Notes: generated from the letters alone by a model not told the origin. A stretch of DNA of 64,000 nucleotides from Kiritimatiellia bacterium (GCA_050949565.1 JBMNFY010000010.1:224001-288000), one strand, 5' to 3'. Numbered from the stretch's first letter, positions 1 through 64,000 are shown. Program-made: numbers and translations.

Positions 1-792
1 CGCGATGGACTCCATCGTGCCGACAAAGACAATCATCCATGCCGAAGGCAGCAGGTGCCGGATGCCATTCCAAGACATGTCGGGCAAACGCCAAGCCGGC
101 AGGCCGCTGGAAACCTTTCCGACCGCGCGCACGCCGTACGCTTCCAGATTGAACGTCCAGACCAGCAGGATGGCTGCTGCGATAATCGGCAAGGTGACCG
201 GGAAGCGCCAGCGTTTGAAGCGAGCCAGAAGCTGAATCGCGACAGCGCCCAAACCAATCGCAAGTGTCGGCAGATGCGTGTCAGAGAGGTTGCGCATCAC
301 ATCCAGAGCCAGCGCCAGCACGGAGTTTCCGCCCGACAACTTGACCCCCAGCAGGTGCCCAAACTGGCTGAGGCCGATCATAATGGCGCCTGCGGAGGTA
401 AAGCCGCTGACCACGGCATGCGAGACGAAGTTGAGCAGAAAACCCGCACGGCACAGCCCGAGTGCGATTTGTATCGCCCCGACCAGCAACGCCAGCGCGG
501 CCGCCCGACCGGTTATCGTCGCCACATCGGCAACGGTACCCGCCGGTCCGACGCAGGCATCGGCCACCAACAGCGACACAATAGCGACAGGCCCGACCGC
601 AAGTTGCCGCGACGTACCCAAGCACGCATAAGCGAGCAAGGGCACAGTCGAGGCATACAGCCCAACCACAGGCGGCAACCCGGCCAGCATCGCATAGGCC
701 ATCGCTTGCGGCACTAACATCACCGCAACAATCAGTCCGGCGATGATGTCCTTACGCAAGTCCTGCCGACTGTAGGTCCGCAACCAGGTCAC
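1..792 (-). CDS. SulP family sulfate/anion permease, N-terminal part (runs off window edge)
   Basis: Not in the ORF track. Manual minus-strand translation gives WLRTYSRQDLRKDIIAGLIVAVMLVPQAMAYAMLAGLPPVVGLYAS...GTSRQLAVGPVAIVSL...FLLNFVSHAVVSGFTS, the SulP signature. The GTG start at 792 is tentative. Confidence 0.93.
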   Translation of the reverse strand, partial: MTWLRTYSRQDLRKDIIAGLIVAVMLVPQAMAYAMLAGLPPVVGLYASTVPLLAYACLGTSRQLAVGPVAIVSLLVADACVGPAGTVADVATITGRAAALALLVGAIQIALGLCRAGFLLNFVSHAVVSGFTSAGAIMIGLSQFGHLLGVKLSGGNSVLALALDVMRNLSDTHLPTLAIGLGAVAIQLLARFKRWRFPVTLPIIAAAILLVWTFNLEAYGVRAVGKVSSGLPAWRLPDMSWNGIRHLLPSAWMIVFVGTMESIA

Positions 793-803
793 GGCGGGGT
801 TCC

Positions 804-2180
804 TCAGCGGTTTTTCTGCGAGATCTGCCAGGCGGTCATACCGCCGATCAGGCTGAAGACCTTCGAGTATCCCCGGGACTTTAGGATGCTACCGGCGATG
901 TTGGCGCGATAGCCGGAACCGCAGACAACGGTGATGTGACAGGCCTTGTCTAGGTCAAAATCCCCTGCGATGATTTTCCCGATCGGGATATGCAACGCCC
1001 GTTCGATATGGCCGGAGTCCCATTCACCGTCGGAACGCACATCCACGATCAGATGATCGGGATACTTCTCAGACACCCTCATCAGACTCTCGGGAGTGAG
1101 TTGGGGCAGATGGTCCAAAGGTTTGGCTTGTGCCGCCCATCCGCTGATACCGTCGCCGAGATAACCGATCAGACGGTCATAACCGGCCCGGCGGTAGATA
1201 TACGCGGCTTCTTCTGCTCTGGCGGGTGTGTCCGCGACGATGATGAGATCGGTGTCGGCCGGTATTACCATCCCTAGCCAGTTCACCGAAGATGGTGTCA
1301 GTCCGATATTCACGGAGCCCCGGATATGCGCCGCGCCGAAGGCACTCGGCACGCGTGTGTCGACAATTTTTGCTCCTCGATCCAGCGCTTCTTCGACCTG
1401 CTTTACATTCAGCAGATTGAAGGGAGCGGCCTTGACCAACGCGGCGGGGCCACGCCGATTCTTATCGACCATTACCGCGAAGTTGTCTGGCCGGACTTGA
1501 AAGCCCGTGGTCATGATCTCGTGGAATTGCTCGAAGGGCATGTTGTTCAGCAGCGGGTTGTTGCGGCGCTCAAACCCCAGCGTGGACACCGGTTTTGGGC
1601 TCATGCCGCGACCGCACAGCGAGCCTTCACCGTGGGCGGGATAGACTTCCACCCAGTCGGGGAAGCGGGCCAGCTTCACGTACAGGCTGTCGTACAAGTT
1701 TTTGACCTGCTCCTCCAATAAATCTGCTCCGGCCAGATCAGGCCGACCGATGTCGCCGATGAACAGAAGGTCGCCCGTCAGTAGCGCAAAAACGTCTTCC
1801 GACCGGCTGTGATCCGTCACAGCGAAACTCACCGAGTTTGGCGTATGTCCGAAGGTTTCGATCACTTCCAACTCTGCGGCTCCGAACCGGAAACGGTCGC
1901 CGTCGTGCAAGTCCTCATGCGGATAGCCCGCTTCGACACCGGGATGCACATAAATCTTCGCGCCGGTCCGCGCCGCCAGTTCATTGCTGCCGGTGATGTG
2001 GTCGGCGTGCAGGTGCGTGTCGAAGATATGTGTGATCCGGACGCCGTGTTGCTGTGCCGCCTGCAGATAACGCTCGACATGCCGCTCGGGATCGACCACA
2101 CAGGCCGTTCCGGAAGCCGGACAGCCGAGCAGATAGGAGAAACACCCCAGACCGTCCACTTTGAATTGCTGAAACAACAT
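804..2180 (-). CDS. MBL-fold persulfide dioxygenase-like hydrolase fused to two rhodanese domains (CstB-like)
   Basis: THLHADH metal motif, GHT, TGDLLFIGDIGRPDL, PAHGEGSLCG; C-terminal rhodanese with DVR..EW..GHI and active-site CGSGYRA. Confidence 0.92.
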   Translation of the reverse strand: MLFQQFKVDGLGCFSYLLGCPASGTACVVDPERHVERYLQAAQQHGVRITHIFDTHLHADHITGSNELAARTGAKIYVHPGVEAGYPHEDLHDGDRFRFGAAELEVIETFGHTPNSVSFAVTDHSRSEDVFALLTGDLLFIGDIGRPDLAGADLLEEQVKNLYDSLYVKLARFPDWVEVYPAHGEGSLCGRGMSPKPVSTLGFERRNNPLLNNMPFEQFHEIMTTGFQVRPDNFAVMVDKNRRGPAALVKAAPFNLLNVKQVEEALDRGAKIVDTRVPSAFGAAHIRGSVNIGLTPSSVNWLGMVIPADTDLIIVADTPARAEEAAYIYRRAGYDRLIGYLGDGISGWAAQAKPLDHLPQLTPESLMRVSEKYPDHLIVDVRSDGEWDSGHIERALHIPIGKIIAGDFDLDKACHITVVCGSGYRANIAGSILKSRGYSKVFSLIGGMTAWQISQKNR

Positions 2181-2196
2181 GCCCTGTCCTCCTAGA

Positions 2197-2847
2197 CTAA
2201 TCTAGGTTCTTGTAGCAGAACCACCAGTCGAACGCCTCATACTCTTTGCGGCGCTTCTCAATGACGGCTATGTCCACTGGCGGCGGGACAATGACCTTGT
2301 CCTTGATCAGCTCATTGTTCGGCCAGCCTGCCGGCATGGCGACTTTGTTGGCGTCAGACACCTGCAGGGCCTTGACCGCACGGACGACCTCGTCGATATT
2401 GCGGCCGGCCTCCTGCGGATAGTACATGATCAGACGGACGATGCCCTCGGGATCGACCACAAAGACCGCGCGCACCGTGTTGGTGCCCTTGCCGGGATGC
2501 AGCATCCCCAGTTTCAGCGCAATGGCATCATTGGCGGCGATAACGGGAAACTCGATGTCGACCTTCAATTCGCTCTTGATCCATTCGATCCACTTGATGT
2601 GTGAGAAAACCTGATCGATCGACATCCCGACCAACTTGCAACCCAGGGCTTTGAATTGGTCATAGCGTTTTTGGAACGCGACAAACTCGGTTGTGCAGAC
2701 CGGGGTGAAATCCGCCGGATGGCTGAACAGCACAAACCAGTTTCCTTTCAAGTCCCCCGGAATGTTCATCGGGCCCTGCGTGGTCATAACCGACAACTCC
2801 GGAAACTTATCACCCAACAATGGCATGCTGTTTCTTGCTTCTTCCAT
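2197..2847 (-). CDS. Peroxiredoxin (Prx6/TDXH-type)
   Basis: [14 protein letters not shown] peroxidatic motif, [13 protein letters not shown]-terminal DWWFC. Confidence 0.95.
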
Positions 2848-2892
2848 GTTATGTTCTCCTTTTACTTGAATGACGATAACGTACCTGACGAA

Positions 2893-2910
2893 TCACACCA
2901 CACGGTGTGA
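2893..2910. promoter_or_regulatory. 7-4-7 inverted repeat upstream of the peroxiredoxin operon, candidate operator
   Basis: TCACACC-ACAC-GGTGTGA about 45 bp upstream of the start codon; function is inference. Confidence 0.35.
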
Positions 2911-3095
2911 ACCTGACCAAGAAGGAACCTCCTTCATTGCCAAAAGTATTCTGGAAAAAGGCTCGGGTGTCAACCCCCGTGAGGGATTTGGAAATTTAGG
3001 ATTTAGGAGTTTTTATTTGCGAGTTGAGTTAAGGTGTCCGGCTTTACGATAGGTTTACACTTTCTTCTTGAAGTCTAAGAAGAAAGCGGGTAGCA

Positions 3096-3488
3096 ATGAA
3101 GGACAGAATGAGGTACAGTGAAGCGTTCAAACTCAAGGTAATGGAGGAGCTGAGGGATGCAAAATGGAAGTCAGTTCAGGAGGCCGCCAAGGCATATGGA
3201 ATTTCGGAGATGTCGGTCTACAACTGGATGCACAAGCTCGGCTTCGAACATCTGAAAGGAAGGCTCGTTTACGTGAAGACACGGACGGAATTGGATCGGA
3301 TCAAGGAGCTCGAGGCGGAGAACCTCCGCCTCAAGCAGAGCCTCGCGGACGAGGTGCTCGACAACAGGCTGAACCAGGCGTTTCTTCGGATCGCCTGCCG
3401 GCGGGCCGGGACGACCGTCGAAGATCTAAAAAAAAAGAATGGTGGGATGCCGCCCACGACACCCACGAGCGGGATGGCCTGCCAGTGA
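3096..3488 (+). CDS. IS3 transposase OrfA (HTH)
   Basis: RYSEAFKLKVMEE...AAKAYGIS..SVYNW HTH followed by a coiled coil (RIKELEAENLRLKQ). Confidence 0.9.
   Translation: MKDRMRYSEAFKLKVMEELRDAKWKSVQEAAKAYGISEMSVYNWMHKLGFEHLKGRLVYVKTRTELDRIKELEAENLRLKQSLADEVLDNRLNQAFLRIACRRAGTTVEDLKKKNGGMPPTTPTSGMACQ
3428..3457 (+). other. Programmed -1 ribosomal frameshift signal
   Basis: A9G run (contains A-AAA-AAG) at 3428-3437 followed by hairpin GTGGG-atgccg-CCCAC (3442-3457). Confidence 0.85.
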
Positions 3489-4315
3489 CGAGGCTTTGCG
3501 CCAGATGTGGAAAGAGCACGGTCGCCTACTACAAGGGCCGCAAGGCGCGCGAGAAGCGCGTCGGGCGGGAAGACGTCATTCTTCTGCTGGCCCGTCGCGA
3601 ACGCATTGTCAACCCGATGGCCGGCTGTAAGAAAGTGCTTTTCGCCATCCGGCCGGAAATGGCCGAGGCGGGGATCTCGATGGGCGTCAACAGCTTCTAC
3701 AAGCTGATGAAGGAGAACGGCATGATGGTGCCGAAACGCAAGAAATACAGCTGCAAGACGACGCGGCAGGACAAGTCTCTGGCGCCTTCGCCGAATCTGG
3801 TCAAGGACATGGAGATCAATGCTCCCGATCAGGCGGTGTGCTCGGACATCACGTACATCTACACGGAAGAGGGGTTCCTGTTCCTTTCACTGATGATGGA
3901 CATGTTCGTGCGCGACATCGTCGGCTGGGCGGTCTGCGACTCGCTGAAGGCCGAGGGCCCCCTGGCCGCGCTGGAGATGGCGAGCCGTGCGCTGAAGCCG
4001 GGAGCGAAACCCGTGGCGCACTCCGACCGCGGCTGCCAGTACGCTTCGCACGCCTACCGCGAGGCGCTCGAGAAGCTCGGCTGGCGGTCCAGCATGACGG
4101 AAGAACTCCACTGCTACGAGAATGCGATGGCGGAGCGCCTGAACGGCATTCTCAAGCATGAGTATTTCCTCAACACGCACTTCAAGACGAAGAAGGAAGC
4201 GATCAAGGCGATCAAAGAGGCGATCCGGATCTACAACACGCGCAGGCTGCACGAGAAGTGTGGCTTCAAGACGCCGGCGGCGTTCCGTGAGGAGACGATG
4301 AAAAAAGTTGCATGA
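3428..4315 (+). CDS. IS3 transposase OrfB (DDE), reached by -1 frameshift
   Basis: SDITYI, HSDRGCQY, ENAMAERLNGILKHE, YNTRRLH; in the -1 frame relative to OrfA. Confidence 0.9.
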   Translation, partial: KKKEWWDAAHDTHERDGLPVTRLCARCGKSTVAYYKGRKAREKRVGREDVILLLARRERIVNPMAGCKKVLFAIRPEMAEAGISMGVNSFYKLMKENGMMVPKRKKYSCKTTRQDKSLAPSPNLVKDMEINAPDQAVCSDITYIYTEEGFLFLSLMMDMFVRDIVGWAVCDSLKAEGPLAALEMASRALKPGAKPVAHSDRGCQYASHAYREALEKLGWRSSMTEELHCYENAMAERLNGILKHEYFLNTHFKTKKEAIKAIKEAIRIYNTRRLHEKCGFKTPAAFREETMKKVA

Positions 4316-4401
4316 GGTCGGCGGCCGCCGCCCCCCCCGGGGGGGGCGCACCCCTTGAAGGGAAGCACATCAATGTTCAACCAACCATCAAGAACCAAGT
4401 G

Positions 4402-5271
4402 TTAACCTGGAGCCGTGACTTGACACCGATCAGCAAGATGTCCGATCCATTCCTTCACGAGGAACGGTAGGCGTGTCAGTATTTCTCTGCCGATTAAAAC
4501 TTCGTCGACGTAACCCATGTGTAACATGTCAACGATCCGGCATAAGTAGGATTTCCCGCAACTCCACCATGTATAGTGCGCATCGATAATCAGATAATGT
4601 AGAACGTCTATATTTTCGGCGGTCGCAAGCTCCTCAATTTCCATTCCGTCCAGCAATGTTTCATAGACACCGTCAGCAACACGGCTACCGAAGGTTGTCG
4701 TGTAGTAATATTCCTTAATTTCCCAAACGGCGACCGGATTCAGGACGGACGGAAATGCGCCATCCATTCTTCTGGCAAACGTCCGCAAAGGGTTCCCGTC
4801 GCGCATGACGGTTGCTAGTGCTCTTGGGTCATAATCACATTCTTGCCCTTTGACAACGGACTCGATAAGCATGTTGACCATGCATGTCAGGTAGGCTGGT
4901 GCTCTCATTTTGCCCTTCTGCTTATTCATGGGCAACGGGCACTTAGGTTTGAGCTTTTTCTTTAGTGCTGTGAATTCTTTCTTTGCCTGTGTTACATCCA
5001 TGAGATTGGGCTCTACCACATTCAGAAGCAGATCGGCTCGGTAGGCGAAATATTCAACGAGTTTGTCCCATGTCGGGACGCCTTCCGGTAAAATTGCGTC
5101 CAGACTGGCGGGAGTAATGCCAATCTTATCCAACTGCTTTTCGACGACTTTACGTGATGGAACGTGGAGTTCACCCGTACCCCGTTTGGTGTATCCACAT
5201 TCCTGCCCGATCAACCGGACAAACGCCCAGAATGGTTTAGGCAATCCAAGAAAACGTGTATCAGGAGTCAT
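4402..5271 (-). CDS. Putative Type II restriction endonuclease (PD-(D/E)xK-like); extreme C-terminus supplied by the IS3 end
   Basis: RMDGAFP...VWEIKEY catalytic-like motif; overlapped by an upstream XRE gene and linked to an adenine MTase; lower GC than host genes. Confidence 0.7.
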   Translation of the reverse strand: MTPDTRFLGLPKPFWAFVRLIGQECGYTKRGTGELHVPSRKVVEKQLDKIGITPASLDAILPEGVPTWDKLVEYFAYRADLLLNVVEPNLMDVTQAKKEFTALKKKLKPKCPLPMNKQKGKMRAPAYLTCMVNMLIESVVKGQECDYDPRALATVMRDGNPLRTFARRMDGAFPSVLNPVAVWEIKEYYYTTTFGSRVADGVYETLLDGMEIEELATAENIDVLHYLIIDAHYTWWSCGKSYLCRIVDMLHMGYVDEVLIGREILTRLPFLVKEWIGHLADRCQVTAPG

Positions 5272-5488
5272 GGTGTGGGAGGTACTCCGCTAAGAAGGCG
5301 TTGAGGTCGAGACCTAACGCCCGGCAGATGTTGATTGTTTCGACGAAAGTCAGCAATCGCTCGCCTGACTCGTATTTGCTGACGAATGACTGATGGACGT
5401 TCAACTTTTCGGCAAGGTCTTCTTGACGGAGTCCAGCTTCGACGCGGCATTTTCGCAATAATTTGCGCAACGTTTCTTTCTTCACCAT
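5261..5488 (-). CDS. XRE-family HTH regulator, probable R-M controller (C) protein
   Basis: LRKCRVEAGLRQEDLAEKLNVHQSFVSKYESGER; overlaps the endonuclease start. Confidence 0.85.
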   Translation of the reverse strand: MVKKETLRKLLRKCRVEAGLRQEDLAEKLNVHQSFVSKYESGERLLTFVETINICRALGLDLNAFLAEYLPHHDS

Positions 5489-5620
5489 CAGAAAACCGAT
5501 TTCGTTTCATGCATTCCAATATCGCGGTCCGTCAAATAGAAAAGACACCGTAGGTTTTTTTGAGGCGGTGACGATCCGTCAAATACTGGACACCGAGGGG
5601 GTCAAGGGACGAGGGGCTGG

Positions 5621-6879
5621 TCAACGGCGTGAAGGGTGGCCGGGTTCCGCGCCCTGTCCCGCCGGTATTCCGGCGGGACAGGGCGCGGAACCCGGGGTGG
5701 TCATCCCTTGCGCTTCGCGTTTGGCGAGCTTGTTCTGCTTGCGCAGGATCAGCGCGTATCGGCGGCGGATGTCCTCAAGGAGGCGGATCGGATTGGTCTT
5801 TTCGCGGAGCGCGGTAAGACGCCGGATCACGGCGGGGTCCGCGTATCCCGACGCAATCACCCTGTCGAGGGGCGTGGCGGGCTTGTCGTAACGCTTGGAG
5901 AAGCCGTGCGAGTCCGGCCTTTTGGTTTTGGAGATGAGCCGCTTGCAGGGGCGGAAGAGGTTGTTGTACAGCGATATCTTCGCGCACAGGACGTCCATGT
6001 CCTTCTTGAGCTCGAGGCGGTCGATGCGCTCGTAGCCGAAATACTCGCGGACGACGGAGGCGTTCTTCTGCTCCACGCGGGCGTTGTCGTTCTTGTTCCC
6101 GGGGCGGGAACGGGTGAAGGCGAGGGGCGGGGGCGGTCCCGCGCGTAGCCGAGCACGTGGGCGTTGAGGAACTCCAGCCCGCTGTCCGAGTGCATGGCCG
6201 TGAGCGGGAACGGGAACGCGGCCTCGGCGTCGGCGAGGCCTTCCTTGGTCGCGGCCGCGCCGCGGTTCCAGACGCAGCGCAGCTCCGTCCACTGCGTCAG
6301 GCGGTCCGTGAGCGTGAGGATCCAGAAGAAGTTGCCGCTCATGTCGCCCCCGCAGAGCGCGACCGTGTCGACCTGCGTGTCGCCGGGGGCGGCGGGCGGC
6401 AGCGCCTCGCCCGGGACGCAGGGGACGCTCGACGCCAGCGCGTTCGCCCCGCTGCGGCGGTTGCGGCGGCGCGGGGCCTCGCGCGGGTGCTTGCGGAGGA
6501 TGCGCTCCATCGTCGACGCGCTCATGCGCAGAACCTGCGCCGCGGCCGCCTCGTCGACATGCTCGAGCTCGCGCAGCGCGGCCATCTGGCGGCCCGCCAC
6601 GGTCACAAGGTACTGGGGCGTCATGCGTCCCGAGGCGCGCCAGAGACGCAGGAACAGGGCTTCCGCCCCGGGCGTGTACGTCTTCCCGCGCCCGGCGTGA
6701 TCGCGGTACTTCCGGTTGCCGGTCAGCAGCCGGATGGCGTATTTGCGCTCGGCCCCCGTGACCTGGCAGAAGTCGTCGATCGCGGCACTCTTGGCCTTCT
6801 TGCTCTTCAGTTTTGAATAGGCGCGACGCTTCGCGCCGACGTATTCCATCGTGGCTTTCCGTGACATCTCGTTTCTCAT
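5621..6879 (-). pseudogene. DDE transposase with a 1-bp frameshift near 6125-6135
   Basis: N-part (IDDFCQVTG.ERKYAIRLL, QVDTVALCG, HSDSGLEF) is in the frame of ORF 5857..6897; C-part (FTRSRPGNKNDNARVEQKN, YDKPATP) is in the frame of ORF 5621..6961; the switch lies in a C-run, so it may be a sequencing error. Confidence 0.8.
5640..5695. repeat. Perfect 26-bp stem hairpin with 4-nt loop near the transposase 3' end
   Basis: CCGGGTTCCGCGCCCTGTCCCGCCGG-TATT-CCGGCGGGACAGGGCGCGGAACCCGG. Confidence 0.9.
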
Positions 6880-7030
6880 GCGAGCCGATTCTAGCACGGT
6901 GTCCAGTATTTGACGGATGCGCTTGATTTCCGGACACCGCGATTTTGGCTACGGTGTCCATGACTATGACATACCGCGATATAGAATATTATTGATTTAC
7001 ATCTCAAATTAGGATATTGTGGTCGGCACA

Positions 7031-7924
7031 ATGAGGGTAAAGGAAGACACGCTTGATATGTTCTACGGGACTGAGTTTCAGTATGTTCCGCCTTTCAGAA
7101 CGCAACTGCTCAAGTGGATTGGCAACAAGCAAAGGTTCGCCCATGAGATCGCCTCGTACTTTCCGACGGACGTTAAGACATACTACGAGCCGTTTTTGGG
7201 AAGTGGGGCGGTATTAGCCACAATGCAACCCCTGTCTGCCCTCGGGTCCGATGCGTTCGGCCCGCTGATTGAGATATGGGAGACGTTGCGCGACAACCCG
7301 GACGAACTAGTACGGTGGTACACCGAGCGATACAAAGAATATTTCGAGATGGGTAAGCCCGAAGGGTATGAGAGGATCAAAGCTCGGTACAATGCGGCAC
7401 CGAACGGGGCTGATCTTCTTTTTCTCTGCCGGAGCTGCTACGGCGGTGTTGTGCGTTTCAGAAAAACGGACGGGTATATGTCCACCCCTTGCGGTGTGCA
7501 TACGCCGATCACTCCTGGATCTTTTGCGCAGCGAGTACAGGTTTGGCGTCGACGCACCGCCGGCGCATCGTTCGCTCGGCTTGATTTTAGTGAGGCGATG
7601 CAGAGAGCGGAGAGTGGGGACCTTGTGTATTGCGATCCGCCCTATACCCATAGTCAGACCATTCTCTATCAGGGGCAGGGCTTTGAACTGGACCGACTGA
7701 TGCGCGAAATCATGTCCTGTAAGGAACGTGGAGTTCGCGTTGCCCTGAGCATTGACGGGCAGAAGAAGTCGGGTACGGTGAAGTGCAATCTCGACATTCC
7801 CAGTGGTCTGTTTGAGCGGGAAGTGCTAGTCGATTGTGGACGCAGTATGCTCCGCCGCTTCCAGCGAGAAGGTGAGACACTGGAAGACGATGTGGTTCAT
7901 GATCGCCTTCTGCTGACGTATTGA
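7031..7924 (+). CDS. Dam-family (D12 class, alpha group) N6-adenine DNA methyltransferase
   Basis: LKWIGNK, YYEPFLGSGAV (motif I), LVYCDPPY (motif IV); start could be 7019, 7031 or 7058. Confidence 0.93.
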   Translation: MRVKEDTLDMFYGTEFQYVPPFRTQLLKWIGNKQRFAHEIASYFPTDVKTYYEPFLGSGAVLATMQPLSALGSDAFGPLIEIWETLRDNPDELVRWYTERYKEYFEMGKPEGYERIKARYNAAPNGADLLFLCRSCYGGVVRFRKTDGYMSTPCGVHTPITPGSFAQRVQVWRRRTAGASFARLDFSEAMQRAESGDLVYCDPPYTHSQTILYQGQGFELDRLMREIMSCKERGVRVALSIDGQKKSGTVKCNLDIPSGLFEREVLVDCGRSMLRRFQREGETLEDDVVHDRLLLTY

Positions 7925-8124
7925 TTTTCCTGTGAAACCTAGTCTGTGAAACCTTTGTCACCCAAGCGACAAAATAGTTTCTCCTGCCCAATTCCAATTG
8001 CCCCGTGGGGATAGAGGCGCAACTGAAACCAAAGAACGGTGAAAGTTTAACTTGCTCTTTTTAGGCTGAATCGCTTTTCGCATCTGTGATTGCCGGAGCT
8101 GTTGATTGCGTGTATGATGGGGGC

Positions 8125-9048
8125 ATGAAGTCAAGCGTCATGGAGTTTTTCGGTTACGATGGATGTCTGGTGCTGGAAAATGATGTCGGCGTGCGTGTGG
8201 TGCTTACGCCGCTGGCCGGTGGGCGCGTGCTGGAATACGCGTTGAATGGCGTAAATGCCCTGTACCTTGATCCGGCGCAGAAGGGATGGCGTCACCAACC
8301 CGGCGTTCCGTCGGTCGATCCGTGCGGCGGACGGCTTGATGTCGGACCGGAGTGGACGATTCCGCCGCACCCTGATCTGTGGTTGGGGGACTGGACCGGC
8401 GAGATCACGGGAGAGGGTCGGGCGCGGCTGACGAGTCCGCGCGACCGCATGACGGGGTTGAGGGTGGCACGCGATTTCACGCTGGCAGCGGACAGCGCGT
8501 GCCTGTGCGTCGAGCAGCGCGTAACCAACGACTCCGCGCGACCGATCTCCTGTTGCCATTGGAGCCGTACGCTCGCGACCGGCGGCGGTATCGTCCTGAT
8601 CCCTTTGTCGCCCGAGAGCCGCTTCCCGAAACACTACATTCAGTACGGTCCTGGGCCGGTCATGAACTTCCGTCCCGATGATCCGCAGATTCGCATCCGT
8701 GAGGGGTTCCTAGAGATACTCGGGACGCCGCAGCGGCCTAAGCTCGGCATGGACAGTACGGTGGGGTGGTTCAGCTATTTGACGCGGGCCGGTCTGCTGT
8801 TCACCAAACGGTATGCAGTGGAGTCCGAACGGGTCTACGGTGAGATGGCCGGGCTCACGATATCGATCTGGTACTTTAAGGACGAGATGTGCGAGTTGGA
8901 GCCGATTGGTCCGCTTGAGCGCTTGGCGCCGGGGGTGTCGTTCAGCTTTAGCGAGGAGTGGTCGTTGCTACCGTGGCGGTATCCCGCGCCGGGAGAGTGC
9001 GTTGATCTGACGGAGTTGGCTGCGCGTGTTCGCAAAATCGAGGGTTGA
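8125..9048 (+). CDS. Hypothetical protein, galactose-mutarotase-like / DUF4380-like
   Basis: VVLTPLAGGRVLEY, GGRLDVGPE, CELEPIGP..RLAPG..FSFSEEW pattern. Confidence 0.55.
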   Translation: MKSSVMEFFGYDGCLVLENDVGVRVVLTPLAGGRVLEYALNGVNALYLDPAQKGWRHQPGVPSVDPCGGRLDVGPEWTIPPHPDLWLGDWTGEITGEGRARLTSPRDRMTGLRVARDFTLAADSACLCVEQRVTNDSARPISCCHWSRTLATGGGIVLIPLSPESRFPKHYIQYGPGPVMNFRPDDPQIRIREGFLEILGTPQRPKLGMDSTVGWFSYLTRAGLLFTKRYAVESERVYGEMAGLTISIWYFKDEMCELEPIGPLERLAPGVSFSFSEEWSLLPWRYPAPGECVDLTELAARVRKIEG

Positions 9049-9121
9049 GTTCGCATGATCGAGGTTGCCCATTGCGGAACGGGCGTTTATAGTTTGTCTC
9101 AACACGCAAGGAGGAAACAGG

Positions 9122-11212
9122 ATGAGAAATCTGCTGGGTATCACGTTGGCGTTCGGGACCTTGATCGCGAACGCGGGGGACATCGTACTGTTTGATGCGA
9201 CGAAGACGCCGCTGTCGGCGGTCGCAGCACAGTCGGGCGGGACGTTCGCGCTCACGGACGGGCTGCTCGCGATCGAGACGAAAGGCAACTTGGGTTATCC
9301 GGGTGTGCGTATCGCCGGCGAATGGGATTTGTCGGGCTGCAACCGCGTCACCTTCGAGTTGGAGCACTGCGACGGGAAGGGGGAGTTGCCGCTCACGGTG
9401 CGCTTTGACAATCCGGGGGCTGATCCCGGTAAACACACTGGCGTGCTTGTTGATCGCATCAAAATGCCGCGCAAAGGCGTGCACGCCTGTACGGTCGCAC
9501 TGCCGCCAACGCTGCCATCGGGACGTGCGATCAGCAGCAAGCTGGCCGGTATGCGCGCCACGCCGTTTCAGACGACCGGCGTGGTTGCGGATCTGGACTC
9601 TGCGCACGTGGTCGGCGTGGCCGTCTATATGCGGTTGAACAAGCTGGATTGGAAGTGGGGCGTCCGGCGCATCGTGGCACATACGGGGCCGGTCGCGGAT
9701 GCTCCGGCTTGGATGAAGCTGACGGAGAAAGAGTTTTTCCCCTTCATTGACGTGTACGGTCAGTTTAAGCACAAGACGTGGCCGGGAAAGATCCACTCCG
9801 ACGAGGAGTTGAAGGCGGCGGCGCGGCGTGAAGAGGCGGACTTGGCGGCGCATCCGGGGCCGACGGGCTGGAGTCGCTTCGGCGGCTGGGCGGGCGGGCC
9901 GCGGCGCGAGGCGACCGGACATTTCCGCGTGGAGAAGATCGAGGGCAAGTGGTGGATGGTGGATCCCGAAGGGTATCTGTACTGGTCGCACGGGCCGGTG
10001 CGCGTGACGCCCTCTACGGCGATCACGCCGCTCGATAACCGCGAGTTTTACTTCACGGACCTACCTGCACCGGATTCGCCGTTCGCCAAGTTCTATACCA
10101 CGCGCGATGAGCTACTCTATCCATATTACGTCAAACGCAACATTCAGCGAACGTACGATTTTTCGTCGGCGAACTGTTACCGCAAATATGGTGCGGGCTA
10201 TTACGAAATCTTCGCCGACTTGGCGCACCGCCGGTTGCGGAGCTGGGGAATGAACACCATCGCCAACAGTTCGGACAAGAAAATCTGCCTGATGGATCGC
10301 ACGCCGTATACCGACCGTTTTGAACTGAAGTCGAAGCCGCTCGCCGGCAGCCATGACGGCTGGTGGCCTTTCCGTGATCCGTTCGATCCCTCGTTCCGCG
10401 CCGATGTGCGGCGGCTGATGAACGAACACAAGGCCGAGATGCAAGATCCGTGGTGCTTCGGCTTCTTTGTTGACAACGAGCTAAGCTGGGGCGGCGAGAC
10501 CGATCTGGCGGCATGGACGCTGGAGTCGCCTGCGGATCAGGCGGCCAAGCGCGTCTTCCGCGAGCGCATGCAGAAGGCATACGGCACGATCGACAAGCTC
10601 AACGCGGCATGGGGCACAGCGTATGCGGACTGGGATGCGTTCCTCACTGTCTGCCGACGGCCGGGAGCGGGAGCCACTGCCGATCTCAAGGCGTTCACGC
10701 TGGAGATTGCCGATGCCTACTTCAAGAACATCCGCGAAGAGTTCAAAGCTGCGGCACCGAACAAGCTCTACATGGGGTGCCGCTTTGCCGGACGCGGGCC
10801 GGAGTTTGCAGTGCGTGTGGCGGCTAAGCACTGCGACTTGCTCAGCTACAACATCTACGCGCGCCACCTCAATGACTTCAAGTTGCCGGAGGGCATCGAT
10901 AAACCGGTGATCATCGGCGAGTTCCATTTCGGTGCGCTGGATCGTGGCCTTTTCCACCCCGGTCTGATTAAGCTGGAAAACCAAGAAGAGCGCGGCCGGG
11001 TCTACGTGCAGTATGTCACGTCAGCATTGAAGCATGCGCATGTGGTGGGCGTACACTGGCATCAATTCGGAGATCAGGCTACGACCGGAAGGTTTGACGG
11101 TGAGAATTTCCAGGTCGGGTTTGTTGACTGCTGTAACACGCCCTATCCGGAAACGATCAAAGGCATCCGCGAGGTTGGTTACCGTATGTACGAAATCCGC
11201 GGCGGAAAATGA
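9122..11212 (+). CDS. GH50 (beta-agarase-like) glycoside hydrolase, secreted
   Basis: Signal peptide; WWMVDPEGY, RLRSWGMNT, GFFVDNE, PVIIGEFHFGALDRG, TGRFDGEN motifs. Confidence 0.85.
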   Translation: MRNLLGITLAFGTLIANAGDIVLFDATKTPLSAVAAQSGGTFALTDGLLAIETKGNLGYPGVRIAGEWDLSGCNRVTFELEHCDGKGELPLTVRFDNPGADPGKHTGVLVDRIKMPRKGVHACTVALPPTLPSGRAISSKLAGMRATPFQTTGVVADLDSAHVVGVAVYMRLNKLDWKWGVRRIVAHTGPVADAPAWMKLTEKEFFPFIDVYGQFKHKTWPGKIHSDEELKAAARREEADLAAHPGPTGWSRFGGWAGGPRREATGHFRVEKIEGKWWMVDPEGYLYWSHGPVRVTPSTAITPLDNREFYFTDLPAPDSPFAKFYTTRDELLYPYYVKRNIQRTYDFSSANCYRKYGAGYYEIFADLAHRRLRSWGMNTIANSSDKKICLMDRTPYTDRFELKSKPLAGSHDGWWPFRDPFDPSFRADVRRLMNEHKAEMQDPWCFGFFVDNELSWGGETDLAAWTLESPADQAAKRVFRERMQKAYGTIDKLNAAWGTAYADWDAFLTVCRRPGAGATADLKAFTLEIADAYFKNIREEFKAAAPNKLYMGCRFAGRGPEFAVRVAAKHCDLLSYNIYARHLNDFKLPEGIDKPVIIGEFHFGALDRGLFHPGLIKLENQEERGRVYVQYVTSALKHAHVVGVHWHQFGDQATTGRFDGENFQVGFVDCCNTPYPETIKGIREVGYRMYEIRGGK

Positions 11213-11215
11213 GTT

Positions 11216-11316
11216 GAGACGCTTGCTAAACCCCTCGTGGCATGGGCGTCCCGCCCATGGAACACGGGCAAGATGCCCGTGCCACACCTGCAAGCAAGGG
11301 GTTTTGCAAGAGCCTC
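11216..11316 (+). mobile_element. 101-bp MITE copy 1
   Basis: Degenerate left TIR GAGACGCTTGCTAAAC, right GTTTTGCAAGAGCCTC; flanked by GAGTT on both sides; near-identical to 13507 and 34389 copies. Confidence 0.85.
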
Positions 11317-11403
11317 GAGTTGAGAGGGAGATGCGAAGCGGTCAGCGTCGATCCAGACCGCTTCGCGTCCACACAAAATCGGAATGGATCGAGGAGAATC
11401 ACG

Positions 11404-12180
11404 ATGCGTTTTAAAGACAAAGTTGTACTGGTGACCGGAACGAGCCGCAACACCGGTGTCGGAATCGCTGCGTTGTTCATCCGCGAGGGAGCCCGCGTCT
11501 GCGTGTGCAGTTCCACGCCGGAGAGCACGGCCAAGGGCGCGGCAGAGTTGCGTGCAATGGGGTTGACTGAGTTTAATGAGACGCCGGCCGACATCTCGGA
11601 CACCGAACAGGTCCGCGCCATGTTCCGCGTGATCCAGGAGAAGTTCGGCCGCATTGACATCCTGGTGAACAACGCCTGCAACCAAGGTATCGGGCCGGCG
11701 TTTGAAGAGATGGATCCGGCGTATTTCCTGTCGGTCATCAAGACCAATCTGCTAGGCACCTTTCAGGTGTCGCAGGAGGCGGTCAAGATGATGCTGCGTC
11801 AGGAAAGCCGCGGTGTGATCGTCAACCTAGGCTCCAATGTGTCGATGCGCGCGATTCGCAACCGCACCGCCTACGTGGCCAGCAAGGGTGGTGTGGATGC
11901 GTTGACGCGCTCGATGGCCTTGGACTTGGGGCCCAAAGGCATCCGCGTCAACATGGTGGCACCGGGCTACATCTTCACCGACCGTTGGGAAAAGCTGGAT
12001 GACGATAAGATCAAGCGCCGCCGCTTGAACTGTCCGCTCGGCGTCGAAGCGACAGCCGATGACATCGCGCAGGCGGTGGCCTTTATGGCGTCCGATGCAT
12101 CGCGCAACATTTGCGGCGAGCGCTTGGTGGTGGATGCCGGTTGCAGCGCGCAACACATGCCGGTGGATGTGGATGTGTGA
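11404..12180 (+). CDS. SDR family oxidoreductase
   Basis: VLVTGTSRNTGVG, LVNNA, YVASK, IRVNMVAPG; ORF-track extension to 11242 runs through the MITE. Confidence 0.92.
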   Translation: MRFKDKVVLVTGTSRNTGVGIAALFIREGARVCVCSSTPESTAKGAAELRAMGLTEFNETPADISDTEQVRAMFRVIQEKFGRIDILVNNACNQGIGPAFEEMDPAYFLSVIKTNLLGTFQVSQEAVKMMLRQESRGVIVNLGSNVSMRAIRNRTAYVASKGGVDALTRSMALDLGPKGIRVNMVAPGYIFTDRWEKLDDDKIKRRRLNCPLGVEATADDIAQAVAFMASDASRNICGERLVVDAGCSAQHMPVDVDV

Positions 12181-12238
12181 TCCGTCTGATCTGTCCAATC
12201 CGTCTGATCTGTCCAATCTGTCCGATAATCCCGATAAC
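12180..12238. repeat. Degenerate 9-bp-period tandem repeat
   Basis: TCCGTCTGA TCTGTCCAA TCCGTCTGA TCTGTCCAA TCTGTCCGA. Confidence 0.8.
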
Positions 12239-12246
12239 AAAAAACC

Positions 12247-13506
12247 ATGAAAGTTTCAAAAAGCTACAAGTGGGAGTTGCTGGCGCTGCTGTCGGTTGCC
12301 TTCTTTTTCCATCAGGCAGACCGTGCGTTGTTCAGCGTTATGTTGATCCCGATTCAAAATGAGTTGGGGCTGACCGACGGCCAGATGGGCGCGATCGGCT
12401 CGTGGATGTTCGCGACGCTGGCGGTGATGGTTCCGATAGCCGGATTTATGGGCGATCGGCTGAGCCGCAAGTGGATCATCACGTGCAGCCTGATTTTTTG
12501 GAGCTGCGCGACGGCTCTCACGGGAATGGCTACGGGGGTTGTCGGTCTGATCCTCTTCCGTAGCGTGGCGACGGGCGGTGGCGAGTCTTTTTACGCGCCT
12601 TCCGCCTATGCGCTAATCGCGTCGTACCATAAAAAAACGCGCTCTTTGGCGTTTTCTGTCCATCAGGCTGCGTTGTATGTCGGACTGATGTGTAGCGGCT
12701 ATCTGGCAGGTATGATCGAAGCGGCCTTCGGTTGGCGTATGGTCTTCTATCTGTTCGGCGGTGCCGGTGTTCTTCTCGGCCTTGTTTTCATCTTTCGGTT
12801 GAAGGACGCGCCTGCGGAGTCGCAGCCGGACAAGCCTGCTGCCGTCGATAAGCCGTCGATCTGGGAGTCGATCCGCGTGCTGGTGAAGACGCCTAGCGCG
12901 CTGCTGGCGACGGCCGGATTCTGCGCTGTGGTTTTCGTGAACAACGCCTACGTTTTCTGGGCGCCGACCTTTGTGATGGAAAAGTTCAAGAGTTCCGCGA
13001 CGCCGATGACGCTCACGCAGGCAGCGGGTGGGACGATGCTCTATCATCACTTGGCGGCGTTCGCGGCGATCATGGCGGGCGGGGTTCTGACTGACTGGGC
13101 CGTGTCACGTTATCCGCGTTTTCGCTTGTTGTTGCAGGGCACGGCGTTGTTGCTGGGGGCACCGATGATCTACTGGATCGGCGTGGCGAACGGCGTCACG
13201 GCCACGTGGATCGCGATGGCGGGATACGGGATTTTCCGCGGTCTCTTCGAGGTCAATACCCATGCGTCACTGTTCGACGTGGTGCCGGCGAGATTCCGTT
13301 CAAGCGCAGTCGGGCTGATGACGATGACGGCGTTCTTTTTGGGCACAGTACCGCCCAAAATGATCGGCAAGTTCTGTGACCTGCACGGCAAGGTGGCCGG
13401 CATCCAGCAGGGCTTCACGGTGCTGGCGTTCGCTTACGTTCTGGGTGCAATCGCGATATTCTGTTCGATGTTGTTCACGTTCAACCGTGACCGCGTAGTA
13501 GAGTAG
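12247..13506 (+). CDS. MFS transporter (sugar-acid / Spinster-like)
   Basis: About 12 hydrophobic segments, QADR, GFMGDRLSRK motif A. Confidence 0.92.
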   Translation: MKVSKSYKWELLALLSVAFFFHQADRALFSVMLIPIQNELGLTDGQMGAIGSWMFATLAVMVPIAGFMGDRLSRKWIITCSLIFWSCATALTGMATGVVGLILFRSVATGGGESFYAPSAYALIASYHKKTRSLAFSVHQAALYVGLMCSGYLAGMIEAAFGWRMVFYLFGGAGVLLGLVFIFRLKDAPAESQPDKPAAVDKPSIWESIRVLVKTPSALLATAGFCAVVFVNNAYVFWAPTFVMEKFKSSATPMTLTQAAGGTMLYHHLAAFAAIMAGGVLTDWAVSRYPRFRLLLQGTALLLGAPMIYWIGVANGVTATWIAMAGYGIFRGLFEVNTHASLFDVVPARFRSSAVGLMTMTAFFLGTVPPKMIGKFCDLHGKVAGIQQGFTVLAFAYVLGAIAIFCSMLFTFNRDRVVE

Positions 13507-13607
13507 GAGGCTCTTGCAAAACCCCTTGATTGCAGGTGTGGCACGGGCATCTTGCCCGTGTTTCATGGGCGGGACGCCCATGCCACGAAGGGTTTAGCAA
13601 GAGCTTC
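13507..13607 (-). mobile_element. 101-bp MITE copy 2 (inverted)
   Basis: GAGGCTCTTGCAAAAC...GTTTAGCAAGAGCTTC flanked by GTAG duplication that includes the MFS stop codon. Confidence 0.88.
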
Positions 13608-13622
13608 GTAGGAGAGTGCTTT

Positions 13623-14795
13623 ATGAAAATCACCGGGATTAAAACGTTTGTCTGTCACGCCTATCGAACGAACTGGGTGTTCGTCAAAGTGCTGACCGAC
13701 GAGGCCGGTCTCTACGGGGTCGGTGAGGCCACGCTGGAGTACAAGGAGGCTACCATCGTCTCCGCGTGCCAGGATCTGGAGCGTGACATGCTCGGCAAAG
13801 ATCCGCGCGACATTGAGGCGATCTGGCACAGCAACTACCGCGACGCCTATTGGCGTGGCGGACCAGTGCTGATGAGCGCGATCTCGGCGATCGACATCGC
13901 GCTGTGGGACATTCTTGGCAAGAGCCTGGGCGTGCCGGTCTGGCGGTTGCTGGGCGGGCGTGTGCGCGACAAGGTGCCGTGCTACGCCAACGCCTGGTTC
14001 GCAGGCGCGAAAGAGCCGGAAGAGTTTGCGGCAAAAGCTGCTGAAGCGATCGAGACCGCTGGTTGGAAAGGGCTGAAGTGGGATCCCTTCGGCACCGCCT
14101 ACCGGCAGCTTGAACCACAGGCGTTCCGCAAGGCGATGCGCTGCATCGAAATGGTCTATGAGGCGGTCGACGGCCGCGCGGAAATTTTAATTGAGGGACA
14201 TGGGCGCTTCGATCTGCCGACCGCGCTGCGCATCGCCAATGCGCTGGAGGCGTTCAATATCCTCTGGTTTGAAGAGCCGATCATCCCCGATACAATCGAA
14301 GCGATCGCCGATCTGCGCAGCCGCGTCAAGGTGCCGCTTTCGTTCGGCGAGCGGCTCTACAACACCTGGCAGTTCCGTACGCTGCTGGAGGCGCGTGGTG
14401 CGGATTTCGTGCAGCCGGACGTCTCGCACGCCGGTGGCATCACCGAGTTACGCAAGATCGCGGCGATTGCCGAATCGCATCACATCCCCTTCTGTCCGCA
14501 CAACCCCAGCGGGCCGGTGGCCAACGCCGCCACGCTCCAACTGGCCGCGTCGCAACCCGGCTTCTATCTGCTGGAGACTATGGCCAACGATGTGCCGTGG
14601 CGGCGCGACGTGTGCGACGAAGCGGTCACGTTGCATGATGGCGAGATGCACATCCCGGCGGACCGGCCGGGGATCGGCGTGGACATCAACGAGGCGGCCA
14701 TTGCGAAACATCCCTATCAACCGATCTCGCTCCGCCACTACAAAGGCACCCTGACCGAGATCCGTCCCGCTGACGCAACGGCCTTCTTTAATTGA
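13623..14795 (+). CDS. Galactonate dehydratase-like enzyme (mandelate racemase/enolase superfamily)
   Basis: GVGEATLE, AISAIDIALWDILGK, WFEEP, GERL, QPDVSHAGGITE, PHNP. Confidence 0.88.
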   Translation: MKITGIKTFVCHAYRTNWVFVKVLTDEAGLYGVGEATLEYKEATIVSACQDLERDMLGKDPRDIEAIWHSNYRDAYWRGGPVLMSAISAIDIALWDILGKSLGVPVWRLLGGRVRDKVPCYANAWFAGAKEPEEFAAKAAEAIETAGWKGLKWDPFGTAYRQLEPQAFRKAMRCIEMVYEAVDGRAEILIEGHGRFDLPTALRIANALEAFNILWFEEPIIPDTIEAIADLRSRVKVPLSFGERLYNTWQFRTLLEARGADFVQPDVSHAGGITELRKIAAIAESHHIPFCPHNPSGPVANAATLQLAASQPGFYLLETMANDVPWRRDVCDEAVTLHDGEMHIPADRPGIGVDINEAAIAKHPYQPISLRHYKGTLTEIRPADATAFFN

Positions 14796-14799
14796 GTGC

Positions 14800-15819
14800 A
14801 TGGACGATAGAGACATCCTTCAGCCGGAGACATTGTTGACGCGCGACATGCGGCTCAACGTCAAAGAGGCGGAGGCGGGGCAACCGCTGGCCGCTTATCT
14901 GGCGTCGCGCTTTACGTATCATGACCATGCGGCGTGGTGTCGGCTGATCGACGAAGGGCGTGTCACACTGAACGGAAACCCCGCTGCGATACAACATCCG
15001 CTTGCGGTCGGGGATCGCATCCAGTACGACGCATCCGGCATTCCTGAGCCGCCGGTGGATGACACGTTTGCCGTGGTATGGGAGGACGCTGATCTGCTGG
15101 CCGTGAACAAGTCGGGCAACCTGCCCTGCCATCCGGGCGGACGCTACTTCAACCACACGCTCTGGGCCTTGCTGCAAACACGCTGCGGATACGCGCCTCC
15201 CGTTTTTATCAATCGTCTGGACCGCGAAACCTCGGGCGTGGTGCTGATCGCCAAAAATCGGCGGGCGGCGGCACATCTCTGGCGGCAGTTTGCCGCGCAT
15301 CGGGTGGACAAGCGCTACACCGTTTATGTTGAGGGGCGCTTTCCGGAACGCATCGACGCCGCAGGCTGGTTGCTGCCCGACACAGCTTCGGTGATCCGGA
15401 AGAAGCGACGCTGGATTCCGGCTGTCTCACCTGCCGCAGCGCCAGTTCCAGATGCCGAGTGGTGCGAGACCGCGTTCACGCGCCTTTCGTGCGGTAACGG
15501 AATCAGCCGTGTGACGGCCGAACCGCGCACAGGCCGCCTGCATCAAATCCGGGCGACGTTGTTCTCGTTGGGCTTTCCGGTGACCGGCGACAAGGTGTAC
15601 GGTGTGGACGAGACGGCCTTCCTGCGTTTTTGCACCGACGCCCTCACAGAGGTTGATCACATGCGGCTTCGCATCAAGCGGCAAGCACTGCACGCGGCGT
15701 GGCTCCGCTTCCGTCACCCCGCCAAGCAGAACTGGGTCGAAGTTGAGGCTCCGCTACCGTCGGATATGGCTGCGCTAAACGGGCTGTGTCACTCGCCGAA
15801 GACCTCGACCTCGGTATAG
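14800..15819 (+). CDS. RluA family pseudouridine synthase
   Basis: VNKSGNLPCHP, NRLDRETSG, TGRLHQIR, GDKVYG, QALHA. Confidence 0.93.
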   Translation: MDDRDILQPETLLTRDMRLNVKEAEAGQPLAAYLASRFTYHDHAAWCRLIDEGRVTLNGNPAAIQHPLAVGDRIQYDASGIPEPPVDDTFAVVWEDADLLAVNKSGNLPCHPGGRYFNHTLWALLQTRCGYAPPVFINRLDRETSGVVLIAKNRRAAAHLWRQFAAHRVDKRYTVYVEGRFPERIDAAGWLLPDTASVIRKKRRWIPAVSPAAAPVPDAEWCETAFTRLSCGNGISRVTAEPRTGRLHQIRATLFSLGFPVTGDKVYGVDETAFLRFCTDALTEVDHMRLRIKRQALHAAWLRFRHPAKQNWVEVEAPLPSDMAALNGLCHSPKTSTSV

Positions 15820-16463
15820 TGGTTGTAAGGGTCCGAGGTGTTGCCGTTGCTGGTGATCCGCACATAACGCGCTCGCACGCCGTTGCCGGCGATCCGGCGG
15901 CCGAAGTGGTCTTCGAAATACTCTTTGTCGTTGCCGCGGCCGAGCCCAGCGCTGTTGTCGTAGTCATTGTTAAAAAGCGTGACGACGCCGGTTTTAAAGG
16001 AAGGATCGCTGGAAACCTGTACGACCGTGTCGCGGTAGACGCACTGCTCAGGTCGTTCACGCCAGAGGCATACCGCATGGATCGCGACGTTCGTGCCGAG
16101 GTCAATCTGAATCCAACGTACGCCCGGAGCGAGTTCGAGGTAAGCGGACGGACTATATTGCTTGTCCCCGTCAGTGACCAGCGCGAGGTCGCGAGGTGAC
16201 GCGGTATTGTCGTTGCAACGCACCGCGCATCTGCCGGACAGTAGACGCGTGCCCGCCGGTACGAGTAGGGGCGGGGGCGGTACGTTGTCGCCCCGATACG
16301 CCTCGCGATGCGGCGAGCGCACGTCGATCGGCGTGCCTTCAAAAGTCGGCTTGGGCAGTGTTGGTGCCAGCGCCTTCACCTTCGGCTCTTCACACGTAGC
16401 CGTCGTGGCCAAAACAAGCATGGCGAAGCCCGCTATCGAAAAACTGCGCATAAAGTAAGTCAT
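15789..16463 (-). CDS. Secreted protein with discoidin/F5-8-like domain
   Basis: Signal peptide; LVTDGD, WIQIDLG, ARYVRI, EVEVFG. Confidence 0.75.
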   Translation of the reverse strand: MTYFMRSFSIAGFAMLVLATTATCEEPKVKALAPTLPKPTFEGTPIDVRSPHREAYRGDNVPPPPLLVPAGTRLLSGRCAVRCNDNTASPRDLALVTDGDKQYSPSAYLELAPGVRWIQIDLGTNVAIHAVCLWRERPEQCVYRDTVVQVSSDPSFKTGVVTLFNNDYDNSAGLGRGNDKEYFEDHFGRRIAGNGVRARYVRITSNGNTSDPYNHYTEVEVFGE

Positions 16464-16478
16464 ATTATCGCTCAGTGC

Positions 16479-17687
16479 TTACAGCGCGTACTGCGGGATC
16501 TTCAACGTCTCGCCGTCCTTCATGGCGGACATGTGCGCGTAGATGCCCGAGACCGTCGTGTTCAACGCGCAAGCTACGTCGCAGACCGGCTTCTGTTTGA
16601 GCAGGATGGCGCGGATAAAGTCATCGCTCAGGTAACCGTGCGATCCGCCGTGTCCGCCGGCCGGCACGCCTGGCGGCAGCGGTGGTTTCTCTTGTGCGAC
16701 CTTCGAAATATCCGCCTGACCGGAGTAGCGCGCTTCAAAGCTGCCCTTCTGCCCGTAGACGCGCCCTTTCTCGCCGCCTGCGCCGGGCATGTCCCAGCTT
16801 ACCGCCATGCGCGCCATGCCGCCTTCACTGGTGCGGAACAGCGCGATCTCGGAGGCAAACGGATTGTTGTAGCGGTTCTTCCCCGGCTGGTTGTCGGGCA
16901 GCAGGCTCGGTATGGCCAGGCACGAGACCGAGGTGAAGGAGCCGCCGGTGACGCAGGTGTAGAAACCGTTCGAGTGGGTCGGATAGTACTGCGGCGGCAA
17001 GCCGACGCGCCAGCCGTTGTAGGAGCCGATGTGCTTGTCCATGTAGTGATAGTACTCGCCCTCGGTGTAGATCATCTTACCGAAGCCGCCCGCCTTGTAG
17101 ATCTCGCGCATCGCGTAGCATTGCGGGCGGAAAGCCGTGGTTTCAAACAGCGCGTAGACCAGACCGGTCTTCTTGACCGTCGCCAGCAGTTCGTCCGCCA
17201 GTTCCAGTTGTTCCTCGCCGAAAACCGCCGGCACGGCCGAAGCCACATGCAGCCCGCGCTTCATGCCCTCGATGCAGAGCTTGGCGTGGCTCGGCGCGTC
17301 CGTGGCGATAAAGACCGCCTCGATCTCGCGGTCTTTCGCGTACATCTCCTCGCACGAGGCGTAAGTTTCTTTAGCGCCCGTGACTTTTGCCAACTCCGCG
17401 CAGGCGTCGGGGTTCAGGTCGGTCGCCGCGACGACCTCAACATTCGGGTGGTTCTGGAACCCGAATGACGCGCCGAATTTACAGACCCCGTAGCCCACGA
17501 TACCGACTTTGACCTTGCGGTCGGAAAAGGGCGTCCATGCCGCCGCTTTGACCTTGCCTGCGTTGGTCTCGTCAAAGCCCGCAATCTTCGGCGCTTGGGT
17601 CTGCTGCGCCTGCGCCAGCGTTCTGGCTGTCAGCGCGGCTGCGGCAGTCGTTTGGAAAAAAGTCCGTCTGGATAGGATGTGCGCCAT
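16479..17687 (-). CDS. Tat-exported Gfo/Idh/MocA oxidoreductase (paralog A)
   Basis: SRRTFF Tat motif; KVGIVGYG, EGEYYH, YPTH, GGHGGSH. Confidence 0.9.
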   Translation of the reverse strand: MAHILSRRTFFQTTAAAALTARTLAQAQQTQAPKIAGFDETNAGKVKAAAWTPFSDRKVKVGIVGYGVCKFGASFGFQNHPNVEVVAATDLNPDACAELAKVTGAKETYASCEEMYAKDREIEAVFIATDAPSHAKLCIEGMKRGLHVASAVPAVFGEEQLELADELLATVKKTGLVYALFETTAFRPQCYAMREIYKAGGFGKMIYTEGEYYHYMDKHIGSYNGWRVGLPPQYYPTHSNGFYTCVTGGSFTSVSCLAIPSLLPDNQPGKNRYNNPFASEIALFRTSEGGMARMAVSWDMPGAGGEKGRVYGQKGSFEARYSGQADISKVAQEKPPLPPGVPAGGHGGSHGYLSDDFIRAILLKQKPVCDVACALNTTVSGIYAHMSAMKDGETLKIPQYAL

Positions 17688-17747
17688 GTCTTGTCTCTCC
17701 TTTTGTTCATTGTCGTGCTGGTCAAGCTGTCCTCTTCTTCCGTACGC

Positions 17748-18983
17748 CTATAGTGTGATCTCAGGAATCTTGATCGTTTCACCGCCCCGCATCGCGCTCA
17801 TGTGGGCGTAGACACCGGCGATCGTGGTGTTGAGCGCCGTGACCACATCCACGCAGACCTTGTGCTCCGGCACGAGAATGCCGTGGATGAAGTCGTCTGT
17901 GAGGTAGCCGTGCGAGCCGCCATGTCCGCCGCCGGTCATTCCTTTGGGCAAGGCACGTTTGCTCCACTTCTTCGCGTTCTCCTTCACCTCTTTTGAGAAC
18001 CAGCCGCAGTAGCCGCCCTTCTCGGGAACGAAACACCCCTTCTGTCCCCAGATGCGGCCGTCCTCGCCGCCATAGGATGGCGTGTCCCACGAGACGAGCA
18101 TGCGCGCGGCGGAGCCATCTTCGCACTTGAACATTGCGAACTCGCTGCCGTAGGGGTTGTTGTACTTGTTCTTGTGGTAACGTTTCTTAAGCGAGGGAAT
18201 GCCCGTACAGACCACCTCGGTGAAGCGCTTGTGCGTGACGCAGGTGTAGTAACCATTGGAGTGGGTGGGGTAGTACTGCGGCGGCAATCCGATGCGCCAG
18301 CCGTTGTAGGAGGGCGTGCCCTGTCCGTCCAGAGTGTTGTCGCCGCAGTGGAAGTATTCGCCCTCGGTGTATGTGATCGCGCCGAGCATGCCCGCCTGAT
18401 AGAGCTTGCGCATCTTGAAGCAGGAGTCGCGGAATGCCGAGGTTTCGTTCATTTGATAGAGCTTGCCGCTGCGCTCCACGGCGTCAAGGAGACGCGGGAC
18501 GTATTCGAGTTGCTCTTCGCCGAGGAATGCTGGCACGGCGCTCGCCACATGGAGGCCGTGTTCGAGGGCCATGATGGCGAGCGACACATGGCTCGGCGCG
18601 TCCGTCGCGAGGTACACGGCTTCGAGCTTATCCTCGGCCGCGTGCTTGATCATCTCCTCACAACTCGGATAGGTCTTCTGCGCCTTCACGCGCTCTTGCA
18701 GCAATTTACACTTTGCGGGATCGAGATCCGTGCAGGCGACCACCTCCACGTAGGGGTGGCTCTGAAAACCGAACGCTGAACCGAACGAGCAGACGCCTTC
18801 GCCCGCGATGCCCACGCGCACCTTGCGGTCGGCGTATGGAATCCAGTCGAGACTCTCGTCCGCGCCGCTTTTCGTTTCGTCCAAACCTTGAATCTTCGGC
18901 TTGGACGTTTCGGCTCCCTTCGCTCCGCTCGCCGCAAGAAACGCGGCACTCGTGCCCATGAAAACCCTACGTGAAAAATCCAT
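17748..18983 (-). CDS. Tat-exported Gfo/Idh/MocA oxidoreductase (paralog B)
   Basis: SRRVFM Tat motif; same core motifs, more divergent. Confidence 0.9.
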   Translation of the reverse strand: MDFSRRVFMGTSAAFLAASGAKGAETSKPKIQGLDETKSGADESLDWIPYADRKVRVGIAGEGVCSFGSAFGFQSHPYVEVVACTDLDPAKCKLLQERVKAQKTYPSCEEMIKHAAEDKLEAVYLATDAPSHVSLAIMALEHGLHVASAVPAFLGEEQLEYVPRLLDAVERSGKLYQMNETSAFRDSCFKMRKLYQAGMLGAITYTEGEYFHCGDNTLDGQGTPSYNGWRIGLPPQYYPTHSNGYYTCVTHKRFTEVVCTGIPSLKKRYHKNKYNNPYGSEFAMFKCEDGSAARMLVSWDTPSYGGEDGRIWGQKGCFVPEKGGYCGWFSKEVKENAKKWSKRALPKGMTGGGHGGSHGYLTDDFIHGILVPEHKVCVDVVTALNTTIAGVYAHMSAMRGGETIKIPEITL

Positions 18984-19015
18984 CTCATGCCCCTTTCTTG
19001 TTTGTACAGCGGGAT

Positions 19016-20212
19016 TCAAAGCTGAAACTGCGGAATCTTCAGCGTCTCGCCATCCTTCATGGCAGACATGTGCGAGTAGATGCCCGAGACCGTCGTGTTC
19101 AACGCGCAGGCCACATCGCAGACCGGCTTTTGCTTGAGCAGGATGGCGCGGATAAAGTCGTCGGTCAGATAACCGTGCGACCCGCCATGCCCGCCAGCCG
19201 GCATGCCGGGCGGCAGCGGCGGTTTCTCTTGCGCCACTTTCGAAATGTCTGCTTGGCCGGAATAACGCGCCTCAAAGGAACCCTTCTGACCGTAGACACG
19301 CCCCTTCTCACCGCTCGCGCCGGGCACATCCCGGCTCTTCACCATGCGCGCCATGCCGTCCTCGCTGGTGCGGAGCAGTGCGATTTCGGTGGCGAATGGA
19401 TTGTTGTAGCGGTTCTTCCCCGGCTGGAAGTCGGACAGCAGGCTCGGCATGCCCAGGCACGTAACCGAGGTGAAGGAGCCGCCGGTGACACAGGTATAGA
19501 AAGCGTTCGCATGGGTTGGGTAGTACTGCGGCGGCAAGCCGACGCGCCAGCCGTTATAGGATGCGATAGGTTTGGCTGAGTAGTGGTAGTACTCGCCCTC
19601 GGTGTAGATCAGCTTGCCGAAGCCGCCCACCTTGTAGATCTCGCGCATTGCGTAACATTCCGGGCGGAACGCCGAAGTTTCAAATAGCGCGTAGATCATC
19701 CCCGTTGACTTGACCGTCGCCAGCAGTTCGTCCGCCAGCGCCAACTGCTCTTCGCCGAAAACCGCCGGCACGGCCGAAGCCACATGCAGCCCGCGCTTCA
19801 TGCCCTCGATGCAGAGCTTGGCGTGGCTCGGCGCGTCCGTGGCGATAAAGACCGCCTCGATCTCGCGGTCTTTCGCGTACATTTCCCCGCACGAGGCATA
19901 GGTCTTTTTGGTGCCCGTGACCTTGGCCAGCTCTGCGCAGGCAGTGGGGTTCAGGTCGGTCGCCGCGACGACTTCGACATTCGGGTGGTTCTGGAACCCG
20001 AACTGCGCGCCGAATTTGCAGACCCCGTAACCCGCGATGCCGACCTTGACCTTGCGGTCTGAAAAGGGCGTCCAAGCCGCCGTCTTCACCTTGCCCGCGT
20101 TGGTCTCGTCAAAGCCCTGAATCTTCGGTTGGGGCGTTTCAGCCCCCTTCGCTCCGCTTGCCGCAAGAAACGCGGCACTCGCGCCCATGAAAACTCTTCG
20201 TGAAAAATCCAT
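19016..20212 (-). CDS. Tat-exported Gfo/Idh/MocA oxidoreductase (paralog C)
   Basis: Leader like paralog B, body nearly identical to paralog A. Confidence 0.9.
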   Translation of the reverse strand: MDFSRRVFMGASAAFLAASGAKGAETPQPKIQGFDETNAGKVKTAAWTPFSDRKVKVGIAGYGVCKFGAQFGFQNHPNVEVVAATDLNPTACAELAKVTGTKKTYASCGEMYAKDREIEAVFIATDAPSHAKLCIEGMKRGLHVASAVPAVFGEEQLALADELLATVKSTGMIYALFETSAFRPECYAMREIYKVGGFGKLIYTEGEYYHYSAKPIASYNGWRVGLPPQYYPTHANAFYTCVTGGSFTSVTCLGMPSLLSDFQPGKNRYNNPFATEIALLRTSEDGMARMVKSRDVPGASGEKGRVYGQKGSFEARYSGQADISKVAQEKPPLPPGMPAGGHGGSHGYLTDDFIRAILLKQKPVCDVACALNTTVSGIYSHMSAMKDGETLKIPQFQL

Positions 20213-20257
20213 TTTGTTCCCCCTCTCATTCACATTGGCGTGATACCCAATTGGTGT

Positions 20258-22054
20258 TCATCTGAACAGCCGGTAGCGGTTGGGCGCGATGGTCTGTCCC
20301 TTGTGAACGTAATCGCTGTCGGTGTAGTTGCAGATGATCTCGGCACCGTTGGAGAAGGCGGTGCGGAAGACGTTGGGCGCAAGCTGCTCGTGTTGCTCCA
20401 TGAATTCGAATTGCAAGTCGGACAGCGCCTCAAATTCGTCATAGCCCTTTTTAACAAATGCGGCTGTCTGCTTGAGTTCCTCGTCGGTGGCGCACCTCAG
20501 ATCGATCTCGCCCATCCAGTTCTTGTTGTCGGATTTGAACTTGGAGTAGATGTAGAACGTCGGCCGTCCGTTGAACTCGACGAGCTTGGTTTGGGTGAAG
20601 AGGTCTTTGGCCGGGGCGTTGACCGTCTCGGTGAAGGGGTTGTTGAGGATGATGCCGTTGTAGACAAGCTGCCAGATCGGGATCAGACGGTCATGCATCG
20701 CGTTGTGCTTGCCGGAAAGTCCGCCGAAATAGACGTAGAGCGCGTAATCAAGATTACCGCAGGCGTAGTCGAAGCCACCCTCTGAGGACACCCCGCCAAT
20801 ATGGTCTTTGCAGGCGGCGAGAATGCGGTCGAACCACATCGCGCTCTCCTTGGGTGTGCAGGGATGATTGGGATCGAAGCAGCGCGGCGGCTGTACGATC
20901 GTGATAACATCGATATAGTGCAGGCCGCGGAAACCGAGGTCGGCCACCTTGCGGATGTCCTGCGGATAGAAGCGCGCAAAGACGCGTTGCGGACAGAGCG
21001 AATACATCCGGCCGCCGCTCCAGACGGCATGGGAGTAGGGCGTGCCGTCTTGGCGCTTGACCGGCAGATCCCAGTCCCAGACATTGGCGATGCTGTAGCC
21101 GTCAGAACTGTTGGTGTGCCCGACAATCCGGTAGCCCATACGATGCGCCTTGCGGATCAACTGCCGTAACTTCGCCTCACCGCCCAGCGCTTCTTCTACC
21201 GGGAACATCTGCGGCCAGCGTCCGTCGTGGCCCTTCTGGTTCCAGCCGACCAGACAGAGCTGCGCGCGCTTGACACCGACGCGCTTGAGGGCGTCCAGAA
21301 TGTCGCCCACGCGATCAAAGGTGACCGCGACCTTCATCGGCGGCTCGGTGGCGAGGCTCTGTTCCATTACCGGGCTGGGCGCGGGCTTCCAGCCTTGGCG
21401 GATACGGATTTCGGGGCAGCGCGCGGCGTAGTCGAGTTCTGGCTGCTCTTTTATGCGTACGCTGATTGGCTTGCAGACCTCGCGCAGGAGCTGGTAATTA
21501 CGATAGGCGCGTGCCATACCGGCATAGTCTGCGTTGCGCCCTTCGAGCAGATGGTAGTGGATAACGATATCGTCCGGCGGTACAAAGCCAGCCACCCGAA
21601 AGCGCGGCGCAATCGTATACACGCCTTCTTTGGCGCGCACGTGCAGGTCATACTCAAAACGCATCGTGGCGACAATGCCGACGAATGTCGCGCGCGGATT
21701 CTTCATGCCGAAAATCGGCATGTAGTTGCGTCCGTGGACAACGCTCGGCCCGCCGATCATGTAGGCACCATTCTGCAAACGGAAGGTGCCGAGAAAGCCG
21801 TCGGGCGTCACGTAGTAACCCTCCTCACCGACTTTGGCCGTGGCGAAATCCGGCAACACCGACACCCACTCCACACCTTGCGGCAACTGGCTGCGCTTGA
21901 CGATCACCGTCACCACACCCTTGGCGTCGGGCGTGACCGACACCGTCTTCTTCTCCTCGTGCTTGTCGGTGAACGTGTAAGTCAATTCCACCTGCGCCGC
22001 CATCAGGCCGCACACGCAAAAAACCGTTAGTATCGAAAACAACATTCGCTTCAT
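20258..22054 (-). CDS. Secreted TIM-barrel glycoside hydrolase-like protein (DUF5696/GH101-like)
   Basis: Signal peptide; LVGWNQKGHDG.WP, LGGEAKLRQLI, HTNSSD, GLHYID, SEGG.DYA, IPIWQLVY. Confidence 0.6.
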   Translation of the reverse strand: MKRMLFSILTVFCVCGLMAAQVELTYTFTDKHEEKKTVSVTPDAKGVVTVIVKRSQLPQGVEWVSVLPDFATAKVGEEGYYVTPDGFLGTFRLQNGAYMIGGPSVVHGRNYMPIFGMKNPRATFVGIVATMRFEYDLHVRAKEGVYTIAPRFRVAGFVPPDDIVIHYHLLEGRNADYAGMARAYRNYQLLREVCKPISVRIKEQPELDYAARCPEIRIRQGWKPAPSPVMEQSLATEPPMKVAVTFDRVGDILDALKRVGVKRAQLCLVGWNQKGHDGRWPQMFPVEEALGGEAKLRQLIRKAHRMGYRIVGHTNSSDGYSIANVWDWDLPVKRQDGTPYSHAVWSGGRMYSLCPQRVFARFYPQDIRKVADLGFRGLHYIDVITIVQPPRCFDPNHPCTPKESAMWFDRILAACKDHIGGVSSEGGFDYACGNLDYALYVYFGGLSGKHNAMHDRLIPIWQLVYNGIILNNPFTETVNAPAKDLFTQTKLVEFNGRPTFYIYSKFKSDNKNWMGEIDLRCATDEELKQTAAFVKKGYDEFEALSDLQFEFMEQHEQLAPNVFRTAFSNGAEIICNYTDSDYVHKGQTIAPNRYRLFR

Positions 22055-22229
22055 AAACGACTTCCTCGTTTTATTAATGCCCGCCGAAAACATCTAACCC
22101 ACCGGATGGACACAAAATACACGGAAGGGACAGGCGTCTGCTTGCCCGGACGAACAGACGCTCGTCCTTTTTCACGTATGGGATGGTCCGTTCAGCTCGA
22201 TTTTTCGACGGTAGGTTAACACGGTTGTA

Positions 22230-23582
22230 TCAGTAATCAAAATAGGGTATGCGTTCGATTTTTTCGAAACGCGATTCGGTATCGTTGCCGGTCTCAGTCC
22301 GATAGGTGTCGAATCCGATACCCTTGGCGTGCGGTCCGGACCAGGCGAACAACGGCTGCTTGTCGGGATCGGCGCCCTCTTGCCAGAAGATATTGCGGTT
22401 GCACGCCACTTCGTTCAGCCGGGGATTGTAAAACCAGATCATCCGCTCTGTCGTGTTGTAGAACCGGTTGTCGTGGTAATGAAGCTTAAGGACTTTCGAT
22501 TCCAGACGATACGCCAACAGGTGGGTTCCGTTTTTGTTGGGACGTTGTACATGACCCCATCCGAAGCCGCAGTCATAGCTGCTGTTGCCTTCGTACGTCA
22601 CGCCGGCGACCTCCGACTCTGGATTGGAGAACCAGATTTCATAGGCCTGTTCGCAGAGATAGACGATGTTGTTGCGCCACAAGACATCGCTCACGCGACA
22701 CTTCTCGTTGCCTTGGTTGGTCATGGCGGTGTCGTAGATCTGCCAAAAACGACAACCCTCGACCACGCAGTCAGTCGCCGTGCACCAAAACTCCACGCCG
22801 TTGCCGTAACGTGTGGGCCTATCGTTACGCGTGTACAAATGGCCGCCACCGATCCAGAAGAAATCGCAGTTGCGGATCCGTGCATGGCTGTGCCCGGCAC
22901 CGCCGACACCGTGCGCGGCGGTATAGCCAAAGGCCAGTCCGTCCAACACATACCACTCTGGTTTCTTTACAGACACACTGTTGATTTTGGGCGCCGCCTC
23001 AATGAAGCTGTAAAACTCAGCCGGATTTTTTTCGGAGTAGAAAAAGATCGTCCGTGGACCGGCCGTAGACGAAAACGGGCTGGAGAAAAAGTCGCCCTGC
23101 GCACGTAGCTCGTCGACAGACCACCGCTTGAATCCTGCCGTTTTAGGTGTCGTACCTTTCTTGACGAGCACGATATTGCCGATGTCTGCATTGACGTTTG
23201 TACCGCCGCCGATGGTGGGCACGACTTTCCAGATGTTATTGCCCGTCGACTGCCAGAGCGCCGGATCGGCAAGATCGACGCTGCGCATGATACGGGGCTT
23301 CCAGTCGGCGTTCTCGCCCGTTCCCGGATAAGAGGTGTACGTGACGGGCGCTCCCTGTGTCCCCGGCTGGACATTGAGGCTCCCGCGCCACATCTGCCCG
23401 CACTTGAAGCGCACGCGGTCGCCGGGATTGAGCCGGGCCGCGTTCACGCGCTCAAGCGTTTGCCAAGCCTGTTCCGGCGATGTGCCGGGGTTCCCATCCC
23501 GGCCGTGTTCGGCATCCACATAGTAATCGGCAGCCTGCGCCGATACGCAGGCGAGCAGGCACGCAAACAAAGTAGCACGCAT
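22230..23582 (-). CDS. Secreted right-handed parallel beta-helix protein (polysaccharide lyase/hydrolase-like)
   Basis: YYVDAEHGRDGNPGTSPEQAWQTL, PGDRVRFKCGQMW, RYGNGVEFW, repeated beta-helix turns. Confidence 0.8.
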   Translation of the reverse strand: MRATLFACLLACVSAQAADYYVDAEHGRDGNPGTSPEQAWQTLERVNAARLNPGDRVRFKCGQMWRGSLNVQPGTQGAPVTYTSYPGTGENADWKPRIMRSVDLADPALWQSTGNNIWKVVPTIGGGTNVNADIGNIVLVKKGTTPKTAGFKRWSVDELRAQGDFFSSPFSSTAGPRTIFFYSEKNPAEFYSFIEAAPKINSVSVKKPEWYVLDGLAFGYTAAHGVGGAGHSHARIRNCDFFWIGGGHLYTRNDRPTRYGNGVEFWCTATDCVVEGCRFWQIYDTAMTNQGNEKCRVSDVLWRNNIVYLCEQAYEIWFSNPESEVAGVTYEGNSSYDCGFGWGHVQRPNKNGTHLLAYRLESKVLKLHYHDNRFYNTTERMIWFYNPRLNEVACNRNIFWQEGADPDKQPLFAWSGPHAKGIGFDTYRTETGNDTESRFEKIERIPYFDY

Positions 23583-23587
23583 GACCT

Positions 23588-24778
23588 TCAAAGCTCCGGA
23601 ATGGGGGGCACAATGATCGGCGCCCATTTGTCTGGCGGGGGCGCTGGCTCTTCCGGCACGGTGCAGTTCTTTAGGACGGCGTCGACGAACACGACCGCGC
23701 GCAGGCCATCCTCAATGCTCATGAAGCCGCGGGCGGGGGGAGCGAGACTCTTTTGGGCTTTGCAGGATTCGTAATAATCCGCAAAGGCAGAGTAGGTTGA
23801 CGCGAGCGCGGCGATGTAGGCCGCATCGCTACCGAACGGGTTGGGGCCGGGTTTCTCTCCCGTGGCGGGGATACCCTCTGTCAGGACACGCTCCGAACCG
23901 TCAACGTCGCGCACGATCAGGCGGTGCGGCTCATTTTGCGACCACAACAACGCGCCGCGGTCACCCATGAGTTCAATGGTGAGGCCGTCGCGCCGTCCGG
24001 TAGCGATTTGACTGGCGAGGAACACACCGCGCGCGCCTCCAGTGAAGCGCACAAGCACGCTGCAGTCATCGTCCAAGATACGCCCGGGGACCGTCGCCCG
24101 CAGATCCGCGCAGACCTCGCTGACCGCCAGGCCCGACAGCCATTCCGACAGATAAAAGCAGTGGATGCCGAGATCAAGCAGGCATCCCGCCGGACCGCTG
24201 CGCCGCGGGTCGGCTCGCCAGCCAGCTTGTTTGTTACCGGCCGTCTCAAGGCGTTGTGCCATCCATCCCAGTGGGTAGCGGGAGACGATTTTACGGATCG
24301 TGCCGATCATCTGCTCCTCAAGCAGGAGGCGGCGCGCCAGTTGCAAGGCGGGATAACCCTGATAGACCATGGCGATCCCGTACACCAACCCGCTTGCCTG
24401 CTGCTTGCGCGTGAGATTCAGCCCTTCGTCCAGATTGCAGGTAAAAGGCTTTTCACTGAACACGGAGAACCCTGCGTCGATTGACGACATCGCGACCGGA
24501 TAGTGCATCGCATTGGGTGCCAAGATGGACACAAAGTCCATACGTTCGTCTTCGGGCAGGGTTGCCTCCCGGCGAAACATGTCACGGTAAGTGCCGTATG
24601 AACGCCGCGTAGGGAGTTCCAGGCGCTTGCCGGTTTCAAACGAGCTTTGTCGCGTGGAGCCAAACGCACCGCAAACCAACTCCAGCCGACCGCACTGCTT
24701 AATGGCGGCACGATGGATATCGCCGATGAACGAGTCATTGCCGCCGCCAACAATCCCGACACGTAAAGTTTTACTCAT
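23588..24778 (-). CDS. Gfo/Idh/MocA oxidoreductase (cytoplasmic)
   Basis: LRVGIVGGG..SFIG.IH, PNAMH, EKP, WR.DP..SG, DLGIH. Confidence 0.9.
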   Translation of the reverse strand: MSKTLRVGIVGGGNDSFIGDIHRAAIKQCGRLELVCGAFGSTRQSSFETGKRLELPTRRSYGTYRDMFRREATLPEDERMDFVSILAPNAMHYPVAMSSIDAGFSVFSEKPFTCNLDEGLNLTRKQQASGLVYGIAMVYQGYPALQLARRLLLEEQMIGTIRKIVSRYPLGWMAQRLETAGNKQAGWRADPRRSGPAGCLLDLGIHCFYLSEWLSGLAVSEVCADLRATVPGRILDDDCSVLVRFTGGARGVFLASQIATGRRDGLTIELMGDRGALLWSQNEPHRLIVRDVDGSERVLTEGIPATGEKPGPNPFGSDAAYIAALASTYSAFADYYESCKAQKSLAPPARGFMSIEDGLRAVVFVDAVLKNCTVPEEPAPPPDKWAPIIVPPIPEL

Positions 24779-25055
24779 GATCTCTTACACCTGTCATAAC
24801 TGTGAGCCACTGTGAACCTATTCACATCATGATGCACCAATTATAGGGCAGATTGAGATATTCGCCAAACAAAAAATGATTGTTTTCGTAAAAGCGTGCC
24901 AGCGTACTTTTCCGCGCACTTTTCGATGGGGTACGCTGATAAGGCTAAAGGAAAAAACAGATCGAAATCGGGATTTGGATCGAAAGGGATTGACTCACTT
25001 TGCCTCCCCCGCATAATAAGCGCCGATCTATCCTATGGGAAGGCGGAATGAGAGA

Positions 25056-26807
25056 ATGAAGCGTGTGATGATTCGGATCGTGTCCGCAGTACTGGCTGCG
25101 GAGGCCTTCGCGGCGTTGCCGAAGATGCCGGTGCGTCCGACGCCGGATGCGGCGACACTGAAGATGAATGCGGGGCGTGAACTCAAGTTCATGAACCCGC
25201 TGCCGCGACAGCGCTGCGGGGGGAAGACGTGTGGCACCTACAACAACCGGGAATTCGCGTGTCCCGGCCTGCTGACAACGCAGGAGCACGATTTAGGCGA
25301 TACGATCTGGAACCTCCGTAAAGTTGTGTGGGCGGACCGCCGACTGGTGGCGATCGATGGACGCTATCTCATGTGCCAACTCAATTGGATTCGCGATCAC
25401 GTCCACCAGATGAAGGGCTTCTGTCACTGGGAACACGACCTCACGAGCTTCCTCGATTTCATTCTCGACACACAACGCGCCGATGGACAGTTCTTCGAGC
25501 TTATCAAACAGATCGACGACCCCCATTGGATGTTCGTGCCGGAGGATTGTTCGGTGCTGTATCCAGAAGACAACCAGTCGCTCGTCCGGCTCGAACTCGA
25601 GGCCGACATCGAATACCTGATGGTCGAGGGCTGTGTGCAGGCATGGCGCGTCACGGGTGACGACGAGTGGTTGAAGAGGGCGTTGCCGCGGCTCGAGAAG
25701 GGCATCGACTACCAGACGAGCGACGTGAAGCGCTGGGACCCGGAGCGTGGACTTTGCAAGCGTCCCTATACCATCGACACTTGGGATTTCACGAAGGATC
25801 CCGGTTCCGCGTGTAACCGTTCGGTGGTGCTCACAGAACCGATGGCGATCATGCACGGTGATAACACCGGTGTCTATCAGGCCATGAGCCAACTCGCCTG
25901 GGTCAACGAACGCTTCGGTAACGCGGAGAAGGCGGCAGCATGGCGCGCGCGTGCCGCGACGCTCCGCGCGAATGCCATGAGGCATCTCTGGAACGGGAAG
26001 TTCTTTATCCATCAGCTTGCGATCAACTGCGAGCCGTACGATGAGAACGAGGCAGAGCGTCTCTCCATGAGCGATGCCTACGCGCTCAACCGTGGCATGT
26101 TGACGCGGGACGAATGCCGTTCGATTATCGAGGAGTATAAGGGGCGGCGTGCGACCACGAAGGCGTTCGCCGAATGGTTCACGATCGATCCGCCGTACAA
26201 CATGAAGATCGGAAACCATCCGCCTGGCGAGTACGTGAACGGTGCGATTTGTCCATTCACGGCCGGCGAACTCGCCAAGGGCGCTTTCGAGAATGGGTTT
26301 GAGAAATATGGATGGGACATTCTGCAGCGGCTGGTGAAAATGATCAAGGAGGACGACGGCAAGCTGTTCTTCCTCTACCATCCGACGACGCGCGCGCCGC
26401 AAGGACGCGGTCCGAGCGCCTGGGGCGCGGCTGCGGTTCTGAGCGCGATCGATCAGGGTCTTGCTGGCATCACCGACCTCGACAAGCAGTACCGCCGTCT
26501 TCGCTTTGCACCGCGTTGGGCGGTCACGGATTACACCGAAGGACGTTATCTCACCGGCTACGAGCGCGCCGCGAAATTTGTCGACACGCGTTGGGTGTTC
26601 ACTGACCGTGGATTGCGCTACCGCGTGGAGTCGCCGGCACAAGAAGTTGTCGCGCACATTCTGTTGTCCGAAGGCCGCCATGCGTCGAAGGTGCTCGTCA
26701 ACGGTGTCGAGCAGCGCTTCACCGTCACGAAGGGCGAGTCGGCGGACTACGTCGATCTGGTCGTGAAGGGCCATCCATCTATCGACTTCGAAGTCCTCTA
26801 TGAGTGA
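25056..26807 (+). CDS. Secreted (alpha/alpha)6-barrel glycoside hydrolase-like protein
   Basis: Signal peptide; WIRDH, EAD.EY, WRVTGDDEWL, LWNGKFF, YVNG pattern of six-hairpin glycosidases. Confidence 0.6.
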   Translation: MKRVMIRIVSAVLAAEAFAALPKMPVRPTPDAATLKMNAGRELKFMNPLPRQRCGGKTCGTYNNREFACPGLLTTQEHDLGDTIWNLRKVVWADRRLVAIDGRYLMCQLNWIRDHVHQMKGFCHWEHDLTSFLDFILDTQRADGQFFELIKQIDDPHWMFVPEDCSVLYPEDNQSLVRLELEADIEYLMVEGCVQAWRVTGDDEWLKRALPRLEKGIDYQTSDVKRWDPERGLCKRPYTIDTWDFTKDPGSACNRSVVLTEPMAIMHGDNTGVYQAMSQLAWVNERFGNAEKAAAWRARAATLRANAMRHLWNGKFFIHQLAINCEPYDENEAERLSMSDAYALNRGMLTRDECRSIIEEYKGRRATTKAFAEWFTIDPPYNMKIGNHPPGEYVNGAICPFTAGELAKGAFENGFEKYGWDILQRLVKMIKEDDGKLFFLYHPTTRAPQGRGPSAWGAAAVLSAIDQGLAGITDLDKQYRRLRFAPRWAVTDYTEGRYLTGYERAAKFVDTRWVFTDRGLRYRVESPAQEVVAHILLSEGRHASKVLVNGVEQRFTVTKGESADYVDLVVKGHPSIDFEVLYE

Positions 26808-26928
26808 CGCTGGACGTAATCGGTTGGTGACAGGGATGTGCGAAGATGATGCGTTTCCGTGCGAAGCGCGGGCGGCGGGCTAACCGATTACAATTGCATG
26901 GCCGCAGGCATTTTGCCACACTGTGTCT

Positions 26929-27795
26929 ATGAAAGATAAGTCTCAGCCAGTTGTGTCGTTTGTGGTCTCAAGAGTGCAGGCGGGCCAGTCGCTCCAAGAG
27001 TTTCTCGCCGCACGGCTCTCAATTTCCAAACGTGCGGCCAAAAATCTGTTGGATGAGCGGGTCGTGTGGGTCAACCGCCGATGCGTGTGGATGACACACC
27101 ACACGCTCAAAACCGGGGATACCGTAGAATTGCCAAGTGCCAACCTGTCCAAGCAGTCGGCGGCGTCGCCGGCGTCAGCAATCCGAATTCTGGTGCAGGA
27201 TGATTTCTATCTGGTGGCCGACAAACCGTCCAATATGCTTTCGGTCGGCGCGCGCAGTGTCGAAGAGACATTGCGCACGCAGACCGGTCTCGCGACGTTG
27301 CGGGCGGTACACCGTCTGGATCGTGACACGACCGGCTGCTTGCTGTTCGCTAAAAATGATGCCGCGTTCGATGCTGCTGTCGAAATCTTTAAGACGCGCC
27401 GGGTCAGCAAGCACTACCGCGTGATCGTGTACGGTCGTTATGAGCGTGCCGCTTCGACCGTGGAGCAGGAGCTGGACGGTGAGCGTGCGGTCAGCCACAT
27501 CCAGCGTGAGATGGCCACCAAAGACGCCAGCTTTCTCAAGGTGAAGATCGAGACAGGACGCACTCACCAAATCCGTCGTCACCTCGCCTCGTTGCGCCAC
27601 CCGGTGCTGGGCGATCGCGAACACGGCATCAAGCACGCGCGCGATCCGCGCCTGCTGACGGTGCCGCGCCAGATGCTCCATGCCGCCGGTCTGGAGATGC
27701 CGCATCCGATGCTTCCAGGGGAGACGCTCAAGGCGCACAGTCCGTTACCGGCCGATTTCCGGCGTTGTCTGAAACTGTTCGGCATGGGTAAATGA
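26929..27795 (+). CDS. RluA family pseudouridine synthase
   Basis: S4-like N-terminus, DKP, HRLDRDTTG, TGRTHQIR, QMLHA. Confidence 0.93.
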   Translation: MKDKSQPVVSFVVSRVQAGQSLQEFLAARLSISKRAAKNLLDERVVWVNRRCVWMTHHTLKTGDTVELPSANLSKQSAASPASAIRILVQDDFYLVADKPSNMLSVGARSVEETLRTQTGLATLRAVHRLDRDTTGCLLFAKNDAAFDAAVEIFKTRRVSKHYRVIVYGRYERAASTVEQELDGERAVSHIQREMATKDASFLKVKIETGRTHQIRRHLASLRHPVLGDREHGIKHARDPRLLTVPRQMLHAAGLEMPHPMLPGETLKAHSPLPADFRRCLKLFGMGK

Positions 27796-27818
27796 GGCGG
27801 ACGTAGGGATCGCTGCGC

Positions 27819-30611
27819 ATGCTCAGTTTCCGTACAGTGTGGGTGACACGGCCGCCGGGACGACAATCGCCGATCTTCGACCTCTTCAAGGGTGATGAGG
27901 GTGAGGCTGCCGATAGTGAGCAGGAGACGCTCTACATCACTCAGGATACGGTTGCGTTTGAAGGATTGCTGCCGTCCGAACGCGCGTATGCAGTCGATGT
28001 GCTGGCCCTACATGCTTTCGCCTTTCCGGACACGCCGGAGGATAACGCGGCGGAGCACTTGCGTCAGGGTGGTGCCAGCGGTGCGGGCCTCTGGGAGGTT
28101 TGGCGCACGATCGAAGCGCGGTTGGCAGCGTTGCCGCTCTGGACGCTGGAGACCATCGAGTTGATATTGCGCGATCTGGACGAACGCGGTCTGGCGCGCG
28201 TGTTCGGTCATTTTGCCGAGTGTGCCCGGCGCGCCGGAACGCGATGCGGGCCGTGGCTGGAAACCTTTACGCCCGATGCGCGCCGGAACGAGCGGCGTAC
28301 CTTGCCGCCGCATGCTGACTGCACCCCGCTGGACGTTGACCGCCTTGCCTCGCATCTGCTGCCCGGCGGCACCTTCTCGCGCCTGATGCCCGGTTATGAA
28401 TCGCGTCCCGGACAGGTGGAGATGCTGCGCGCGGTCGCGCGGGCTTTCAGCGAGGGCCGACACCTATTGGTTGAGGCTGGTACCGGTGTCGGCAAGAGCA
28501 TTGCCTACCTGATCCCCGCCGCCGCATGGGCGTTGCTCAACGATGTGCCGGTGGTGGTCAGCACCAATACGCGCAACCTACAGGCACAGCTTATCGAAAA
28601 AGATTTGCCGCTGGTCCGCGCGGCGGTGTGCGGCAACGACAGCGCCACTCTACGCGTGGCTGTACTGAAGGGGCGCTCGAACTATGCTTGTCTACGGCGG
28701 ATCGCACTCCTGTTGGAGCAGAGTCACTTTGAACTCGAACGTCCCGAACTGCGCCGCTTCGCCTTGGCGTTGGCTTGGATAGCGCAGTCACCTGATGGCG
28801 ATCTCGACACCTTTGCCGGCGCGGGTCATGCCGATGCCGTGTTTCTTGCCAAACTGTCGTCGACCGCTGAAGAGTGTCCCGGACGCGCCTGCCGCTATTG
28901 GCGTCGATGCTTTTTGCAGAAGGCGCGTGCCCGCGCCGCCGCCGCGCATGTGGTCATTGCCAACCACGCGCTGGTTTTTGCCGAGTCGCAGGCCCCCGGT
29001 ACCGCTTTGCCACCTCATGCTCAAATCGTATTCGACGAAGCGCACAACTTGGAGGAGGCGGCGACACGCCATCTTTCCACAGAGTTGACCCAAGCGCGCC
29101 TCAACCAGTTGTTGCGACGTTTGAGCCGTGGTCGCGGCAACCGTGCGGGCGGCGTGTTGGAGGTGTTACGCAATCACCTTCAAAAGGGCGCGATAACGAC
29201 CAACGAAGCATCAGCCAAAGCGTTGCGGCGACAGATCCGCCAGATTCGCAGCGCACTGGAAGAGGTGCAGAATAGCGCCCGCATCTTGTTCGAGGAACTG
29301 CATGGCCTCATCCAGCCGGGCCATGACCCGGTACGTTTCCGCTGTGTGCCGTCCTCCGCCGCAGTGTCTGTGGAAGCCGACGACCTGTTTGCCGATGACG
29401 AGGGTGACGATGCGGCGACGATGTGCGCAGATGGGATGCCGTTTTCCGGTGCATTCACGCGCGAGGTGTGCCGCGACAAACAGTTCGCAGCGTGCCAGGG
29501 CGGTTGGGATGAGGCCGAGGTTCAGCGTTGTCGGCTGGCCGTTAAACATGCGGTTGCGGAGGCCTCTGGCCTGTTGCTGGAGTTGGGCGAGGCGCTGCGC
29601 CAGACCACGGAGGGCGAACTCGCGCTGTATGATGATCAGGCGGCGAATGTCGAGGGTGCGGCAGCGGCGTTGCGTGCCTTCGCGTTGGATATGGATTTCA
29701 TTCTGGCCGCCACCGATACGGAGCATGTCTTTTGGGCGGAGCCGCCGAGCCGCAGTGCCGGGACTGCCAATCTTTACGCCGCGCCGCTGAGCATCGGTGA
29801 GGCGTTGGCCGAGTTGCTCTACCGGCAGAAGGCAACGGTGGTGTTCTGTTCAGCGACTCTGCGCGTCGGCAGTTCATTCGGCTATATCAGCCGACGTCTG
29901 GGGATCGATCGCCTTGAACCTGAACAGCTCATGACCTGTGTGGCGGAGAGTCCGTTCGACTACCTGACGCAGTGCGCGGCTCTAGCTCCCGTCTTTTTAC
30001 CTCCGCCCACCGGCTCCACCGGCGGCAGCTATTCCGAGCAACTCTGCGGTCTGATGCTGGATGTCTTCACGCGGACACGCGGTCGCGCCATGGGGCTCTT
30101 CACCAGTTACGAGATGATGAACCAAGTCGCGCGCCTGCTGGAAGAGCCGTTGCGCGCGGCGGGCATCCGGTTGTTGGTACACGGCACGAACGGAACGCGC
30201 GACCAGATCACGCGGATCTTTCGCTCGGGCGGTTCCTGTGTGCTGCTCGGTACCCATTCATTCTGGGAGGGCGTGGATGTGGCGGGCGAGGCGTTGAGCT
30301 GCGTGGTGATGGCGCGCCTGCCGTTTGCCGCCGTGACAGATCCAATCGTCGAGGCGCGCTGCGAGCAGATCGAACGTGCGGGCGGTAGCGCCTTCCGCGA
30401 GTTCTCCCTGCCACAGGCGGTTATCCGCTTCCGGCAGGGGTTTGGCCGCTTGATCCGTACACGGGCGGATAGGGGAGTGGTGATTGTCGCGGACCCGCGC
30501 GTGATGACCAAGTCCTACGGCGCGACGTTCCGCAAAAGCCTGCCCTGCCCGCTGCTGCGCGTCGGGAGCCGTGACGAGCTGCTGACGCGCGTGGAAGTGC
30601 TCTTCACTTAA
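27819..30611 (+). CDS. DinG/YoaA family Fe-S DNA helicase
   Basis: RPGQ, EAGTGVGKS, KGRSNYAC, C-x4-C-x5-C cluster, ANH, DEAH, SATL, FWEGVD, QGFGRLIR. Confidence 0.93.
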   Translation: MLSFRTVWVTRPPGRQSPIFDLFKGDEGEAADSEQETLYITQDTVAFEGLLPSERAYAVDVLALHAFAFPDTPEDNAAEHLRQGGASGAGLWEVWRTIEARLAALPLWTLETIELILRDLDERGLARVFGHFAECARRAGTRCGPWLETFTPDARRNERRTLPPHADCTPLDVDRLASHLLPGGTFSRLMPGYESRPGQVEMLRAVARAFSEGRHLLVEAGTGVGKSIAYLIPAAAWALLNDVPVVVSTNTRNLQAQLIEKDLPLVRAAVCGNDSATLRVAVLKGRSNYACLRRIALLLEQSHFELERPELRRFALALAWIAQSPDGDLDTFAGAGHADAVFLAKLSSTAEECPGRACRYWRRCFLQKARARAAAAHVVIANHALVFAESQAPGTALPPHAQIVFDEAHNLEEAATRHLSTELTQARLNQLLRRLSRGRGNRAGGVLEVLRNHLQKGAITTNEASAKALRRQIRQIRSALEEVQNSARILFEELHGLIQPGHDPVRFRCVPSSAAVSVEADDLFADDEGDDAATMCADGMPFSGAFTREVCRDKQFAACQGGWDEAEVQRCRLAVKHAVAEASGLLLELGEALRQTTEGELALYDDQAANVEGAAAALRAFALDMDFILAATDTEHVFWAEPPSRSAGTANLYAAPLSIGEALAELLYRQKATVVFCSATLRVGSSFGYISRRLGIDRLEPEQLMTCVAESPFDYLTQCAALAPVFLPPPTGSTGGSYSEQLCGLMLDVFTRTRGRAMGLFTSYEMMNQVARLLEEPLRAAGIRLLVHGTNGTRDQITRIFRSGGSCVLLGTHSFWEGVDVAGEALSCVVMARLPFAAVTDPIVEARCEQIERAGGSAFREFSLPQAVIRFRQGFGRLIRTRADRGVVIVADPRVMTKSYGATFRKSLPCPLLRVGSRDELLTRVEVLFT

Positions 30612-30748
30612 GGGACGGGTTACCTTGCCAGACAGCTTGACCGCTTGCGTCTGGTATTTTGTTGTCCGCGAAAAAACACGATTGATAATGCCTGCCGGTA
30701 AAGCGTACGCTGACGGCGCGCCCTTTTTGTGGGGGCGCACGGAGCCCG

Positions 30749-32428
30749 GTGCGGCACGGGCGGCGGGGAGATAGCACGATGGATGGAAATCTTTTTTGCG
30801 GCGGAACGGATGCCGGCGGGACGGCGTTTATCGGGCTGCCGGGTATTTTGCTTGACATCCCCGACATCATCTGCCTCGGCCCGGACAACAGCGCGTCCTT
30901 TTCCGTGTCGGCCAGCTTCGTGCCCGACGGCGAGGAGATCGCGGGGCAACCGCAGTGGTTCGTCAGCAGCGGGACCGCCACGCCGGAGAGCGGCAACATG
31001 GAGACATGGGTGGACGCGGTTTTCCCCGCGCCCGCGCAGCAGGCCCAGGGGGCACCCGCACCGATGGGCGCGGGCGTGGAAACAAACGGTTCGCCGTCGA
31101 TCACGGCAGAGATCGGCGACAGAACCGTCACGCGCACGCTCGATCCGTCCACGCCGGACGACCCCGACGAACCAGACCCTTGGGACGGCCGGCGTTTCAT
31201 CACCCGCTCCTACGGCGGCGGCACGGAACCGGTGGCGCTGACCTACGCGCTCGCGCACAGCAGCAATGCCGTGACGTTCGCGTGGCACGGGCATCAGGAG
31301 GACACGGTGCTGGAGTGGAGCATCAGCGGGAGCGGGCCGCGCTTTCTCAAGGACGGGCAGGAGGTGTCCAAGGTGACACGGGACCTCTCGGTCTCGGTCC
31401 TGCCGCGCGGGACGGTTTCGAACTTCAAGATCAGGGCGAAGGTCCTGACGCAACTTGGCACGGTCATCACGCGGCAGACCGAGCTGCGCGTGATCAGAAT
31501 CATCGCCGAGCCGGTTCTGTCGTTCGATCAGGGCGCGCCGGTAAATCCCTGCGGTCTTTTCGTCGGCGGCTCCGCAACCTTCCAGATCACATTTTCATCG
31601 AACGTCAGGGCAGAGGATGTGCAGTGGTCCGTTGCCGACGGCAACGCCGCGCTCGCCTTCGGTCCGCAAAGCACCGCGCCCCAGATCGTGGTCGGCCTCG
31701 CGCCGGGCACGGAAACGCTGGCCGCCAATATCGCGCACTACGTCGGCCCGCCGCCGCAATTCAATTTCGAGGTGTACCCCTATGCCGACCCTATCGCCTT
31801 GCATTTCATGCTCATCTGCGATAACAACGGTAACCACGCCGGATCGGCGTCCGACATCCCCGGCCTCATCACCGGTGTCAACGACATCTACCGCCAGGAG
31901 GGGCTCCGCTTTGCGCAGGCCTCCGTTTCGTACACGAATGAGATATCTTGGTACCTCAATTCGGAGATCAGCAATATTCAGCGAGAAATCGTCAACGTCA
32001 TGACCAACACAGGCGGGCTTGAAATCTATATCGTTCCGAATATCGCGCCCGGCGTTGCGGGAAGAAGTTTAGGTAGTCAAGGAATATTAGTCAACGGAAG
32101 CGTCACCTCTCATATTCTTGCGCACGAGATCGGACATCGATGCGGCTGGAAGGACATCTACATCTCGCGGCCAAATGTCCCGCCTGTGAGCGGTCCCGTC
32201 TCCATTGGCCGATTGCCGCTGGACTGGAACAACGGGCCGGGACCGGAGGAGTACTATCCGCGCGGGCTACAACAAGCTACACTGATTGTGCGACTCCTCA
32301 TGTATGGTACCACGGCGGGGGGCAAAGACATTCCAACTGGCTCGGTGTACGGGTTGAACAAAGAGAAGGTTCTTGCCAACATCGTAACCGGGGTGCAGAG
32401 TATGAACCGTACCCCATCCCATGACTAA
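30749..32428 (+). CDS. Metzincin-like zinc metalloprotease with beta-rich N-terminal stalk; possibly 5'-truncated
   Basis: LAHEIGHRCGWKD (HExxHxxGxxD) plus downstream LLMYG Met-turn-like motif; PD-rich linker; no clear signal peptide. Confidence 0.7.
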   Translation: MRHGRRGDSTMDGNLFCGGTDAGGTAFIGLPGILLDIPDIICLGPDNSASFSVSASFVPDGEEIAGQPQWFVSSGTATPESGNMETWVDAVFPAPAQQAQGAPAPMGAGVETNGSPSITAEIGDRTVTRTLDPSTPDDPDEPDPWDGRRFITRSYGGGTEPVALTYALAHSSNAVTFAWHGHQEDTVLEWSISGSGPRFLKDGQEVSKVTRDLSVSVLPRGTVSNFKIRAKVLTQLGTVITRQTELRVIRIIAEPVLSFDQGAPVNPCGLFVGGSATFQITFSSNVRAEDVQWSVADGNAALAFGPQSTAPQIVVGLAPGTETLAANIAHYVGPPPQFNFEVYPYADPIALHFMLICDNNGNHAGSASDIPGLITGVNDIYRQEGLRFAQASVSYTNEISWYLNSEISNIQREIVNVMTNTGGLEIYIVPNIAPGVAGRSLGSQGILVNGSVTSHILAHEIGHRCGWKDIYISRPNVPPVSGPVSIGRLPLDWNNGPGPEEYYPRGLQQATLIVRLLMYGTTAGGKDIPTGSVYGLNKEKVLANIVTGVQSMNRTPSHD

Positions 32429-32445
32429 TCAACTGAGGAGCAATA

Positions 32446-33795
32446 ATGACACTCACTAGCATTTTAGCGACTTTCACTATGATTGGTTTGGCACTCGTTT
32501 CTATTGAGGCGAATGCTCAGACAAACACAACCCATCTCGATGTTGGACTGGAAATACTGTTCAAACCGTTTCCAGAGAAGGAAAACGGTTCGTCTGAAGG
32601 CGATGATTCTAGGGTCGCCCGTGTGTTGGACTGGCTGGGATGCCGTAAAGGATTACCCATAACAAACGAAATAGATCGGATTCTATTTGCACCGCAAAGT
32701 CCTTATCGGCCAATAGCATTCTTCATTCGCCCATACTTTTCCGTGCCGAATGAAAGAAGCTTAGGGAGGCAAGTCGTGAGCACTCTTCCGTACATTGAAC
32801 GGAAAACATGTTATGTCACGGCATTGGAACACCTCGATTTCCGTAGAGATAAAGGGACTCGGCTGATGGCACAGGCGGATTCATTGTTACAGGATTGCGC
32901 TATAGCAGAGACAGGTGGATATCTGGCCGCTTTACTCGACAAAGGGCTGGTCGAAAATGCCAGTGGTTGGGCAGGGCGGAATGCCCGGAAACATGTTGCC
33001 GTCCGACATGTCAAAGTCGAGGGAGATGCGGGGGGGTATTTCCGTGCCGTTCTTGCTGAAATCGGCTCTCCTTCAAAGCCGTCTTTGACAACTGTCATTT
33101 CCGAACTTTGCGATGTTTATTTTTGTGGCACCGATGAGATTTCTATAGAAGAACAAGAGTTACACCAAAGCTTAAACATCATGCGGTTCGCCCAAGACCA
33201 CAACATGACTGAACCCGAAGCTGTCCGTTTGATGGCGGATGCACTTCGGGAAACTTTACGAAAAAAAGAAACTGATGAGCGCGGACGGTTAAATTTGTAT
33301 AGCCTGATCACAGCCCTCAGTCTAAGCCGAGGGTTCGGCACAGAAGGAGTCTTGCTTGATGCGGCATTTTCTGAATGGAACCCGAATCGTTATGCGAGCC
33401 TTTTAGGGTTTCTTCGGATTGCCTCACCCCAAGCCACTCTGAATGCTGCTCGGCGTGTGATTGACGACAAAACCAATTTTACTGCACTTGAGCGTAACGG
33501 TTGCTACAAGAAACTCGCCGAATTAGCCGGTTCTCGGGAAAGCGAAAGGACAGATATTCAGAATGAAATCGTGTCATTTCTACAAACCTCAACAGAAAGA
33601 GAGCCAGACGCTTTTATTTGTCATATGCTTGACGTAAAACTTTTGAATATTTTGCCGGATTGGGAAAATTCGGAGAACCGTAGAAAACTTGCCGCAAGAT
33701 TTGCGGATCAGGGTGACCAGAATGCTATCGGGTCTTATTTCCGAGAGGTGCTACAAAAGATCGATAACAGTTCACAAAGAGAAAAGCAAAAATGA
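32446..33795 (+). CDS. Secreted helical hypothetical protein (candidate protease partner/inhibitor)
   Basis: GAGGAG RBS, signal peptide ending ANA-Q, visibly lower GC than flanks. Confidence 0.75.
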   Translation: MTLTSILATFTMIGLALVSIEANAQTNTTHLDVGLEILFKPFPEKENGSSEGDDSRVARVLDWLGCRKGLPITNEIDRILFAPQSPYRPIAFFIRPYFSVPNERSLGRQVVSTLPYIERKTCYVTALEHLDFRRDKGTRLMAQADSLLQDCAIAETGGYLAALLDKGLVENASGWAGRNARKHVAVRHVKVEGDAGGYFRAVLAEIGSPSKPSLTTVISELCDVYFCGTDEISIEEQELHQSLNIMRFAQDHNMTEPEAVRLMADALRETLRKKETDERGRLNLYSLITALSLSRGFGTEGVLLDAAFSEWNPNRYASLLGFLRIASPQATLNAARRVIDDKTNFTALERNGCYKKLAELAGSRESERTDIQNEIVSFLQTSTEREPDAFICHMLDVKLLNILPDWENSENRRKLAARFADQGDQNAIGSYFREVLQKIDNSSQREKQK

Positions 33796-34040
33796 CGATG
33801 CCGCTCTCGCGGGATCATTTGTCGACTGCCGATTGGAACAACGGGCCGGGGCCGCAGGAATACTATCCGCGCGAGTTGCCGCTGGCAACGGTGATCAAGC
33901 GGTGCCTGATGTTCGGGTACACATCGGGCGGCAAGGACATTCCGGCGGGCCCAATCAAAGGGTATGACAAGGAAGGGAAGTTCGGCCCCGTTCCGGTCGG
34001 GACACAGGGGATGGAACGAAGACCGGCTCACAGTGAATAA
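33792..34040 (+). pseudogene. Orphan alternative C-terminus of the metalloprotease
   Basis: DWNNGPGPQEYYPR...CLMFG..GGKDIP aligns to DWNNGPGPEEYYPR...LLMYG..GGKDIP of 30749..32428; lacks HExxH. Confidence 0.85.
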
Positions 34041-34070
34041 TCCTACGTGATGAAAGCAAAGGAGGAAGCA

Positions 34071-34592
34071 ATGAGAATCAGGTGTGTTTTTTTGACCGCG
34101 TTGATGTTCGGCATGTGTTGGGTTGCCTTGGGGCAATATGTAAGCCCGACAGACTCTGCAACGCGTATCCATAGGGTGGCTCCGACGACGAGGCCGTGGT
34201 ATGAACCGGACGACTCGCTGGTGTCGATGACGTTTCTCGCGGAAACGGTGGTCAAGCGGGTTCCCGCTGAACAGCGGAGAGCATGGTATAACGATTCGCG
34301 CCGCCTCTCCTTCAAACCCGCGATAGACGCGCAATATATCGACCGCCCGTCCCGCGAGGCACTCCGTTTCGCGCACTTCCTTTTTACGGAGGCTCTTGCA
34401 AAACCCCTCGTGGCATGGGCGTCCCGCCCATGAAACACGGGCAAGATGCCCGTGCCACACCTGCACGCAAGGGGTTTTGCAAGAGCCTCTACGGTAAAAC
34501 AGATCGAGAGCGACCCCGAGTGCCTGCGAGCCATCGGGAATCCCGTCGATCCGAAGCGGGAGTGTCAACAAGAGAGAAAGGATAAAAAATGA
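34071..34592 (+). pseudogene. Secreted hypothetical protein interrupted by MITE copy 3
   Basis: GGAGG RBS and signal peptide; removing the MITE plus one TACG restores the frame (...HFLFT-VKQIESDPEC...KDKK*) ending in an ATGA overlap with the next gene. Confidence 0.8.
34389..34489 (+). mobile_element. 101-bp MITE copy 3
   Basis: Perfect TIR GAGGCTCTTGCAAAACCCCT / AGGGGTTTTGCAAGAGCCTC; TACG target duplication. Confidence 0.92.
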
Positions 34593-35341
34593 TGACGATG
34601 CTGATGGGTGTTTTGCTGTGCTTTTTAGGCGCTTTTCATGCGTCCGCCGCTGTGGTGTCGCAATGCGAGGCTGTCGCGGACAGAGTGCTCGTGAATGCGG
34701 ATGGTTGTGTGCTGTCATGGATATCTTTGCGCGAAGGGGCGGCATGGAGCCCGGCCATCGCGGGGGCGACGTCTTGGGGATTGCCCGCGTTGGAAACGGA
34801 GGGGATCACGTTCGATACGCCGGGCGCCCCGGCCTCGCCGTTCTGCTCCAGTGCCATTTCGGTTTCGACGCTCTTCATCGTAGCGTGTCCGGCAGAATCA
34901 TCCAATCACTTTGCCGCACTTGTCGAGGCCCCCGGGGTGGCTGTGACAGTGGCTGCCCGTGCTTTGCCGCTGACCTACGACCCCGAGGATGCCGAAGGGC
35001 TTTCCGTACGCGTCAACGGCCAACCGGTGTTGACGTTTCCCGACGGGCGGCATATCGTGGAGGTTGATTTCGCGCAGGCTGTGCCCGGCTGCGACCTTCG
35101 GATAGGCGGGGTCTCGGCATGCGCTTCGTGGCGGCAATCGTGGCGCGGCCACATATCGGAGGTTGTCGCGTTTGACACGTCGCCCGATGAGGCTGTCCGT
35201 CGGACTGTCCGTAGCTACCTCGCCCGCCGCCACGGTGTCGCGGGATACTTCCCGCCGCCCGGACCCGAGGCCGTTCTGCAGGCCATGTCGCTCGGCCTGT
35301 ATACGCACGCCCTTTTCTCAACGCAGTTGTTCATGCGATAA
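34589..35341 (+). CDS. Secreted hypothetical protein, LamG/concanavalin-like
   Basis: Signal peptide; LRIGG...WRGHISEVVAFD...VRSYLARRHG typical of LamG-like C-termini. Confidence 0.6.
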   Translation: MMTMLMGVLLCFLGAFHASAAVVSQCEAVADRVLVNADGCVLSWISLREGAAWSPAIAGATSWGLPALETEGITFDTPGAPASPFCSSAISVSTLFIVACPAESSNHFAALVEAPGVAVTVAARALPLTYDPEDAEGLSVRVNGQPVLTFPDGRHIVEVDFAQAVPGCDLRIGGVSACASWRQSWRGHISEVVAFDTSPDEAVRRTVRSYLARRHGVAGYFPPPGPEAVLQAMSLGLYTHALFSTQLFMR

Positions 35342-35415
35342 ATTACGAACGTCTCGTACCGGTTTTTATAGGCACTTACTACTCATTACCTGTTACTTCT
35401 TACTCCGTGTGCTTG

Positions 35416-36378
35416 CTACGGCGCGTTACCGGCTGGCGCGGGTGGTGCCGTGAGCCGTTCCTTGCGGTTTTGCAGCACGGTTTGAAGCTGGGCCTTGGTG
35501 ATGCCGAAGTCCATGCGCACCGCACTGCCTTCACAGGTGATGCCGATCTGCGAGGCCAGTCCCGCCGCTTCCGGCTCTTCGGCGGCGCGCAACATGGCGA
35601 GGGCACGGAGGCCCATCAACGCCTGATACACCTGTTGCGCCGTTTGTTCATCCGCCGCGGTGACCGCGAGCGCGGTCTTGAGGGTCTCAGCGTTCGGCGT
35701 TCCGATCCGCAAGCTGAGCGACTTGGCCTGACGTAAGGCCTGGGCGGTGGGCTGTGTGCCCACGATATCCGCCAAGTCCGAAGCGTGAAGGGTCAGCACG
35801 TCGCCGGGCGAAGGCGTGAATGCCGCGCGCAAGGGCGTGTTGGCGGGAAGGCTGGGACGGCGCGCGGCCAGCACATCAAGCGCTTTCACCAGCGGACCGG
35901 CTTGATCGGAAAAGAGCGCGAGCCCCGGCTTGGCAAATGCTGCGTGTTTCGTTTTTTTGTCGGCCTTATCGTGCCAACGCTGGATCACAGTGCCGTGATA
36001 GTTGGAAGTGGAATAGTCATCGGCTCCCGCAAGGATGGTCGTTAGGCGCTGCGCGTCAAATCGGCCATAGATATAGGCGACGCCGCCTTTTGATGCATCG
36101 CCGTCGCCTGCGATCACGATATGGTCGATATCCTTTTTCAGGTTCACGCCGAACATCGCTTCGATAGCCGCGAGTTTGCGCTCAGCCTCCTGACGCTTGT
36201 CGGCGTCGATCTGATCGCGCACAAAAGAGAACAGCGGCGAGGCCTGCACCGCTTTCAGATCCAGCATCAGTACCCAGTGGGTCTGGGCGGAGAAATCACG
36301 CGCTTCGATAGCGTGGAGTCGGCAGGCGCACGCCAACATCAGCGCGGCCGTGAATGCGAAAGCAGGTTTCATAGTCAT
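35416..36378 (-). CDS. Secreted hypothetical protein
   Basis: Signal peptide, 320 aa, host-like codon usage, follows the DUF1080 gene. Confidence 0.75.
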   Translation of the reverse strand: MTMKPAFAFTAALMLACACRLHAIEARDFSAQTHWVLMLDLKAVQASPLFSFVRDQIDADKRQEAERKLAAIEAMFGVNLKKDIDHIVIAGDGDASKGGVAYIYGRFDAQRLTTILAGADDYSTSNYHGTVIQRWHDKADKKTKHAAFAKPGLALFSDQAGPLVKALDVLAARRPSLPANTPLRAAFTPSPGDVLTLHASDLADIVGTQPTAQALRQAKSLSLRIGTPNAETLKTALAVTAADEQTAQQVYQALMGLRALAMLRAAEEPEAAGLASQIGITCEGSAVRMDFGITKAQLQTVLQNRKERLTAPPAPAGNAP

Positions 36379-36414
36379 GGGGAGTTCCTTTCAGAAATCA
36401 ACGATGAACCGCAC

Positions 36415-37194
36415 TTACGGTTTCAGCGGCTTGATCTCCACTTTGCGGAAATCGACCGGGTGGCTTTCCGACTGAAGCGAGATACTGCCGCCCTCGATCA
36501 GCACATTACCGCCGTTCGCTTCAATCAAACGTTTGGCATCGCCGTCTTTCGGATCGTACTGCGGCTTGTCATATTGGAGGACCGTCACGCCGTCGATGCG
36601 GTGGATGATGGTCTGGCTACCGCGCGCTTCGACCTCCACGGTGACCCACTGATCGCCGTGATAGGTCTTCGATGTCGAGCTGAGTCCGTGAGGCGTGTAG
36701 AGTGCGCCGTCCCGCTCGACATTCGTGCCCGGTGTGCAGAGGTTGGCGGTTGTCCGGTTGCCGGAGCCGAGACCGCCGAGGAATTGGACCTCAATCGAAA
36801 CCGGGAAATCCTGATCTTTGCGCATCGACTCCGGCGACTGGCCGTGGACCATCACGCCGCTGTTGCGCTTGGCCCATCCCGGACCGTCGGGCAGTTGCTC
36901 GCCGACAAAGCGGTATTCGATGCGCAGGATGTAGTTGGTGAACGGGGTTTTGTAGAAAAGGTGTCCGAAGCGGTTTTTGAACGCACCGCCATATTCGTCG
37001 TAACGCACCTTGATCAGGCCGTCCTCGACACGGAACGTATTAGCGAAATTTTCGCCTGCTGGGTAACCCTTGATTTTGGGTGTCCAGCCATCCAGGTCCT
37101 TGCCGTTGAATAGCGGGGTCCATCCGTCGTTGGCCGATGCGCAACAGGCTGCGGCGAAAATCAAAGCGGCCAAACTTTTTGCGGTCAATGTCAT
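36415..37194 (-). CDS. DUF1080 (3-keto-disaccharide hydrolase family) protein
   Basis: WTPLFNGKDLDGW, NSGV, EVQ, GSISLQSE.HPVDFRKVEIK. Confidence 0.9.
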   Translation of the reverse strand: MTLTAKSLAALIFAAACCASANDGWTPLFNGKDLDGWTPKIKGYPAGENFANTFRVEDGLIKVRYDEYGGAFKNRFGHLFYKTPFTNYILRIEYRFVGEQLPDGPGWAKRNSGVMVHGQSPESMRKDQDFPVSIEVQFLGGLGSGNRTTANLCTPGTNVERDGALYTPHGLSSTSKTYHGDQWVTVEVEARGSQTIIHRIDGVTVLQYDKPQYDPKDGDAKRLIEANGGNVLIEGGSISLQSESHPVDFRKVEIKPLKP

Positions 37195-37293
37195 GTCGGG
37201 TCTCCTGAAAAGTTGAAAAACACACGTGTGAGACGATCAGGCCACGTAGCCTCAAGGTTGGGAACAGTGTTACATAAGCGCGCGTCGAAGGCA

Positions 37294-37455
37294 ATGTTGA
37301 ACCTGACATGTTGAACCTGAAAAGAGCAGTTGAACCTTCAACACCCTTTAGTTTCAGGTTTCATGGTTTCATCCCAATCGGGATCGCTATCGGGATCGAT
37401 TGTTTAACCACGGAACACGGAAGGGATAAAAACTCCTAACTCCTAACTCCTAAAT
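37294..37455. repeat. Cluster of several short-period repeats
   Basis: GTTGAACC x3, GTTTCA x3, ATCGGG/ATCGCT 6-mers, TTAACCACGGAACACGGAA, (ACTCCTA)3. Confidence 0.75.
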
Positions 37456-39167
37456 CCGCGCACAGCGGTGAGGATATCTTTCTGCGCTTGCTTGGCGCGT
37501 AACCCGCGTGTGACGGTAATCGGTTGGCCGGTGAAGGGGTTGATCCCAGTGTAGTACATCGCGGTCGACCACGTGGACGGGGTCGGCGTGAAGATCTGGA
37601 CTTGCTCGGGTGCAAGGCGCAGGTGCCGTGAGGCGAACTGTTTGAGCGCGAGCATCTCGGCATCGCCGCAACCGGGGTGCGCCGCGATGAAGTAGTAGGT
37701 CAGAAATTGCTTGAGGTGATGACGCTCATTCGCCGCACGGAACAGCTTCACGAAATCCAACAGTGACTCTTGGCCGGGCTTGCCCATCGCGCGCAGGACG
37801 CGGGGATCGGCGTGCTCGGGCGCGAGCTTGAGTTGGCCTGAGACGTGGTGCGCGACCAGTTCGTCGATGTAAGCCGCGCCGTGATTCGGATCGGCCGCGA
37901 TCAGGTCGGGGCGAATGCCGGACGCCACAAACACTTTACGTACGCCAGGCAGGCGGCGCAGGCGTCTGAGCAGGGAAATCTGTGCGCTGTGGTCGGGCTT
38001 GAGTGCCGGACAGCAGGTCGGGAAGAGGCAACGCTTGGATGCGCAGGCACCCTGTTTGGTTTTGCGCTCGCACTCAAAGCCGTACATGTTGGCAGTGGGG
38101 CCGCCCACGTCTTGGATGATGCCGGTGAAGGCGGGGTGGCGCGTCAGGCGGCGCGCTTCTTCCACGATCGAGTCTTCGGAGCGGCTGACGACCTGTCGGC
38201 CCTGGTGGATGGCAATCGCACAGAAGTTGCACTCACCATAACAGCCACGGTGCGTCGCCAGCGAGAAGCGGATGGTGTCCAGCGCACGGACTTTGCCTTT
38301 GGCCGCGTGGATGGGATGCACGTCGAGCGTGAAGGGCAACGCATGCACGGCATCCAATTCGGCAGTCGAGAGCGGCGTGTCCGGCGGCATGTGCACCAGA
38401 CAGCGTGTGTCGATCTGCTGTAAGAGGGGGCGCGCGGTATGCGGATCCTGATTGGCGGCAAAGAGACGAAACATCTCAAGAAAGGCCGCGCGGCCTGCCG
38501 GTGTGGCTGCGGCCACCGAGGCGTAGTCGGGCAGATGCAACGCATCGGCCGGCAACGAGTCGGAGTTTGCAGGCTGCGCGTAGCAGATGCTGCGCAGACG
38601 GCGCCAATCGTGTCCGTCGCGCAGCGCATGTGCCAGCAGGGTCATGGTGCGCTCGCCCATGCCGTAAACCAAGATGTCGGCCTTGGCGTCGAAGAGCACG
38701 GGGCGGCGCACGGAGTCGGACCAGTAATCGTAGTGCGCGATGCGCCGCAGGCTGGCCTCGATGCCACCGATAACGATGGGGCGGCAGGGTTTGAATGCGC
38801 GTCGGATCAGATTGCAATACGCAATGACCGCGCGGTCAGGACGCACGTTATTGACGCCGCCGGGCGTGAAGTCGTCCTGTCGCCGCTTCTTGCCAGTCGC
38901 CGTGTAGTTGGCGACCATCGAGTCGACACAACCACCGGAAACTCCCCAGAAGAGGCGCGGCTCGCCGAGACGGCGGATGTCATCGAGGCTCGCGACATCG
39001 GGCTGGGCAATGATGGCGGTGCGAAAGCCCGCCGCCAGTAGCGTTCGCCCGATGACGGCAATCCCGCAGAAGGGCGAGTCGATGTAGGCGTCACCCGACA
39101 CCAAGATAACATCCAGCGCATCCCAACCCAGTCGCTCGATTTCGGCGGTTGTGCAGGGCAGAAACAT
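37443..39167 (-). CDS. YgiQ family radical SAM protein
   Basis: MFLP, VILVSGDAYID, DSMVANYT, GGIEASLRR.AHYDYW, RGCYGECNFC, APEH, QVQIFTPTP. Confidence 0.95.
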   Translation of the reverse strand: MFLPCTTAEIERLGWDALDVILVSGDAYIDSPFCGIAVIGRTLLAAGFRTAIIAQPDVASLDDIRRLGEPRLFWGVSGGCVDSMVANYTATGKKRRQDDFTPGGVNNVRPDRAVIAYCNLIRRAFKPCRPIVIGGIEASLRRIAHYDYWSDSVRRPVLFDAKADILVYGMGERTMTLLAHALRDGHDWRRLRSICYAQPANSDSLPADALHLPDYASVAAATPAGRAAFLEMFRLFAANQDPHTARPLLQQIDTRCLVHMPPDTPLSTAELDAVHALPFTLDVHPIHAAKGKVRALDTIRFSLATHRGCYGECNFCAIAIHQGRQVVSRSEDSIVEEARRLTRHPAFTGIIQDVGGPTANMYGFECERKTKQGACASKRCLFPTCCPALKPDHSAQISLLRRLRRLPGVRKVFVASGIRPDLIAADPNHGAAYIDELVAHHVSGQLKLAPEHADPRVLRAMGKPGQESLLDFVKLFRAANERHHLKQFLTYYFIAAHPGCGDAEMLALKQFASRHLRLAPEQVQIFTPTPSTWSTAMYYTGINPFTGQPITVTRGLRAKQAQKDILTAVRGFRS

Positions 39168-39186
39168 GGGCGTGTTGCGCTGTGCG

Positions 39187-40206
39187 TTACTCGTGTACCT
39201 CGACCGACAGGCGCAGGTAGGTTTCGACCCGCTCGCCGGGAGCGATCATGCGGAGCGTTCCGCGTTCCGCGTTCTGCGCCTGGCCTTCCGGGAAGCAGTT
39301 GGCCGGTTCGAGTCCCACCACATATTCCCCTTGTCCCATCATCTTCCATTGAATCAGGTAGGGGAGTTCCGCGACGCGGTACGTCACGCAAAATGTCAGC
39401 CCGAGGTTTTCATTCACGAGCCGGGCCGACGCGAGGCCCTGACGGTTTTTGGGCAGGGTGTGGTAGTAGACCTGCTCGGCGAAACCGGGAATCGGGGCGG
39501 TGATCTCGGCCCATTCGGCGAGACCAGACGCGGCGTGGTCATTTTGCGGGACGACTTTATGGCGGGGCATTTCGAGCCGCGCGCCGTCATCGACCAGCGG
39601 CCAGCCCAGATTCATGTGGTAGAGCAGCATCAGCGGAACTTCAGCGTAGCCGCGATTCTCAATGGTGTCGCACACGGTAATCGCACTCTCGCCGAGGGTC
39701 GCCGTGATGCGGCGCGTCAGCACGAGATTTTCAAAAAAGACCTTGCTCTGGCGGACACGGCCGCTGATGCTGAGCGTGTAGCGTCCGTCCTCTGTCCATG
39801 ACGCGTCGGTATTGACCGCTTCCGCCGGCAGATGACTGAGGCGGCCGTGCAAGCCGTGATCGTCGCCGCCGGAGGCGTTCGGTCCGCCCACGTTGCTAAG
39901 GCCGCAGCCGGTGAGCAGTCCGCCCGGCCATGTGCGCAGCCATTCGATTCCGGTGCGGTCATAGAAGGCCGGACCGACCTCGCCGTTACGCGACAACCAA
40001 GCCAGCGGGATGTCGCAAAACGTTGCCGCGCCGATGTCCATGCCGCGATCGGGATACACGGTAAAGATCAACCCGCTGCCGGTGTTGACCTCCAGAATAC
40101 GCATGCCGCGTCCTTTGCCGTCGTCCGAAACCAAGCGGCGGATCGACGCGAGCTGTTCCATGGTGCCCAAGCGCGGCGCGAGATATGAAGCATTGAGGTT
40201 TTTCAT
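39187..40206 (-). CDS. Aldose 1-epimerase family protein (DUF4432-like)
   Basis: PDRGMDI, GLLTGCGL, GLHGR, LYHMNLGWP, GLEP. Confidence 0.85.
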   Translation of the reverse strand: MKNLNASYLAPRLGTMEQLASIRRLVSDDGKGRGMRILEVNTGSGLIFTVYPDRGMDIGAATFCDIPLAWLSRNGEVGPAFYDRTGIEWLRTWPGGLLTGCGLSNVGGPNASGGDDHGLHGRLSHLPAEAVNTDASWTEDGRYTLSISGRVRQSKVFFENLVLTRRITATLGESAITVCDTIENRGYAEVPLMLLYHMNLGWPLVDDGARLEMPRHKVVPQNDHAASGLAEWAEITAPIPGFAEQVYYHTLPKNRQGLASARLVNENLGLTFCVTYRVAELPYLIQWKMMGQGEYVVGLEPANCFPEGQAQNAERGTLRMIAPGERVETYLRLSVEVHE

Positions 40207-40260
40207 GGTGATAGCTTAGACCGGCATGCGTTACAACGCAACTATTTTCCTGCTCTAACT

Positions 40261-43200
40261 TTAAGGAAGCAGCAGTCTAACAGGGCCGAGCAGGCCGGAG
40301 GGTTCTTGCGCGGTCGGCTTGCGGTAACGGGTCGGGATGGTTTGGTAGTGGTTATTGAGGGTGTTGTAGACCGTGATAGCCAACTGGTTGTCGCCGGCTT
40401 TCACGCGACCGGTGAGGTCCACCCGCCACGGCGGACAGACCAGCACGCGTACGGGTTCGCCGTTGACGGCGACTTCGCAGGTGGCGCCGACGCCGCCGAG
40501 ATCAAGCACGACGGGGCCTTTTGTATCACTCTGCGTGAGCGTTACCTGCCGCGCATAGACCGCGCCGCCGGAATAGCAGCTCAGCGCATCGACACGCGCC
40601 CAGTCACCAGCCGTCATTTTTCCGGTACCGCATGTCAACCGCACTGGTTCAGGGAAGGCCGCGCCGCCGGTGTAGCCGGGCGCGTGCTTGACGGCAAGGC
40701 GCACGACGACAGGCCGGGGATTGGGGGACTGGGCCGTTTGTCCGCTGGGCGTCACGCGGTATACGCGCACGCTGTTGAGGTCGCGGAGCAATGTGATGAT
40801 GGCTTCTTGATCGTCAAAGGTTGCGGCGAGCAGATCGCCGTGCAGCGTCACTTCAGCGGCAGCGAGCGCGGGTGGCGCTTGGAAGGAGTAGGTGGCTTGC
40901 GTCAAACCGCCGTCAAAGCAGTCGAAGGGCAAGACCGCCGAGTCGCCGAACCAGCGCATGGCCAGCGGATGAGCAGAGTGGTCGGTGTCGATGTCCGCGC
41001 GGTACAGAACGAGCGCCGCACGCCCGAAGGCATCGTAACGCACCAGTAGCGGTGTGCGTCCGGCACGCAATGCCACGGTGTCGCCCGGGGCATGCCGCAC
41101 GCCTCCGAGCCAGACAGCGCTCGGCGCGACGCCGCTGGATACGATCTCCGCGCGGCAAGGTTCGGCGGCGAAGACAGTGGTCTGATACACACGCGTTTCC
41201 GGTACGGCGTCGTCCGGCATTTTCACGTCGTAAAGATTGCGGTCGTAATTGCCGAGTACAAAAAACTCATCGCCGACTTTGCGGTTGAGTCCATGATGCC
41301 AGTTCTGATAAGCGGGGTGGTTCTCGACGCCTTCGCGCCATGAGAAACAGAACGGCTTCCATGTGTAGGCGCGGCCGTTCACGGTGACGGTTGTGCCGGG
41401 CGCAAGTGATGTGGCGGAGGCCAGTGCCTGCACCAGCGCGTCGGTCTCCGCTCCGGGCGGGAGTGGCCCGAAGGCGCGGAATTGCGGACCGTGCGAGTAG
41501 GTCATGCGCGACGGCATGCCGGGAACATCCCAAGTAAGATGTCGCGCTTCAGCGCCGATCAAACCGTCGAAGGCCGGCAAGCGGAAATCGCCCCATCGGT
41601 TATCACAGGTGGGGATGAGCGTGAAGTCCCATTCGCCATCGAGCGCAAGCGTACGGGAGGTTTGCGGCGCGGGCGGGACGGCAACGGGCGGAGGCGGTGC
41701 GTCGGTGAAGGCCAGCAGCAGTGGCGAGCCGTCGGCGTCGAGATGCACGGAGGTCGTGCCGTTTGTGTGGGCGATGGCACCGGCGATGGGGGTTTGTTCG
41801 CCGGTCCACGCATTCCAGCGCTCGGGGGTGCCGTGCGCGCGGAACGTACAGACGGCGGGTTCGCGCAGGTCCATGATGAAGTAGACATCGATACGGCCGA
41901 TGCGGCGGTGCAGGGCTTTTGCTCCGGCGGGTCCGCTGAAATCGGGGGTGCCGATCAGGGCGCGGATGGCGTGCGCCGCAGCGGGTTGCGGTGCGGGCGG
42001 CTCACCTTGGTGTACCGCGTGTACATTGGAAGGATCGGGCGGTTCGAGCCCGTCCAGATCGCGGCTGGCGAGCCACTCGGTCGACGCGCGGCCGGGACGC
42101 ACGTGGAACTGCTCCGCCGAGAAACAGGTTGCACCGTCACGGACCAGCGCGAAAAAGAGGCCAGCGGTTTTGTTGCCGGTTTCTCCGGGGCCGTCGCTGA
42201 CTGCGGCGGCGAGCACGTCGCCGGGCGCGAGCGACACCGTGCCGGTCCACGGTTCGCGGTAGCTGGACCATGTGGCCAGCGTGCGGCCGTTGAGATAGAG
42301 CGTGCCGCTATTGTCGCACAGCATCGCCGCTTGATACTCGCCTGCCGCACCGTTCCAGACATGCTTGAAAACCGCCTGCGGCGTGGGCTTGCGCGTCCAG
42401 ACCCAACGTCCGGTAAAGTGTTTGGCGTAGGTGCGTGGGGGGCGGGCGTCCGGTGCGGCGGGCGGGGTCCAGTGAAGGGCGCCGGAGTCCGGGGCGAACA
42501 GCCGCTTGACGAGGGCGGCGGTTTGCGGGTCGTCGTTGCCCGCGCGGTCAGTGGCTTCGGGAAGTTCCCCGAGCGCGATCACGCGTCCGCCAGCCTGCTG
42601 GAAGGCCAACGCCTTCTCAAGGGATGCGTGGCGGATCGCGAACATGCCGGGCAGCACCAGCGCACGGTAGGCTTCACCGGCTACGCAGAGACGTGCGTGT
42701 GTATCTGGACGGAGGCGTGTGCGTGACTCGCCCGGCGGCACAATCTCAGCGCGCGCAAGCGATTCGGCATCGATGAAGTCAAAGTCGATCTGCTGTGCGA
42801 TCAGATCGGCGGCCAGGGCATAGGCGCAGGACTGCGCCGCTTTACCGCGTGCCGGATCGACCACCAAGGGCTCGTGCGGCTGGATGATCGCGACATCCGC
42901 GACGTGATCGCCTTGACTGAGCAGGTAGCTGAGGCGCTCGAAGTATTTGAAGAACACCGGCATGTGACGCCAGTAGGGCATACGGAAGTGGTAACAGGGC
43001 GGTGCCCACTCCCACCAGCCGCCGAAGGTGGTGTAGTAAAGTCCGTGCAGGTTGAGCAGTGTGGTGCCGTAGAGGAAGTTGCGGTTGCTCGAATCGAAAA
43101 GCACGGTCGGCGATGCCTGCCAGCCGAGACTGTGGTAGCCCTCGACCCACACGCGTGGCCGTTCGTAGAGGTGGGCAATTGATGAGCCGACCTTGTTCTT

Positions 43201-44373
43201 GATCAGGTCGGCGCTAGAGCCGGGCGTGTCGAACCCCGGCGCGGTGTACCAGCGCATGGCGCGCATGTAGTCGCCGAACTCCATCGGGTCGCGACCGCGC
43301 GAGGCCGGGTCACATGCGTAGATCATGCCGCGGCTGTTATGCCACTCGAAGATCGGTTTGAAGTAGTAGGTTTCGCTGAGCGACACCATGACGTCGTTCA
43401 CATCCAAACGCACCTTGGGCGTTTCCGGTCCAAGGTCCGTGAAGAGCGCGGCGAGAACGGGACGCACGTCGTACCCTTTGCGTTGCTGAAACTCGGCGGC
43501 GAACGTATCGCTCCAGAGGTGCTTGTCGCCGGCAAGGCGCAGTTCGTCCTGAAAAAAGTAGTTCAACGCGCTGCGGGCCTCGGGCGGTGTGCGTGCCAGA
43601 AAGGGGTTGAAGAAGCGCTCGATCACACGCTGGCCCGATAGCGGATTGAGCGGGTCCAGTGTGTCGGGGCGGCGTTCGGCGAGAACCGCGAGGAGACGCC
43701 ACGCGCCTTTCGGCAGGGGCCAGGAGGTGGCGCGTGGATCGAGCGAACGCTTGTCGGCGGGAAACGGACGGCCATCGCGCAGCGGCAGGGCCGTGACGGA
43801 GATCGCGGCGGCTTCGTGCGGCAAGGGGGTGAGTGGTTGCGCGTCGTCCGCTGTGTGGATGTCGCGTGTCCGTAGGGTTAAGCCATGCGCGTGTAGATCG
43901 TCGGTCGTGATGCCGAGCTGACGGAAAAGGTTGTCGCGTCCGGGCCAATCCAAGGTATACCCGCTCATCCCGATACCCATGCCGCGCTTGGCCGATTCAA
44001 CAGCCATGAAGGCAAAGATATCCCACCATTCATCCGAAAAGATCGGTGGCTCGACCTTCTCTGTACGCCAGCCGTCTGATCGTGTGTGTGAGTAATTGAT
44101 CTGGGCACCCGAGACACCGGCCTTGTGTAGTTCGTCAAGTTGCCAGAGCAATCGTTCGCGGTTCAGAGGCTCGCCCGTCCACCACCAGAACGGCACCTGT
44201 CCGTAGCCCGGTGGCGGCGTTGTGAAAGCGCGTCGGAGTTCGGCTGGCGTTACATCGCGCTGAGGAAAGCCGGGAGCTTGTGCGGCATGTGACAGTGCTG
44301 GCAACATCAGCAAAAAAGTCGCAAGGACAATCGTCAGAGCCGCTAGAATTTGGTGCCATTGTTTAATCTGCAT
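40261..44373 (-). CDS. Large secreted GH106-like (alpha-L-rhamnosidase-like) glycoside hydrolase
   Basis: PFWWWTG, FSDEWW, FFQDE, SSIAHLY, C-terminal LDLG.V...EVAVNG...PPWRVD...SGLLGPV. Confidence 0.8.
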   Translation of the reverse strand: MQIKQWHQILAALTIVLATFLLMLPALSHAAQAPGFPQRDVTPAELRRAFTTPPPGYGQVPFWWWTGEPLNRERLLWQLDELHKAGVSGAQINYSHTRSDGWRTEKVEPPIFSDEWWDIFAFMAVESAKRGMGIGMSGYTLDWPGRDNLFRQLGITTDDLHAHGLTLRTRDIHTADDAQPLTPLPHEAAAISVTALPLRDGRPFPADKRSLDPRATSWPLPKGAWRLLAVLAERRPDTLDPLNPLSGQRVIERFFNPFLARTPPEARSALNYFFQDELRLAGDKHLWSDTFAAEFQQRKGYDVRPVLAALFTDLGPETPKVRLDVNDVMVSLSETYYFKPIFEWHNSRGMIYACDPASRGRDPMEFGDYMRAMRWYTAPGFDTPGSSADLIKNKVGSSIAHLYERPRVWVEGYHSLGWQASPTVLFDSSNRNFLYGTTLLNLHGLYYTTFGGWWEWAPPCYHFRMPYWRHMPVFFKYFERLSYLLSQGDHVADVAIIQPHEPLVVDPARGKAAQSCAYALAADLIAQQIDFDFIDAESLARAEIVPPGESRTRLRPDTHARLCVAGEAYRALVLPGMFAIRHASLEKALAFQQAGGRVIALGELPEATDRAGNDDPQTAALVKRLFAPDSGALHWTPPAAPDARPPRTYAKHFTGRWVWTRKPTPQAVFKHVWNGAAGEYQAAMLCDNSGTLYLNGRTLATWSSYREPWTGTVSLAPGDVLAAAVSDGPGETGNKTAGLFFALVRDGATCFSAEQFHVRPGRASTEWLASRDLDGLEPPDPSNVHAVHQGEPPAPQPAAAHAIRALIGTPDFSGPAGAKALHRRIGRIDVYFIMDLREPAVCTFRAHGTPERWNAWTGEQTPIAGAIAHTNGTTSVHLDADGSPLLLAFTDAPPPPVAVPPAPQTSRTLALDGEWDFTLIPTCDNRWGDFRLPAFDGLIGAEARHLTWDVPGMPSRMTYSHGPQFRAFGPLPPGAETDALVQALASATSLAPGTTVTVNGRAYTWKPFCFSWREGVENHPAYQNWHHGLNRKVGDEFFVLGNYDRNLYDVKMPDDAVPETRVYQTTVFAAEPCRAEIVSSGVAPSAVWLGGVRHAPGDTVALRAGRTPLLVRYDAFGRAALVLYRADIDTDHSAHPLAMRWFGDSAVLPFDCFDGGLTQATYSFQAPPALAAAEVTLHGDLLAATFDDQEAIITLLRDLNSVRVYRVTPSGQTAQSPNPRPVVVRLAVKHAPGYTGGAAFPEPVRLTCGTGKMTAGDWARVDALSCYSGGAVYARQVTLTQSDTKGPVVLDLGGVGATCEVAVNGEPVRVLVCPPWRVDLTGRVKAGDNQLAITVYNTLNNHYQTIPTRYRKPTAQEPSGLLGPVRLLLP

Positions 44374-44558
44374 CTCCCGTTCCTCATATCGGTTCCGTTA
44401 AGCGTGCCTAGCGTACAAACTTCTGTTGCGAATGGTCCAGCGTAATGTCAATCCCTCAACTTGTGCTTGTCCGCGCCTTGGTATTGTGTGAAAATCAGAA
44501 CCCAGTCATATCGTGTGATGGCGTACGGCGCGTCACATTGTTAATGGAGGTCTGAACG

Positions 44559-46781
44559 ATGCGAGGATGGATGAAGCTGTGGGTATGCGGAATGGCGGCG
44601 TCGGTGGCTGTCGGCGCGATGGCGTTGACGCCGGACGCGATGATGTGCGAGCTGCTGGCCAAGCCGGGGCTGGTGGCGGTCACCGATCCGACACCGGAGT
44701 TCTCTTGGGGATTCAAAGACGCGCGCCCCGGTGATTTTCAAAGCGCGTACCAGATTCAGGTGGCGTCGGGAACCACGTTTTTCAAGACCGATCAACCGGA
44801 TCTCTGGGACTCGGGTAAGGTCGCTTCGAGTCAGTCGCTTTACATCACCTACGCGGGCAAGGCGTTGCCTACCGACGCTGAGGTGTGCTGGCGGGTACGC
44901 GTGTGGGACAGCCGTGGCAAGGAGGGGCCTTGGTCGCACACCTACTCCTTTAAAACCGCGCCAGTATTGAATGGGGATTCGGCATTGCAGTATCCGCTCG
45001 CGCAAGAGCGGGTGAGGCCGGTCCGTGTGACCACTAACGCGCAGGGACGCGTGCTGGTCGATTTCGGGCGGGCGGCCTTCGGCTGGGTCGAACTGGTGCC
45101 GCCGCGCGATATGCCGCGAGGCGGTCCTTTTACGCTGCATCTCGGAGAAAAGCTGAAGGGCGACGGCGTGGACGCCAAACCGGGCGGGACGATCCGCTAT
45201 GCGAAGGTGAATGGGGCGTTGACCAGTCCGAATGTCTACCGCGTGCCGTTGATCGCCGACAAACGCAACACGAGCGGTGGCAAAGAGGGTGCGGCGATTT
45301 TGCTGCCGCCTGAGTTCGGTGTGGTGATGCCGTTCCGCTATGTCGAGATCGAGGAGTGCCCGTACACGGTGACAGCCGACACAATCCGCCAGATCGCGGT
45401 GTTCTATCCGTTCGACATGGAGGCGGCCCGTTTTGTTTCGAGCGATGACGTGCTCGACCGCGTGTTCGATTTCTGCAAGTACAGCATCAAGGCCACGAGT
45501 TTCACGGGCGTGTATATAGACGGCGACCGTGAGCGCATTCCGTATGAAGCCGATGCCTATATCAATCAGCTTTGCCACTACTGCACCGACCGCGAATTCA
45601 CGATGGCGCGCTACAGCCACGAGTACCTGATGGCGCATCCGACGTGGCCGACTGAATGGAAGCAGCACTCAGTGATGATGGCGTGGGCGGATTGGATGTA
45701 CACCGGCAACACGGAGTCGTTGGAGCGTATGTATGACGGTCTCAAAGCCAAAAAGACGCTGGAGTTCTGCGCGCGCGAAAGCGATGGTCTACTGGTGACC
45801 GGCGGCCCCTCCGCGCCGATGGAAAGCGGGCTGCGCGACATCACGGACTGGCCGGTCGGCGAGCGCGACGGGTTTGTGTTCAAGCCGGTCAATGCGGTGG
45901 TCAACGCCTTCTACTGTCTGAACCTGCGTCAGATGGCGGAGATGGCCGCGGCGCTGGATAAGACGGCGGATGCCGAGGCGTACCGAGCGAAATACGAACG
46001 GACCGTCAAGGCGTTCAACGCGCTCTTCTTCAATGCCGAGCGTGGCTGCTACGTGGATGGCGAAGGCGCTACCCACGCTTCGCTGCACGCCAACATGCTG
46101 CCCTTGGCGTTCGGCTTGGTTCCAGAGGCTGAACGCGGGCGGGTGGCGCGCTTCGTCGTTTCGCGCGGCATGGCGTGCAGCGTGTACGGCGCGCAGTATC
46201 TGCTCGAGGCGCTCTTCGAGGCTGATCAGGATGACACGGCGATTCACCTGATGACGCGCGATGAGCCTCGTAGTTGGGTCAATATGATGAAGGCCGGTTC
46301 GACCATCACGCTCGAGGCCTGGGACATCATGTACAAGCCGAATCTGGACTGGAACCACGCTTGGGGCGCGGTGCCCGTAAATATCATTCCGCGTTACGTG
46401 ATGGGGGTGCGGCCTTTGGAGGCCGGGTTCGGTAAGATACTGATCCGCCCGCAGGTCGGCTCGCTGGAGGCGATCGAGGGCTATGTGCCGACCGTACGGG
46501 GCACCGTGCGGGTGGGCGTGCGCCAAAAGCCGGGGACACAGTACTCCGTTACGCTGGAGGTACCTGTCAATACGACCGCCCGCGTCGAATTGCCGTGGTG
46601 TGAAGGCGCGACGCTCCGGATGAATGGCAAGAAGGTGAAGGCAGCACAGGTGGAAGGCGGACGCTTTGTGGTGGATGACGTGGCTTCAGGGCAGCATACG
46701 CTGGAGTGGCGGTGCAAGGAGAATACGGCATGCGGCTTGAGTTTCGGCAAGCGGCTCCGGAGGATCTTCCGCGGTGGCTGA
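44559..46781 (+). CDS. GH78 alpha-L-rhamnosidase
   Basis: PEFSW, QSAYQI, LWDSGKV, VDFG, FRYVEI, IDGDRER, DWP, TITLEAW, NHAW. Confidence 0.9.
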   Translation: MRGWMKLWVCGMAASVAVGAMALTPDAMMCELLAKPGLVAVTDPTPEFSWGFKDARPGDFQSAYQIQVASGTTFFKTDQPDLWDSGKVASSQSLYITYAGKALPTDAEVCWRVRVWDSRGKEGPWSHTYSFKTAPVLNGDSALQYPLAQERVRPVRVTTNAQGRVLVDFGRAAFGWVELVPPRDMPRGGPFTLHLGEKLKGDGVDAKPGGTIRYAKVNGALTSPNVYRVPLIADKRNTSGGKEGAAILLPPEFGVVMPFRYVEIEECPYTVTADTIRQIAVFYPFDMEAARFVSSDDVLDRVFDFCKYSIKATSFTGVYIDGDRERIPYEADAYINQLCHYCTDREFTMARYSHEYLMAHPTWPTEWKQHSVMMAWADWMYTGNTESLERMYDGLKAKKTLEFCARESDGLLVTGGPSAPMESGLRDITDWPVGERDGFVFKPVNAVVNAFYCLNLRQMAEMAAALDKTADAEAYRAKYERTVKAFNALFFNAERGCYVDGEGATHASLHANMLPLAFGLVPEAERGRVARFVVSRGMACSVYGAQYLLEALFEADQDDTAIHLMTRDEPRSWVNMMKAGSTITLEAWDIMYKPNLDWNHAWGAVPVNIIPRYVMGVRPLEAGFGKILIRPQVGSLEAIEGYVPTVRGTVRVGVRQKPGTQYSVTLEVPVNTTARVELPWCEGATLRMNGKKVKAAQVEGGRFVVDDVASGQHTLEWRCKENTACGLSFGKRLRRIFRGG

Positions 46782-47140
46782 CGTTCCTGGGGGCCGTCCT
46801 GCTGATTGCGCTGGGCGTGATCGCGCTGGATGCCGCCGGGGTGCAAATTTGCCTCTTTCGCCGCTGGACCGGTCTGCCCTGCCTGACCTGTGGTGGCACG
46901 CGCGCGTTTGCAGCACTCGCGACCGGTGATGTGATCGGCGCATTTCGTCAGCAACCGCTTGTAAGCGCGCTGCTGACGGTGGGGGCGGCCGCTGGTGCCA
47001 TCCACGGCCTGCTGCTACTCTGCGGCAGATGCCTAACACTAAAGACATCTGAGCGCGAACGCAGAGCATTGTTGTTGGTTGTCGTTGTTCTAGCGGTAGC
47101 CAACTGGCTGTACCTGCTATGGCGATGGCGCAGCGCATGA
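46730..47140 (+). CDS. DUF2752 family membrane protein
   Basis: CLFRRWTGLPCLTCGGTRA motif. Confidence 0.88.
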   Translation: MRLEFRQAAPEDLPRWLTFLGAVLLIALGVIALDAAGVQICLFRRWTGLPCLTCGGTRAFAALATGDVIGAFRQQPLVSALLTVGAAAGAIHGLLLLCGRCLTLKTSERERRALLLVVVVLAVANWLYLLWRWRSA

Positions 47141-47333
47141 GCCCGCTGTTCCGAAAAAGGGCAGGCGGAGTTTGAATTTAGGATACGAAGGTTTTTTGGG
47201 GAGGGCATGGCTCGGTTTTTTTGAACCGTCAAGACGCCAGGAACGCCAAGATTTTTTGGGGGCAGGGCTGGCTGCAAGTCGCACGTCGCGGGTCGCTAGT
47301 CAACCTCTCTTATTGCGACCACGCAGGGGCACT

Positions 47334-48281
47334 TCAATCCCACATGTAACGCTCGTCATCAGAGCTTTGACGTTGGCAGAACGGACGGACATCCGCGATG
47401 TCGTCGGCATCGCAGGCCAGCATGACCAGCCGGTCGATGCCGAGCGCGATGCCGCCGCAGGGCGGCATGCCGCGTTCGAGCGCGTTCAAAAAGGGCTCGT
47501 CCAGCGGATAGGCCTCTTTGCCCAACGCTTGGCGTTCGCGCGCGGCCTCTTCGAAGCGCGCGCGTTGCGCGGCGGCGTCGCACAACTCGCTGTAAGCATT
47601 CGCGATTTCAAGCCCGCCGATATAAACCTCCCAGCGTTCCGCGACGCTGGCATCGCCCGGCTTCAGCCGCGCGAGTGAAGCTGCTGGCGCCGGGTAGTCG
47701 ATCAGCACGCACGGCGTTGCGCGCGGCAGAGCGGGCTCGATGCGTGTGACCATGTCCATGTCGAAACGGTCCGCGTCCCACTGTGCGGCCGGATCCCATC
47801 CGGCCCAGCGGCGATACGCGTCGCGCACCGTCAGGCGCGGCCACGGGCCGGCCAGTTGGATGGCCGTGCCGCCGTAGGACAGCGTTGTCGTCCCGAAAAG
47901 ATCTGTGGAGACGGCGCAGACCAGCGCTTCGGTATCGGCGAGGATGTCGAGATAGTCGGCGTCCGTGCGGTACCACTCCAGCATCGTGAACTCCGGGTTG
48001 TGTCTGCGGCCGCACTCGCCGCTGCGGAAACAGGGGCCGATCTGGTAGATTCGTTCACAGCCGTCGACGAGCAGCCTTTTCATGTGGAGTTCGGGCGAGG
48101 CGCGCAGCCAGGCGCGACCGGAGGGCGGCACGTCAATATGGGTCTCCTGCGCCGGGGCGGGAATGCGGACAGGCGTTTCAACTTCGATAAATCCACGGGC
48201 ATCGAAAAAATCACGGATGGCCCGCAGGATTTTGCTACGGCGTTCGAGCATGAGTCGTTGCACAGGCGCTCCTCGGCTCAA
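47334..48281 (-). CDS. epmA: EF-P lysine aminoacylase (EpmA/GenX)
   Basis: GFIEVETP, SPELHMKRLL, FRSGE...HNPEFTMLEWY, ERWEVYIGGLEIANAYSEL, GIALGIDRL; no anticodon-binding domain. Confidence 0.93.
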   Translation of the reverse strand: MSRGAPVQRLMLERRSKILRAIRDFFDARGFIEVETPVRIPAPAQETHIDVPPSGRAWLRASPELHMKRLLVDGCERIYQIGPCFRSGECGRRHNPEFTMLEWYRTDADYLDILADTEALVCAVSTDLFGTTTLSYGGTAIQLAGPWPRLTVRDAYRRWAGWDPAAQWDADRFDMDMVTRIEPALPRATPCVLIDYPAPAASLARLKPGDASVAERWEVYIGGLEIANAYSELCDAAAQRARFEEAARERQALGKEAYPLDEPFLNALERGMPPCGGIALGIDRLVMLACDADDIADVRPFCQRQSSDDERYMWD

Positions 48282-48529
48282 TACATTTTTTCGTACTCGC
48301 CCTTGCCCAGCCGTTTCAGTTTCGTGAAGCCGGCGGCTTTCGCGCGGTCATCGAGTTTAGATTTGGAGCGTCCGATAGCCGGCGCGGTGATGACGCGCCG
48401 CACAGGCGCTCCGCAATCCGGGCACGCGGTCAGGCGCGGATCGTGGATCGACTGAACATACTCAAAGCCATTGGCGCACCGGGGACATTGTTGCTTGGGG
48501 CTTGTTGCCTCATAGTCGTAAACAGGCAT
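48278..48529 (-). CDS. FmdB family zinc-ribbon protein
   Basis: MPVYDYE, CPRC, CPDCG..VRRVI. Confidence 0.88.
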   Translation of the reverse strand: MPVYDYEATSPKQQCPRCANGFEYVQSIHDPRLTACPDCGAPVRRVITAPAIGRSKSKLDDRAKAAGFTKLKRLGKGEYEKMY

Positions 48530-48742
48530 AGTTGCTCTCACTTGATTTCTGGGTCATATCCGTATGCGCACAAGCATAGCACAACACATCGTCATATCGG
48601 TATCGAAATCGACTGTCTCGTGTAATCGATAGTGACAGGGGTGTGCGAAGGTCATGCGTTTCGGATGAAAAAGTTACTCAATTCCTAACCATGAAACACA
48701 TGTCGCAAAAGAGGTCGGGGTCTCTTACGTGTAGCATGGCGA

Positions 48743-51122
48743 TCAAACGTGAGAGGTAACAGATTGTAGCCATGTAAAGAAACAAGTTACCTTGACCCTA
48801 ATCCCTGACCTACATGCGCATTTATCCTCTGCAATAGCGGCTCGAGCCGCACCTACGGCCCGGTCATAGGCCATTTGTATCCTATCTGCAGTATACAATA
48901 ATTTCATTTCTTCCATTGAGCGATCATAGTCGGCGATACCGCCATCAGTAAGCACCCATCCATCCTCATCTCGGATCAATACATACCAGAGGTCATTACA
49001 GGCAACAACCGTTGCTGCCGCATTCTTCCCCAGGCGTATATCTGCAGGGACTTGACTTTTTTCCCTGACTTCCGGCGGAATCAAGCCGCCATATTTTTTT
49101 ATTGTCTTATCAGAAAAACCGTGTCCGGCGAGCACCTCATATGTGCAGTCCGGCACGTTATAGGTTTTTAACCCCAATTTATCTGTTTTGCGCAAAGGAT
49201 CGTTCTGCACAAACCAATATAAGTTTAATCCCCCATTTTCGTGGATAGGATCCCGTCTCATCCATCGCCCGAGACCGGGCGCGTATGGCCGGAAGTTGGT
49301 ACATCACGAGGCTGGTTTCGGCATCGAACGGCTTGGTGCTGAAACGGTGTGTGAAGGTGTCCGCGAGGTCACCAGACTGGGCGGCTATCTCGCCGAAGGG
49401 CGAGTATTCGTAATGTGCGCGGATGTTGCCGTAAACGTCAACATAAGCGGTAACGTTTCCGTTCGCATCGTAGCAGGGGAAAAACGTGCCGTCGGAGCGG
49501 ATGACCGCCAGCAATCCGCCGACGCCGCCCGCGCCTTGCAATGTGCCGGACACGTCCGGCCCCCAGAGGTAGCGGGTCACGTTCGTGGTTCCGGACTGCG
49601 CGTCAACAACTACCTCGGCGGTCTGGTTCCAGCCGTCGTAGATGAACGTGCGGGTTTCCATGACATCCCATGTCCCCGGCTGCGACGGGTCAAATGGGTA
49701 ACTCGCACCCCTGCCTGAAAGCCGTTTCTTGATTTTGGCGACGCGCAAATTCTTGTGGTTGTAGACGTACTCCAGCCTGATCGCGCCGTTGGTGGCGAAG
49801 CCGTACGGTTGGGAACGGACGAGCCTGTTCTCCGCATCCCACGTATGGTGCCAGTCCCCGAGGCGCGTCATGTTGCCGTCGGCGTCGTAGGTTGGATTAA
49901 CCACAGAGGACACAGAGGGCACAGAGATTTGGGTGTACTGGTTCAGTTCGTTGGCGAGGTGCTCTGTGGTCTTTGTGTTCTCTGTGGTTGCTATTCTGTT
50001 GCCGATGGCATCGTACGCGTAACCGTAGTCGTTCGTGCCGATGACCGCACTGATGACTTCAGAACGCGCGTTGTAACCGAAGCTGTCGGCGTTGCGCGAG
50101 ACGCGCCGTCCGGCGGCGTCGTTGGCGTAGTCGTAGGCAGAGATCAAGACAGGATTAACATGATTTCCCGCTTTGCGGGCGCATGGGTTTACATGATTAG
50201 AGACGGCGGAGATGAGGTTGCGGCGGGGTTCGTAGGTTTTGGTGACAGCCAGCGGGCCGGCGGTGTAACCGGAAACGAGGTCAGAGCCGGGGAGGCAGGA
50301 GTAGTTAACCACGGAACACACAGAACACACGGAAGAGGATACGCTGTGTAAGCGGCCGAAGGTGTCGTAGCCGTACGATACGGCGTGATCGCCGTCGAGG
50401 GCGAATCCCGTCTGTCGGCCGAATGCGTCGTAAGACCGCGTGATTGCAACGCCGTCCTGAATCTCACCGACAAGGTCAAGCCCTGCATACTCAAAGAGGT
50501 GTGATGACACCGCTGTTATGGCCGAGACCATGCGCCCGAGACGGTCATAGGCGAAGGAGATGTCGGGCGTGTTGCCGCTGTAATGGACATTGGTCAATTG
50601 TCCCAATGCGTCGTAGGCATAACTGGTTGTGACGCCACGCGACCACACGCGGGTTGCAAGACGCCCGCCTTCTGTGTAAGTGTAACGGACGCGCGCCCCG
50701 TCGGCGTAGACCTTGTTCGTGAGTAACCCGGTGGCGGCGTCGTAACACCATCGTGTTACGTCGAGGGAGGAGTTAGGATTTAGGATTGAGGAGTTGGTGA
50801 CCGACGCGAAATCGAACGTGTCGTCCCGCGTGGTGGCCATGGCGATTCTGCGGCCTCGTGTGTCGTAGGCATACGCCACCGGATAGGTCGCGCCCCATTG
50901 CGCGGTGACATTGCCCGCACGGTCGTACGCGGTGGAGACCGCATTGCCGAGCACGTCGGTCTGGGAGACGGCGCGGCCCTGGCTGTCGTAGCCGGTCGCG
51001 GTGACAGCCGTCAGGGTCCCGTATGTGGTTTCATTGGTCACGGCGCTACCAAGGGTATCGTAAACGACGGCGGTTGTCGAGACCGTCCCGGCGGCGTTCG
51101 TGACGGTGCGGGAGACGGCGCG
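48743..51122 (-). pseudogene. Rhs cassette 6 (core fragment + C-terminal domain), frameshifted at ~49293
   Basis: YD repeats; GGAAGTTGGTAC vs GGAGCTGGTAC in cassette 5 shows a 1-bp insertion; continues RDPIHENGGLNLYWFVQNDPLRKTDKLG. Confidence 0.88.
50031..50483. repeat. ~450-bp block apparently identical to 53233..53685
   Basis: Direct comparison of Rhs cassettes 6 and 5 (offset 3202). Confidence 0.9.
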
Positions 51123-51790
51123 CCTTTAACACATAGACCAGATTTCAGTGTCTCTTGACAATCAATCTCGGCGAGCACCATATTGTGAATCTTGTCCGGT
51201 GCGAGAACGTACACTTTGCCCGTCGGTTTGTCGTCGTGTACGAAAATATGGTTAGGTGGGTATGCAGTATATAAGCCGACCACAAGCCCCAGTCCAGAGC
51301 GTTTTTTGCCCGTTGCATCCGAGTAACAAAGGGCTTTCAGATGCTCTGGGAATGGGTATACAAGCAACTGTTTGTCCTTTTTCACTATGCGGCACTCGTA
51401 TATTGTCCGAAATAATTCCAGTAACTCTCCCATTTTGATGAATTTTATATTCAGTTCGTCGCGGGGATACAGAACGCTCCATGTCGGTTCCGGTACCGAT
51501 AATGAGCGCTTCAACCGCATCTGGACATCGACAACCCATTTGGCAAGGACTAAATCGTTTGTCATATCGGAGGAAATCTCAATTCCCGGCAATACCGGAA
51601 CGAGCATTATTTTCTCCGTCAATCCCTCGGCGTGGATTAAATCGTTCAGATGTGCAATCCAGACAATCATTCCACCCTTGGGCAACGAAACAGCCTGTAG
51701 CATCCGACCCTCGAAGGATCTCTCAGGGGATGCTCCAGCCGTCAGAAACATGCCGCACACAACTGCGATCAGAACCAGCTTCATTTGCAT
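51038..51790 (-). CDS. Partner (immunity-position) protein of Rhs cassette 5, secreted, STN-like; 3' end fused to out-of-frame Rhs DNA
   Basis: Signal peptide; LNIKFIKMGELLELFRTIYECRIVKKDKQLLVYP; last ~28 aa read from Rhs sequence beyond the 51122 junction. Confidence 0.7.
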   Translation of the reverse strand: MQMKLVLIAVVCGMFLTAGASPERSFEGRMLQAVSLPKGGMIVWIAHLNDLIHAEGLTEKIMLVPVLPGIEISSDMTNDLVLAKWVVDVQMRLKRSLSVPEPTWSVLYPRDELNIKFIKMGELLELFRTIYECRIVKKDKQLLVYPFPEHLKALCYSDATGKKRSGLGLVVGLYTAYPPNHIFVHDDKPTGKVYVLAPDKIHNMVLAEIDCQETLKSGLCVKGAPSPAPSRTPPGRSRQPPSFTIPLVAP

Positions 51791-53901
51791 CCCTCCTCGA
51801 GTAGCTTCTCAATGTCAGCAAGCTTTTTTTCCAAAACCGGCACATAAGAACTATAGGCAGCGCATTCACTCTCCGCTTGGCTACGAATATTAGGTGCTGT
51901 CGCTTTGGAGTAATCAGAACAGTCCACGCCAGCGGAACAGGTGGTTCTCATGTAAGCAGCCGCACCACTGATCGCCCTCGCGACAGACAGTGCCTTTTGG
52001 TAATCACAACAGCACCAATGCTCAACTGTGGCCAACTTCCCTTTCGCCCAAGTAAATGCCTTCTCCATGCACTGGACATGCTTCCATTCATGGCCTCGAT
52101 AGGATGTGCCGACCCCTGGGATGTTTTCATCTGGATCGGTGTCGGGGTCGAAGCGTACTGTCGCTTCACATTTGGAGCCGGAGTATGAAATCCGGAACTT
52201 GTTTTTATCATTTTTTGATTGAGCAAGATGGCAGGTTTCGATTTTTAACCCTTCGAGAAGGGTCATCCCGCCCAAATCGGTCTGTCCGCCGCCTCCCGGT
52301 AGTTTTGATTTAACATAGGAAACCTTACATTTTCCGCATTCTGTCGGCCACTCGGATGCGTCAAACAAGCCCCAAGGATCTTTTTTGTTTATCGAATTGT
52401 TTTTCACAAATCCGTACAGATTCCGACCACCACGCTCCCCAATCGGATCGCGGCTCATCCATCGCCCGAGACCGGGCGCGTATGGCCGGAGCTGGTACAT
52501 CACTAGGCTGGTCTCGGCATCGAACGGCTTGGTGCTGAAGCGATGCGTGAAGGTGTGGGCGAGGTCGCCGGATTGGATGACTATCTCGCCGAAGGGCGAG
52601 TATTCGTAATGGGCGCGGATGTTACCCGCCGCGTCCACATAGTCCGTGACGTTGCCGTTCGCATCATAAGAAGGGTAATAGGTTGTTAGACTGTTAGGCT
52701 GAGCAAGATCAGCGGTAGTAACAGCGAGAAGCCCGCCGACGCCGCCCGCGCCCTGCAGGGTGCCGGACAGGTCGAGACCCCATGTGTAGTAGGTAACGTT
52801 GGTGGAAGGCGCGACCTCGTCTATCACGATCTCCGCCGCGATGTTGTACCCGTCCCACACGTAGCGGCGGGTCTCGATGGCGTCCCATGTGCCCGGCTGC
52901 AAGGGGTTGAACGGATAGTCTGCGCCTCTGCCTGAAAGTCGTTCGGTAATCTTCGCGATCCGAAGGTTGCGGTGATTGTACTGATACTTGAGCCTGACCG
53001 CGCCATTGGTGGCAAAGCCGGCGGGTTGGGAACCGGTCAGCCGGTTTTCCGCGTCCCATGTGTGATACCACTCTCCGAGGTACGTCATGTTGCCGTCAGC
53101 ATCATACGCCACGGCAATGGGAGGCGTGACGGCGGTGTACTGGTTAAGGCGGTTAGCAGTGTAGCTGTTGGTGACGGCGTTGAACGCTGACCAAACGCGG
53201 TTGCCTATGGCATCGTACGCATAACCGTAGCTGTTCGTGCCGATGACCGCACTGATGACTTCAGAACGCGCGTTGTAACCGAAGCTGTCGGCGTTGCGCG
53301 AGACGCGCCGTCCGGCGGCGTCGTTGGCGTAGTCGTAGGCAGAGATCAAGACAGGATTAACATGATTTCCCGCTTTGCGGGCGCATGGGTTTACATGATT
53401 AGAGACGGCGGAGATGAGGTTGCGGCGGGGTTCGTAGGTTTTGGTGACAGCCAGCGGGCCGGCGGTGTAACCGGAAACGAGGTCAGAGCCGGGGAGGCAG
53501 GAGTAGTTAACCACGGAACACACAGAACACACGGAAGAGGATACGCTGTGTAAGCGGCCGAAGGTGTCGTAGCCGTACGATACGGCGTGATCGCCGTCGA
53601 GGGCGAATCCCGTCTGTCGGCCGAATGCGTCGTAAGACCGCGTGATTGCAACGCCGTCCTGAATCTCACCGACAAGGTCAAGCCCGGCGTACTCAAAGAG
53701 ATGCGACGACACCGCCGTGATAGCAGATACCACACGCCCGAGACGGTCATAGGCGAAGAAGACGTCGGGCGTAGTGTCACTATAGTTGATGCTTATCAAC
53801 TGACCGAGCGCGTCGTAGGCATAACTGGTCGTTATGCCGCGCGACCAGACACGCGAGGCGAGAAAGCCGTTTCGTGCGCGTTTAATTGTGCCAACCGTCA
53901 T
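51781..53901 (-). CDS. Rhs cassette 5 with Cys-rich HExxH C-terminal domain
   Basis: GAGGVGGLL, YEYSPFG, RWMSRDPIGE.GG.NLYGFV.N.SINKKDPWG; tip has GHEWKH. Confidence 0.9.
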   Translation of the reverse strand: MTVGTIKRARNGFLASRVWSRGITTSYAYDALGQLISINYSDTTPDVFFAYDRLGRVVSAITAVSSHLFEYAGLDLVGEIQDGVAITRSYDAFGRQTGFALDGDHAVSYGYDTFGRLHSVSSSVCSVCSVVNYSCLPGSDLVSGYTAGPLAVTKTYEPRRNLISAVSNHVNPCARKAGNHVNPVLISAYDYANDAAGRRVSRNADSFGYNARSEVISAVIGTNSYGYAYDAIGNRVWSAFNAVTNSYTANRLNQYTAVTPPIAVAYDADGNMTYLGEWYHTWDAENRLTGSQPAGFATNGAVRLKYQYNHRNLRIAKITERLSGRGADYPFNPLQPGTWDAIETRRYVWDGYNIAAEIVIDEVAPSTNVTYYTWGLDLSGTLQGAGGVGGLLAVTTADLAQPNSLTTYYPSYDANGNVTDYVDAAGNIRAHYEYSPFGEIVIQSGDLAHTFTHRFSTKPFDAETSLVMYQLRPYAPGLGRWMSRDPIGERGGRNLYGFVKNNSINKKDPWGLFDASEWPTECGKCKVSYVKSKLPGGGGQTDLGGMTLLEGLKIETCHLAQSKNDKNKFRISYSGSKCEATVRFDPDTDPDENIPGVGTSYRGHEWKHVQCMEKAFTWAKGKLATVEHWCCCDYQKALSVARAISGAAAYMRTTCSAGVDCSDYSKATAPNIRSQAESECAAYSSYVPVLEKKLADIEKLLEEGCK

Positions 53902-53921
53902 ATGGTACGCTCCCTTCTTCG

Positions 53922-54398
53922 TCAATCCTTCTGTTGTTCCAAGAGGATCATCGCGGTCTTCGCATCACAGTTTCTTAAACCCATAACCATCTCGCAAGGA
54001 GTTTGGGCAGCAGATGCGTAAACACTCTCTGGGTTACCCACAACCTTATCATCAATAAAAACAATATACATAAGCCCGTTATCAATCAAATCCATCCATT
54101 TTTTATTGTCGCTGTCACCCGACTCACCACCAAAAGCCCAAGCCCATACATGTTGGCTGTCCGTATTCTGTGGCAACCCAACAATGCGTTCAACCTGTGC
54201 CTTGCTCATCCCTTTTTTTATACGTGACAAAACAAAATTGTGATGCCGCTCTATTTCACTTGCCCGCTCACTGGCGGGCGTCAGGCGGATTCTTTTTATA
54301 GTATTGATTTCCCAACGTCGATATACGACCAATCCTCCGATACCAAGCAAGAAAAGCGTTGTGGCGACCTTGACTAATAAACGGTTGAACTTAATCAT
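53922..54398 (-). CDS. Partner protein of Rhs cassette 4, membrane-anchored, BamE/SmpA-like
   Basis: N-terminal TM; RIKKGMSKAQVERIVGLP...W.W...YIVFIDDKV. Confidence 0.7.
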   Translation of the reverse strand: MIKFNRLLVKVATTLFLLGIGGLVVYRRWEINTIKRIRLTPASERASEIERHHNFVLSRIKKGMSKAQVERIVGLPQNTDSQHVWAWAFGGESGDSDNKKWMDLIDNGLMYIVFIDDKVVGNPESVYASAAQTPCEMVMGLRNCDAKTAMILLEQQKD

Positions 54399-54406
54399 AG
54401 TGCCTC

Positions 54407-56960
54407 CTATTCTGCGGAAAAATAAATGCGTTTAGCAGGACTGCTCGGGCCATCAGGAACAGTGTGGATCACCAGTCTAAACGGCTGAAGGCCACTCTTG
54501 TCAGGCCGCGCAGTTACGCTAATGTACAAGTCTGTTCCAAGGTAGACGCCAACATGCCCAGGGAAGGAAATGATGTCGCCAAAAACTGGGGTACGCATGC
54601 CTTCAACTCCAGTCAAAGGTTGCTCCCAAGTTATCGTCGTTTTGTCCCCTCCGCCATCTTTCTTTTGAATGATCCATACGACCCTGAAGCTCCCCATGTT
54701 TCGTGAATTGAACCACTCGCTGGCAGAAGGGTAGCGATAGCCGAATTTCCACCACGCATCATCACGAGGCACGATATTACTTTCGAATCCAGCATACTGT
54801 ATTACGGCCACGTATTTGCTGCAGGTTGCTCTGCTCTCGGTCGGTGCATAGTACCTTGCTAATGCCGGATCTGCCCAAATTCTAAGAGCGTGGAGCCCAA
54901 CCCTCAAGTTCGCTGGATCTTGAGGCCCTTTTACAGCATCAATCCGAGCTGTCATGTCTGCAATGACAGCTCGTACTGCCCTGGCAAAGTCTGGACTGCC
55001 TTTCTCCGATTTTTTTGCTAGCGACTCTAGCCTTGTCAGTATCGTCGTGTCTGAAGAAGTTTGGGGACGTAGCCCATTGACATCAAACACATCAACAGGA
55101 CTATTTCTGGCGAAACAGTATAAGTTGTTTCCCCCACGCTCTTCAATCGGATCTCGATTCAACCAGCGCATGAGTTTGGGGCTGTAAAAACGGTAGCCGT
55201 AGTAATAGAATCCGGTTTCGTGGTGGAGGTACTTGGTGCTGAACCAGAAGTTGAAAACTCCGGCCATCGGCCCGGATGCGGCGCGGGTTTCGCCGAAGGG
55301 GCCGTACTCGCGGTGCGCGACGGTTGCGCCAGACTCGTTAATATAGTCTGTGACATTGCCGTTGTTGTCATAGATTGGGAAGTACCACGCATCGTTGATG
55401 CGGGTGGCGAGCAGACCGCCCACGCCGCCCGCACCGCCGCGCGTTCCTGAGAGGTCCTTGCCCCAGACGTGCTCGCGAGTTTCAGTCACGCCGCCGGTGC
55501 GACTTATTTTTTCCAGCACGGGCAGCCAGCCGTCGTAGATGAAGGTGCGGGTTTCCACGGTGTCCCATGTGCCCGGCTGCGAGGGATCCATGGGATAGCC
55601 CGCGCCGCGTCCGCTCAGCACTTCCACGTGCGTCTCCACGAGACGGCTCTTATGGTCGTAGCGGTTGAAGGTTCTGCGTGCGCCGTTGGTGGCGCCGCCC
55701 CAGCCGGGCCCGGAGCGCACCAGCCGGTTCTCCGCGTCCCACGCATGGACGAAACGTCCGTCCCACGTCATGTTGCCATCAGCGTCGTGGACTGGATTAA
55801 CCACAGAGGGCACAGAGGACACGGAGATTTGGGTATACTGGTTAAGGGCATTGGCGGTATAGGTGTTGGTGACCGCATTGCACGACACCCAGATATTGTT
55901 TCCAATACCATCATACGAATAGTTGAAACAGTCGGCACCGATCACCGCGCCGGTGACTTCGGAACGGGCGTTGTAGCCGAAGGTGTTCGCGTTGCGGTTG
56001 GTCACATTGCCGAGAATATTGTAACCGTACCCTATCGCCGAATGTGACGAAACGCCGACCGTGTTTGATACGGCTGTGATAAGGTGCCTGCGGTACATGT
56101 CGCGGGTGACGGCGCGGGTGACGCTAAGCCCGTTTGCAAGAGTGACGGCATAGCCCGCGTCCCAGCCGTCGGCGGTAAGCGCGTAAGCCACAGTGAAGGC
56201 ATCGTTCGAGGTCACGGCAAGACGGTTCTCTGCGTCATAGCCATAATAAACTGGAGTGTTGCCGACATGCAACGCGGATAGGCGGCGGCGTTCGCCCAAT
56301 TCGCGGGTCAACGCGCAGGTGTTTGTGTCAACGATGACTAGCTCGTTGGTGGCGATGCCGGAGAGGCTGTTTACGTATTCGTACCGTGCGACGGCGTTTG
56401 ACGAGGCCGCAACGCGGCCAAAAACGTCGTAGGCGTGATAAACGTCCGGCGTGGCGTCACTGTAGGTGACGCTTGCCAGTTGCCCCAGCGCATCATAGGC
56501 GTTCTCTTTCCATGCTCCGCGAGCCCATGTCGTGCGGAGCGGTTTGCCGTTTTGCGTGTGCGTGTAGGCAACGTGCGAGCCGTCAGCGTAGACTTTGTTC
56601 GTGAGCAGTCCCGTGGCATGATCGTACTCCCAACGTGTCTCGTCGCCGTCATCGTTCTCGTCGCGGAAGGTGCGCATGGATATGCGGCGTCCGGCGGTGT
56701 CGTAAGTGTAGGCGACTGGGTAGGTCGCGCCCCATTGCGCGGTGACGTTCCCCGCGCGGTCGTACGCGGTGAAGATCGCATTGCCGAGCGCGTCGGTCTG
56801 GGACACGACGCGGCCCTGGCTGTCATAGCCGGTCGCGGTGACAGCCGTCAGGCTCCCGTATGTGGTTTCATTGGTCACGGCGTTACCAAGGGTATCGTAA
56901 ACGACGGCGGTTGTCGAGACCGTCCCGGCGGCGGCGTTCGTGACGGTGCGGTTGGTGACG
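54407..56960 (-). CDS. Rhs cassette 4 with NlpC/P60-like (papain-fold) C-terminal domain
   Basis: YYGYRFYSP...[15 protein letters not shown]...PVDVFDVNG; tip has TCSKYV...GDIISFPGHVGVYLG; Rhs similarity starts ~56960 (ORF open to 57163); true start unclear. Confidence 0.88.
56143..56617. repeat. ~475-bp block nearly identical to 58956..59430
   Basis: Direct comparison of Rhs cassettes 4 and 3 (offset 2813). Confidence 0.9.
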
Positions 56961-56984
56961 CTGGGAGAGGGCTGGAACTTGTTG

Positions 56985-57218
56985 TCACTTTCTGGTTTCA
57001 TCCATCCTCTCCGCTCCCGCTTCATCGGCCCAGTTTGTACATGTGTTCCCATTCGTTCCGTTAGTCGGTGTTTTAAGTTGCGACACAACTTGTTTGGCAC
57101 GAATTGTTGCCCGTCGATTAGATTGGTGTTGATAAAACAGATACATAACTTGTACGAACACAAAATACACTATGAAAACAATGACTATGCACAAAACAAT
57201 CTTGCCGAACAGCTTCAT
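56985..57218 (-). CDS. Small membrane-anchored partner of Rhs cassette 3, possibly truncated
   Basis: MKLFGKIVLCIVIVFIVYFVFV TM segment right after the Rhs stop. Confidence 0.6.
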   Translation of the reverse strand: MKLFGKIVLCIVIVFIVYFVFVQVMYLFYQHQSNRRATIRAKQVVSQLKTPTNGTNGNTCTNWADEAGAERMDETRK

Positions 57219-57225
57219 CACGCCC

Positions 57226-60099
57226 TCACTTTCCCATGTTTTCAGTGTTTGGATCACTCCACCACCAGGCCAGTCCATAATAGCCCAAATACACTGCGCC
57301 GGAATCTACCGCAATGTGATCTTTCCATGCTCCCAAACTGCTGTAGTCACCTGTGCCTCTGTTGTCCGAATAACAGGCGTAAAACATTCCCAGGCCTAGT
57401 TTGTGTGGGGGAGAAACTTCACTAGGGAAGACAACACCATCAAAGCTACGGTTAATTTCGAAGCCGAGCGGATATGTACCATGACCCGCATATATAAAAC
57501 CATAAATTCCAGAAGTTTCCCAAAGCGCTTTAAATTCGGAAACACTGTCGCTGTGTTTCGAGAAAATCACTTTGTATCCGCTGTTCGCATAACTAACGGA
57601 CAGTGACTCCGCTGTTCGACGATAGCTTGAAACTACCGACACGGGGAGATCGTGCCACGATGGTTTTGATGTAAATACGACTATCACGTTAGGCACAGCA
57701 ACCTCACACGGGGTTTTGCCGTCATCGGTCTTCCCATCACTATGTATTCTTGCCCATTTATGGATTTCGTTCAAATCGAGCTTTAATAGTGTGGCCAAAC
57801 CCTCCAAGGTATCACCGCTTTGCCGTATATAAACTCTACGTCTGCCCCCATCAATCGTATCTCCTTTCTTCCAAAGCCCCAAATAATCCCATCTGTTCAT
57901 TGGGTCATTCCCGACAAAACCATACTCATTCAACCCGCCGCGATCCCCGATGGGATCACGATTAAGCCAGCGCATGAGTTTCGGGCTGTAGAAGCGGTAG
58001 CCGTAGTAATAGAGTCCGGTCTCGTGGTGGAGGTACTTGGTGGAGAACCAGAAGCTGAATGCATCGGCCATCGGCCCGGACGCGGCAAGGGTCTCACCGA
58101 AGGGGCCGTACTCGCGGTGCGCGACAGTCGCGCCTTGCGCGTCGATGTAATCCGTGACATTACCGTTGTTATCATAGAGCGGGAAGTACCACGTATCGTT
58201 GATGCGGGTGGCGAGCAGTCCGCCCACGCCGCCCGCGCCGCCGCGCGTTCCTGACAGGTCTTTGCCCCAGACGTGTTCGCGGGTTTCAATCACGCCGCCG
58301 GTGCGAGTGATTTTTTCCAGCACGGGCAGCCAGCCGTCGTAAATGAAGGTGCGGGTTTCCACGGTGTCCCATGTGCCGCCCTGAGACGGATCGAACGGGT
58401 AACCCGCGCCACGTCCGCTCAGCATCTCCACGCGCGTCTCCACGAGCCGACTCATGTGGTCGTAGCGGTTGACAACCCTGCGCGCGCCGTTGGTGGAGCC
58501 GTCCCATCCCGGCTCGGAGCGCGTCAGCCGGTTCTCCGCATCCCACGCGTGCCACATCTTTCCGTCCCACGTCATGTTGCCGTCGGCGTCGTAGGAAGGA
58601 GAAAGGCTGTAAGGCTGAAGGCCGTAAGACTGTAAGACAATATTGGAATACTGGTTAAGGGCGTTAGCCGTGTAGGTGTTGGTGACGGCGTTGACCGATA
58701 TCCAACAGTTGTTGCCGATGGAGTCATAGGCGTACCGGCTGGCGGTTGATCCTATGTCCGCTGACGTGACTTCGGAACGGGCGTTGTAGCCGAAGGTGTC
58801 CGCGTTGCGGTTGGTGATGCGCCCCAGAAGGTCATGCCCGAATGACAGCGCATTCGCCATCGTGCCATTGACCGCGTTTGTGATTGTCCCGATCAAGTGT
58901 CTGCGGTGTGGATCGCGGGTGACGGCGCGGGTGATGGTGAGCCCGTTTGTGAGGATGACGGCATAGCCCGCGTCCCAACCGTCGGCGGTAAGCGCGTAAG
59001 CCACAGTGAAGGCATCGTTCGAGGTCACGGCAAGACGGTTCTCTGCGTCATAGCCATAATAAACTGGAGTGTTGCCGACATGCAACGCGGATAGGCGGCG
59101 GCGTTCGCCCAATTCGCGGGTCAACGCGCAGGTGTTTGTGTCAACGATGACTAGCTCGTTGGTGGCGATGCCGGAGAGGCTGTTTACGTATTCGTACCGT
59201 GCGACGGCGTTTGACGAGGCCGCAACGCGGCCAAAAACGTCGTAGGCGTGATAAACGTCCGGCGTGGCGTCACTGTAGGTGACGCTTGCCAGTTGCCCCA
59301 GCGCATCATAGGCGTTCTCTTTCCATGCTCCGCGAGCCCATGTCGTGCGGAGCGGTTTGCCGTTTTGCGTGTGCGTGTAGGCAACGTGCGAGCCGTCAGC
59401 GTAGACTTTGTTCGTGAGCAGTCCCGTGGCGGCGTCGTAACGCCACTGCGTTACGTCACCGTCATCGTTCTCGTCTCGGAAGGTGCGCATGGATGTGCGG
59501 CGACCGGCGGTGTCGTATTCGTAGGCGACCGGATAGGTCGCGCCGGACTGGCCGAGAACCTGACCGAGGCGGTTATACTGCGTGAACACGGCATTGCCGA
59601 GCGCGTCGGTCTGGGACACGGCGCGGCCTTGGCTGTCGTAGCCGGTCGTGGTGACAGCCGTCAGGGTCCCGTATGTGGTTTCGTTGGTCACGGCACTGCC
59701 AAGGGTATCGTAAACGACGGCGGTTGTCGAGACCGTCCCGGCGGCGTTCGTGACGGTGCGGGAGACGGCGCGGCCGAAGCCGTCGTAGGCGAGGAGCGTT
59801 GCCGCGTCCGGCCCGGCGCTCTCCAGCTCGCGCCCGTACAGCGTGCGGCGGACACGCGGCGCGGTGCTTCCTGCCTGCGAGGTCTCGGCGATGATGTCGG
59901 TGCCCGGCTCGAAGGCGCGGGTGACGGTCGTCGTTGTGCCGTCGGGCGAGACCGTGACGGTGCGGCTGAGCAGCGCGGGCGAGAACCCGGTGAGCTGCTC
60001 GCGGGTGACGGATACCGCGCCCTGACCGGACAGGAGGAAACGAGCGAGGGAACGTCCTGCCCATATCAGTATCCCGTTATTTTGTCCGTTATCCTTCAT
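57226..60099 (-). CDS. Rhs cassette 3 with LysM-like plus caspase-fold-like C-terminal domain
   Basis: Long YD-repeat core; PMNRWDYLG; tip YIRQSGDTLEGLA then FIYAGHG...FYACYS. Confidence 0.9.
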   Translation of the reverse strand: MKDNGQNNGILIWAGRSLARFLLSGQGAVSVTREQLTGFSPALLSRTVTVSPDGTTTTVTRAFEPGTDIIAETSQAGSTAPRVRRTLYGRELESAGPDAATLLAYDGFGRAVSRTVTNAAGTVSTTAVVYDTLGSAVTNETTYGTLTAVTTTGYDSQGRAVSQTDALGNAVFTQYNRLGQVLGQSGATYPVAYEYDTAGRRTSMRTFRDENDDGDVTQWRYDAATGLLTNKVYADGSHVAYTHTQNGKPLRTTWARGAWKENAYDALGQLASVTYSDATPDVYHAYDVFGRVAASSNAVARYEYVNSLSGIATNELVIVDTNTCALTRELGERRRLSALHVGNTPVYYGYDAENRLAVTSNDAFTVAYALTADGWDAGYAVILTNGLTITRAVTRDPHRRHLIGTITNAVNGTMANALSFGHDLLGRITNRNADTFGYNARSEVTSADIGSTASRYAYDSIGNNCWISVNAVTNTYTANALNQYSNIVLQSYGLQPYSLSPSYDADGNMTWDGKMWHAWDAENRLTRSEPGWDGSTNGARRVVNRYDHMSRLVETRVEMLSGRGAGYPFDPSQGGTWDTVETRTFIYDGWLPVLEKITRTGGVIETREHVWGKDLSGTRGGAGGVGGLLATRINDTWYFPLYDNNGNVTDYIDAQGATVAHREYGPFGETLAASGPMADAFSFWFSTKYLHHETGLYYYGYRFYSPKLMRWLNRDPIGDRGGLNEYGFVGNDPMNRWDYLGLWKKGDTIDGGRRRVYIRQSGDTLEGLATLLKLDLNEIHKWARIHSDGKTDDGKTPCEVAVPNVIVVFTSKPSWHDLPVSVVSSYRRTAESLSVSYANSGYKVIFSKHSDSVSEFKALWETSGIYGFIYAGHGTYPLGFEINRSFDGVVFPSEVSPPHKLGLGMFYACYSDNRGTGDYSSLGAWKDHIAVDSGAVYLGYYGLAWWWSDPNTENMGK

Positions 60100-60114
60100 T
60101 TCATTTCCCGGTTT

Positions 60115-60552
60115 TTAATAAAAAATGATCCCGTTGGATAACCTGACTTTGTAGCCAGCCTGTGAAGCTATTCGAGTTAAAACCTCTTCAACGGATGCAC
60201 TGGTCATTTGTATTGAAACTGAATTTCCAACACCGTGTGTTTCCACTTTTGATAAGTCGAATGGATCGGAAATGACGGACTTTGTTTCGTGTGACTGCAC
60301 GGTGTAGCTCACGCCGTCAGGATAACCAAGCTCCCCCACAATGTGCTTATTCAGAAGATCCATTGCCCCCGTCAAATCTGGCGACTGGATTTCTATGTTT
60401 TTTAGAGTTGTGGTTCGCAAAAATGACAATAAAGTCTTGTCTTTCGTGGACAAACCCCTTTCAGGAATGTAAGGCGTTTCTTTACAAACCGAACATCCTA
60501 GCGATAGCATAACAACACAGGCGCATAAAAAAAAGAGTTTCGTCATAAACAC
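60115..60552 (-). CDS. Lipoprotein, STN-like (second partner of Rhs cassette 2)
   Basis: Lipobox LSLGC; VSIQMTSASVEEVLTRIASQAGYKVRLSNGII. Confidence 0.7.
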   Translation of the reverse strand: MFMTKLFFLCACVVMLSLGCSVCKETPYIPERGLSTKDKTLLSFLRTTTLKNIEIQSPDLTGAMDLLNKHIVGELGYPDGVSYTVQSHETKSVISDPFDLSKVETHGVGNSVSIQMTSASVEEVLTRIASQAGYKVRLSNGIIFY

Positions 60553-60589
60553 CTCTCATCAAATAGTAGGCAAATTTTTTTCGACAAGC

Positions 60590-61078
60590 CTATGGGAACG
60601 GCACATCGGCAGGTGTTATCCACACCCAATGTTCATACACATAGAATTTCATACTTGTTGCATTACACACCAATTCTAAGGCATCCCACATGCAAATGGA
60701 GTGTGCAACCACAGGCGGAATCACAGGGACTGTGTTGGTTTCTCCATTGGCTGTCTTCTCGGGAAGTTTCAATATGAAACTCAAGCCTCGTTGTTCCAAC
60801 GGGATTTTGGGGCTGTCAAAATCTCGGCTGGCCTGTTTGAAAAAATCTACCGCATCAACGATTGTTGCCGGTGGACGGAACGTCAATTCAGGGATGACAA
60901 TTTCGTGTAATTTTCTAACAATTTCCTGCTCCGAACAGACGCACCGGTTCTTTTCTGTCAATGTCGGAGTACGTTCTTTAATCGAACATCCCGCACACCA
61001 AGCAACTATCAAGAAAAATAGTCGTGCGAATAGAACAAAACTTTTTCCGTTCATTTCGCTCTTTAGAATGATTCTCAT
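60590..61078 (-). CDS. Lipoprotein, STN/secretin-N-terminus-like (first partner of Rhs cassette 2)
   Basis: Lipobox-like CAGC; KLHEIVIPELTF..ATIVDAVDFFKQASRDFD...ICMWDALELVCNATSMKFYV. Confidence 0.72.
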   Translation of the reverse strand: MRIILKSEMNGKSFVLFARLFFLIVAWCAGCSIKERTPTLTEKNRCVCSEQEIVRKLHEIVIPELTFRPPATIVDAVDFFKQASRDFDSPKIPLEQRGLSFILKLPEKTANGETNTVPVIPPVVAHSICMWDALELVCNATSMKFYVYEHWVWITPADVPFP

Positions 61079-61105
61079 GTTTGTCCTCCGAAAAAGAAAA
61101 CACCA

Positions 61106-62749
61106 TTACTGAACCTTGACCGTTGCAGATGCGGTTATTTTCTTGGGTTTTGCGTATCCTCCTGAATAGACCACGACAATTTTTGTGTCTCCTTTGGTCA
61201 TTTTTTCAATACGCATAGCGAATCCTCTAAACTCCACATCGCGTACACAATCATTATCCTTCTTATACTTCTTCGAGTACGCGAATTTTGTTCCGAGTGT
61301 AACAGCCCACAGTATTTTTTTATCACCTCGTGTCATTCCTAACCCGTTAATCATTTGAGAAGCGAGGTCATTGACAACACTTGATGGTAATTTTATTGGA
61401 ACATTAACTATTTTTGGTGCCAGCCATTTGCCCAATGTATATGTTTTAAAATGACCAAAATATGAATCGGCATCCCCTTGTCCGCTAAATTCTGCCCACT
61501 CTGGACAGCCAAAGGAATGAGCCTCAACATCTTGGATCGTAAGAACGGCTTCCCATTCCGCGAGTCCTAAATAATCCCATTTGTTCGCGGAGTCATTATT
61601 CACAAAAATAGACAAATTCAACCCGCCTTTTTCCTCCATTGGGTCGCGATTGAGCCAGCAACCTAGTTTTGGAGCATAGTGGCGATAGCCATAATAATAA
61701 GAGCGGGTTTCTGCATCCCAGTATTTCGTAGAGAAACGGAATGTGAAGGTATCGGCGAGGTCGCCGCTTTGTGCGGTGATCTCGCCGAAAGGCGAGTATT
61801 CGTAATGGGCGCGGATGTTGCCCGCCGCGTCTACATAGGCGGTCACGTTTCCGTTCGCGTCGTAGCAGGGGAAGTAGGGCGTGCCGTTGCGCACAACGGC
61901 CAGCAACCCGCCAACGCCGCCTGCGCCTTGCAGGGTGCCGGAGAGGTCGGTGCCCCAAACGTAGTAAGTGATGTTGGTAGAGGGCGTGACCTCGTCTATC
62001 ACGATCTCCGCCGCGATGTTGTAGCCGTCCCACACATAGCGGCGGGTCTCGATGGCGTCCCATGTGCCCGGCTGCAAGGGGTTGAACGGATAGTCTGCGC
62101 CGCGTCCGCTCAACTGCTTCTTGATCTTCGCGACGCGCAAATTCTTGTGGTTGTAGACGTACTCCAGCCTGACTGCGCCGTTGGTGGCGAACCCGGCGGG
62201 TTGGGAACTGGTCAGCCGGTTTTCCGCATCCCAAGTGTGATACCAGTCTCCGTAGTACGTCATATTGCCGTCAGCGTCATACGCCACGGCAATGGGAGGC
62301 GTGACAGCGGTGTATTGATTGAGGCAATTGGCGGTATAACTGTTTGTCAGAGTATTCACCGCCGACCAGACACGGTTGCCTATGGCATCGTACGCATAGC
62401 CGTAGTTGTTTGTGCCGATGACAGCGCCGATGACTTCCGAACGGGCGTTGTAACCGAAGCTGTCGGCGTTGCGGGAAACGCGCCGCCCGGCGGCGTCGTT
62501 GGCGTAGTCGTAGGCAGAGATCAAGACAGGATTGACATGGTTAACATGATTGGAGACGGTCGTTATGAGGTCGCGGGCGGGTTCGTATGCGACCGACCGC
62601 CCAAGTCCCGCCGTGCCGGTCATGCCTGAGATCGTGGCCATGCCGGGCAGATAGGAGAAACCGAAGGCGAGCGCGGACACCACAGAGACAGAGGCGACGC
62701 ACCTGAAATCACCACGTCCCCCTTTCATTTTGGCGGGAAGCATATGCAT
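61106..62749 (-). CDS. Rhs cassette 2 with unknown C-terminal domain
   Basis: Core motifs, WLNRDPMEEKGGLNL...SANKWDYLG, low-GC tip. Confidence 0.9.
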   Translation of the reverse strand: MHMLPAKMKGGRGDFRCVASVSVVSALAFGFSYLPGMATISGMTGTAGLGRSVAYEPARDLITTVSNHVNHVNPVLISAYDYANDAAGRRVSRNADSFGYNARSEVIGAVIGTNNYGYAYDAIGNRVWSAVNTLTNSYTANCLNQYTAVTPPIAVAYDADGNMTYYGDWYHTWDAENRLTSSQPAGFATNGAVRLEYVYNHKNLRVAKIKKQLSGRGADYPFNPLQPGTWDAIETRRYVWDGYNIAAEIVIDEVTPSTNITYYVWGTDLSGTLQGAGGVGGLLAVVRNGTPYFPCYDANGNVTAYVDAAGNIRAHYEYSPFGEITAQSGDLADTFTFRFSTKYWDAETRSYYYGYRHYAPKLGCWLNRDPMEEKGGLNLSIFVNNDSANKWDYLGLAEWEAVLTIQDVEAHSFGCPEWAEFSGQGDADSYFGHFKTYTLGKWLAPKIVNVPIKLPSSVVNDLASQMINGLGMTRGDKKILWAVTLGTKFAYSKKYKKDNDCVRDVEFRGFAMRIEKMTKGDTKIVVVYSGGYAKPKKITASATVKVQ

Positions 62750-62794
62750 GAACCAATACCCAACAAAACACAGATCGTAAGAATAAGAATGAAC

Positions 62795-63283
62795 CTACGG
62801 AGTCGTTTCACGTTGTTCATGGCTAACACTGCGGCTCTCCGTTCCCTTTTTTCGTGGAACCAGCCTCAAATCCTTCCAGCACATGGAACCATTCATCAGG
62901 TTATTAAACGTTTGCTCGTCCGCCATATAGGCTCCATACCTGCCACATACGTACACCAATCTGTTTTTGTCTGACCATGGCTCCTTTTGATACACGAGTA
63001 TGTTTGCTTCGCGATTCGTCGGAAGCACGTAACCCTCCTGCCAGTTGAAATCTCGATATTTAGCGTCGATTTCGCACATATCGCTAAATGAATCGGGACG
63101 CCTACCATTGTGCATCGCCATATACTTCCTGACGTCCCGTGCAATAGACTCAACCTGCGCGGCTTTTTTCTTTATCTTGAGTTCGGCACCAGACAACCTT
63201 CGTGGCGGAATGATACCGAATCGCACATAGATCGCTAGTAAAAGGACAACACCTATCCAAGCAAACAACTTTTTTCTTTTCAC
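62795..63283 (-). CDS. Partner protein of Rhs cassette 1, membrane-anchored, pseudopilin-like
   Basis: GAGGAGG RBS; N-terminal TM; QVESIARDVRKYMAMHNGRRPDSFSDM...ILVYQKEP. Confidence 0.65.
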   Translation of the reverse strand: MKRKKLFAWIGVVLLLAIYVRFGIIPPRRLSGAELKIKKKAAQVESIARDVRKYMAMHNGRRPDSFSDMCEIDAKYRDFNWQEGYVLPTNREANILVYQKEPWSDKNRLVYVCGRYGAYMADEQTFNNLMNGSMCWKDLRLVPRKKGTESRSVSHEQRETTP

Positions 63284-63299
63284 CCATCCACCTCCTCAA

Positions 63300-64000
63300 C
63301 TATTCGAACCATCCCGAATATGGTTGGTTCTTAAAATGTCCACTTGTTCGATAAGTCTTTTTCAATACTGAGTAAACTATCCCCTTGTGCCGTCCCTGAG
63401 CACAGGTCGCCACCCATTTGAAGGACCACGACCACGCCGAACGATAAATGCCGAAAGTAAAGCTCGGGCCATCCGGTTCATCCTCCTCTGCCACGCCGCT
63501 TGCTTCGTGGTAACCTCCTTCTGTCCCATGGTCTAAGACGTAAGGTCCAATTGTGCCGCACATCAAAAATTTTCGCACGTACCGATCAATATGAATCGCA
63601 TCGCAACATTTTCTTTCCTCAGCATCCATTGTGTATGTCACATGAACCTCAAGTTTACCGCTATTCTTAGCGTATGGGACTGTTCCCCAGACAGCTGAAT
63701 AAGTCCAATTCCCTTCTGTTCCAACCATTGTTTTCCGACCCAATTTGTCAATTTTGTTCACCGGATCATTCTCAGTAAACCCATATAGATTGTCCCCGCC
63801 TTCTTCCTCAATCGGATCACGGTTCAACCAGCGGCCAAGTTCCGGACTGTAGAATCGCTCGCCGTAGTAATACAGCCCGATCTCCTCGTCCAAGTATTTG
63901 GTCGAGAACCAGAAATGGAGGTCGCGGACAAGCGGCCCCGTGGCTACGATAGTTCTGCCGAACGGGTCGTATTCGCGGTGGGCGACCACGACACCGTTAC
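63300..64000 (-). CDS. Rhs protein/cassette 1, C-terminal part (continues beyond window)
   Basis: [43 protein letters not shown] followed by a unique tip. Confidence 0.9.

Follow-up and report, generated by a model that had tools for sequence, protein, structure and literature searches.

A partly decayed metzincin protease locus of probable polymorphic-toxin type, with orphan lower halves and adjoining partner genes, in a Kiritimatiellia bacterium

In a 64,000-nucleotide stretch of DNA from a Kiritimatiellia bacterium (GCA_050949565.1 JBMNFY010000010.1:224001-288000; hereafter the window), a gene for a putative metzincin protease and an adjoining partner gene are followed by a displaced piece that corresponds to the rear part, or lower half, of the same catalytic domain. 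We consider it probable (roughly 0.6) that the window contains one copy, decayed in part, of a locus exchanging cassettes in the manner of polymorphic toxins, with the partner as inhibitor of the protease. Alternative cassettes, each composed of a lower half and its own partner gene, are stored as downstream orphans or in other genomes. The first-pass annotation had read the region as a protease with its partner, followed by an orphan alternative C-terminus with a different partner. That reading is partly supported: it holds in outline, and the polymorphic toxin-type order of expressed gene, partner, displaced orphan C-terminus and old partner stands as far as layout is concerned.

The four genes lie where they had been placed, all on the plus strand. 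The putative protease ORF (559 aa; 30749..32428, with a probable start ATG at 30779) is followed by the gene for the partner B449 (449 aa; 32446..33795), a protein with a signal peptide and a predicted all-alpha solenoid, encoded at a GC content of 0.47 as against 0.62 for the protease gene. The stop codon of B449 overlaps the start codon of the orphan lower half in an ATGA joint (33792..33795, plus strand). This orphan (82 aa; 33792..34040) is indeed homologous to the last 68-80 residues of the protease (BLASTP 38/67 identical, 57 %, E 1e-25, protease residues 492-558), and it is 90 % identical to the C-terminus of orphan328, a displaced piece in the C17 sister locus. The next ORF (128 aa; 34047..34433) had been described as unrelated, which proved wrong: residues 1-62 share 65-77 % identity with the starts of the ~440-aa partners in the genome's four sister loci, marking it as the truncated remnant of an A-type partner that is intact (~440 aa) in L049 and L050. 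At the 3' end of the remnant lies a genome-dispersed repeat of ~101-105 nt with a nested hairpin (34389..34489, no strand assigned), which is absent from this site in the metagenome contig L047. A conserved secreted protein (250 aa; 34589..35341, plus strand), for which a LamG-like fold is a weak lead (Atlas score 0.93, 141 shared features), closes every locus of the DWNNGPGP-type subfamily. Pfam and NCBIfam searches with the five window proteins gave nothing usable, and an Rfam search over 30400-35600 gave no RNA family. Parts of 31812-32526 and 33431-34384 are represented among RNA-library contigs; DNA carry-over is possible, and such contigs cannot rank expression.

The catalytic domain (219 aa; 31769..32425, plus strand) is, in its predicted model (pLDDT 89.8), a metzincin fold. 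Foldseek matched metzincins at a probability of 1.0, and the VIA-align matches span model residues 1-217. For PAPP-A (8a7d_C) Z is 12.6, with an rmsd of 4.0 across 181 residues; proulilysin (8cdb_A) has a Z of 12.5, and proteases of the snake-venom and ADAM groups lie at 12.2-12.4. The zinc-binding motif HEIGHRCGWKD (HExxHxxGxxD; 32123..32155, plus strand) belongs to a pattern, AHExxHxxxxxD, whose A, H, E, H and D are invariant among 21 aligned sequences, the G of HExxHxxGxxD being nearly so. The nearly invariant Met of RLLMYG (32291..32308, plus strand), kept in at least 90 % of these 21 sequences, is a candidate Met-turn. Upstream of the zinc motif, the strand GGLEIYIV (32012..32035, plus strand) is equivalent to the one that forms the 5' handle of orphan cassettes in the genome's distant paralogue arrays. 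Pfam returned no family for the window protease at E up to 1, Tox-MPTase, ALF and HopH1 included; a full-length paralogue likewise matched no Tox-MPTase, ALF or HopH1 family and remained below the M12B cut-offs (Reprolysin_3 15.8 vs 22.4 bits, Reprolysin_5 11.9 vs 27).

The window ORF is a deletion derivative of a protein of ~950 aa, in whose full-length form a hydrophobic anchor at the N-terminus is followed by TSP3 repeats, an Ig-like region and, at the C-terminus, the metzincin domain; the product of the intact gene is predicted to be Sec-exported and anchored to the membrane or surface. The full-length paralogues of the genome carry the N-terminal hydrophobic segment and TSP3_bac repeats; three of their four N-termini (C10b, C13, C17a) are nearly identical and that of C1 is more divergent, while the catalytic domains of paralogues are 37-74 % identical. 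Relative to the C10:46-49k paralogue, an in-frame deletion of ~1086 nt (362 codons) is joined at 30851..30854 (plus strand; 4 nt common to both sides), as it also is in L047. Because the lost codons include the hydrophobic anchor, along with the TSP3 region, the window protease copy may be dead, and without this anchor it would end up in a different compartment from B449, which has a signal peptide. An intact version of the window protease is present in a metagenome contig. A search of the same genome with the protease gives 23 matches, 8 of which lie in open frames of 90-331 aa, and the order protease, partner(s), 250-aa gene is common to five loci. Across genomes the family is rare (present in 3 of 201 class-level genomes).

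How did the present arrangement come about? The first-pass annotation had placed the recombination at a DNA anchor shared by protease gene and orphan. Such an anchor exists: a nearly identical block, DWNNGPGPEEYYPR at 32222..32263 and DWNNGPGPQEYYPR at 33831..33872 (both plus strand), stands within a DNA alignment that is otherwise only moderately similar. The crossover zone of the window copy, however, lies at 32057..32083 (plus strand) by identity profile, trees and AU tests, ~50 codons upstream of the anchor, ~15 codons before HExxH and just before the HExxH helix. From 31569 to ~32070 the window gene is 93-100 % identical to C17 orphan328, and thereafter 55-75 %. In the upper-half tree the two make up one clade with a support of 98/94, and a grouping of the window gene with L049 is rejected by the AU test (p 0.0045); in the lower-half tree L049 is nearest to the window gene (87 %), and it is the grouping with orphan328 that is rejected (p 0.00015). 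Use of the anchor itself is suggested for another orphan, L048_o70, which starts two codons before it and carries a mixed version, GPGPQ of one type and then LQQ of another, as a crossover inside the anchor might leave. The related proposal that only the lower half is swapped fits the six orphans of 70-91 aa, which run from about the DWNNGPGP block to the stop, each with the next gene; it does not fit the window, where the swapped piece is ~120 aa long and includes the active-site helix, nor the C17 sister locus, where the displaced piece of 328 aa comprises the whole domain and more. Read from these comparisons, a type-1 module (residues ~440-559) together with B449 has replaced the resident module of the window, a replacement that left behind the old 82-aa lower half and the now truncated old partner.

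Could such a mosaic be an assembly chimera between paralogues that are 93-96 % identical? Five paralogous loci with long near-identical stretches offer the opportunity, but the idea is scarcely credible in view of independent data. The X2 contig (2116 nt), which stems from an independent biogas metagenome, agrees with 31748-33863 in all but one letter and spans both the crossover zone and the B449/orphan joint; L047 matches 27000-34389 and 34490-38000 at 99.97 % and spans the whole locus with the deletion joint; and fourteen DNA runs from at least nine studies hold about 95 % of the sampled words. The deletion joint, bridged by no contig among those listed for four runs, has its support from L047 and the assembly. 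Since the X2 contig and L047 agree with the assembly, the layout is no artefact of one assembly.

The cassette is not confined to this window. A locus search with a 9-row alignment found 16 loci, of which ten (L031-L039, L046) were analysed; L040-L045, partial matches of 24-39 % on Bacteroidota and Actinomycetes contigs, were left out. Seven lower-half orphans (70-123 aa) occur in five different contigs: the six already mentioned in the window, L048 (three), L049 and L050, and one more, 123 aa long, in a distant Kiritimatiellaeota MAG. All keep open frames, and every one is followed by a partner or partner-like secreted-protein gene, full-length in 6/7, the exception being the window orphan. 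Standalone 3' cassettes with a partner are seen in the window, C17:91-102k, the C17:1096-1112k array, L048, L049, L050 and L037. In L048, a full gene and its partner precede three orphan-plus-partner units, of 91, 70 and 82 aa; in the distant C17 paralogue array, a ~1307-aa gene and its partner likewise precede three such units. In that array, the two orphans with located starts both open at a shared (D)SMGN(A/V)VELYFV handle lying within the catalytic domain; orphans on C15 and C14 start there too. Moreover, three lower-half-plus-partner units are found fused in one contig and as orphans in another: the window gene and L048_o70 (lower half 99 %, partner 98 %), the C1 gene and L050_o82 (100 % and 91 %), and G018 and L048_o91 (90 % and 91 %).

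These occurrences bear on a simpler explanation, namely that the 82-aa and 128-aa ORFs are functionless debris of tandem duplication and deletion, the start near the anchor being one old joint copied around. The internal protease deletion and truncated partner of the window would be in keeping with decay of this sort; the B449/orphan82 joint, letter-identical in the window, L048, L049 and L050, fits a single origin; and a dN/dS of 0.36-0.46 for the window orphan82 against three relatives indicates relaxed constraint (values of 0.15 and 0.67 came from the two remaining orphan comparisons, and 0.06-0.11 from the type 1 lower half). Yet the joints fall into at least three types (L048_o91, L048_o70 and the o82 class), the distant arrays add another handle type, and neither the open frames of all seven orphans, six of them preceding a full-length partner-type or secreted-protein gene, nor the identical cassettes in fused and orphan positions are what debris would leave. 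We regard this explanation as improbable.

The claim that the two partners are unrelated to each other does not survive comparison through intermediates: B449 matches the B414 partner (25 % over 279 aa, E 1e-14), and B414 in turn matches A-type partners (33-36 %, E about 1e-18), so that by sequence the partners are distant homologues within one divergent superfamily. The predicted model of B449 is all-alpha with 24 helices (pLDDT 81); its best Z, 11.2, falls short of what would be meaningful for helical repeats. Pfam gave no match to B449 itself; its remote sequence matches include HEAT_2 proteins, and two remote relatives pass HEAT_2. A word-based search with B449 found 3 close proteins only. 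In an hhalign comparison of the B-type partner profile with the partner of the distant C17 array the probability was 0.4 %, so these two look unrelated. Partners range from 218 to 485 aa, have signal peptides that look cleavable and are often doubled in tandem; in L031 two follow in succession with no orphan between. In every locus examined, the partner gene begins ~6-28 nt downstream.

Do lower half and partner belong together? An initial classification of C-termini into two types (A/B) was dropped because it broke on G018, and finer types took its place once L048 turned out to repeat this pairing of lower half and 218-aa partner. Lower half and partner point to one and the same nearest neighbour in 15/20 pairs (Mantel r 0.81), which is not proof of cognate function, because adjoining pieces are co-inherited with or without interaction. 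Five pairs disagree (W_orph82, G001a, L049_prot, L052_prot and L049_o82), the last having a C1-like lower half, yet preceding an A449-like partner. Nor do the two parts always share a history, given that window and L049 differ by a dS of 0.88 in the lower half and 0.105 in B449.

How might such a locus work? In the cassette-exchange scenario, homologous recombination within the domain would join another lower half to the gene's constant part and deliver its partner in the same event; the DWNNGPGPxEYYPR block or any sufficiently similar stretch would serve as the site. The partner would bind the variable lower half and the cleft, inhibit the protease and protect the producer, and the variable half would determine the identity of the inhibiting partner, and perhaps of the substrate. 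Antagonism between related bacteria would be the most likely use.

Alternatively, the partner may be a dedicated chaperone or latency factor that maintains the exported metzincin in a folded, inactive state up to its release, with cassettes varying substrate specificity or surface epitopes in response to phages or varying substrates, and orphans as silent cassettes. The precedent is CpaA-CpaB of Acinetobacter (PDB 6o38), which is among the Foldseek matches of the catalytic domain (E 2e-4): as described in parts of PMC7542363, CpaA combines Ig-like repeats with a C-terminal metzincin and has an adjacent partner gene, whose product CpaB binds the protease and blocks its catalytic site with its tail. 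In the same direction point the 5 secretins above the family cut-off and the failure to find the T6SS sheath family PF05943 in this 92 %-complete genome, which leaves no dedicated delivery route to point to, as well as the size of the partners, far larger than typical immunity proteins. To our knowledge, however, orphan-plus-partner arrays are unreported for chaperone-dependent secreted enzymes, and we know of no cassette arrays or orphans for CpaAB. Such arrays are a hallmark of conflict systems in the account of PMC3482391, and CpaB is small with an N-terminal membrane anchor (PMC7542363, in the parts cited), unlike the partners here with their cleavable-looking signal peptides and 218-485 aa. 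On balance we judge a chaperone role rather unlikely.

A more specific form of the cassette-exchange reading is that of a sub-domain system, in which the specificity-bearing rear half of a metzincin domain would form, together with the alpha-solenoid inhibitor cognate to it, a single unit of storage, exchange and recombination, the constant front half being the recipient and the conserved in-fold block the recombination handle, the whole constituting a new effector-immunity family of Kiritimatiellia/Lentisphaerae type. We offer it tentatively, at somewhat less than even odds. A stored cassette supplies no more than a portion of the fold, so one constant front half has to be compatible with many different rear halves. 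If this reading is true, exchanging one portion of an enzyme would be a natural route to new protease and inhibitor specificities. Should the partners be specific inhibitors, nature would have provided a ready-made series of chimeric metzincins with matched inhibitors, from which one could learn what region of a metzincin determines its inhibitor and substrate specificity. In the literature on this little-studied group of anaerobic-digester and gut bacteria we found no protease-based conflict system described; the locus adds a putative one, together with a new partner family.

Among known systems, Rhs and CdiA loci are alike in having a constant 5' gene body, a variable 3' end and an adjoining cognate gene, and in their displaced 3' fragments with their own partner gene downstream (relevant sections of PMC3482391, PMC3967940). 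Recombination between main gene and orphan creates new fusions there (Zhang et al. 2012, PMC3482391; Koskiniemi et al. 2014, PMC3967940, in part), and HEAT-repeat immunity proteins and toxin-immunity cassettes have been described (PMC3482391, in part). The boundary differs, lying inside the enzyme domain here and at a pre-toxin motif in front of it there (same sections of PMC3482391 and PMC3967940). The alternatives here are, moreover, all homologous versions of one enzyme domain, the partners are secreted and of one superfamily, and no Rhs, FHA or T6SS context was seen. Polymorphic toxin loci in general are understood to exchange entire toxin domains, often unrelated to one another, at a motif that precedes the domain. 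Colicin E DNase-Im pairs consist of homologous enzyme variants, each with a homologous specific inhibitor, and silent cassettes of the pilE/pilS type are partial-gene cassettes that recombine into an expression site; we know of no colicin loci with arrays of partial-domain orphans and of no pilS cassettes with a partner gene.

As to the enzyme, Tox-MPTase1-5, Tox-ALF and Tox-HopH1 are likewise HExxH peptidases at the C-terminus of large exported proteins in polymorphic loci; in the sections of PMC3482391 that treat them they are small Wss1-like zincins, whereas the domain modelled here is a pappalysin/adamalysin-like metzincin, and the table of that source lists an immunity family for Tox-ALF only (Imm-SuFu) and none for HopH1 and MPTase1-5. 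Pappalysin/ulilysin and adamalysin/ADAM proteases share the whole-domain fold (Z 12-12.6), the extended zinc motif and the conserved Met; identity to them is 8-17 %, the third ligand position here is Asp, and the DWNNGPGPxEYYP block is specific to the window protease's subfamily. New, in sum, are the protease family, the partner family and the sub-domain cassette boundary, and the kind of locus is probably that of polymorphic toxin-type cassettes.

The protease gene (30749-32428, + strand, 559 aa) is followed by the low-GC secreted partner B449 (32446-33795, +, 449 aa; GC 0.47 vs 0.62 for the protease), by an 82-aa orphan ORF (33792-34040, +) that overlaps the B449 stop in ATGA, and by ORFs of 128 aa (34047-34433, +) and 250 aa (34589-35341, +). 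None of these five proteins is matched by Pfam or NCBIfam models. The first-pass annotation had read a protease-like fragment and a shared DNA anchor from the sequence, and both are real: the 82-aa ORF has 38/67 identities to protease residues 492-558 (E 1e-25), and the DNA alignment holds the near-identical DWNNGPGP block. Across 21 aligned catalytic domains, drawn from this genome and its relatives, the motif AHExxHxxxxxD keeps A, H, E, H and D without exception, while C, G, Y, DW, YY, R and M are almost invariant. The AlphaFold model of the catalytic domain built from this alignment (pLDDT 89.8, pTM 0.88) lies among metzincins over the whole domain by Foldseek and VIA-align, with VIA-align Z scores of 12.6 for PAPP-A, 12.5 for proulilysin and 12.2-12.4 for snake-venom and ADAM proteases. 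Because the protease falls below every Pfam reprolysin threshold, it is not counted in a curated family; given its motif and predicted fold, we treat it as a metzincin outside those families.

The window protease is ~362 codons shorter than its paralogue on contig C10 of the same genome, through an in-frame deletion that has 4 nt common to the sides of the joint and that cost the protein its hydrophobic anchor and TSP3 region. In the 128-aa ORF, the beginning of an A-type partner runs into a fragment of that partner's second repeat. With this deletion and this remnant, the window copy of the locus is partly decayed. The metagenomic locus L047 equals the window locus at 99.97 %, deletion included, and 14 DNA runs from at least nine biogas or digester studies hold ~95 % of the stretch's sampled words. 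The window also contains a repeat of ~101-105 nt (34389-34489, 11216-11316 and 13507-13607) that folds as a near-perfect nested hairpin (-74.3 kcal/mol, z -10.5) and has no match in Rfam; blastn returns 278 HSPs for it, spread over 19 of the 21 contigs, and 97 of these reach 90 nt or more. L047 lacks it at exactly 34389-34489, and contigs from each of the four runs compared here join 34384 to 34490; the repeat resembles a mobile MITE/REP-like element whose insertion is polymorphic.

Where was the catalytic domain recombined? Compared as DNA, the window gene and a 328-aa orphan on contig C17 (orphan328) share 93-100 % identity from 31569 to ~32070 and 55-75 % beyond. This break lies ~15 codons ahead of the HExxH helix and ~50 codons ahead of the anchor, so that the window crossover is not at the anchor, where the first-pass annotation had placed it. 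In the upper-half tree the window gene and orphan328 form a clade (support 98/94), and a grouping of the window gene with the related metagenomic locus L049 is rejected by the AU test (p 0.0045); in the lower-half tree L049 is the nearest row to the window gene (87 %), and grouping with orphan328 is rejected (p 0.00015), p-values that are weakened because the groups were named after the identity profile had been seen. At the downstream joint the last B449 codons abut TGACGATGCCG of the resident gene (PPLTMPLS), and TGAC is common to both sides, so that the joint made both the B449 stop and the orphan ATG. A single 2116-nt contig covers both the crossover zone and this joint.

Four sister loci in the same genome (C10:46-52k, C13:5-12k, C1:10-16k and C17:91-102k) encode proteins of 908-950 aa with a hydrophobic segment at the N-terminus, TSP3 repeats (Pfam TSP3_bac at threshold), an Ig-like region and the catalytic domain; altogether the window protease has 23 matches within its own genome. 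The common plan of the sister loci is a protease, one or two ~440-aa secreted partners and a near-identical 250-aa gene. The 250-aa secreted protein closes each of five loci (94-96 % DNA identity), has no Pfam match and offers a weak LamG-like lead; in G018 its gene lies upstream instead. On C17, a gene with a divergent 3' third and the partner B414 precede orphan328 and two A-type partners; here the same kind of event as in the window displaced a much longer piece. Elsewhere on this contig (G000:C17:1930000-1950000), a 1282-aa protease gene with two ~295-aa low-GC partner genes occurs as an exact tandem duplicate, ~6.9 kb apart, followed by three more ~285-aa secreted genes in what resembles a poly-partner (polyimmunity-like) run. 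With the window's genome counted, the domain is present in 14/41 relatives' genomes, 8/24 within the same family and 3/201 drawn across the class; named contigs carrying related loci belong to Kiritimatiellae, Lentisphaerae and Verrucomicrobia MAGs.

The second partner had been called unrelated to the first, which was wrong: B449 matches B414 at 25 % over 279 aa (E 1e-14), and B414 matches A-type partners at 33-36 % (E ~1e-18). The partners of window-type loci thus all fall into one divergent superfamily. Those of A type arose by internal duplication of a ~200-aa unit that stands alone as a 218-aa partner in G018 and in the metagenomic locus L048. Partner genes may also lie back to back without an orphan between them, as in L031:949-2968 (B449-like, A-like) and with A436 then A452 at C10:49-52k and C13:8-11k. 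Of 1.84 billion proteins searched with a five-sequence B-type profile, only 64 representatives match at E up to 1e-3 (18 at E up to 1e-30), and two remote matches pass Pfam HEAT_2. The B449 model is all-alpha, with 24 helices (pLDDT 81) and a low-confidence stretch of ~59 residues at the start that includes the signal peptide; structure searches return generic helical-repeat matches, the best at Z 11.2, below the level that would mean more than "alpha-solenoid".

Do lower halves travel with their partners? Searching metagenome contigs with B449 gave six loci. Besides L047, these include L049, an intact relative with a 938-aa protease of window-type C-terminus, B449 (93 %), an 82-aa orphan, an intact 449-aa A partner and the 250-aa gene; L051, with the same pattern; L050, with B449 (98 %), an orphan 100 % identical to the lower half of the C1 gene and an A441-type partner (91 %); and L052, with a window-type end and a B449-like gene (83 %) and no orphan. 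In L048 a full gene and a 483-aa partner come first, and behind them lie three cassettes, in which orphans of 91, 70 and 82 aa are paired with a 218-aa partner, B449 and a 453-aa partner, respectively. The 70-aa orphan matches window residues 492-559 at 99 % identity, starts two codons ahead of DWNNGPGP and carries Q in place of the E of expressed type-1 genes, which hints at a crossover within the anchor. In a Kiritimatiellaeota MAG, a partner-like gene is followed by a seventh lower-half orphan (123 aa, 41 % to residues 492-558). Three cassettes occur in both states, fused and orphan, and in 15/20 lower-half/partner pairs the two parts point to the same nearest neighbour. Among the five misses, the partner of the window's 82-aa orphan is a remnant, G001a is distant from all, the L049 and L052 proteases have nearest neighbours within the same type, and the L049 82-aa orphan is a real mismatch.

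The window, L048, L049 and L050 share the B449/orphan joint to the letter, yet the orphans behind it differ in type. Either a single old joint with later exchange at the next anchor or a cassette that moved with both flanks would give this pattern. Between the window and L049, dS is 0.88 in the lower half (32222-32425; 24.8 of 48 sites) and 0.105 in B449 (32446-33792; 30.5 of 310 sites), and the two parts of this cassette appear to differ in history. Ratios of dN/dS, rough because the sequences are short, are 0.06-0.11 for the type-1 lower half (including a fused-vs-orphan comparison with 5 synonymous changes and 1 non-synonymous change), 0.36-0.46 for the window's 82-aa orphan vs relatives and 0.29 for B449.

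More distant paralogues follow a similar plan, a ~1300-aa gene and then repeats of a low-GC secreted partner and a partial catalytic domain. At C17:1096-1112k (- strand) a 1307-aa gene and partner precede three orphan + partner units, with orphans of 153, 257 and 165 aa and signal-peptide partners of GC 0.54-0.56; further arrays lie at C15:73000-84000, C14:41000-45830 and C15:118000-125000. Both located orphan starts in the C17 array, and those of C15 and C14 orphans, fall at (D)SMGN(A/V)VELYFV, a strand whose window counterpart (32012-35) lies just ahead of the active-site helix, and a conserved partner 3' end precedes each examined orphan. By hhalign (probability 0.4 %), the partners in this subfamily look unrelated to B449. 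The subfamily is thus cut at another point in the fold, and cassette boundaries inside the catalytic domain recur in the family.

How might such loci work? What the data show is the fold with its motif, the plan of the locus, a mosaic gene, arrays of orphans and lower halves that co-occur with partners. Beyond this, we envision a partner that binds the variable half and inhibits it, exchange by homologous recombination at the anchor or at other points of the domain, and a possible role in antagonism. The leading alternative is a CpaA/CpaB-like protease paired with a chaperone-inhibitor (PMC7542363), and the CpaA-CpaB complex 6o38 is also among the structure matches of the catalytic-domain model. 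Several points count against a toxin: the partners are large, and some are doubled; adjacency by itself explains co-inheritance; the window copy has lost its export anchor; and no delivery system was found, the 92 %-complete genome yielding no T6SS sheath gene.

To our knowledge, and as far as open-access literature searches reach, sub-domain cassettes are undescribed; those searches returned no papers joining metzincins, orphans and polymorphic toxins, nor any linking Kiritimatiellae with polymorphic toxins. The logic of toxin-immunity cassettes and HEAT-type immunity proteins have been described (PMC3482391). The closest mechanistic precedent for the exchange that we envision is the recombination of a main rhs gene with an orphan, which is reported to yield an expressed fusion (PMC3967940).

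Follow-up and report, generated by a model that had tools for sequence, protein, structure and literature searches.

An Rhs toxin array of a Kiritimatiellia bacterium with exported partner proteins, one of them a predicted free secretin N0/STN-fold domain inherited with its toxin tip

A Kiritimatiellia bacterium (JBMNFY010000010.1) carries a minus-strand Rhs array in which the partner proteins encoded behind the toxin tips are exported or membrane-anchored, and in which one partner, P2a, is predicted to be a free secretin-type N0/STN domain that is conserved together with its own tip. The 3' part of the array lies inside the window, that is, the whole stretch of 64,000 nucleotides analysed here. 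As a rule, the immunity proteins that counter polymorphic toxins are cytoplasmic and come from dedicated families. The explanation that we favour, and consider probable, is an Rhs polymorphic-toxin array with envelope-located immunity proteins, several of them on periplasmic protein-binding folds. The one or two genes that lie directly 3' of each tip would encode the cognate immunity protein, and a lipid anchor, TM helix or signal peptide would keep this protein in the periplasm. The toxin tips would meet these partners in the cell envelope, and the immunity proteins would neutralise them by binding to the tip.

The array consists of one full-length Rhs gene, just outside the window, and seven orphan C-terminal cassettes. 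In translation the full-length Rhs has a membrane or signal segment at its N-terminus, and two further partners are encoded behind it, beyond the window (L002:3342-3794 and L002:2492-3199). The window's edge holds the last part of Rhs cassette 1, with its core end and tip 1 (63300..64000, an ORF that runs on into L002:1-2434, with Rhs_assc_core at C10:287738-287971), followed by the tip 1 partner P1 (62795..63283), a protein of 162 aa with an N-terminal TM anchor in its translation. Orphan cassette 2 (61106..62749), recognized by an RHS_repeat match, includes the 150-aa tip 2 (61109-61558), and behind it are two lipoprotein genes, P2a (60590..61078, 162 aa) and P2b (60115..60552, 145 aa). Cassettes 3 to 5 are orphan Rhs cassettes too, each with its tip. 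Cassette 3 (57226..60099) is followed by P3 (56985..57218), a 77-aa single-TM protein that starts at the Rhs 3 stop and is a candidate membrane immunity protein. Cassette 4 (54407..57163), in which the likeness to other Rhs copies starts at about residue 70, is followed by P4 (53922..54398; 158 aa, N-terminal TM anchor), and cassette 5 (51781..53925) by P5 (51038..51790; 250 aa, with a signal peptide in its translation). The array ends with the frameshift-split orphan cassette 6 (48743..51041, in the two parts 49179-51041 and 48743-49261), which has no partner ORF after its tip. All these features are on the minus strand, and ORF calling confirmed the coordinates that an earlier note on this DNA had given for five named ORFs.

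One or two small ORFs lie directly 3' of every intact tip, and the five ORFs named in the note each begin a few bases at most from the stop of an Rhs ORF or from that of the partner before them. The partners occupy the gap between the tip stop and the next cassette, leaving no space for an additional gene. The partners compared by BLASTP are mutually dissimilar, with a different small gene in each cassette. The core model TIGR03696 (Rhs_assc_core) matches four of the seven tip regions scanned, upstream of the tip (E 9e-22 to 5e-6). The genome as a whole has nine TIGR03696 matches, seven of them among the matches listed. Two, at C10:343545 and C10:347993, are beyond this array and rule out a single Rhs locus in the genome.

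This layout is that of the Rhs/RhsI systems (enterobacterial Rhs, Bacillus WapA; Zhang et al. 2012, PMC3482391), in which a full-length Rhs is followed by 5'-truncated core fragments, each continuing past the conserved core end (TIGR03696) into a tip that differs from the others, with a small unrelated gene immediately after it. Unlike in those cassettes, every partner here is exported or membrane-anchored and no partner scores above any Pfam cut-off.

Export was measured as a 15-residue window with a mean Kyte-Doolittle hydropathy of at least 2.0 within the first 70 residues. By this measure all eight partners (six in the window, two outside) have a hydrophobic N-terminus, compared with 340/2309 (15%) of the ORFs of 150-299 aa in the same genome and 607/2322 (26%) of those of at least 300 aa. 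The claim that all partners have a signal peptide, a lipobox or an N-terminal TM segment is thereby confirmed. Lipobox-like ..GC ends are seen in the translations of P2a, P2b and L002:2492-3199, and the lipobox Cys is invariant in all eight sequences of the P2a family. Because the partners are exported or anchored, we place the meeting of toxin and partner in the envelope, although an exported partner alone is no proof of periplasmic toxin action, and this counts against our explanation. In the order-level sample of related genomes, 15 of 25 partner-position ORFs have a hydrophobic N-terminus and 68 of the 101 genomes sampled contain Rhs cores, which together suggest that in this PVC order the envelope is the main site of action of Rhs toxins. 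The sections of Zhang et al. 2012 (PMC3482391) used here tie secreted or TM immunity proteins to cell-surface-acting toxins and give Imm65 as the only lipoprotein immunity protein of the collection; the words 'secretin' and 'OmlA' have no occurrence in them.

The most clearly assignable partner is P2a. Although neither P2a nor seven close relatives match any Pfam family at E up to 1 or reach the STN cut-off of 28.4 bits, a profile search with the P2a family retrieved 923 representative proteins at E <=1e-3. Among the best 62 of these 923, which were scanned, Pfam Secretin is present in 19 (16 above cut-off) and STN in 7 (3 above cut-off). P2a matches NCBIfam Amuc_1098_fam with an E of 9.3e-13 at model positions 244-357 of 805, and it shares 48% identity (E 6e-37) with residues 422-550 of the secretin ORF in its own genome, an Amuc_1098-type pilus secretin that sits near a PilM gene. 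Domains of the P2a type occur in 99 of 401 genomes of the phylum, nearly always singly and within a frame of 800-1200 aa.

A PDB sequence search with the P2a family gave nothing below E 0.1, and with the predicted P2a model every Foldseek E-value was above 1e-3. The model itself has a pLDDT of 83, rising above 95 across residues 50-160, and a beta-alpha-beta-beta-alpha-beta-beta layout. Its fold-match list is filled by secretin N0/STN domains and their kin: by VIA-align the EscC periplasmic domain (3gr5) scores 9.4 (rmsd 2.4, 85 aligned), PilQ N0 (4ar0/4av2) 8.6 and 7.9, Anti-sigma / PupR 8.0 and 7.7, GspD N0 (3ezj/4jtm) 6.5-6.6 and the FecA signalling domain 6.1, with PupA and the C-terminal domains of FecR-like anti-sigma proteins belonging to the same group. 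DotD and VirB7 are also among the matches and, like P2a, are lipoproteins with a single N0 domain. Taken together, homology and the predicted fold firmly identify P2a as a single N0/STN-fold domain and a homologue of the secretin-embedded domain. It is a free version of the type of domain that the Amuc_1098-type pilus secretin contains, and is likely the immunity protein of tip 2. Its sequence relatives reside in secretins; unlike secretin N0, DotD and VirB7, P2a is encoded in a toxin cassette and not in a secretion-machine operon, and unlike secretin STN it has no Pfam STN score and forms its own long-stem clade.

Comparison with other loci shows, at the level of sequence, that tip 2 and P2a have been co-inherited. 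The pair recurs in two further metagenome loci. In L043 a tip-2 region that is 75% identical is followed by a P2a homologue (74%) and then directly by the next Rhs cassette, in L044 a tip 2 of about 64-65% identity is followed by a P2a homologue (57%), and L042 is near-identical to the window. Complex prediction for tip 2 with P2a residues 45-162 gave a score of 0.00 in both runs, performed without controls, and is uninformative either way.

For the second gene behind tip 2 the evidence is more graded. P2b matches Pfam STN (PF07660) at E 7e-4 with 19.8 bits (cut-off 28.4 bits), and four of five members of its family match, the best at E 1.4e-5. In a six-frame search of the 4.66 Mb genome P2b is the top PF07660 match (E 1.3e-3, 21.2 bits, again below 28.4). 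Aligned by hhalign to the P2a-family profile, the P2b profile scores 25.6 (E 1.2e-3), a value reached by none of 150 column shuffles (maximum 17.7); in an earlier hhalign run with a shallow P2a alignment, the match was confined to the lipoprotein signal. A PDB sequence search with the P2b family found nothing below E 0.1, and no homologue outside the genome was found in 400 genomes of the phylum or in a search of the contig collection. P2b is probably distantly related to the P2a domain, as a divergent version of the N0/STN fold. It has no counterpart in the homologous locus L043, which counts against a clear role for it with tip 2 in our explanation.

P4 was proposed to carry a BamE motif, and here the motif is present while the score is below the cut-off. 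P4 matches PF04355 at E 4.5e-4 with 20.4 bits (cut-off 23.2 bits) over the first half of the model (positions 9-39 of 71), with the motif ..IKKGMSKAQVERIVGLP.., and it is the top PF04355 match of the six-frame 4.66 Mb genome (21.5 bits, E 8.6e-4). It also matches NCBIfam OsmE (E 0.008), and its Atlas leads, by feature and by structure, are BamE/BLIP clusters; the Atlas model of P4 (pLDDT 0.59) has TM values of 0.34-0.45 to BamE-type clusters, every one of them under the bar. A PDB sequence search gave nothing below E 0.1. P4 had no homologue among 100 order-level genomes and hence is not the organism's BAM subunit. BamE (SmpA/OmlA) is lipid-anchored, whereas P4 lacks a lipobox Cys and instead starts with a TM helix. 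The protein BLIP inhibits an enzyme, beta-lactamase, and is of periplasmic type. P4 probably carries a BamE/BLIP-like domain on the evidence of these profile matches and, by analogy with BLIP, might work as a protein inhibitor in the periplasm.

It is unlikely, though worth most attention among the alternatives, that apart from P2a all these likenesses (STN in P2b and P5, BamE in P4, pseudopilin in P1) are meaningless matches to common small alpha/beta motifs. All Pfam scores are under the curated cut-offs, P5 and P1 lack statistical support, and among 25 partner-position proteins scanned with Pfam (24 of related genomes and 1 of L043) there was no STN, BamE, pilin or Imm family. However, P2b and P4 are each the genome-wide top match of their own Pfam family, the match of P2b to the P2a-family profile beats 150/150 shuffles and the Atlas leads for P4, from features and structure alike, are all BamE/BLIP.

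The likenesses claimed for P5 and P1 are not supported. The earlier note had counted three STN proteins, P2a, P2b and P5, which share no pairwise BLASTP similarity past their signal peptides. P2a is firm and P2b probable, but P5 drops out: Pfam with an E limit of 10 matches none of the five members of its family, 19/150 shuffles reached its hhalign score of 16.0 and an AlphaFold model from a five-sequence alignment was unusable (pLDDT 32.6). Both supported N0/STN-like genes are thus behind the same tip 2, and the argument that STN-like partners behind the unrelated tips of cassettes 2 and 5 reveal a reusable scaffold falls. A prepilin-peptidase site consists of G followed by an FTLxE-type N-terminus. 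The N-terminus of P1 (MKRKKLFAWIGVVLLLAIYVRFG...) has no visible motif of this kind, Pfam assigns P1 to no family with an E of 1 or less, and P1 is absent from the genome's five PF08334 matches. No P1 homologue was found in 100 order-level genomes, and its PDB sequence search gave nothing below E 0.1. The likeness to GspG/DUF1559 pseudopilins is left with the Atlas leads as its sole support, to clusters in which 13% of the members carry T2SSG and 17% SBP_bac_10 (score 0.91). Neither P1 and P5 nor P3 and the two partners beyond the window could be assigned a fold, which weighs against our explanation.

Returning to immunity as the role of P2a, a more specific version deserves weighing, the decoy idea of the earlier note narrowed to cassette 2, to which we give a somewhat lower chance still: tip 2 may bind the periplasmic N0-like domain of the recipient's pilus secretin, as a target or an entry handle, and P2a, perhaps with P2b, would protect the producer as a lipid-anchored decoy copy of it. 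Contact-dependent and colicin-type toxins usually take abundant conserved envelope proteins as receptors. P2a is homologous to exactly the domain in question, with 48% identity overall to the resident secretin and, by manual count, about 36/44 identical residues in the first half of the domain, and the pair of tip 2 and P2a is conserved at other loci. The homologous secretin of Akkermansia, Amuc_1098/PilQ, surpasses all other outer-membrane proteins in abundance by a wide margin according to the portion of Ottman 2016 (PMC4960237) consulted, which also fits a decoy. Against this, the conserved first half is the core of the entire domain family, so its retention in P2a is not specific to mimicry. 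In the tree a long stem (0.73 changes per column) leads to the P2a clade, which does not nest with the domain of the resident secretin; that domain is missing from the 39 closest rows listed. Closest to the clade are two-domain secretin-type proteins, at a weak support of 77. Because the tree does not fit, we reject P2a as a recent copy of the resident secretin domain.

That P2a and P2b are accessory factors that dock, present or export Rhs at the secretin or outer membrane, rather than immunity proteins, is very improbable: lipoproteins made of a lone N0 domain are known parts of machines (Sgro 2019, PMC6536674, in the part used here), DotD and VirB7, both structural parts of secretion machines, appear among the P2a fold matches and tip 2 has two genes behind it, but P2a accompanies an orphan tip and not the N-terminus of the full-length Rhs, no gene other than P2a separates tip 2 from the following cassette in L043, which would leave the tip with no immunity gene, and such factors are normally constant between cassettes, whereas here the partner differs in each.

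The tips themselves offer few clues to the activities that envelope-located immunity proteins would have to counter. Outside the Rhs core the tip regions scanned have no Pfam, NCBIfam or PDB sequence match, and this includes tip 2; PDB sequence searches with tips 2 and 3 returned nothing below E 0.1. For tip 3 the sole Pfam result is a weak LysM-like stretch (E 0.12). For tip 4 the PDB search matched only the common Rhs core end (Tc, YenC and teneurin chains), and its terminal sequence ...GDIISFPGHVGVYLG... bears, by eye only, a likeness to the consensus of the NlpC/P60 amidase His motif. Tip 5 contains the HExxH-like string GHEWKH.

With none of the 24 partner-position ORFs of related genomes carrying Pfam STN, BamE or pilin families, the borrowing of such domains is not shown to be general; one of the 25 partner-position proteins scanned has MORN repeats. 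None of the seven other short forms of the P2a domain in the sampled genomes is near an Rhs core (locus-built HMM; four of the seven stretches are limited by contig ends). Tsi1/Tai and Tli are small periplasmic proteins that are encoded beside their effector and inhibit it by binding. The Xanthomonas X-Tfi lipoproteins are likewise small, periplasmic or lipid-anchored, effector-adjacent and inhibitory by binding, as described in the part of Sgro 2019 (PMC6536674) drawn on. Unlike here, where Rhs has an N-terminal membrane or signal segment only, the effectors of these systems use the T6SS or T4SS. The partial literature on T6SS/T4SS periplasmic immunity that was covered describes no N0/STN-fold immunity protein, and the titles and abstract openings of the best matches of a literature search mention no N0-domain immunity protein.

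The array is unusual in that every partner is exported and in that P2a, a predicted free secretin N0 domain, is conserved with its own toxin tip. Tip 2 and P2a provide a testable case of an immunity protein that may have originated through capture of a periplasmic binding module from an envelope machine, and permit asking whether immunity can mimic the target of a toxin. If the decoy reading is true, immunity would be achieved here through mimicry of an envelope target and not through a dedicated inhibitor fold.

The window is C10:224001-288000, and the minus-strand Rhs array runs from 48743 through its end to about C10:299147. At its head, just beyond the window, lies a full-length Rhs gene with a hydrophobic N-terminal segment (L002:3787-11147, minus strand), which is found as two overlapping frames (L002:7293-11147 and 3787-8868), implying a frameshift near L002:8000. 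Bacterial TSP3 repeats are seen in its N-terminal part. Downstream follow seven 5'-truncated Rhs copies, every one with the conserved core end (TIGR03696, Rhs_assc_core) and each with a different tip, the variable C-terminal toxin region. TIGR03696 matches four of the seven scanned tip regions (E 9e-22 to 5e-6) and gives nine matches genome-wide; outside the shared Rhs core, the scanned tip regions had no Pfam, NCBIfam or PDB sequence match. The last orphan cassette (49179-51041 and 48743-49261, minus strand) is frameshifted between core end and tip, has no partner gene behind it and looks like a decaying array end. The array is directly followed, at 47334-48541 (minus strand), by an 87-aa Zn_ribbon_8 (FmdB-like) gene (E 4.9e-12) and by an ORF of 315 aa that by eye looks like an EpmA/GenX protein of the lysyl-tRNA-synthetase-like type. 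About 55 kb away on this contig is a second Rhs locus (C10:343545-348217, core matches at C10:343545 and C10:347993) with ORFs of 1933 and 651 aa, and the partner of one of its tips is a 60-aa membrane protein with apparently two hydrophobic segments.

The gap from each tip stop to the next cassette is occupied by small ORFs, the partners. Outside the window these are L002:3342-3794 (150 aa, N-terminal TM) and L002:2492-3199 (235 aa, lipobox). Inside it, all on the minus strand, P1 (62795-63283, 162 aa), P3 (56985-57218, 77 aa) and P4 (53922-54398, 158 aa) start with a TM, P2a (60590-61078, 162 aa) and P2b (60115-60552, 145 aa) with a lipobox, and P5 (51038-51790, 250 aa) with a signal peptide. 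The export signals that the earlier note had read in the partners are far from chance, given that 8/8 pass a simple hydropathy test against a background in the same genome of 26% for ORFs of at least 300 aa and 15% for ORFs of 150-299 aa. The exported-partner trend extends beyond the window's array. Of 101 genomes sampled within the same order, 68 have Rhs cores, and in 25 of the 30 loci returned by a partner survey an ORF could be called behind the Rhs ORF (two others had no room for one, and the rest are left out of the count). The hydropathy test is passed by 15 of these 25 downstream ORFs, among which two sequences are identical and one comes from the source genome's second Rhs locus, and several others fall marginally below the threshold. 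In the order-level sample, one genome (G007) alone has 50 Rhs core matches.

P2a carries a secretin-type N0/STN domain. Its close relatives number only 8, and the P2a-family profile finds 923 representative proteins at E <=1e-3 (249 at E <=1e-10), ranging from 100 to 2979 aa and often with two to five repeats of the domain. To judge from its sequence relatives, the domain behaves as a mobile periplasmic module. Among the best 62 of the 923, Pfam finds Secretin in 19 (16 above cut-off) and STN in 7 (3 above cut-off), 30 are without any family, and the other 6 have TPR/Sel1, TIR, GDPD, a VWA anti-sigma architecture or a weak CpXC match. In the two checkable cases (P0019 and P0026), the STN stretch falls within the C-terminal third of a P2a-type domain. 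Outside secretins (P0013, P0019, P0020, P0071, P0074 and P0077), the domain occurs as tandem copies in proteins lacking a secretin domain, and in fusions to TIR, GDPD or zf-HC2 anti-sigma plus VWA. In NCBIfam, P2a falls on positions 244-357 of the 805-position Amuc_1098-family pilus secretin model (E 9.3e-13). The sole other copy of the domain in the genome is in a secretin ORF (C17:1466571-1469207, N0-like domain at residues about 416-557) that has a PilM gene nearby, and the two domains share 48% identity over 129 residues (E 6e-37). Across the phylum, 99 of 401 sampled genomes have the domain, nearly always once and in a frame of 800-1200 aa.

An AlphaFold model of P2a from a 34-sequence alignment (pLDDT 83 overall, >95 at residues 50-160) has a linker helix followed by a beta-alpha-beta-beta-alpha-beta-beta layout. 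In the Foldseek comparison proposed in the earlier note, no match for P2a reached E <=1e-3, and the list, all at E >1e-3, consists of PilQ N0, XcpQ, EscC, DotD and VirB7, anti-sigma and TonB-receptor signalling domains, and phage or T6SS hub domains. A VIA-align comparison with 48,161 chains returned the same families, with scores of 9.4 for EscC, 8.6 and 7.9 for PilQ, 8.0 and 7.7 for anti-sigma/PupR, 6.5-6.6 for GspD N0 and 6.1 for FecA. Domains of the EscC, PilQ, anti-sigma/PupR, GspD and FecA types are described as N0 superfamily members in passages of Sgro 2019 (PMC6536674).

Metagenome loci link P2a to its tip. In L043, a P2a homologue (74%) comes after an Rhs fragment whose tip region shares 75% identity with tip 2 (61109-61558); this homologue directly abuts the next Rhs cassette and is the sole candidate immunity gene. 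In L044, a P2a homologue at 57% comes after a tip sharing 64% identity with tip 2, and L042 is almost identical to the window. Tip 2 and P2a are therefore co-inherited, and P2a behaves as a cognate immunity gene of tip 2 would. The domain as such is not linked to Rhs in general, with an Rhs core near 0/7 other short forms whose neighbourhoods were inspected in the sampled genomes. Behind the P2a homologue in L043, the next cassette (L043:7522-9158) has a tip that distantly resembles tip 5 and contains an HExxH-like string, and then comes a 139-aa signal-peptide protein without a Pfam family, whose C-terminal part, by eye, recalls ExbD/TolR-type periplasmic domains.

The best-supported reading is that of ordinary toxin-immunity logic built from unusual parts, in which the tips would act in the envelope, where the partners sit, and the partners would be immunity proteins binding them at that site. 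As small protein-binding modules of the periplasm, N0/STN and BamE/BLIP folds are plausible raw material for inhibitors. The terminal GHVGVYLG-type string of tip 4, which by eye we take to be akin to the NlpC/P60 histidine motif, and the strings in tip 5 and the related L043 tip, which by eye are HExxH-like, are hints that would fit envelope targets. P2a might instead act as a decoy, standing in for a secretin domain of target cells that tip 2 would recognise. This is compatible with all observations, and in Akkermansia no outer-membrane protein is more abundant than the homologue of the secretin, as stated in a passage of Ottman 2016 (PMC4960237). None of the results speaks for a decoy rather than a plain inhibitor, and the domain's first half is strongly conserved throughout the family.

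A tree of 131 domain sequences places the 11 rows of the P2a group in a single clade (SH-aLRT 100) whose stem measures 0.73 changes per column; two-domain secretin-type proteins are closest, with a weak support of 77, and the resident secretin's domain is absent from the nearest 39 rows listed around the clade. By this placement, P2a is an established lineage that arose inside a mainly secretin-borne domain family, and its origin as a recent duplicate of the resident secretin's domain is rejected. The resident Amuc_1098-type secretin itself is read as two overlapping ORFs of 875 and 217 aa (L041:7995-11196, C17 about 1465995-1469196, minus strand), with Pfam Secretin positions 2-58 in the first and 51-169 in the second; its relatives have a single frame of 1000-1200 aa, and the split reflects a frameshift or else an error in the assembly. 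Upstream of this secretin are PilM-like and TSP3-repeat genes.

P2b is probably a divergent N0/STN domain. It matches Pfam STN below cut-off (E 7e-4) and is the top STN match genome-wide in a six-frame search, and 4/5 members of its family match STN (best E 1.4e-5). Its profile, without the signal peptide, aligns with the P2a-family profile over 75 columns with a score of 25.6 (E 1.2e-3), against 10.9 +/- 2.0 (maximum 17.7) in 150 column shuffles. Given its absence from L043, P2b could be an additional immunity gene or what remains of a lost cassette. P4 is probably a BamE/BLIP-like domain in a new setting. Its Pfam BamE match covers the first half and is below cut-off (E 4.5e-4) but the best in the genome, an OsmE match in NCBIfam is weak, and its Atlas neighbours carry BamE and BLIP. 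The anchor is a TM without lipobox and no relatives occur in 100 related genomes, so P4 as a BAM subunit is rejected. The broad picture in the earlier note, with a pilin head in addition to three STN domains and one scaffold shared by unrelated tips, is only partly borne out: P2a holds through fold and secretin homology, P2b is probable, P5 as an STN domain is unsupported, the BamE likeness of P4 is probable, and P1 as a pseudopilin has nothing beyond weak Atlas leads.

Orphan-cassette Rhs arrays in which immunity genes adjoin the tips are a well-known arrangement. Effectors of the T6SS and T4SS have immunity proteins that are periplasmic or lipoproteins, according to passages of Sgro 2019 (PMC6536674). 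In parts of the 2012 polymorphic-toxin survey, exported immunity proteins are exceptional and one family is named as the sole lipoprotein immunity protein (Zhang 2012, PMC3482391). Unlike the norm in those parts of the survey, the partners of this Rhs array are uniformly exported. Our searches of open-access main text turned up no account of an immunity protein with an N0/STN domain. What appears to be new here is an Rhs array whose partners are all exported and include a captured secretin domain.
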